From a virus (taxonomy: Duplodnaviria > Caudoviricetes), in IMG/VR virus record IMGVR_UViG_3300037046_000015, positions 1-26,917 of that record: a stretch of DNA of 26,917 nt; one strand, given 5' to 3'. A program made the position numbers and the translations under genes. Positions 1 through 26,917 of this stretch are shown here, piece after piece (within the stretch, counting starts at the first letter, position 1; each line of letters opens with the position of its first letter). A model generated the notes under the pieces. It was not told the DNA's origin. It did no database searches and saw nothing but the letters and a program-made list of their open reading frames with translations.

Positions 1-570
1 TCTCAGCGCCCGCCACGCAGCCCACTCGAGCACGTCGAGGTGGTACTCCTCGGGAATCTCAGGTACAGCCTTGAGGTCGGCGGCGGTCAGCGGCTCCAGC
101 GGCTTACGCGCCACGCGCAGGATCAGCTCGTACCCATCCAAACTGTCGTCAGGTGCCGGGTACACACCCATACGGCCCGACTCGCGGTCGGTGTAGAACC
201 ACATCGGCGTAGCGCGGCGGCCCCAGTCCTCGATCGGACGGCTGTGCGCCCGGTCGCTGGTTCCCAGCATCCCGCTGTAGGTTGTCCTGCGCAGGTGCGT
301 GGCCCCTATGCGGGCGCCGAAAATAGCCACGACGCGGGGGTCCAAGTCGTAGCTTTCCACCCCCGTAGCCAAGGCTACACGGGTTACCGCCGGCGTCGAT
401 TCGTCGCGGATGCACAGGGTGTTGACCGCGAACTTTACCACCCCGTCCTGTATGTAGCGGACGAGGGAGCGGGTGTCCGTGAGGTAGCTGTCTGGGTTGT
501 GCCCGACTTCGTCAGACGTGTCGCGCAGAATATTCTCCCGCAGCTCCTCCAGCAGCTCCTCTAGGTTCAT
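1..570 (-). CDS. Putative head-tail adaptor/connector protein (3' end runs off the window)
   Basis: Not in the ORF track because it lacks a stop in the window. Hand translation from ATG 570 is open for 190 codons: MNLEELLEELRENILRD...GVYPAPD...PEIPEEYHLDVLEWAAWRALR. The YPxP and PEIPExYH...WAxxRA motifs resemble podovirus adaptors, and it lies downstream of the capsid gene. Confidence 0.6.
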   Translation of the reverse strand, partial: MNLEELLEELRENILRDTSDEVGHNPDSYLTDTRSLVRYIQDGVVKFAVNTLCIRDESTPAVTRVALATGVESYDLDPRVVAIFGARIGATHLRRTTYSGMLGTSDRAHSRPIEDWGRRATPMWFYTDRESGRMGVYPAPDDSLDGYELILRVARKPLEPLTAADLKAVPEIPEEYHLDVLEWAAWRALR

Positions 571-571
571 A

Positions 572-961
572 TCACATGCCGTCCGGGTGCATGGTGTACG
601 GCAGGCGCGGGGCGTTGCGCATACCAGTGATCTGCATCTTGTCGTTGATCTCAGGCAACGCGTGGACGGCGTTGTTCAGGACTTCCAGTACGCTCGCCGG
701 GACTTTGGTGCGCTTGCCCGGCACAAGGATGTACTGCTTCCCATTGACGCCGATGAACTGGCCGTTCGGTGGGATTTCCTTGTTGTCGTGCAGGGTGATC
801 TCGTACATACGCTCGACCTGCACGGGCTTGGCGGCCTCGGCGTTCTTCGAGGTATGGCGAGGAGCGCGGCTACGTGGCTTAGCTTCTTTCTTTGCGGGGG
901 CTGGTGCACCGATAGCGGCTTCCGAGCTGGTGCCCGGTGCGTTTGGTCCGAGGTTGTCCAT
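572..961 (-). CDS. Conserved hypothetical protein of the head module (129 aa)
   Basis: Coupled to both neighbours, SD-like AAGG upstream. FIGVNGKQYILVPGKRTKVPASVLEVL is a motif type I recognise downstream of N4-gp56-type capsid genes. Confidence 0.7.
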   Translation of the reverse strand: MDNLGPNAPGTSSEAAIGAPAPAKKEAKPRSRAPRHTSKNAEAAKPVQVERMYEITLHDNKEIPPNGQFIGVNGKQYILVPGKRTKVPASVLEVLNNAVHALPEINDKMQITGMRNAPRLPYTMHPDGM

Positions 962-1209
962 CAGTCAGTACCTTTCTTGAATGCTTCTGTCAGGGCTTCG
1001 TCGAAGTCATCGCTGGCCTCTGGCTTCTTCCGCAGCTGCGGGAGTAGCGTGGTGAGGTCGGCGAGCAACGCTTCTGGTGTTTCGTATACCCGCTGCCGCT
1101 CGGGGTCTTGCCACGAGGAGTCAGACTTACGGTTTTGTGCGCGGATTTCTGGGTCGTCGTAGGCGAGGATCAACCCGTTATCGGCGACGCTGATTCGCAT
1201 GTAGTCCAT
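961..1209 (-). CDS. Hypothetical protein (82 aa, MDYMRISVAD...)
   Basis: ORF track gives 961..1242. ATG 1209 has GGAG upstream whereas 1242 has no SD. Stop overlaps the next start. Confidence 0.65.
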   Translation of the reverse strand: MDYMRISVADNGLILAYDDPEIRAQNRKSDSSWQDPERQRVYETPEALLADLTTLLPQLRKKPEASDDFDEALTEAFKKGTD

Positions 1210-1240
1210 GTAGTCGCTCCGTACTACTGCCATTTCGCCC

Positions 1241-1273
1241 ATAAAGTAAACCCCGCACTAGACGGGGTTTACT
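1241..1273 (-). terminator. Probable intrinsic terminator after the major capsid gene
   Basis: AGTAAACCCCG-cactaga-CGGGGTTTACT 11-bp stem (1245-1273) followed by a short U-rich tail on the minus strand. Confidence 0.65.
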
Positions 1274-1299
1274 ATCAGCCAATGCCTACCAAGTGTCAA
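1271..1299 (-). promoter_or_regulatory. Sigma70-like promoter candidate TTGACA-N17-GATAGT
   Basis: Consensus -35 overlapping the capsid stop codon, 17-nt spacer, -10 matching 4/6. Confidence 0.4.
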
Positions 1300-2336
1300 T
1301 TCGACGCGGCGACTTCGGCACGTACGAGGAAGGCGTCCTGCAGAATCACAGTAGCGTTCCACAGTTTCCAACCAGCGGTGCCGCGCTGAGCCAGTGGGTC
1401 GTCCGAGGACGGCTTGGGCTGGACCACCATGATGGTGGCGACGTTCTTGCCGCGCAGAACCACGGAACCGAAGGCATCACGCGCCAGGTAGATGATCGGG
1501 TACACGTCGGCGTTGGTGCCGGTAGTGCTGATCATCGAACCGGCCGCGCCGCCGGCGTTCGCCCACGACTCGAACACGGTGGAGCGGATGTAGCGAACAT
1601 CTTCCACTGCGCCCAGCTCGCCGGGGAACGGAGTCACCGACGCGTAGTGCTTGGTGGAGATGAACCCGTCCATGTCGCGGATATCGTTCTCGACGTCCGG
1701 GTGGACCAGAGCGATGTACGACGCCTCGATCGGCTGGGTGTTGTACGCCGGGCTGGACTTCAGCGCCGAGGTGATCATCGGTGCGTTCTGGCGCTTCAGC
1801 GAGCGAGTGATACGGCGCTGCATCTCCAGGGTGATCGGAGTGTTCACCGCAGCGCGGCTCGCGCCGTTCGCGTAGAACACGTTGGTGCCGGACTTCAGCA
1901 CGTTGAACCGCAGGGTTTCCACGGTCAGCGCAGCGGAGTCGCCGAGCAGGGCCATCAGCTCGCGCAGCAGGGCAGGATAGTCCTCGTGGGTATCCTGAAT
2001 CACGTCGGTGAAACCGACGAAGTCGCCGTACTGCTGCATCTGTACGGTGTAGTCCTTGCTCGCCAGCTTCTTGCCGACCGGAGTGACACCCTCGGTGAGG
2101 GGAGTCAGCGCCATCGGCATGCTGTAATTGCCCGGCTCGCCGGAGTAAGAACCGGTGCCACCTTCTAGGAAGTAGCGGCGGAACTTGGCGGTCTGGGTGT
2201 TGTTGGTCGGCACCACGAACGACTGACCGAAACGCTCGATGGTCATGTTCGGGATGGCGCGGCTCAGGAAGCCAGCGATAGAGTACGCTGCCTGACGCGG
2301 GGTAATGTCGCCGTAAGCTGTTCCGGTGTAGGCCAT
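1296..2336 (-). CDS. Major capsid protein, N4-gp56 family (346 aa)
   Basis: YGDITPR start, KFRRY, LTEGVTP, QYGDF, HPD, ELGAVEDVRYI, DVYPII and DPLAQRGTAGWK motifs. AAGGAG SD. Position after the scaffold-like gene. Confidence 0.93.
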   Translation of the reverse strand: MAYTGTAYGDITPRQAAYSIAGFLSRAIPNMTIERFGQSFVVPTNNTQTAKFRRYFLEGGTGSYSGEPGNYSMPMALTPLTEGVTPVGKKLASKDYTVQMQQYGDFVGFTDVIQDTHEDYPALLRELMALLGDSAALTVETLRFNVLKSGTNVFYANGASRAAVNTPITLEMQRRITRSLKRQNAPMITSALKSSPAYNTQPIEASYIALVHPDVENDIRDMDGFISTKHYASVTPFPGELGAVEDVRYIRSTVFESWANAGGAAGSMISTTGTNADVYPIIYLARDAFGSVVLRGKNVATIMVVQPKPSSDDPLAQRGTAGWKLWNATVILQDAFLVRAEVAASN

Positions 2337-2362
2337 GATGGCGCTCCTTATCGTTCAGTCGT

Positions 2363-3337
2363 TCAAGAATTGGCCAGCGCTTGGGCGGCTTCTTCAAATG
2401 CACCGTCGAAGTCGTTCTTGTCCGCACCCTGTTGGCGCGGGCGCTGTGCTGCCGGTACTGCTGCCAGTGCGGAAACCACCTTGGGGTCTGGGACCTTGCG
2501 CGGCTTCTGCTGTTCTTGCGCGGCTGACGAGGCTGGTGAGGCTGGCGCTGCACCCGTCTGACCTTTCGCTGCCTTGTAGAGGTTCAGCACCTCTACCACC
2601 TGGGCCGCCGAACCTTTTTCCAGCGCCGATCGCAGTGCTGGTTGGTATACAGCAGGCTGGGTATCCACCCACTTTACCACTTCGGGTGCCACCTGATCCA
2701 GATCAGGATGCACGGCGAGAATGGCATTGCGGTGGCTGTTCACCTCCACCGATTGAACGGAGTTCATCAGTGGCGCCAGAACAGTGTTCAGTTGCTTGGT
2801 GTACGCACTCAGTGCGTTACCAACTGCGGCCTGTACCCGGGCGTCAGTCATGCGGTCGATGGCCGCGTACTCGTCCGGCCACTCGGCCTTGAATTTGTCG
2901 ATCGACGCTTTGTCCGCGTCAGACAGCAGGTCGTCCGCCTTCAGCTGCGGAGCGTCCTGCTGCTGTTCTTCGGTGCGGCGGCGCTCAGCTTCGGCCTGGG
3001 CCTCGGCGATAGCCTGAGCCAGGAACTTCGGGTCCAGCTGTTGCTGGGCAGGAAGTTCCGCCGGCTCGGGTTTCTGGCCGTCGGCAGCGCCTTCTTCCTG
3101 ACCGTCCGGCTTCTGGTCGTCGGCAGCGCCTTCTTCCTGATCGTCAGGATTCTGGTCGTCGGCAGCGCCTTCTTCCTGATCGTCCGGCTTCTGGTCGTCG
3201 GCAGCGCCTTCTTCCTGATCGTCAGGATTCTGGGTGTCTACTGGCGCCTGGTACTCCTCGCCCGACGCAGCAGCAAACGCGGCGTCAAAATCATCCGAAG
3301 TATCAGTTGCGTCGTTTGTATCGTTAGGTGTGTCCAT
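2363..3337 (-). CDS. Putative scaffolding/head assembly protein (324 aa, acidic, helical)
   Basis: Lies between portal and capsid genes. Acidic disordered N-terminus, helical core, HPD motif, low-complexity C-terminus. Confidence 0.7.
   Translation of the reverse strand: MDTPNDTNDATDTSDDFDAAFAAASGEEYQAPVDTQNPDDQEEGAADDQKPDDQEEGAADDQNPDDQEEGAADDQKPDGQEEGAADGQKPEPAELPAQQQLDPKFLAQAIAEAQAEAERRRTEEQQQDAPQLKADDLLSDADKASIDKFKAEWPDEYAAIDRMTDARVQAAVGNALSAYTKQLNTVLAPLMNSVQSVEVNSHRNAILAVHPDLDQVAPEVVKWVDTQPAVYQPALRSALEKGSAAQVVEVLNLYKAAKGQTGAAPASPASSAAQEQQKPRKVPDPKVVSALAAVPAAQRPRQQGADKNDFDGAFEEAAQALANS
3072..3233. repeat. 39-bp tandem repeat x4 (plus 6 bp) encoding a 13-aa unit PDDQEEGAADDQ(K/N)
   Basis: Unit TTCTGGYCGTCGGCAGCGCCTTCTTCCTGAYCGTC(CGGC/AGGA) read directly; unit ends alternate CGGC and AGGA. 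Confidence 0.95.
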
Positions 3338-3343
3338 AGTGGC

Positions 3344-3372
3344 TATCTACTCCGCCGTCTGTGCTCTGTCAA
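3344..3372 (-). promoter_or_regulatory. Sigma70-like promoter candidate TTGACA-N17-TAGATA upstream of scaffold/capsid
   Basis: Consensus -35 at 3367-3372 in an AT-richer intergenic gap; weak -10. Confidence 0.35.
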
Positions 3373-3385
3373 GTTTTTGGCCCTA

Positions 3386-3613
3386 TTACTGGGCCTTCAA
3401 CAATCCAACCAGCTTGTTGATCCGCTCGACGTCCCCCTGCGCGCGGTACAGCGCTACTGGGTCAGACGCCGATACTAGGGTCCTGTTCGCTTTCAGCTGC
3501 TCATCAGCCAGATACTTCAACAAGGCTAGGTGCAGCGGGCTGCCCTCCTGCGCCTTGGCGGCCTTGTTGAGTTCGTTGCGAGAGGGCGACGAGTTGTTCT
3601 GGGCTTGTTCCAT
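3386..3613 (-). CDS. Small conserved protein between portal and scaffold (75 aa)
   Basis: LYRAQG motif typical of small helical proteins at this position in podoviruses. GGAGG upstream. Overlaps the portal ORF by 110 nt. Confidence 0.65.
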   Translation of the reverse strand: MEQAQNNSSPSRNELNKAAKAQEGSPLHLALLKYLADEQLKANRTLVSASDPVALYRAQGDVERINKLVGLLKAQ

Positions 3614-5600
3614 TCTTCAGCGCCTCCAGTAGGGCTTTGAGTACCGCGACGTCGGCCGAGTCCAAGTTCTTCTGGGCCTGGCTCATGGCCTTGAGCGTGT
3701 CGGCCTTGATCTCGCCGAGCTGCGCCGCCAGCATCTGCGCTTGCTGCTCCTGCGCTTGCTGCTGCGCTTGCTGCTGGGCCTGCTGGGCCTGCGCAACTTC
3801 CTCCTCCGACGCCAGTAAATCGTCCAGCGGCAGGTCTCGGACCTTCAGCCGCTCGATCAGCAGCTGCTTCGGGCGCAAGAAGATGCGTTCGTCGTCGCGG
3901 ATAGTAGTAGCCAACTGGTCGAGCGCGAACGCCCGAACCTCTTTCGCCATCAGTGTGGTCGCGCCGCGAGCTACCGGACGCACATCGCCCTGCATCTTGT
4001 CACTGTCGGCGTGGAACTGACGGTTCCACTGGACCAGCGACTGGATGACGCTGACCGTGAACCGGTCGAAGTTCCGCACGATATCCTTGAACGGTAGCGC
4101 GGCGTTACTGTAGATCATCGACGCCCCGCCGGTGGTGCGCATAGCCTCTCCGGGCACACCCTCGACGTCGCCGCCAGTTACCGGACTGACGAAGGTCTCG
4201 TCGTCGGCGAACTGATTGAACCGCTGAATAGCCTGCAGCAGCTCGTTGATGTGCGAGTCGAAGCTGATCGAACGCACGGCCTGTTGCCCCTGCGTACCGC
4301 CTTCGCGGAGCCACACCTTGAACGGCTTGATCTCGTGGTTGTTCTGGCTGGTGGAAATCAGGTCGAGGTCGACTTCCACGTTCGGGCCGCAGACGGTCGA
4401 CGCGTTGTCGATCAACATGCGTGCGAACGACGCCACTGCCAGCTGGCTGTCGCGCATGATCGGCGGCAGGCCCGAACCCATCAGATTGACCTCGTCTTCC
4501 TCGAATACGAACTGGTGGAACACCTTCGTACCGAAGTCGAACGGGTTGCGAGCGAGCTTGATGATGCGGTCAGCCAGCAACCACGCCGTGTAGCGGACCT
4601 CGCCAGTGACGTCTTCCCCAAGCTCGAGCCCGGCCTTGCGCAGCGTCTTCGCCGGGGCAGACCCCCAATACTCAACGAGTTCGTACTTGTTGCGCTCGCG
4701 CACCGTGTTCGCGGCCTGACCACCGAGCTGCTGCAACAGCCCCTCGTGGGAGTAGCGCTCGTAGTTCCCCTCCGGGTTCCGCTGGATCAGGTCACGGATC
4801 AGCTCACCTTCGAAGTCCTCGCGCTCCGCCAGCTGCATAAGCTGCGCGCGGGAGTAGACGTGACGCTGGAACTCGCCTTCCATCTGTTCGAATGACGAGG
4901 CGCTCATGTCGGGGTAATAATTCCAGCACGGCACGAACTCGAAGTAAGGGCGCAGTGCGTCCACCTCTACGACCTGCACCACACCCTGCTGGTCCAGCTC
5001 GTAGCGAGACTGCTTGTCGCTGACGATCATCGGTCCCTTTACGACACCAGGGCCGTACAGCACGGCCGAGTGCACCACCCGACGTACCAGCGTCTCGTAA
5101 TCGCAGCTGTCGTACGGGTTAACGTCCTTGAGCTGGTCCTCGATCGCCTTCTCCTGCGCCTCGGCAGTGCGCTTGGCAATGTCGCGAAGCAGCTGGTCCA
5201 GCGTAGCCTGCGTCGGCTGTGTCTCTGGGTTGGCGAGTCGCCATTCGTCCAGGGCTTCGATTAGCGTTTCGGCCGGTATACTAGGTACACGGCTGGCGGA
5301 CAACCCCCAGTTGCGCTCGCCGGCGGGGAACAGCAGTGACATAAGACGGGACACCATACTCACGCACTTGACGCGCGTGCGTTTCGGGTACGCGCGGCTG
5401 GTTTCCGGCGTCATCTTGTCTTCGTAGTCGGGGTCGTACTTGCCGAGGTACTGGCGCAGGTTCTTCAACCACTGCTCCTCGGCTGGCGCGCGGTCCTTTT
5501 TGTATACGGCGAACCGTGCACCCAGCGTGGTCGCCAGAGCGCCACGTCCTTCGCTTGGGTCTGGTAGGTTGTCTACCTGCGGCAGGTCATCGTTTTCCAT
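3504..5600 (-). CDS. Portal protein (698 aa)
   Basis: Follows terL. Size, YGPGVVKGP, WNYYPD, GSGLPPIMRDSQ, IDNA motifs and Q/A-rich coiled C-terminus fit podovirus portals. Confidence 0.88.
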   Translation of the reverse strand: MENDDLPQVDNLPDPSEGRGALATTLGARFAVYKKDRAPAEEQWLKNLRQYLGKYDPDYEDKMTPETSRAYPKRTRVKCVSMVSRLMSLLFPAGERNWGLSASRVPSIPAETLIEALDEWRLANPETQPTQATLDQLLRDIAKRTAEAQEKAIEDQLKDVNPYDSCDYETLVRRVVHSAVLYGPGVVKGPMIVSDKQSRYELDQQGVVQVVEVDALRPYFEFVPCWNYYPDMSASSFEQMEGEFQRHVYSRAQLMQLAEREDFEGELIRDLIQRNPEGNYERYSHEGLLQQLGGQAANTVRERNKYELVEYWGSAPAKTLRKAGLELGEDVTGEVRYTAWLLADRIIKLARNPFDFGTKVFHQFVFEEDEVNLMGSGLPPIMRDSQLAVASFARMLIDNASTVCGPNVEVDLDLISTSQNNHEIKPFKVWLREGGTQGQQAVRSISFDSHINELLQAIQRFNQFADDETFVSPVTGGDVEGVPGEAMRTTGGASMIYSNAALPFKDIVRNFDRFTVSVIQSLVQWNRQFHADSDKMQGDVRPVARGATTLMAKEVRAFALDQLATTIRDDERIFLRPKQLLIERLKVRDLPLDDLLASEEEVAQAQQAQQQAQQQAQEQQAQMLAAQLGEIKADTLKAMSQAQKNLDSADVAVLKALLEALKNGTSPEQLVALSQRTQQGRQGAGGQPAAPSLVEVSG

Positions 5601-5604
5601 TTTC

Positions 5605-7026
5605 TCACCAAACGTAGGAATTGCGCGGCTTTGGGCCGAAGCCTACAGACGCCGCCGTGCGACGTCTAGCGTCACGGGCTTGGCCACTGCGGAACTCCAT
5701 GGCCAGGTATTGCATAGCGTCATGCACGTGACTGAAGCTGTTCTTCTCCGGCGAGTCCGCGGTCTGCCCCTTGTTGCTGACGGCATACCGGTAACCGGAC
5801 TTGAACCCACGGATCAGGGTAGTACAGGACGGGTCGATCAGCAGTGCAGGACCGGCATCGGTCAACCGGCAGAGCGGATCGTTCACGGCGTCCAGGCGTG
5901 CCACCAAGGCGTTGCTCGAAGCCGGGCGTACCTTGACCCCCAACTCCTCCTCAAGAATCTGCCGCACCGTGCGCTCGTCCGTCTGCGCCCGCTGGGCCGT
6001 AGCCGGGTCTGCAGCGATCAGCAACGACGAGCGCGCGAACTGTACGTTGAGTATGGGCTTGACCTTCTCACGGCAGAACCGCCGTGCACCCATGTTCTCG
6101 CTGGTCAGCTCTCCGAGTACCAGCAGGCGCCCGTGGGCGTCCATCTGCCCGAAGACAGCGGCCGGGGTCAGACCGGCGTCGAACCCCATTACCAGCGGCA
6201 GGTGGGGGTTATAGATCAGCGGGCGCTTGGCCACGTGCAGGTCAGGGTTGAACGCCCGGTACACGGGCTTGCCCTTCAGGCTGTAGCCCCACTGCACCTC
6301 GATGAACTGCTTGATCCACTCCTCGGACTTACCGTCCGCCAGGTTTACGTAGTAGTCCCGGCCGCCCGGCAGGTTGTTGATGTTCTCGGCGTGAGGACTG
6401 AACCCACTCGGCTGTTGGAAGTAGCCCAGCTTCTTCTCTTTGGCCGACCCGTCGAAGTCGTTCTCCCACGGCTGGTACAGCCAATCGAACCACCAGCTGT
6501 CCTCATTGCCCGGGTTGGTCGCACCCCACATCCCCCACCACGTCGCACCACCATCCTTCGCCGACGGGTAACGACCACACCGGCCGGACAGGGCCTCAAC
6601 GATCTGCTGGGGAATCTCCACGAACTCGTCGAGGATCGCGCCGGTAACCTCCAGCGACAGTACGCGGCGTACGTCCTCTGGGGTATCGAGGGGGCGGAAC
6701 ATGATCTCGGCCTCCACGTCGCCGAAGCGGAGCCAGAACGTCTTACTGTGCGAGACGTACTTGCCGGCCAGGCCGTCGGGAAACCAAGTAAACCACGACT
6801 TCAGCGTGGTATCCGCTAGCTGCGGTGCGGTGTTACGGACGATCACCCAGCGAGTGCGACGGATGCCGTCCACCGGGGACGGTGCCTGCAGTTGCGCGCG
6901 GTGGACGATCTTGAACAGGATCGCCGTGGTCTTCGCCGAACCGACTGGGCCGACGATGAACGAGTAGAACCGATCGTCGAGGATGAACTGCTCGGCAATC
7001 GGTTCAGGTGTGTAGGTGATGCTCAA
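5605..7026 (-). CDS. terL: Terminase large subunit (473 aa)
   Basis: Walker A GPVGSAKT, VRNT motif, Walker B AILDEF, coupling motif ATNP, nuclease GFDAG and SHVHDAMQY. Confidence 0.95.
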   Translation of the reverse strand: MSITYTPEPIAEQFILDDRFYSFIVGPVGSAKTTAILFKIVHRAQLQAPSPVDGIRRTRWVIVRNTAPQLADTTLKSWFTWFPDGLAGKYVSHSKTFWLRFGDVEAEIMFRPLDTPEDVRRVLSLEVTGAILDEFVEIPQQIVEALSGRCGRYPSAKDGGATWWGMWGATNPGNEDSWWFDWLYQPWENDFDGSAKEKKLGYFQQPSGFSPHAENINNLPGGRDYYVNLADGKSEEWIKQFIEVQWGYSLKGKPVYRAFNPDLHVAKRPLIYNPHLPLVMGFDAGLTPAAVFGQMDAHGRLLVLGELTSENMGARRFCREKVKPILNVQFARSSLLIAADPATAQRAQTDERTVRQILEEELGVKVRPASSNALVARLDAVNDPLCRLTDAGPALLIDPSCTTLIRGFKSGYRYAVSNKGQTADSPEKNSFSHVHDAMQYLAMEFRSGQARDARRRTAASVGFGPKPRNSYVW

Positions 7027-7478
7027 GCGTCGTCTCCGTCGATGGTGATCCCACGCTTGTCATTCTGTCCGAAGTTGATGTTGATCGAGAACCCGGCAAT
7101 GTTCCCCTGGTTCAGTTGCGCCGGCTGGTCCAGCCCGCCCCACCGAACCATGTCTTCGATCAGGCGGGTCACGACCTTCTGGTCCGTCTCCGGCGACATG
7201 ATCATCTCGTGGGCCTTGGCCAGGTAGAAGTCCGCCTGCAGCTGGGCCTTAAGGCGGAACGTCGCGCCCTCTTTCTCCAGCTCCTTGCGCAGGCTGGCGA
7301 CCTGCATCACGAACTGCGGGTTCTGGCAGATCGCCTCGAACTGGTGGAACTGCAGGTCGTGGGCGTCGAGGATCGAGTCCACGCTCGTGTTCAGCGCCAC
7401 GTCCATGACGAGGTGCATCGACCACTCTGGGCGCAGTTCAGGCCCGGTCGGCGACAGTAGGACTAACGGCGTTTGCAT
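7023..7478 (-). CDS. Putative terminase small subunit (151 aa)
   Basis: Overlaps the terL start by 4 nt, AAGGAGG SD, helical body with a C-terminal beta-type FSININFG tail. Confidence 0.65.
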   Translation of the reverse strand: MQTPLVLLSPTGPELRPEWSMHLVMDVALNTSVDSILDAHDLQFHQFEAICQNPQFVMQVASLRKELEKEGATFRLKAQLQADFYLAKAHEMIMSPETDQKVVTRLIEDMVRWGGLDQPAQLNQGNIAGFSININFGQNDKRGITIDGDDA

Positions 7479-7498
7479 GACGGACCTCCTTTTGCGCG

Positions 7499-7527
7499 AG
7501 GGTAGCGACTGGTCGTATGTAAAGCAA
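7499..7527 (-). promoter_or_regulatory. Sigma70-like promoter candidate TTGCTT-N17-TACCCT for the packaging/head operon
   Basis: 17-nt spacing, intergenic, downstream of a terminator and upstream of the SD of 7023..7478. Confidence 0.5.
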
Positions 7528-7561
7528 GTACACTCCGTGGTCTACCAAACCTCGATCGGAC

Positions 7562-7589
7562 AAAAGAAAGCCCGCACGGGGCGGGCTTT
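7562..7589 (-). terminator. Intrinsic terminator after the tail-fibre genes
   Basis: AAAGCCCGC-acggg-GCGGGCTTT stem; the minus strand ends ...GGGCTTTCTTTT. Confidence 0.8.
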
Positions 7590-7603
7590 GGTGGGCTTTT
7601 ACT

Positions 7604-8293
7604 CTATCCGGCATACAGGCACAGCCTGATAGCGACCATGCCCGCGTTTTGTATGTTCCAAATCGCTGCCGGCGGCGTGTACTCGCCGCTTTGGCTAGAC
7701 CCTACCGCTGTCGTCGTACTGTGTGTCTGCGTGGTGCCGAGGCTTTGTCCTGAGTAATTGATCAACAGTTCGCCGGCAGGGTAAGGGGCGACCGCCATAG
7801 TCGCAGGGGAGGCAGACGATGCGTAGATCGTGTCTATTACGTACTTGCCGCCAGCTGGGAGAGTAGGCCCAGCAGGGTGCGTGCCCGACGGGGGGCTTAT
7901 CGAGGTGGATGTCGCGGTTCGTCTCAGCGTAGGCGCTGATCCTGCCCCGGAAAAAACCATAAGAGTAGCGACGCAGCGGCTTGCATTCGCTGCAATCACT
8001 ACGTCGCTTAATGACGTAACCGTCCCAACCCTAGCGCCCCAGCTTTCGCTGCCCGATTCAAGTATGTAAGGTCTCCACCCTGTACGGTCTGGGTCGTACT
8101 GAAACCCCTGGAGCCACAGCACAAGCGTGTCGCCGATCTTCGTACCCGCCGGCAGCGGGAATACGAACTGCGTAGTGGTCGTGTCTTCGAGCGGCTTACT
8201 GCGAGTCGTGGCGCCGAGGAACTGGATACCATCTTCCGTTGGGGGTTCTTCGATGCCCCGCCGGATCGCCGAAGCCAATATGCCAAGCATCAT
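7604..8293 (-). CDS. Putative tail-fibre-associated/receptor-binding protein (229 aa)
   Basis: Start MMLGILAS overlaps the fibre gene stop (ATGA) with GGAGG SD. Ser/Thr/Gly-rich, beta-type sequence with PAGTKIGDTLV motif. Confidence 0.55.
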   Translation of the reverse strand: MMLGILASAIRRGIEEPPTEDGIQFLGATTRSKPLEDTTTTQFVFPLPAGTKIGDTLVLWLQGFQYDPDRTGWRPYILESGSESWGARVGTVTSLSDVVIAANASRCVATLMVFSGAGSAPTLRRTATSTSISPPSGTHPAGPTLPAGGKYVIDTIYASSASPATMAVAPYPAGELLINYSGQSLGTTQTHSTTTAVGSSQSGEYTPPAAIWNIQNAGMVAIRLCLYAG

Positions 8294-10128
8294 GGCGTCA
8301 CCTCCAGCGCGCCAATCAGCGTCCACGTATCGGCCGCGACCCGCTTGAGCGTCACCACCGCGTACTGGCTCATGGTCTTGGCGTTATATCCCGCCGGCCA
8401 GTTGAGCGTCACACCGGCGCCGGCCGCGATCGTCACGGCCCCTGCCGCCCCCTGCTCGATGTGTATCTCGGTATCAGCTGCCCACGCCACCGACGATTGC
8501 GGCGGCACGGTGAGCGTGACAGCCGTAGTCGACGTGCAACGCATGTACTTTCCGGCATCCGCCAGGGCCAGCGTTGCCGTCGCAGCGACCGACGCAACCG
8601 CAGACCACGGCTGCACCGTGCCACCTCCGCTTGCTGCAATCGTCAGCGTGTTCGCCACATCGTCGTAGGTGATCGTGACGTTGGCACCCTGCACCAGGGT
8701 GGCGCCCATCACGTCCTGTACCGCCTCGGCGAAGTCGCTGATCGTGGTGCTGGCTTGCGTGCCGGTATGGTTCGCTCGAGCGAGCAGGTATGCGTCGGTC
8801 TGGTTCGCCGTGGCATTTGGAGCGATGCCATCGAGCTTGGTCCGCATCGTGGTGATCTGCGCCTGGAGCTTGCCCATGGCCACCAGCACGGTGTCAGTCG
8901 CAGCGATCACCGCGTCGGTGGCCAGGCTGAGCCCGGCCAGCACCGTGGCGCGCACACGCGCGACGGTGAACCATAGGTTCGTCGCGCCCTCGGCGAGCGT
9001 GTCGGTGTCCGTGTTCGCTGTAGCGCCCGGCGCGATGCCGCCGAGTTTCGTCTTCTCGGTATCCGTGAACGCGTTCGTGTCCGCATTGGACTCGTACAGG
9101 GTCTTGACCTGCGCGGCAGTGACCGGCTCGGCGTTACCTGCCTGAGCCACCCACTCGCTGTCGTTCGCGTCCCAGATATACCGCAGCACAGGCGAACCGA
9201 CGCCCGCGTCCACGTCGGCGTAGTCGCCCGCTACGCCGCTTGGTACGGCCGTGTTCAGCGCTGCCAGGTTTACATAGGTGCCGCGGTAATGCGCGGCCTC
9301 GAGCCCGGCGAGCTTTGTCTTCTCGGCCGCAGTGTAGTTCTCGTCGCTGAGCTGCTTGCCGGCGACCTTGTCGACCTTGAGCGCGAGCTGGTCAGTCAGG
9401 GTCTGGGGCTGCACCGCCGTGTCAGCGAGGGCGCCCTGGGCCGCCGTAGCCGCGCCGATATCACCCGGCGTCGACGGGATAGTCGGAGTGCCGGTCAGGT
9501 CTGCGTACGCGCCGCTGGTCGCAACTGCCGCCAGCAGGGGCAGGTCGCTCGATTGCAGCGGGGTGAACCCCAACGCACTGGTTACGTCCGAAGACAGCAG
9601 GGCGACCTCGCCGGTGCGCCCGTTGAACGACTCGACACCAGTTGCCTCGATCGCCACCCACACGCCGTCGCGTCGCCCGTAGGTGACCCCGTTCGCCGGA
9701 GCCTCCTCGACGTAGGACAACGTCGGCAGCGGCACGGAGCCGGAAGCCGACACGTCACGTACTGTGAACGTCAGCTCATTCTCGTAGGTTTCGCAGATCA
9801 CCTGACCACGCGGGTGCTCTGCGTCGAACGCTACCAGCTGCGCAGTGTACGTACCAGGGGCGAACGCGAAGTCGCTCAGGTCCAGGGTCAGCAGCGACCC
9901 CGCAACCGAGAACGCGTCCGGGTATGTTAGCGAGTCGATCACCACCGGCTCTGGGCCAGGGATGATGAGCAGCAACTGAGTGACCTCGCTGAGGTCTGCC
10001 GGCACGAAGCTCCGGCCGGCGTACTTCTGCACGGTCACGGTGAACTTGTTGTCCCGCCCCGTGTAGACCGTACCGGTCTGGATCAGCCGCAGCTGGCTTG
10101 GCGTTACGTCACCGAGCATGGCGGTCAC
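8290..10128 (-). CDS. Tail fibre protein (612 aa)
   Basis: Mosaic of fibre repeats: YGRRDGVW, VESFNGRTGEV, AVATSGAYADLTGTPTIP, KVDKVAGKQLSDENYTAAEKTKL, LAEGATNLWFT, RANHTGTQ. Confidence 0.85.
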   Translation of the reverse strand: MTAMLGDVTPSQLRLIQTGTVYTGRDNKFTVTVQKYAGRSFVPADLSEVTQLLLIIPGPEPVVIDSLTYPDAFSVAGSLLTLDLSDFAFAPGTYTAQLVAFDAEHPRGQVICETYENELTFTVRDVSASGSVPLPTLSYVEEAPANGVTYGRRDGVWVAIEATGVESFNGRTGEVALLSSDVTSALGFTPLQSSDLPLLAAVATSGAYADLTGTPTIPSTPGDIGAATAAQGALADTAVQPQTLTDQLALKVDKVAGKQLSDENYTAAEKTKLAGLEAAHYRGTYVNLAALNTAVPSGVAGDYADVDAGVGSPVLRYIWDANDSEWVAQAGNAEPVTAAQVKTLYESNADTNAFTDTEKTKLGGIAPGATANTDTDTLAEGATNLWFTVARVRATVLAGLSLATDAVIAATDTVLVAMGKLQAQITTMRTKLDGIAPNATANQTDAYLLARANHTGTQASTTISDFAEAVQDVMGATLVQGANVTITYDDVANTLTIAASGGGTVQPWSAVASVAATATLALADAGKYMRCTSTTAVTLTVPPQSSVAWAADTEIHIEQGAAGAVTIAAGAGVTLNWPAGYNAKTMSQYAVVTLKRVAADTWTLIGALEVTP

Positions 10129-10131
10129 CTA

Positions 10132-10410
10132 TCAGGGAGTCGGGATACCAGCCTGGTACGAAGCTGCCACGCGGTTGAGCTTGCGGGTCCACATCTGCCG
10201 GGTGTCGCTGGCGTTGAATACCGGCGGCTCGCCGTCGAACTCGTACCCGTCAGCCACCATGGTGCGTACCAACGCGTTGAGCTTCAAGTACCACTCGTTG
10301 AGGGTCGGGGTGGGCGAGCGAAACTGTGCGTCGCCGGTAAGCTCGAACACTTCGTTCAGCTTGCGGCGGGTGTTTGCGCGGGTGTCTTGTGTGCGAAATC
10401 GGATTGCCAT
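10132..10410 (-). CDS. Hypothetical protein with three internal repeats (92 aa)
   Basis: GGAG SD; repeats FRTQDTRANTRRKLN, FRSPTPTLNEWYLKLN and FNASDTRQMWTRKLN. Confidence 0.7.
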   Translation of the reverse strand: MAIRFRTQDTRANTRRKLNEVFELTGDAQFRSPTPTLNEWYLKLNALVRTMVADGYEFDGEPPVFNASDTRQMWTRKLNRVAASYQAGIPTP

Positions 10411-10539
10411 CTCGTCGTCTCCGGGCCGGCGTGGGCGTTGCGCCCTCAGTACCGCGGAGATTAGGCCGTCCGTGGCGTGCAGTCAAGGCTCTCCAGGGCC
10501 GGTCGGACTGGCCGCCGGCTACCCGGAGGGGGTTGTACC

Positions 10540-11169
10540 TCAGACCTGGGCTTTGCCGTCCTTGCCCGGGGCCACCGGCTTGACGCCAGGGCCACCGCCG
10601 GTGTACAGACCGTGACCAGAGGCGTCCGTACGCAGGGACGCAGTCGACTTCAAACTCGGCATGCCGTCGGGCAGGTCAGTAGTTTCTTCGCCCATACCAG
10701 CAGCCCGAGCGATTTCCTCGACCACGCGGCGCTGGGCTTCGTGCGGAAACGCGTCGCCGATACGGTCGAAGATATCGGACGCCCGAACCCCGGCGGTAGC
10801 CGCAGCGTCGGGATCATCCACCCACTCCTCGGATTCTTCGTCGTAGACCTTACCCACCACGGAGCGGCCGTTGACCATCTGCGGGCGTGGGGTGTCACCT
10901 ACGCCACCCAGAGTGTTGCGGACTCGAGCCTTCACTTCGAGCTGTTCTTCCACACCTTCGATCGCCGGCTGGATAGCTTTCTCGGCGTTGGAGTCAGCAG
11001 TGGACTGGGCAGCGGCGTCGGCCTCTGCGGTCTTGGCTGCCTCGGCCTGGGCTTTCTTCTCGGCTTCGGTCGGCTCGGACTTCTGCTCAGTAGCCTTGGG
11101 CTGCTCGGCTGGCTTGGTAACATCGGAGTCTGCCGGCTTAGCGGCTGGAGTGTTCTGTTGCTTGGCCAT
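10540..11169 (-). CDS. Hypothetical Ala/Glu/Lys-rich protein, first gene of the morphogenesis arm (209 aa)
   Basis: GGAG SD, phage-like codon usage, disordered N-terminus. Confidence 0.75.
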   Translation of the reverse strand: MAKQQNTPAAKPADSDVTKPAEQPKATEQKSEPTEAEKKAQAEAAKTAEADAAAQSTADSNAEKAIQPAIEGVEEQLEVKARVRNTLGGVGDTPRPQMVNGRSVVGKVYDEESEEWVDDPDAAATAGVRASDIFDRIGDAFPHEAQRRVVEEIARAAGMGEETTDLPDGMPSLKSTASLRTDASGHGLYTGGGPGVKPVAPGKDGKAQV

Positions 11170-11496
11170 GGTGCTTCTCCCGGGAGGTTGGCTTTGCTAT
11201 GGACCCGCTGCGCAGCGGAGGGTTCAGGGTAGGACGCCGGTTAAAATTTGGCCAGAAAATTTTTGGGGAGGATTGTATACTTTGTATACGGAGTAATTTG
11301 GGGCTGTGATATACGGGGCGGGGGTAATAAGTGTCCCCGCGCGCGCGTACTCCCCAGGTACGGGGGTCCCGCCGGAAAAGGATTCTTAGTCCCTTCGTCA
11401 CTTCCCTAGTTTAGGGATGCGCCCTGCAGCGGCTCAGCCCAATGTGCATAATGGGCTCGCCACTACGGCAAACCGAAACTTTTCTGGAGAAACATC

Positions 11497-12084
11497 ATGG
11501 CTCGCACTACCTCCCGTAACGCCCGTAACGCCCAAGCTGCCGCCGTTGTCGCCTTCGACCTCGCCGCGTGGTCGGTCCGTATGGACACTGCAGCGCTGCA
11601 GTTCACAAGCGCCGGTAAAGCGATGCTCGACCTCATCATGGAAGCGCGCGGCAAAGTCGAGGCCGATACCGTCCGCGAAAAGCTGCAGCACGCTTTCGCC
11701 AGCGCCTTTGCTACCACGTATGGCGTGACCTTCGACGAAGCATGCAAAGCTAAGTCAGTCATGAACCGTGTTTCGGACGGTATGGCGGTATTCAAAGCGG
11801 AAACTATGCCAGGCAGTCTGCCAGGCAACCTTCAGCAGGCCGCGGCCGCATGCCGCAAGGCGAATCCGAAAGAGCGCAAGTCTTCGCCACGCCAGCCGGT
11901 AGCGCCGAAGGTCGACGCTAAGGATGTTAACCCGCTGGCCTTACTGCAGGCCGCACTTGAAGCGCTCCGCAAGCAAGCGGCCGACAATCAGCCAGCGCTT
12001 GAGCTAATCGGCGAGCTGGTTGACTTGGCGGGCGACTTGGCCGAAGCGCTTGCCAGCGATGCGGGCGAAACCCAGGCCGCGTAA
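11497..12084 (+). CDS. Hypothetical Ala-rich helical protein, first gene of the early arm (195 aa)
   Basis: GGAGA SD; flanked by dyad copies and followed by a hairpin. Confidence 0.8.
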   Translation: MARTTSRNARNAQAAAVVAFDLAAWSVRMDTAALQFTSAGKAMLDLIMEARGKVEADTVREKLQHAFASAFATTYGVTFDEACKAKSVMNRVSDGMAVFKAETMPGSLPGNLQQAAAACRKANPKERKSSPRQPVAPKVDAKDVNPLALLQAALEALRKQAADNQPALELIGELVDLAGDLAEALASDAGETQAA

Positions 12085-12105
12085 ATCCCTAAAGTAGGGA
12101 CGTTG

Positions 12106-12136
12106 AGCTAAGCCCTTCGGGGCTTAGCTACTTTGT
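12106..12136 (+). terminator. Terminator-like hairpin with UUCG tetraloop
   Basis: AGCTAAGCCC-TTCG-GGGCTTAGCT then ACTTTGT (short U tract). Confidence 0.65.
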
Positions 12137-12264
12137 ATGGATTGTACGGTCTGGTCGGCTTGTACGCTGCCACGCTAAATCTAGCTTAGCTGAGCGCTAA
12201 ATAAGCCAGAATCATACTATCTATACAAAGTAGCTAAGTGTTTTCACGCTATCTATACAAAGTT

Positions 12265-12681
12265 AAATTAAAAACGAGTTTCCACGTGATTTAAGGCTCA
12301 AATAGCAAGAATTGCCGGTCGAATAGCAAGAATTTCCAGACGCTTTGCTAGTCTGGAACCCGCGTGGTTGCTGGGTTGTAGTAAGAAAAGCAAGAATAGC
12401 AAACGAATTTTTGAAGAGACTACGCGCGACCCTGGCTTAGCAGCTAAGCTAGCGTCTAGCGCCTCTGGCTTAGCCGCTAAATCCCTAAACTAGGGATTTA
12501 ACTTAGCTCCTACGCTTCCGCGTATAGGAGTGTCGAAAAAACGCTTTGCTTTTCTTGCTTTTTTGCTACGCGCCTAGTGCCACGCGGCCTGCAGACTAGC
12601 AAGGTTTGCTATTTGGTTTGCTACTGGACGCAAAAATCTTGCTATTCGGGCGCAAATCACGTGACAACTCGTTTTTAATTT
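12265..12681. repeat. Large imperfect inverted repeat with TAGCAA/AAGCAA iterons; candidate replication origin or terminus
   Basis: 12265-12292 vs 12654-12681 match 26/28 as an inverted pair, with further nested matching blocks. AT-rich and ORF-free. Confidence 0.8.
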
Positions 12682-12876
12682 GATTTAGCGCTTATTTAAG
12701 CCTGTAAATCCCTAAATTAGGGATTTGGTCTCCAGTCCAGCTAGCTGGCTTGGAGTTAGCTGGACTGCTAGCTGGCGAATTGAGATAATTTGCGCCTCAA
12801 ATGTACAAACGAACCAAACTAGCCATCCCGGCTAATCTGACCGATATCCCTAAAGTAGGGATTTAAGGAGTCCACC

Positions 12877-13035
12877 ATGACATACGCCACCTTTGCCGCT
12901 GATGTTCTGACCATCGGCGCGCAGTACGCCGCATCTAAGGCCGCACGTCACGACGTGCCTGGCGCCACCATCGCTAATTGGTTCGCCCGTCTGTCTGTCC
13001 GCGCCCAACGCCGCGCGCAAGTGGTGGCAGCATGA
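12877..13035 (+). CDS. Small hypothetical protein (52 aa, MTYATFAADVLTIG...)
   Basis: Below the ORF-track cutoff. TAAGGAG SD directly after a dyad copy; ATGA coupling to the next gene. Confidence 0.75.
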   Translation: MTYATFAADVLTIGAQYAASKAARHDVPGATIANWFARLSVRAQRRAQVVAA

Positions 13036-13268
13036 GCGTCTGGCACGTGGTTTCCGCTTGGCTTATAGGTGGCGCGGTCACGCTGCTGGCGTCCATCGTC
13101 GTGGCGCTGCGGATCGCCGCTGTCCTGCAGTTGGTCGAGGCGTCGCGCCGGACCCGACTAGGCAAGCGTCGTGCGCTGATGCGCCGCATCTTGTGGGAAC
13201 TGGTCGGCCTGGTCTCGCTGGCCACTGCGCTGGGATTCATCGGCGCGTGGGTATGGATCGGCTGGTAA
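13032..13268 (+). CDS. Small membrane protein, two hydrophobic segments (78 aa)
   Basis: ATGA-coupled start; two hydrophobic stretches separated by an Arg-rich loop. Confidence 0.7.
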   Translation: MSVWHVVSAWLIGGAVTLLASIVVALRIAAVLQLVEASRRTRLGKRRALMRRILWELVGLVSLATALGFIGAWVWIGW

Positions 13269-13276
13269 CCGCCTGG

Positions 13277-13350
13277 AGTCGAAACCACATCCCTACTTTA
13301 GGGATGTTGGTCTGCCGGCGATGGTCTCCCGGCACTGATGAGACAGACCA
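13277..13350 (+). ncRNA. Type II hammerhead ribozyme 1 (predicted cleavage after C13312)
   Basis: GTC-GAAA-stem III (CCACATCCCTA ctt TAGGGATGTTGG)-TC / stem I TGCCGG..CCGGCA / CTGATGA-GAC. Loop I TGGTCT pairs with tail AGACCA. Confidence 0.9.
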
Positions 13351-13396
13351 ATATCCCTACTTTAGGGATTTACGAAACTTTCCAGAGGCAACCACC

Positions 13397-13810
13397 ATGT
13401 CCGAGAAAACCTTCCTGTTCCACACGATGCTCGATGAGCTGATCCCCGGCGTCACGTGGCGCGATGACCACGCAATCTGCAACACCACGGCGAACCTGCA
13501 GGCCGGAGGCCACATGGCCACGCTGGAGTGGGTCTGGCCAGTAGGCGAGAACGGTCAGACGCTGGACTGTCTGGACGACGACTGCAGGCCGATGGTCAAC
13601 CGCGTGCTGGACACGTTCAACCGCCACGTGGCGAACGGCCGAGTCAAGTCCGTGACGTGCTACATGGCGCCGCGTAAGTCGGAGACGGCCGTGTGCGACC
13701 CCGGCTGGCTGGAGTGGGGCGTGGTCCTGCGCGACGAAGCTGGCGAGCGCGTGCTGTATATCGCCCATATCCAACGCCGGATCGGTGCTGACGTGGAGCG
13801 CCACACATGA
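13397..13810 (+). CDS. Hypothetical protein (137 aa, MSEKTFLFH...)
   Basis: AGAGG SD; the upstream extension in the ORF track crosses the ribozyme and is unlikely to be translated. Confidence 0.75.
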   Translation: MSEKTFLFHTMLDELIPGVTWRDDHAICNTTANLQAGGHMATLEWVWPVGENGQTLDCLDDDCRPMVNRVLDTFNRHVANGRVKSVTCYMAPRKSETAVCDPGWLEWGVVLRDEAGERVLYIAHIQRRIGADVERHT

Positions 13811-14013
13811 GCGCCTGCCGTATACGCGAAAACTTCGACCGTATAAACCACCGCAACCCAGTGTCGGGACACGAGTGGGTAGAACACGGCCCCACGACGA
13901 CGTGGAGCGTGGTTGGACCCGTCGGTGTGGTCAGTAACCACCGCACCGAAGCCGGCGCCCAAACAGCGCTTGCCGAGTGGGAAGCGTTCTACGCCAAGCA
14001 TCCTTTGTCCTAG
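13807..14013 (+). CDS. Hypothetical protein (68 aa)
   Basis: ATGA coupling, GGAG upstream; stop abuts ribozyme 2. Confidence 0.7.
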   Translation: MSACRIRENFDRINHRNPVSGHEWVEHGPTTTWSVVGPVGVVSNHRTEAGAQTALAEWEAFYAKHPLS

Positions 14014-14087
14014 AGTCGAAACCACATCCCTAAAGTAGGGATGTGGTCCGGTAGGATTGACCGCCTGCCGCTGATGAGACAGGTCAA
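14014..14087 (+). ncRNA. Type II hammerhead ribozyme 2 (predicted cleavage after C14048)
   Basis: GTC-GAAA-CCACATCCCTA aag TAGGGATGTGG-TC / CGGTAGG..CCTGCCG / CTGATGA-GAC. Loop TTGACC pairs with tail GGTCAA. Confidence 0.92.
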
Positions 14088-14113
14088 ACCACAACTGATT
14101 CGGAGATACGATC

Positions 14114-14350
14114 ATGCACGACTATGACCGGCTGGACGAACTACGCGAAGCGCGCGCATTACTGGCCGATGAACTGGCCGAAGCCGCCGAGTGCGTCCGC
14201 TATCACCACGACGGCGCAGACCCCGCGAAAATGGTCGGCGAATACCCTGAGCTGACCGAGTGGCGCCGGTGCGCCGAGGAACTGGCTGCCTGGGACGAAG
14301 AAAACGCGGCGGAGCTTGTCGCGCTTGAGGCCACGACGTCACCCTGCTGA
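14114..14350 (+). CDS. Acidic hypothetical protein (78 aa)
   Basis: GGAG SD within the shared leader. Confidence 0.75.
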   Translation: MHDYDRLDELREARALLADELAEAAECVRYHHDGADPAKMVGEYPELTEWRRCAEELAAWDEENAAELVALEATTSPC

Positions 14351-14366
14351 TCACTGGAGAATGACC

Positions 14367-14603
14367 ATGCCCGCAACAACGCCTAACCTTCTGGACCGGC
14401 TGACCGCCGCCGAAGATACGCTGCAACACGCGCCGAGCTACGTGCTGGAAGAAGCGCGCCGCGCCATCCACGACGCCAACACGGTCATCACCCTGATATT
14501 CGCCACGCTGGACGGCCAGGAGTGGGATTCCGACACGTCGCAGATCATCGCCGACCACTTGGCCGACTACGGTCTGGTCGTGCGCGGCTGCGACGAAGAC
14601 TGA
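14367..14603 (+). CDS. Acidic hypothetical protein (78 aa; alternative start 14361)
   Basis: GGAG at 14356-14359; contains LDGQEWDSDT. Confidence 0.75.
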   Translation: MPATTPNLLDRLTAAEDTLQHAPSYVLEEARRAIHDANTVITLIFATLDGQEWDSDTSQIIADHLADYGLVVRGCDED

Positions 14604-14611
14604 CCGACGAG

Positions 14612-14701
14612 AGTCGAAACCACATCCGCTATCGCAGGAAATCCCTACTTTAGGGATGTGGTCCGCCGGAAATAGCCTCCCGGCGCTGACGAGACAGGCT
14701 A
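14612..14701 (+). ncRNA. Type II hammerhead ribozyme 3 with enlarged stem III loop (predicted cleavage after C14663)
   Basis: GTC-GAAA-CCACATCC...GGATGTGG-TC / CGCCGG..CCGGCG / CTGACGA-GAC. Loop TAGCCT pairs with tail AGGCTA. Confidence 0.9.
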
Positions 14702-14727
14702 ACCACAACTGATTCGGAGATACGATC

Positions 14728-15351
14728 ATGCCTGAAGAACGGACGGTCCTCGTGTATAAATTCGACGAGCTGAGCGACAAGGCGAAAGAGAAAGCGCGCG
14801 ACTGGTATCGCAGTGGCCAGCTGGAGTATGACTGGTGGGACTCGGTTTATGAGATGGCCGACACCGCCGCGAAGTGTCTGGGCATCGACATTGATCGCAA
14901 GGGCAGGAGCATGCCTGCGATCTACTTTAGCGGCTTCTGTAGCCAAGGTGACGGCGCCTGCTTCGAGGGCTCATGCCGCTACAAGAAAGGCTGGCGCGCC
15001 GCCCTACTGCACGAGTTTGGCCCTGGCGACACGCTGAACGAGCTGCTGAGTATCGGCCAGGCGCTGCAGGACGCCCAACGGCGCCAGTTCTACAAGCTGG
15101 AGGCCGTGTGCCGGCACCGTGGGCACTACCAGCACAGCGGCTGCATGAGTGTCGCGGCTAGCCACGCCGACAGCATGTACCGCGATATCGGTGACGACGA
15201 GGACTACATCCGAGACGCGCTCCGATCCTTCGCCGACTGGATATACGACCGCCTGGAGTCCGAGCACGACTGGTTGACAGGCGACGAGCAGGTCGACGAG
15301 TCGATCCGTGCGAATGAGTACGAGTTCGACGAAGACGGGGGCCTGGCATGA
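14728..15351 (+). CDS. Conserved acidic phage/ICE protein (207 aa); family often loosely labelled 'antitoxin of TA stability system', function unproven
   Basis: VYKFDELSDKAKEKARDWYR, IYFSGFCSQGDGACF and ANEYEFDEDG motifs, recognised from memory. Confidence 0.7.
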   Translation: MPEERTVLVYKFDELSDKAKEKARDWYRSGQLEYDWWDSVYEMADTAAKCLGIDIDRKGRSMPAIYFSGFCSQGDGACFEGSCRYKKGWRAALLHEFGPGDTLNELLSIGQALQDAQRRQFYKLEAVCRHRGHYQHSGCMSVAASHADSMYRDIGDDEDYIRDALRSFADWIYDRLESEHDWLTGDEQVDESIRANEYEFDEDGGLA

Positions 15352-15446
15352 AAACCCAGACGATGTACCACAACACCAACTGCTTGATCGGCTTTCTGGC
15401 CGGCCTGGCGTTCGTCCTCTTGATCGCGCCATGGGGGCTGGTATGA
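15348..15446 (+). CDS. Tiny membrane peptide (32 aa, MKTQTMYHNTNCLIGFLAGLAFVLLIAPWGLV)
   Basis: Fills the gap exactly with ATGA overlaps at both ends; not in the ORF track. Confidence 0.65.
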   Translation: MKTQTMYHNTNCLIGFLAGLAFVLLIAPWGLV

Positions 15447-15793
15447 CCACGAAACCGCGCCACACCACAACCAAGCGCCGGCACAGCGTCGACGGGCGTC
15501 GAGCGACCGACATAGCCCGCCGTGCGCAGCTGGAACGTGAGCTTAGCGACGCTCTGACTGAGCTGGCGAACAAGGACCAGCACATCCCTAAAGTAGGGAT
15601 GTGCCGAAAAGTCAGGCTGGTGGTCATCCTGACCGTGCGCCACATCAACGGCGGAGGACTGCCACATCGCTGGGAGTTCACCGCGCCGGCTGGCACGTGG
15701 AAGACCGAAGCCGAGCACCTGGCACGCCTGGCAGCCCGCAAGGCCGGACTGACCGTCCACGCCCATATTGACACCGAGGAGCGACTGGTATGA
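15443..15793 (+). CDS. Basic hypothetical protein (116 aa) containing an in-frame dyad copy
   Basis: ATGA coupling at both ends. Confidence 0.65.
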   Translation: MTTKPRHTTTKRRHSVDGRRATDIARRAQLERELSDALTELANKDQHIPKVGMCRKVRLVVILTVRHINGGGLPHRWEFTAPAGTWKTEAEHLARLAARKAGLTVHAHIDTEERLV

Positions 15794-15996
15794 GCCAGAT
15801 GACCGACAAAGAATATGTCGAAGACGGTGGGCAGCATTGCCCGTTCTGTCGCAGCGAGAACATCCAAGGCGGATCGCTGCAAGCCGAAGGCCGCACAGCA
15901 TGGCAATCCGTCAGCTGTGATGACTGTGGCCGTGGTTGGCAGGACACGTACCAGATGACCGGCTGGACCGACGAGTTCAACGACAACGAGGACTGA
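15790..15996 (+). CDS. Small zinc-ribbon protein (68 aa)
   Basis: CPFC and CDDC pairs; GAGGAG SD. Confidence 0.8.
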   Translation: MSQMTDKEYVEDGGQHCPFCRSENIQGGSLQAEGRTAWQSVSCDDCGRGWQDTYQMTGWTDEFNDNED

Positions 15997-15999
15997 GCG

Positions 16000-16218
16000 A
16001 TGACCCACAAGTTCACCGCGTTCTGCCAGCAGGCGGACGGCAAGGGCACGATCTGGATCGGTACGGTCGAGGTTGAGGAAAACAGCTGCACGGTCGCTGC
16101 AGCGGCAGCACGTGAGGAATGCGCCGCTGCGTGGGGCTACGACCCCGAGGAGGTCCATTGCCTCGGTCTGGCCGTGGGCGACGTGGATATCGTCTACTGG
16201 GAGGACATAAACGAATGA
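16000..16218 (+). CDS. Hypothetical protein (72 aa)
   Basis: GAGGA SD, coupled to the next gene. Confidence 0.75.
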   Translation: MTHKFTAFCQQADGKGTIWIGTVEVEENSCTVAAAAAREECAAAWGYDPEEVHCLGLAVGDVDIVYWEDINE

Positions 16219-16583
16219 ACCTCAAGACCGTGAAAACCGCCGAGCTGATCGGGCCGGCGCTGGATTGGGCGGTGGCTAAGGCTATCGACCTGGAAGATGA
16301 AACGCTGGACCCGCTCACATGGGTGGAAACAGCCCATCCGTCTGGTTGCTACAGCTTCTCGACCGACTGGAGCCAAGGCGGGCCGCTGATCGACAAGATC
16401 GGCGGCTTCGAGCTTAAAGTCTGGTTGGAGTCTACGCCTGAAACCAAATGCGAAGCCCATGTCCATAGCTACGAGGGTAACTGGATCGTCTTCGGACCCA
16501 CGCCCCTCATCGCCGCCATGCGCTGCCTGGTAGCGGCCAAGCTGGGCGATACAGTACAGGTGCCAAAGGAGCTACTGCCATGA
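16215..16583 (+). CDS. DUF2591/NinX-like phage protein (122 aa)
   Basis: ELIGPALDWAVAKA, STDWSQGGPLI and GPTPLIAAMRC motifs. Confidence 0.85.
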   Translation: MNLKTVKTAELIGPALDWAVAKAIDLEDETLDPLTWVETAHPSGCYSFSTDWSQGGPLIDKIGGFELKVWLESTPETKCEAHVHSYEGNWIVFGPTPLIAAMRCLVAAKLGDTVQVPKELLP

Positions 16584-16786
16584 TAGCCGCCCTGCTGCTG
16601 TACGTCTGCGCCAGCTCGTTGCTGGATAACTGCGAAGTCTACGTCGAGCACACCTGGGAAGGCCCGACGGCCTCCGTCGAGTGCAACGAGTGGCTGCGCA
16701 CCAACCGAAACCGCGTCCCGCTGCTGTATCGCCAGCGCGGGGAGCACGTGTTCTACGTCTGCGACACACAATCAGCTGGAGAATGA
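16580..16786 (+). CDS. Small Cys-containing protein with hydrophobic N-terminus (68 aa)
   Basis: ATGA coupling, AAGGAG SD, four Cys. Confidence 0.7.
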   Translation: MIAALLLYVCASSLLDNCEVYVEHTWEGPTASVECNEWLRTNRNRVPLLYRQRGEHVFYVCDTQSAGE

Positions 16787-16840
16787 TTGACCGGACCCTG
16801 GGCGCCTGCAATACTGGCGCCCTGTGGTTCTGGTTTACAT

Positions 16841-16930
16841 GAGGTTGTATGTGGCAGCACTCGGCGCTTGCGGCGGCAGGCGTGCCCCGCCGGGCCAGCA
16901 TTAGCTGTGAGTGCTGCCACATACAACTTC
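16841..16930 (+). other. Long intergenic RNA hairpin, candidate RNase III site or ncRNA
   Basis: Perfect 19-bp inverted repeat 16844-16862 / 16909-16927 plus inner stem CGGCGG/CCGCCG. Confidence 0.7.
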
Positions 16931-16981
16931 CCTACTTTAGGGATTTGCGCCACCAACCGAAGCTATTCAGGAGTCACCGCC

Positions 16982-17479
16982 ATGAGAAAAATCACCCAGG
17001 AATCCATCGACGCGTTCACCTCCGGCGTTGACTTTCGCAAGCAGAACATGAGCGTCGAAGTGCGGCCGTTCCAAGGCGACAGTGTGCTCGACTCCGTCAT
17101 CCTGCTGCTCCACGGCAACCCGATTGCCCGCTACGTCAAGGCTAGCGGCCTCTCCACACTGCAGGTCTGCGACGGCAACCACCAGACCGTCACCACCAAG
17201 GACCGCCTGAACGGCCTGCCGGGCGTGACTGTGAACCAGCGTAAGGGCGACTGGTATCTCAACGGCGTCAAGTGGGACGGCAGCTGGACGTTCGTCGGCA
17301 GTCAGCTGGTCGTCAAGCCGTTCTCCGCCGCCCAGTGGATCGTCGAGTACCCGCACAGCGCCGACCGTGAGCCGGTGTTCCTGCCCCGCGCCGCGGCGAT
17401 CACCTTCGCCCACGTCGAGGCAGCGAACCACGGCTACAAGCTGGTGATCGACGGTGACTTCGTGGAGGCTGCAGCATGA
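16982..17479 (+). CDS. Conserved hypothetical phage protein (165 aa, MRKITQES...)
   Basis: AGGAG SD; LHGNPIA and TVTTKDRLNGL motifs. Confidence 0.8.
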   Translation: MRKITQESIDAFTSGVDFRKQNMSVEVRPFQGDSVLDSVILLLHGNPIARYVKASGLSTLQVCDGNHQTVTTKDRLNGLPGVTVNQRKGDWYLNGVKWDGSWTFVGSQLVVKPFSAAQWIVEYPHSADREPVFLPRAAAITFAHVEAANHGYKLVIDGDFVEAAA

Positions 17480-17607
17480 CAACCGTAGAGTTCGAGCTGG
17501 TGGCCTTCTCCATCCTGGCGTTCATCTTCGGCGCCGGCTGGGGCTACTACACTGCCGCCGCCAAGTGGCGAACCCGGTACTACAGACTGTTGGAGCGGCT
17601 GCAATGA
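17476..17607 (+). CDS. Small single-pass membrane protein (43 aa, MTTVEFELVAFSILAFIFGAGWG...)
   Basis: GGAGG SD, ATGA overlaps at both ends; not in the ORF track. Confidence 0.7.
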   Translation: MTTVEFELVAFSILAFIFGAGWGYYTAAAKWRTRYYRLLERLQ

Positions 17608-17855
17608 GCCTCCTACACCCATACCTGCGCCGGAACATCGTCGAGGCTATCGCCAAGGCACGCAAGTCCACTGAGCGCGGCGAGCTGGCGCACCACGTCC
17701 GTGACGCCGGCAGCTTGATCAAGCAGCAGCTGCGAGAGACAGAGCAGGAGCTGGTCAAGGTCATGCAGATTCAGGTCGCCCGCCGTAAGGAGCTGCTCGC
17801 CCTGCTGGAGCAGCTCAACACCGTAACCGCCGAGAAAATTGAATCCCTAAAGTAG
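17604..17855 (+). CDS. Coiled-coil hypothetical protein (83 aa)
   Basis: ATGA coupling; its TAG stop is supplied by a dyad copy. Confidence 0.7.
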   Translation: MSLLHPYLRRNIVEAIAKARKSTERGELAHHVRDAGSLIKQQLRETEQELVKVMQIQVARRKELLALLEQLNTVTAEKIESLK

Positions 17856-17870
17856 GGATGTGAGGTTCCC

Positions 17871-18416
17871 ATGTCCGACCAACAGCAACAAGAAGCCCCG
17901 CAGATCAGCAGCGACGAGCTGGCCCGGCTGACCGCCGAGTTCCTGGCACGTGGTTGTCAGATAGCGGTCTGCGCCCACGGCGAGAGCGGTATCGAGCCTA
18001 GCTTCGGCGGTACGAAGATGGAACGCCAGGCCACCCTCAACCGCATCGAGCGCCAGCGCCAGGCCACGACGAAGGCCGACGCCAAGCTGGTGACAGCGCT
18101 GCGCGAGTTCATCGACGGCGGTAGCGTCGGCGAGCCGCCGAAGATGCCGTTCTCCAGGCTGCGCCGCATCGTCGAGACGTACTTCGAGGGCGACGAGCGA
18201 GCGACTGCACTGCTGCCGCTCAACCAGACCCAGCGCGCCGAAGTGCGGGCGAAGGAGACGTTGCCGAAGGTCAAGGCCGCCGTCGAGGCGGGCGTGATCG
18301 GCCTCAAGAAGATCGCCAAACACATCGGCGAACCCTACACCTACGTGTCGAAGCTGAACCAACAGTTCAACCTCAATCTGCCCAAGGAACCGCCAGGGTT
18401 CGGGAGGGACAAGTGA
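17871..18416 (+). CDS. Putative transcription regulator: SutA-like N-terminal segment plus HTH-like C-terminus (181 aa)
   Basis: DELARLTAEFLARGCQI resembles the SutA RNAP-binding helix; GLKKIAKHIGEPYTYVSKL is HTH-like. GAGGT SD. Confidence 0.55.
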   Translation: MSDQQQQEAPQISSDELARLTAEFLARGCQIAVCAHGESGIEPSFGGTKMERQATLNRIERQRQATTKADAKLVTALREFIDGGSVGEPPKMPFSRLRRIVETYFEGDERATALLPLNQTQRAEVRAKETLPKVKAAVEAGVIGLKKIAKHIGEPYTYVSKLNQQFNLNLPKEPPGFGRDK

Positions 18417-18670
18417 TCACTCGTACTTCGTTCAACAAGCGGTTCCTGCAGAACATCGACGAGGCGCTGCGCGCCGCCGCGTACAACTCCCGCATGTGGT
18501 CGGCTGCTGCCGGCTGCAGCTGCAAGGGGATGGCCTACGTTATGAACGCACGCAAGAAGGTGATGCTGCGCGTAGACCACAATCGCGGTGAGCCGCAGGC
18601 GTTCCAGTTCTACGACAATCGCCAGCGCAACGTCACCGAGCTGGTACTGGCGGCGCTGAGGGCTTCCTAA
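18413..18670 (+). CDS. Hypothetical protein (85 aa)
   Basis: GTGA coupling with GGAGG SD. Confidence 0.7.
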   Translation: MITRTSFNKRFLQNIDEALRAAAYNSRMWSAAAGCSCKGMAYVMNARKKVMLRVDHNRGEPQAFQFYDNRQRNVTELVLAALRAS

Positions 18671-18978
18671 TGGCCTACGCCGACGTCGACATGCAAGCCA
18701 AGCTGTTCGAACAGGGGTTCCACACGTTCAACGCCGGCGGTGCTGATGGGTTCAGCCGGCTGCGTGAGGGCCAGATACAGACGATCGTGTGTACTTGGGA
18801 GCGGCAGGACCGTCGCAGCCTGGAGGTTCCACCGCCCGACGAGGTGTTCTGGATCGCCAGCGTAGGCGTACTCGACGGCGCAGCGCTCCGCCTGGTGGTG
18901 CCGGCCGCTGAGCGGTGCCCGGACCCGATAACTTGCTTTGTGAGTGCAGAGGTGAGGGGATGGAGCCGGATGATCTGA
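18670..18978 (+). CDS. Hypothetical protein, shared C-terminal-motif group (102 aa)
   Basis: TAATG coupling; ends PDPITCFVSAEVRGW. Confidence 0.7.
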   Translation: MAYADVDMQAKLFEQGFHTFNAGGADGFSRLREGQIQTIVCTWERQDRRSLEVPPPDEVFWIASVGVLDGAALRLVVPAAERCPDPITCFVSAEVRGWSRMI

Positions 18979-19244
18979 AGGCACTAGAACAAGCCGGGTT
19001 CGAACCCCGCGAGGGGAGGCCAGGCTGTTACCGAAGGGTGAAGCCAAAGCCGTGGCCATTCAGCGACGCGAGGACTCGGCCTGCGTTCGACTACCACTAC
19101 ATTCGACAGAGTAAGTGGCCTTCGCGCCACCACCCTGGGCATTGGTGGGTGGCTGACAACTATGACCCACAGTGGACGTCGCCGTACTTCGAAACGGCAG
19201 CGGCCTGCCTAATGTTCGCGGAGGTGCAGGGATGGACAGAATAG
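18960..19244 (+). CDS. Hypothetical protein, shared C-terminal-motif group (94 aa)
   Basis: GAGG upstream of ATG 18960; ends FETAAACLMFAEVQGW. Confidence 0.7.
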   Translation: MEPDDLKALEQAGFEPREGRPGCYRRVKPKPWPFSDARTRPAFDYHYIRQSKWPSRHHPGHWWVADNYDPQWTSPYFETAAACLMFAEVQGWTE

Positions 19245-19519
19245 ACATGCCGCCTGGCTGGGAGTGCGGGCAGCGGAACCTAACGACGGTCGGACACGCT
19301 CTGGTTTGGACATATGTGTCGAATGCCAGGGCGCGAGTGCTCCGCATCCAGTTCGACGTCCACCAGGGCGGGTATCTGTTCGGCGTGGTGAGTTCGCCCG
19401 GCCGACCGAAAGCGCACGACCTGACGGTCGACCCGTACACATTCAGCCCAATCGCGCCGATCGCCTTCGACACACCACAAGCCGCTGCTGTTTGGGCAGC
19501 GGTCGAGGACCTGGTATGA
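19232..19519 (+). CDS. Hypothetical protein, shared C-terminal-motif group (95 aa)
   Basis: GGAGGT SD; ends FDTPQAAAVWAAVEDLV. Confidence 0.7.
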   Translation: MDRIDMPPGWECGQRNLTTVGHALVWTYVSNARARVLRIQFDVHQGGYLFGVVSSPGRPKAHDLTVDPYTFSPIAPIAFDTPQAAAVWAAVEDLV

Positions 19520-19839
19520 CCGACAAGTATGAAGAACAGATGGTCGCGCTGGGGTTCGTTTACACCGGCTCCGGCGAATACCTGTTGGAGAGCGACGGCG
19601 CCAGGTACTGGGTGTGGAAAACCCCCGCACGTAGCATCGACGGATGGCTAGAACCGTACCCACCTGGAACATGGGTCGCAGACCTCGGACTGAGTACCGA
19701 TGACCTGCGGGATGGTAAAGGCGTAGCGTTCGACGACCCCGTGTCGGCCGGCGTGTACATCATCACTGCCTGCGGCCCGCGCACCAACCCTGAAGCGGTT
19801 GGAGATTGCTTGCCTGAAGCACCCTTTGCTGTAAACTAG
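19516..19839 (+). CDS. Hypothetical protein, shared C-terminal-motif group (107 aa)
   Basis: ATGA coupling, GAGGA SD; contains FDDPVSAGVYI. Confidence 0.7.
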   Translation: MTDKYEEQMVALGFVYTGSGEYLLESDGARYWVWKTPARSIDGWLEPYPPGTWVADLGLSTDDLRDGKGVAFDDPVSAGVYIITACGPRTNPEAVGDCLPEAPFAVN

Positions 19840-19929
19840 GCATACATTTTGAAACACCGCTTCACTACCACGACACACCAACCAACATCCCTACTTTAGG
19901 GATTCACCAAAGCTGTTCAGGAGAACACC

Positions 19930-21093
19930 ATGAAAGTCAACGAACTGTCGCCGATCATCGTCGCGCTGTACAACGCCAACCGCACCGGGATGTTCTGGGG
20001 CGCACCGGGCATCGGCAAGTCGGACAGCTTCCGCGCTGCCGCTGAGTACATCAAGAACATGCTGGGCCTGACCGGCCCCGTGCTTGAGCGTCACCAAGTC
20101 AGGTCGTTCCTCGCCAAGGGCGGCGACATTACCCAGGCGTTCGGCCTGTTCGACCTGCGTCTGTCGCAGATGGACCCGGTGGAAGTTGGTGGCCTACCCC
20201 GCGAGAACCGCACCAACGGAACCATGGAGAAACTGCCGCCGAGCTGGTTCGCTCACGAGTTGCGCGCCGATCTGCCTGACTTCGGCATCCTCCTGCTGGA
20301 GGAGCTGCCGTCCGCACCGCTGAGCGTGCAGACCACGGCGTACCAGATCACGCTGGACAAGGTGATCGAGGACTTCAAGCTGAAGGAAGGCTGGGCCACG
20401 TTCGCAGCGGGTAACCGCCTGACCGACGGCGGCCAGTATTTCAAGATGCCGAACGCGCTGGCCAACCGCCTGTGCCACATCGACGTCGAGTCCGACGTGG
20501 ACAGCTGGTGCCAGTGGGCGGTCGAGAAGAACATCGACCACAGCCTGATCGCGTTCATCCGCTTCCGCCCTGACCTGCTCAACACCACTGACGAGCACAT
20601 CAAGAACCGCGGTAAGGGCTTTGCCTTCGCCACCGAGCGCCAGTGGGCAGCGGTCAATGACTTCCTGACCAACAACCAGTCGCCGAGCGATACCACTGTT
20701 CACGCCGTAGTAGGTGGTCTGGTCGGTAGCGGCCCGGCTGCTGAGTACGTCAGCTTCCGTGCGGTGTGGAACAACATGCCGAGCATCGACGGCATCCTGA
20801 TCGAGCCGGACACTGCGATCCTCCCCGAGGACGCGGCCACCCAGTTCGCAGTGATGACTGCGCTCGCTGCCCGTGCCAGCTACGACAACCTGAGTCAGTG
20901 CCTGAAGTACACCGACCGCCTGATGGCGAAGGGTCGCCCAGAGATGGCAGTGATGTTCATCAAGGACATGCAGCTTCGCCAGAACACCGCGTGGGAAAAG
21001 GCGAAGACCGCGGGCCAGTCGTTCCAGCGCGCTGAGCAGTCGCCGGCGTACTCGATCTGGGCCTCGAAGAACGTCGAGCTGTTCGGTCAGTAA
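19930..21093 (+). CDS. MoxR-like AAA+ ATPase (387 aa)
   Basis: Walker A GAPGIGKS, DLRLSQ, Walker B LLLEE, sensor AGN, arginine finger ALANR; VWA partner nearby. Confidence 0.88.
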   Translation: MKVNELSPIIVALYNANRTGMFWGAPGIGKSDSFRAAAEYIKNMLGLTGPVLERHQVRSFLAKGGDITQAFGLFDLRLSQMDPVEVGGLPRENRTNGTMEKLPPSWFAHELRADLPDFGILLLEELPSAPLSVQTTAYQITLDKVIEDFKLKEGWATFAAGNRLTDGGQYFKMPNALANRLCHIDVESDVDSWCQWAVEKNIDHSLIAFIRFRPDLLNTTDEHIKNRGKGFAFATERQWAAVNDFLTNNQSPSDTTVHAVVGGLVGSGPAAEYVSFRAVWNNMPSIDGILIEPDTAILPEDAATQFAVMTALAARASYDNLSQCLKYTDRLMAKGRPEMAVMFIKDMQLRQNTAWEKAKTAGQSFQRAEQSPAYSIWASKNVELFGQ

Positions 21094-21095
21094 CC

Positions 21096-21440
21096 GTGTC
21101 GGCGCCCGCACACAAGACCGCCCCGGCGCAAGCACGTCGGGAGGTCGAGGCCCGCACCGGCACCTGCCAGAACATGAGGACGCTTGGGTACAGGGCTGCC
21201 AAGTACGCCCTTACTGGGCACCCTACTCGGTTCGAGTCCAGACCACGTGGTAGGAACGACACCGAGAACTGGATAATTCAGCGGACGATCGACAAGCGCT
21301 GGCGGGTAGCCTGCGTGGAGCCAGAAGGTATGCGCTGGCCGAACGAACGCAAAGTCGATTCGCCCTTATTCGATGGGCCGGTAGCCGCAGCGCTATGGCT
21401 TCAAGTGGAGAAAGCAAATGGCACAGTCCGTTTTAGCTAG
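21096..21440 (+). CDS. Hypothetical protein, shared C-terminal-motif group (start uncertain, 21096 or 21174)
   Basis: Fills the gap between ATPase and VWA genes; ends FDGPVAAALWLQVEKANG. Confidence 0.6.
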   Translation: MSAPAHKTAPAQARREVEARTGTCQNMRTLGYRAAKYALTGHPTRFESRPRGRNDTENWIIQRTIDKRWRVACVEPEGMRWPNERKVDSPLFDGPVAAALWLQVEKANGTVRFS

Positions 21441-22563
21441 AGCAAAAACACAACTCGTCCTGCACGAGCCCTTCTACGCGACGATCCTGCTCAACCTTGA
21501 AGTGGTTGAGTGTGAGTCGGTGCCTGGCCTGGGTCCGCTGTGGCTGGCAGCCACCGACGGCGAGCACCTGTACATCAACCCGAAGAACTTTGAGCAGCTG
21601 TCCGTGGCCAAGGCCAAGGGCGTGCTCAAGCACGAGGTGATGCACGTCGCCCAGCTGCACCCGTTCCGTGGTCAGGGCAAGGAGGGCGTGCGCTGGAACC
21701 ACGCCACCGACGACGTCATCAACCCGGTGATCATAGACGAGGGCGGCGAGCTGCCAGACGGGTGCCGCCCAGGCGTCAAGGGGATGAGTGCTGAGCAGCG
21801 GTACAAGGACCTGCCGCCGAGCCCGCCGGGCCAAGGCAGTGGTGGCTCAGGTCCGAACAACCCACTAGGGCACGACGTGATCCCGGCTAAGAACCAGGGC
21901 CAGGCCGCAGTCGACAAGGCGAAGGCGATGATTGCCCAGGCTGCAGCGATCGCCAAGGCGCGGGGCAAATTGCCGGAGTCGGTACAGGCTGAGCTGGACA
22001 AGATATTCAAGCCCCGCGTCGACTGGAAGGAACAGCTGCGGCAGTGGCTGACCGAGACGCAGAACACGGACTACTCGTTCCGCCGTCCGAACCGCCGCTT
22101 CATCGCAGGAGACAGCCCGATGTACCTGCCGTCCATGATGGGCGACAACGAGGCGATGGACACGATGGTGATGGTGCTCGACACGTCGGGCTCGATCAGC
22201 ATGGACGAGTTGCGCCAGGGCGTGGGTGAGGTGTGCGGCGCCATCGCTGACGTATCCCCGAAGCGGTTGGTGATTGCGTACTGCGACGCCAAGGTCCAGC
22301 ACCACGACGTGTTCGACCAGCCGCAGGAGGCGGAGGTATCGCAGTCGTTCAAGCGTCACGGTGCCGGCGGCACGAACATGGTGGCGGCGCTGACCTGGGT
22401 CAACCGTCGTTACCCAACGGCGAAGGCGGTGATCGTCTGGACCGATGGCGAGACGCCGTTCGGCGACGAGGAGGACTACGAATACCCGGTGCTGTGGGCG
22501 ATCACCAGCCCGCGGATCACTGCACCGTGGGGTACGACGATCCACGTCGAGGTCGGCGAGTGA
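21418..22563 (+). CDS. DUF2201-like protein: HExxH metallopeptidase-like domain plus VWA domain (381 aa)
   Basis: AATDG, HEVMH, MIDAS DTSGS, GGT and TDG motifs. Confidence 0.88.
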   Translation: MAQSVLARAKTQLVLHEPFYATILLNLEVVECESVPGLGPLWLAATDGEHLYINPKNFEQLSVAKAKGVLKHEVMHVAQLHPFRGQGKEGVRWNHATDDVINPVIIDEGGELPDGCRPGVKGMSAEQRYKDLPPSPPGQGSGGSGPNNPLGHDVIPAKNQGQAAVDKAKAMIAQAAAIAKARGKLPESVQAELDKIFKPRVDWKEQLRQWLTETQNTDYSFRRPNRRFIAGDSPMYLPSMMGDNEAMDTMVMVLDTSGSISMDELRQGVGEVCGAIADVSPKRLVIAYCDAKVQHHDVFDQPQEAEVSQSFKRHGAGGTNMVAALTWVNRRYPTAKAVIVWTDGETPFGDEEDYEYPVLWAITSPRITAPWGTTIHVEVGE

Positions 22564-22880
22564 ACGCCGGGCCGTGGGGCAACCCGCAGCTGGTGAGCGT
22601 GACCAAGCCCGAGGGTGTGCCGTCAATGGCACCCTCGGACATGGCGCTGGAAATGCTCGCGTCGAGGGGGTTCACACGGTCGCCGGCGAACAGCTGGCGG
22701 TGGGTGAAGTGGACGCAGGTGCAGCCGATAGGCGAGTACGAGGTGCTCGCCTGGGTAGACAGGACCGCCTCTGGCTGGCACCTGACCAAGTTCGACGACC
22801 ACGGGGCGCTGATGCACAACACGTTCACGCTCGACCTCGAGGCGCTACTGGTGTTCGCTACAGTCGAGGGGTGGATATGA
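22560..22880 (+). CDS. Hypothetical protein, shared C-terminal-motif group (about 106 aa; alternative start 22626)
   Basis: GTGA coupling; ends DLEALLVFATVEGWI. Confidence 0.65.
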   Translation: MNAGPWGNPQLVSVTKPEGVPSMAPSDMALEMLASRGFTRSPANSWRWVKWTQVQPIGEYEVLAWVDRTASGWHLTKFDDHGALMHNTFTLDLEALLVFATVEGWI

Positions 22881-23170
22881 GCAGGTGGCAGCCGCTGTGG
22901 CAGACGTTCGGGTTCGACGCGGGGGAGGTGGTGCGAGAGCTGCTGTCTGAGTTGCTAGTGGACGCCGAGGCTATCCAGAATCGGCCGACCCCTACCGACC
23001 CATTGGGAGGAACGCCTCGACTACACGCCCGGTGGCAGTGGGACCACCTACGCTACCAGATGATGATCGCAATACAACTGGACGGCGAGTGGTCACCAAC
23101 GCTCGGAGCCAAGGCACTGGAGGTGTGGGTGTGCGTCCAGTGGCCGCACGTATTCAGGAGAGCAACATGA
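22877..23170 (+). CDS. Trp-rich hypothetical protein (97 aa)
   Basis: ATGA coupling at both ends, GAGG SD. Confidence 0.65.
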   Translation: MSRWQPLWQTFGFDAGEVVRELLSELLVDAEAIQNRPTPTDPLGGTPRLHARWQWDHLRYQMMIAIQLDGEWSPTLGAKALEVWVCVQWPHVFRRAT

Positions 23171-23691
23171 AGAAACCATGGGAGAAGGGGTACATCCCCA
23201 AGCCTGGAGCAAAGCCCGGGTTCAAGGGCGTCGAGACGCCGGAAGGGTGGACGCGGGACCTCCGCACGGACTGCGTTGAGTTCTATCGTATGGGTGCGAG
23301 ACTGTGGACCCATGACAGGATCATTGGTCAAGTCGGCAAGCCGTGGAAGTTGTGGTTCAACCACAACGCCGGCGTGTTCCGGCAGCCGGACATGGTCATG
23401 CCGTCGCTCAAGGCGCTGCTGGTCTGGTATCAGGTGGAGCAGGCCAACCAAGGCGACGATGTAGACGCGATGACGGCGTACAACCAGGCCGACGTATACG
23501 CCAACCTGGCCGGGGCGGTGCCGATGCGCGCAGCGCTCACGAACTGCCCGCGCCAGACTGGCAAGTCGGCAGCGCTGGCTGCGGCCTACGGCATGAGTGC
23601 GAAACGGTTCGGCGAGGTGATACACCTCGACTTCAAGTCGCTGGAGGAGCGCACCCTGGCCTCGCTGTGGCGCCGAGGGATGCGCAAGTGA
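23167..23691 (+). CDS. Hypothetical protein (174 aa): shared-motif domain fused to PolA-like motif fragments
   Basis: AGGAG SD, ATGA coupling; see findings. Confidence 0.7.
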   Translation: MKKPWEKGYIPKPGAKPGFKGVETPEGWTRDLRTDCVEFYRMGARLWTHDRIIGQVGKPWKLWFNHNAGVFRQPDMVMPSLKALLVWYQVEQANQGDDVDAMTAYNQADVYANLAGAVPMRAALTNCPRQTGKSAALAAAYGMSAKRFGEVIHLDFKSLEERTLASLWRRGMRK

Positions 23692-23954
23692 TTCCGGGCT
23701 GGGTGAAGGTCACCCACGGGTACTGCCGGGCCAAGTTGGAGGAGGGTCCGCTGGGGCGCATGCACATCCCGAAGTGGAACCGCATGGCCGCGCCGCACGT
23801 GGTAGAGGACGGATGGAATGGAGGGTGGCTTACCCTCGACGGGTCACCAGAAGCTCGGCCGTTTCCAGACGAGCTGGTAAAAGGGGCGCGGTTCCCCACT
23901 GCCGAGGCTGCGCTGGTCGCCGCCGAGGTGGAGCTTGCCAACCGCAAAGGCTAG
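23688..23954 (+). CDS. Hypothetical protein, shared C-terminal-motif group (88 aa)
   Basis: GTGA coupling; ends FPTAEAALVAAEVELANRKG. Confidence 0.7.
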   Translation: MIPGWVKVTHGYCRAKLEEGPLGRMHIPKWNRMAAPHVVEDGWNGGWLTLDGSPEARPFPDELVKGARFPTAEAALVAAEVELANRKG

Positions 23955-24014
23955 TGTAAACTGTGTACACATCCCTACTTTAGGGATTAACCAAAACTGT
24001 TCGGAGACAAAACG

Positions 24015-24887
24015 ATGAGCGCATATGATGCAACCAACATCCACGCACGGGCCATGCTGGTCAACCTGAGCATCAGCCAGTGGTCCGCTCGCAAGATCGA
24101 CAAGCGCGCCGCAGCGCAGGTGGCTACGACCAACAAGGTCGAGTCCCGCAACGGCTCCTACTACAAGTCCCTCGTCGAAGGTGGCTCGCTGGAGGAGATC
24201 AAGAAGCTGGTCACCCAGGTCCGTGCCGCGCACTACCGCCGCACCCTGCCGTGGTCTGACGCCGGCCCTCGTGTGCTGGCGAACCTCGGCTACATGGAAT
24301 ACGTGCAGGAGATGGGCGACTTCGGGGCGAAGTTCGACACCCTGGTCGGCGCCTTCCTCAAGGAGTACCCGCTGCTCAAGCAGGAGGCCAAGCGCCTACT
24401 CGGCGATCTGTTCGACGAGGCCGACTACCCTGACTTGCAGACGGTGGCTGACAAGTTCTCGTTCAAGACCAGCGTCACGCCGCTGCCGATGGGCGACGAC
24501 TTCCGCTGCGACCTGGGCAGCGATGAGGTCGACCGCATCCGCGCCGAGATCACAGCCACTACCACCGCCGCTGTAGAGCAGGCCGTGGTCAACGCCTACG
24601 AGCGGATCAGCGACGTGGTGGACTCGTTCATCGACCGCCTGGCCGGCACCGAGACGGTGTTCCGCGACTCGCTGGTGCACAACGCCAAGGACTTGGTGGA
24701 TATCCTGCCGGCCCTCAACATCACCAACGACCCGAAGCTGGCGGAGCTGACCGACCGACTGCGGACCAAGCTGTGCGCTCACGAGCCCGACGCACTGCGC
24801 CACAACCACTCCGCACGCAAGGCCGTCCACGATGAGGCGGTGTCGATGCGTAAGGACCTTATGGACTTTTTCGGGGGCACACTGTGA
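24015..24887 (+). CDS. DUF3150-like helical protein (290 aa)
   Basis: LSISQWSARK, TLPWSDAGPRVL, DYP...KFSF and LNITNDPKL motifs; this family often accompanies phage MoxR/VWA pairs. Confidence 0.7.
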   Translation: MSAYDATNIHARAMLVNLSISQWSARKIDKRAAAQVATTNKVESRNGSYYKSLVEGGSLEEIKKLVTQVRAAHYRRTLPWSDAGPRVLANLGYMEYVQEMGDFGAKFDTLVGAFLKEYPLLKQEAKRLLGDLFDEADYPDLQTVADKFSFKTSVTPLPMGDDFRCDLGSDEVDRIRAEITATTTAAVEQAVVNAYERISDVVDSFIDRLAGTETVFRDSLVHNAKDLVDILPALNITNDPKLAELTDRLRTKLCAHEPDALRHNHSARKAVHDEAVSMRKDLMDFFGGTL

Positions 24888-25219
24888 ACACAATCCAAGC
24901 AGAGGAAACGCTCCGCCGCATGGTGCGGCTGGAGACTCGAGTTAGTAACGCCCTACGTTGCATCGGTATCGTGCCCGGCTCCACGCCGGCCGACACCACG
25001 ACGGGGCGCGCAGTGTACGACAGCGAGGGTCCTCAAGGGATTCCCGCTGTGTACGTCACCACGCCAGAGGTCACGATCGGGGAAATCCTGGCGTGTGCTA
25101 CTCGCGGTGGCAACGGCAGCAGCACGGACGTAACCGTGGTGCTGATGAACCAGATCGTCGGCGTGTTCCGCGTCCACGGCAAACCACAAGGACACCTACC
25201 ATGCAAAAAGAACAACTGA
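24884..25219 (+). CDS. Hypothetical protein (111 aa)
   Basis: GTGA coupling. Confidence 0.65.
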   Translation: MNTIQAEETLRRMVRLETRVSNALRCIGIVPGSTPADTTTGRAVYDSEGPQGIPAVYVTTPEVTIGEILACATRGGNGSSTDVTVVLMNQIVGVFRVHGKPQGHLPCKKNN

Positions 25220-25575
25220 TCGCAACTGACGCCGAGCCCACCGAGGAGCAGATGGAGAAGGGCTTCCGCCAGATGGCACGCGACGCTATCGACTCCGGCG
25301 AGCCGTTCGTGATGCTGGCTGTAACGCCGGGCGAGAAGGGCAACCAAGTCCGCGCCTTCGCCTGCTGCGAGGAGCGCCACGTGTTCGACGCAGCGATAGC
25401 CCTGACCAGTTCGGTCGGCGCCATCGCTATCGGCGAGGTGGGTATGAACACCCTGCCGCCGGACGCAGCGCACACCCTGGCGCTGGTGGCTGGGCTGCGC
25501 TCCCTGCAGAGCTACGCCACTGAGGCAGCGAAGGGAGCCAGCTCCCTGCAGCCTGGCACCGACACCGCCCACTGA
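25201..25575 (+). CDS. Hypothetical protein (124 aa, MQKEQLIA...)
   Basis: AAGGA SD upstream of ATG 25201. Confidence 0.7.
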   Translation: MQKEQLIATDAEPTEEQMEKGFRQMARDAIDSGEPFVMLAVTPGEKGNQVRAFACCEERHVFDAAIALTSSVGAIAIGEVGMNTLPPDAAHTLALVAGLRSLQSYATEAAKGASSLQPGTDTAH

Positions 25576-25576
25576 C

Positions 25577-25861
25577 GTGCGCCGACGGCTCAGCAAGCAG
25601 CACTGTCGGTGCACGTCGAAGACGAAGTGCGGCCGACGGTTCAAGGGGTTCCCGGGCGTGACGCCCTGCCCCCACTGCGGAGCCGCCGGCAGGCTGGACA
25701 AGTGGGCGGACAAGAAGCCCTGGAAGAAACGCGACAGGCTCTGCTACTGCAGCGCCTATGAATGGGGCGCGTACGGGTCGCCGCACCGTGAGGGGTACGG
25801 CGCCTGTTACTACGCACCGAGGAGGGACGATGGACTACCAGAAACTGGGCGAGCTGACTGA
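25577..25861 (+). CDS. Cys/His-rich basic protein, probable zinc binder (94 aa)
   Basis: CRC..C, CPHC and CYC...PHR...C motifs; GTG start next to the upstream stop. Confidence 0.65.
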   Translation: MRRRLSKQHCRCTSKTKCGRRFKGFPGVTPCPHCGAAGRLDKWADKKPWKKRDRLCYCSAYEWGAYGSPHREGYGACYYAPRRDDGLPETGRAD

Positions 25862-26036
25862 GCGAGCCCTTGGGAACTGCGAGGCAGTGAGTGTGGTGGT
25901 GTATGACGACGGCACCAGCTACGTGACGCTGCGTAACGGGGGCGACGAGTACGTCAGCAAGACTCACTCGGACGATATAACCCTCGAGCTGTTCGAGGAG
26001 AAGCTGGACGCCATCGAGGGAGGGCGTGGGCTATGA
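25830..26036 (+). CDS. Acidic hypothetical protein (68 aa, MDYQKLGE...)
   Basis: GAGGAGG SD; ATGA coupling to the ligase. Confidence 0.7.
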   Translation: MDYQKLGELTERALGNCEAVSVVVYDDGTSYVTLRNGGDEYVSKTHSDDITLELFEEKLDAIEGGRGL

Positions 26037-26917
26037 CACCAAAGAAACCGATGCTGGCGTGTGATGCGCCGGCCGATCTGCAGTTCCCGGTGTACGCCAG
26101 CCCCAAGCTGGACGGCATCCGCTGCACTGTGTGGCCAGGGCAGCCGGTGACCCGGGCGCTCAAGCCTATCCCCAACCGCTTCGTACGTGAGGTACTGACC
26201 AACGCAAATCTTCCCGCCGTGTTCGACGGCGAGCTGGTGGTCGGCCCGGCCAACGCACCGGACGTCTACACGAAGACGACCAGCGGGATCATGTCCCACG
26301 AGGGCGCGCCGGACTTCACCTTCTGGGTGTTCGACTACGTGCCGGACCCCGCTGAACCCCACGTGTTTGACGAGCGGCGCAACCGTTTGCTGTCCCGCAC
26401 CGGCGCCATCCAGTCGTTTCACCCCTGGTTCAAACTGCTGCCGCAGGTGCGGATCCACAACGCCGAGCAGTTGGCAGGGTACGAGCAGCAGATGCTGACC
26501 GAAGGGTTCGAGGGCATCATCGTCCGCCGCCCCGACGCGCCGTACAAGCACGGTCGGTCGACGGCGAAGGAAGGCTACCTGCTCAAGGTCAAGCGGTTCC
26601 AAGACACCGAGGTCGAGGTGCTCGGCGTCGAGGAGCTGATGCACAACGCCAACGAGGCGACGACCAACGAGCTGGGCCACACCCAGCGAAGCTCTGCCCA
26701 GGCTGGGCTGGTGCCGGCCGGTGTACTGGGCGCGCTGGTCTGCCGCTGGGGCGAGATGACGTTCAAGGTCGGCACCGGTTTCACTGCAGAGCAACGAGCT
26801 GAGCTGTGGCTCAAGCGCGACGCACTGATCGGCACCCTGGCGAAGATCAAGTACTTCGAGCAGGGTATGAAAGACCTGCCTCGCCACCCGGTGTGGCTGG
26901 GGTTCCGCGACGCGAGG
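26033..26917 (+). CDS. lig: ATP-dependent DNA ligase (stop codon lies beyond the window)
   Basis: Not in the ORF track. Hand translation gives KPMLA, motif I SPKLDGIRC, FDGEL, FWVFD, EGIIVR, LLKVK, FKVGTGF and PRHPVWLGFRD. Confidence 0.95.
   Translation, partial: MTPKKPMLACDAPADLQFPVYASPKLDGIRCTVWPGQPVTRALKPIPNRFVREVLTNANLPAVFDGELVVGPANAPDVYTKTTSGIMSHEGAPDFTFWVFDYVPDPAEPHVFDERRNRLLSRTGAIQSFHPWFKLLPQVRIHNAEQLAGYEQQMLTEGFEGIIVRRPDAPYKHGRSTAKEGYLLKVKRFQDTEVEVLGVEELMHNANEATTNELGHTQRSSAQAGLVPAGVLGALVCRWGEMTFKVGTGFTAEQRAELWLKRDALIGTLAKIKYFEQGMKDLPRHPVWLGFRDAR

Follow-up and report, generated by a model that had tools for sequence, protein, structure and literature searches.

Type II hammerhead ribozymes between predicted early gene pairs of a Caudoviricetes phage carry a dispersed palindrome, a likely DNA operator, as stem III

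The window analyzed here is the entire 26,917-base DNA of a virus record (IMGVR_UViG_3300037046_000015) that is ~43% complete. In its left part, capsid, portal, and terminase genes lie on the minus strand; from position 11497 onward, the plus strand carries small genes, an ATPase, a vWA/metallopeptidase gene, and a DNA ligase. Complete relatives are 58 to 65 kb long with terminal repeats, and base 1 of one of them, G001 (terminase 90 to 91% identical), corresponds in the alignment to window position 11281. The plus-strand arm thus likely starts near a genome end, and we infer that it is early. A preliminary description of this DNA had spoken of an early transcript, and that wording rests on position. 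A 39-nt tandem repeat lies at 3027 to 3260, inside a predicted gene (2363 to 3337) in the scaffold position, and positions 15790 to 15996 encode a small zinc-ribbon protein with a weak match to the restriction alleviation protein Lar (E 1e-4, below the cut-off).

No near DNA match was found among 50,697 annotated phages. The closest capsid protein is that of Pseudomonas phage Rollin (55%), and this, an MvaT domain in the relative G011, and a weak SutA-domain match are sequence leads that point to Pseudomonas. The early arm of G011 (locus L127) encodes, at 2280 to 3310, 4843 to 5268, and 9531 to 9803, a ParA-like ATPase with a small partner, the MvaT-domain protein, and a weak HicB-like match; these genes hint at a plasmid-like state in Pseudomonas. 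The tyrosine integrase family PF00589 was found in none of the three complete relatives, so the window phage is probably not an integrated prophage.

The features with which this analysis is concerned are listed below; gene boundaries in the early arm are heuristic calls.

11402 to 23987, unstranded: span of 14 copies of a 17-bp palindrome (7-bp arms, 3-nt spacer), a likely operator; 0.32 copies expected by chance
11497 to 12084, plus strand: first gene of the early arm, encoding an all-helical protein of 195 aa, a candidate palindrome reader by context
12761 to 12789, plus strand: candidate sigma-70-type promoter of the transcript; 9 of 12 positions match the consensus, which taken alone does not exceed chance
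12877 to 13035 and 13032 to 13268, plus strand: two small genes before HH1, no PHROG match
13278 to 13350, plus strand: HH1, type II hammerhead with pseudoknot (RF02276, 47.6 bits; descriptor)
13397 to 13810 and 13807 to 14013, plus strand: two small genes between HH1 and HH2, no tblastn match in 12 related records
14015 to 14087, plus strand: HH2, type II hammerhead with pseudoknot (RF02276, 38.6 bits; descriptor)
14087 to 14117, plus strand: 31-nt ribozyme tail, ribosome-binding site, and ATG, identical to 14701 to 14731
14114 to 14350 and 14367 to 14603, plus strand: two small genes between HH2 and HH3, no tblastn match in 12 related records
14613 to 14701, plus strand: HH3, type II hammerhead with pseudoknot (RF02276, 35.6 bits; descriptor)
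14701 to 14731, plus strand: second copy of the 31-nt tail, ribosome-binding site, and ATG repeat, identical to 14087 to 14117
14728 to 15351, plus strand: first gene after HH3, phrog_5162, unknown function

The three intergenic elements HH1, HH2, and HH3 are type II pseudoknot hammerheads and are predicted to be self-cleaving. In each, CUGANGA, GAAA, and an NUH triplet occur intact in type II order, stems I and III are loop closed, stem II is open, and all stems pair; stem II is GTC/GAC, only 3 bp. A script check of core and stems gave HH1 a 6-bp stem I, the pseudoknot TGGTCT/AGACCA, and a predicted cut after C13312; HH2 a 7-bp stem I with one G-U pair, TTGACC/GGTCAA, and a predicted cut after C14048; and HH3 a 6-bp stem I, TAGCCT/AGGCTA, and a predicted cut after C14663. 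The pseudoknot between loop I and the 3' tail is therefore 6 bp in all three with three different sequences, where the type II criterion is at least four pairs. The preliminary description had proposed three such plus-strand elements, cut sites after 13312, 14048, and 14663, and stem I and pseudoknot sequences that differ between copies yet always pair. RF02276, our descriptor, and the script check agree with it on the type II core, the script check also supports the cuts, and the pairing is confirmed by covariation across nine copies. Two features were absent from that description: the identity of stem III with a dispersed 17-bp palindrome and a 17-nt insertion in HH3.

The Infernal-type Rfam search that it had suggested, run with the single family RF02276, found all three elements at the scores listed above (E 1e-10 to 2e-7). 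HH3, with its long stem III insertion, scored 35.6 bits (E 1.6e-7), below the gathering score of 37 bits. A scan of the whole window against Rfam recovered two of the three (47.6 and 35.6 bits) and missed HH2. With the pseudoknot left out, the descriptor matched three times in the window and once in total in 300 shuffles. When nine copies from six records were aligned, 94% of cells paired and 17 of 26 pairs had double changes; slid controls gave 32 to 44%, and none of 500 shuffles reached the observed pairing, a count that is not a probability since the structure was drawn from these same, related sequences. The exact ribozyme pattern had no match in viral contigs. Contigs in two DNA runs matched only the 3' half of HH2 (14058 to 14089), with other flanks, and probably represent an unrelated element with a similar hammerhead.

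It is possible in principle that these elements are relics with no cleavage activity in the cell, as HH3 lies under the Rfam cut-off, HH1 can misfold, and Perreault et al. 2011, in the available text, found 4 of 18 consensus hammerheads inactive when tested (PMC3088659). We regard this as very improbable given that none of the three has lost a core base, each has a 6-bp pseudoknot, and the pairing covaries. The misfolding of HH1 involves a second palindrome copy just 3' of it (13353 to 13369), pairing with which gives a predicted competing fold of -43.7 kcal/mol versus -37.7 kcal/mol for the hammerhead fold, the pseudoknot being left uncounted. HH1 alone among the three has such a fold, and since transcription finishes HH1 at 13350, ahead of the second palindrome, the ribozyme may cut first.

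The elements share one layout: stop codon, ribozyme with palindrome, A/C-rich spacer, ribosome-binding site, and ATG. In agreement with an earlier remark that each begins near a stop codon, in-frame stops end 12, 4, and 12 nt 5' of GAAA in HH1, HH2, and HH3; the ATGs lie 65 to 85 nt 3' of the predicted cut sites. Processing of the mRNA into short units by the array is plausible from the sequence. The claim that the array yields two-gene units fits the first three pieces and fails for the piece after 14663, which runs through many overlapping genes. This processing inference was reasonable and is already in print, since Perreault et al., in the text available, propose that polycistronic phage RNA is processed into operon- or gene-length mRNAs (PMC3088659). 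The same text describes clustered hammerheads, triple arrays included, that flank genes or short blocks in prophages, type II hammerheads with a pseudoknot between loop I and the 3' tail, and cleavage of three arrays in vitro and of one in E. coli (PMC3088659). As far as that text goes, the array itself is of a kind known since 2011, with which it shares the type II topology, pseudoknot, short stem II, triple arrangement, and variable flanked genes (PMC3088659). What differs from those arrays, as described there, is that the palindrome dispersed through the genome here forms stem III and follows the motif of each phage; also, the prophage setting described there is often near an integrase, whereas PF00589 is absent from 3/3 complete relatives here (PMC3088659).

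The 14 palindrome copies start at 11402, 12085, 12481, 12708, 12846, 13289, 13353, 14026, 14641, 15584, 16928, 17843, 19887, and 23971, and the structural arm (1 to 11400) of the window has none. Three of them constitute stem III of the ribozymes: 13289 to 13305 in HH1; 14026 to 14042, inside a 12-bp stem III, in HH2; and 14641 to 14657 in HH3, where the palindrome is whole and the 17-nt insertion lies elsewhere in the stem. The inner 6 bp of the arms are invariant, and the outermost pair varies at 3 of the 14 sites. The spacer has no fixed orientation: on the sense strand it is AAG at five sites and CTT at six, and both also occur inside the three ribozymes. Core variants with one mismatch were found neither in the window nor in the first 20 kb of G001 nor in G011. 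Among the nine aligned ribozymes, the six core pairs of the palindrome are identical in eight, whereas the stem III pairs next to them and those of stem I show changes in both partners, from which it is clear that sequence, and not only pairing, is kept in the palindrome arms of stem III.

The palindrome occupies seven of the eight gaps of at least 60 nt in the early arm, by the heuristic gene calls, and sharing of a gap with an intergenic ribozyme was therefore nearly forced. A palindrome, moreover, makes a ready hairpin, cost-free in a stem where any sequence is accepted. Six of the 14 copies lie no more than 39 nt from a start codon. A copy is located ~95 to 240 nt 5' of gene 11497 not only in G001, G002, and G011 but in all seven further loci, of which L152 and L153 look like duplicates; at 9 of 10 loci, it is 30 to 48 nt 5' of a -10-like hexamer of this first gene, hexamers being called with a loose pattern. 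A -10 region like that of the candidate promoter at 12761 to 12789 is present in G001 as well. One copy (15584 to 15600) is inside a reading frame, and the equivalent place is occupied in G001. An AT-rich gap without clear genes at 12100 to 12870 holds three copies, nested long inverted repeats (12260 to 12388 versus 12559 to 12686), and short TAGCAA-type repeats (TAGTAA-type in G001); it is possibly a replication origin. Thirty single matches to the palindrome elsewhere are mostly due to chance (one copy only in three of the four records checked). A loxP-like role was considered and rejected, as a tyrosine recombinase is absent from all three complete relatives.

The invariant arms, the two spacer orientations, and the copy before the first gene favor a DNA site: from its sequence, the palindrome is likely bound by a dimeric protein, which fits better than an RNA hairpin. 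Alternatively, the palindrome could act on RNA everywhere, as a stabilizing hairpin or by recruiting an RNA-binding protein, with no DNA operator and with the ribozyme setting the hairpin at the new 3' end. Nearly all copies are found in the plus-strand early arm, with many of them immediately 3' of stop codons or 13 to 39 nt before starts, and extended pairing averages 4 bp at ribozyme sites (n = 8) versus 1.7 bp elsewhere (n = 51), all of which would be expected of an RNA element. However, the copies 5' of the -10-like hexamer at 9 of 10 loci are outside the predicted transcript, the arms of the clade motif display neither covariation nor G-U changes (L150 has one variant site), the loop is found in either orientation, and the 7-bp stem core has only three G-C pairs. 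We therefore consider a role confined to RNA quite unlikely. Hairpin promoters of the N4 type have a strand-specific loop sequence that is read by the virion RNA polymerase, in contrast to the loop here, which occurs in both orientations on the sense strand; a search for a virion RNA polymerase was silent here, but it was silent in controls too.

Dispersed sites of this general kind have precedents. In the available text on Cluster O mycobacteriophages, 17-bp dyads likewise have invariant 7-bp arms, a 3-bp spacer, and no orientation bias, in phages with no integrase and with a predicted dimeric DNA-binding protein (PMC4351075). Their reader and function are given there as unknown (PMC4351075). 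Those sites, as described in that text, are genome-wide, many in coding regions, and are not tied to starts, whereas the palindromes here are limited to one arm, near starts and the first promoter, and occur inside ribozymes (PMC4351075). Cluster A stoperators (L5, Bxb1) are similar in being many, intergenic, and of phage-specific consensus, and in the portion of the source available they are proposed to block elongation (PMC3029335). They are described there as asymmetric, 13 bp long, oriented with transcription, and read by a known HTH repressor, in contrast to the symmetric, unoriented sites here (PMC3029335).

We compared stem III across the relatives of the window. All nine hammerheads of the clade, in six records, carry their own genome's palindrome in stem III, as do all seven hammerheads in the five records found without selecting for the palindrome. 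G001 has nine palindrome copies with other outer bases, all within its first 10.3 kb, and its single hammerhead carries that variant. G011 holds a third variant 13 times, and its two hammerheads both contain it; G011 is not independent, since the search pattern that retrieved it already specified the palindrome as stem III. The palindrome of G002 is a different one, present seven times; one copy forms stem III of the sole hammerhead-like element there, which is marked by an extra U after the core, a pseudoknot of only 4 bp, and no Rfam match. The metagenome loci L149 and L153 likewise have their own palindrome as stem III. A single event may account for eight of the nine clade copies. The palindromes in G003 and G006, which lie in tandem or end-region repeats, were left out of these counts.

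More distant records (L057, L065, L079, L080, L086, L087, L101, L102, and L144) carry a minimal type II hammerhead, in some cases two, with a 4-bp stem II and no repeated palindrome; in all 15 hammerheads of these nine records, stem III is unrepeated in the DNA available (terminase ~45%; loci mostly 7 to 15 kb, several near-identical). The descriptor found no hammerhead in G003 to G009 or phage Rollin, searched without the last 0.5 to 2 kb of G004, G005, and G007, suggesting that the ribozymes are dispensable in relatives; G003 has a weak RF02276 match. In the literature that we searched, which most subscription papers fell outside, we found no natural hammerhead whose stem III is an operator, and a stem III palindrome tracking each genome is absent from the texts that our searches made available.

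One explanation for this tracking would be that cleavage is regulated, with a bound protein, a ribosome at the stop codon, or the competing fold of HH1 deciding the cut. A protein could do so either as a polymerase-pausing roadblock inside the ribozyme or by binding the RNA hairpin. The palindrome is in stem III of 9/9 clade hammerheads, even after the motif change in G002, and in HH3 it is whole despite the 17-nt insertion; together these two cases, which go beyond what forced gap sharing would give, point to upkeep of the site at that place rather than to control of cleavage. Moreover, both spacer orientations are found inside ribozymes, and the 15 hammerheads of distant relatives have an unrepeated stem III. 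An in-frame stop 1 to 13 nt before GAAA in all nine clade copies (one upstream frame being doubtful) would suit a ribosome-dependent switch, but short gaps alone explain nearby stop codons. The more stable alternative fold of HH1 would suit a conformational switch, but it is confined to HH1, which is finished before the second palindrome emerges. On balance, regulated cleavage is possible and, in our view, unlikely.

If the palindrome is a DNA site, its likely reader would be a phage protein, and the best candidate by context is the product of gene 11497. This gene is flanked by palindromes, is common to G001, G002, and G011, and is absent from the other nine records compared. It belongs to no Pfam family; its N-domain model is confident (pLDDT 89.8) and is followed by a basic linker and a C-terminal helical hairpin. 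Fold searches with both models, and a sequence search, gave no clear match, the best fold match (Z 7.1, rmsd 4.2 over 85 residues) being within the chance range, and a DNA-binding fold is still possible. Atlas rows to Phage_Repressor_c and DUF3102 score 0.78 to 0.82, below the threshold of 0.85, and provide a lead only. The protein has 57 matches among metagenome proteins and falls in a viral Atlas cluster with 730 members; a search of 185,579 prokaryote genomes gave no relative, and hence no host or prophage was found by this route. In the G002 homologue, two otherwise near-invariant residues differ, beside an invariant NRV, in what is a single case.

Two other candidates for the reader were rejected. 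The ORF at 17871 to 18416 (181 aa) has a palindrome just 5' of it, a weak SutA-RBD match (E 0.0025, below the cut-off), an end that looks HTH-like by eye, and three matches in a large protein collection, one of which is itself. It is, from these sequence features, possibly a phage transcription factor, but it has no tblastn match in G011, which has the same motif. The KorA/HTH-like proteins of L149 and G011 have no match in the window or G001.

The modules also appear to mark places where genes come and go. Their number is three in the window, one in G001, two in G011, and one in G002, and the flanked genes differ between the genomes compared. In G001, the homologue of the 13032 region is followed by one module, with the pseudoknot and tail of HH3, and then directly by the homologue of gene 14728 (68% identical); the four genes that sit between HH1 and HH3 in the window are missing. 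This single module without the four genes and the identical 31-nt ends of HH2 and HH3 suggest that the modules are cassette junctions. From these sequences, they are likely recombination junctions for gain and loss of accessory gene pairs, gain and loss of the four genes being indistinguishable between G001 and the window. Contigs of four DNA runs, two of which may be the source of the window, showed no joint that skips from ribozyme to ribozyme, which is no evidence either way as contigs drop rare variants.

Alternatively, the module may be a self-spreading recombination junction in which cleavage is tolerated, brings little benefit, or releases cassette RNAs for re-ligation or capture. The varying copy number, the different flanked genes, and the shared 31 nt would all be consistent with such an element. 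We nonetheless find this explanation quite improbable, since stem I and the pseudoknot have diverged among the three copies with pairing kept, which points to selection for fast cleavage, and a 3-bp stem II disfavors re-ligation. In addition, Perreault et al., in the text available, detected no spliced or circular products in arrays (PMC3088659).

Taken together, these observations lead us to favor, with a rough probability of 0.62, a reading in which intact hammerheads between early-operon gene pairs would cut the mRNA constitutively and stem III would be a likely DNA operator reused as an RNA hairpin. After cleavage, the upstream product would end with the palindrome hairpin and a 2',3'-cyclic phosphate, and the downstream product would begin with a 5'-OH, stem I, and the pseudoknot, 65 to 85 nt before the ATG. 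As only the 3-bp stem II joins the products, their topology suggests that the pieces would separate. Both new ends would presumably be shielded from host nucleases, among which RNase E prefers 5'-phosphate ends. Ends that resist host nucleases would in turn give separate lifetimes to three two-gene pieces and one long piece. In the T7 early transcript, RNase III cuts the long RNA between genes, and the ends are hairpin protected. The array here offers an analogy only, as its RNA is predicted to cut itself, leaving a 5'-OH and a cyclic phosphate rather than a host-made 5'-phosphate.

On the DNA, nearly all long gaps of the early arm would likely be bound, through the palindrome, by a phage protein acting as a dimer. 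Because stem III tolerates any paired sequence, the same stretch could serve both the DNA and the RNA use. Judging from G001, copies of the whole unit would likely act as recombination junctions for accessory gene pairs. In a more ambitious version, which we hold to be doubtful, operator and ribozyme would be functionally fused: a phage regulator on the palindrome would control elongation together with self-cutting, and the cassettes would be exchangeable, protein-switched units.

According to the available text of a 2019 review, the biological role that hammerheads play in bacteria and phages has yet to be defined (PMC6765202). This clade constitutes a compact test case, with three canonical ribozymes in 1.4 kb, a relative that has one module and lacks the genes enclosed here, and a stem III that follows the palindrome of each phage. 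If the palindrome were neither an operator nor involved in gating, the array would be one more example of the 2011 observation. If it is an operator, one 17-bp stretch would be read on DNA by a protein and would fold as a stem of a catalytic RNA. If binding also gates cleavage, these phages would possess a natural protein-controlled hammerhead.
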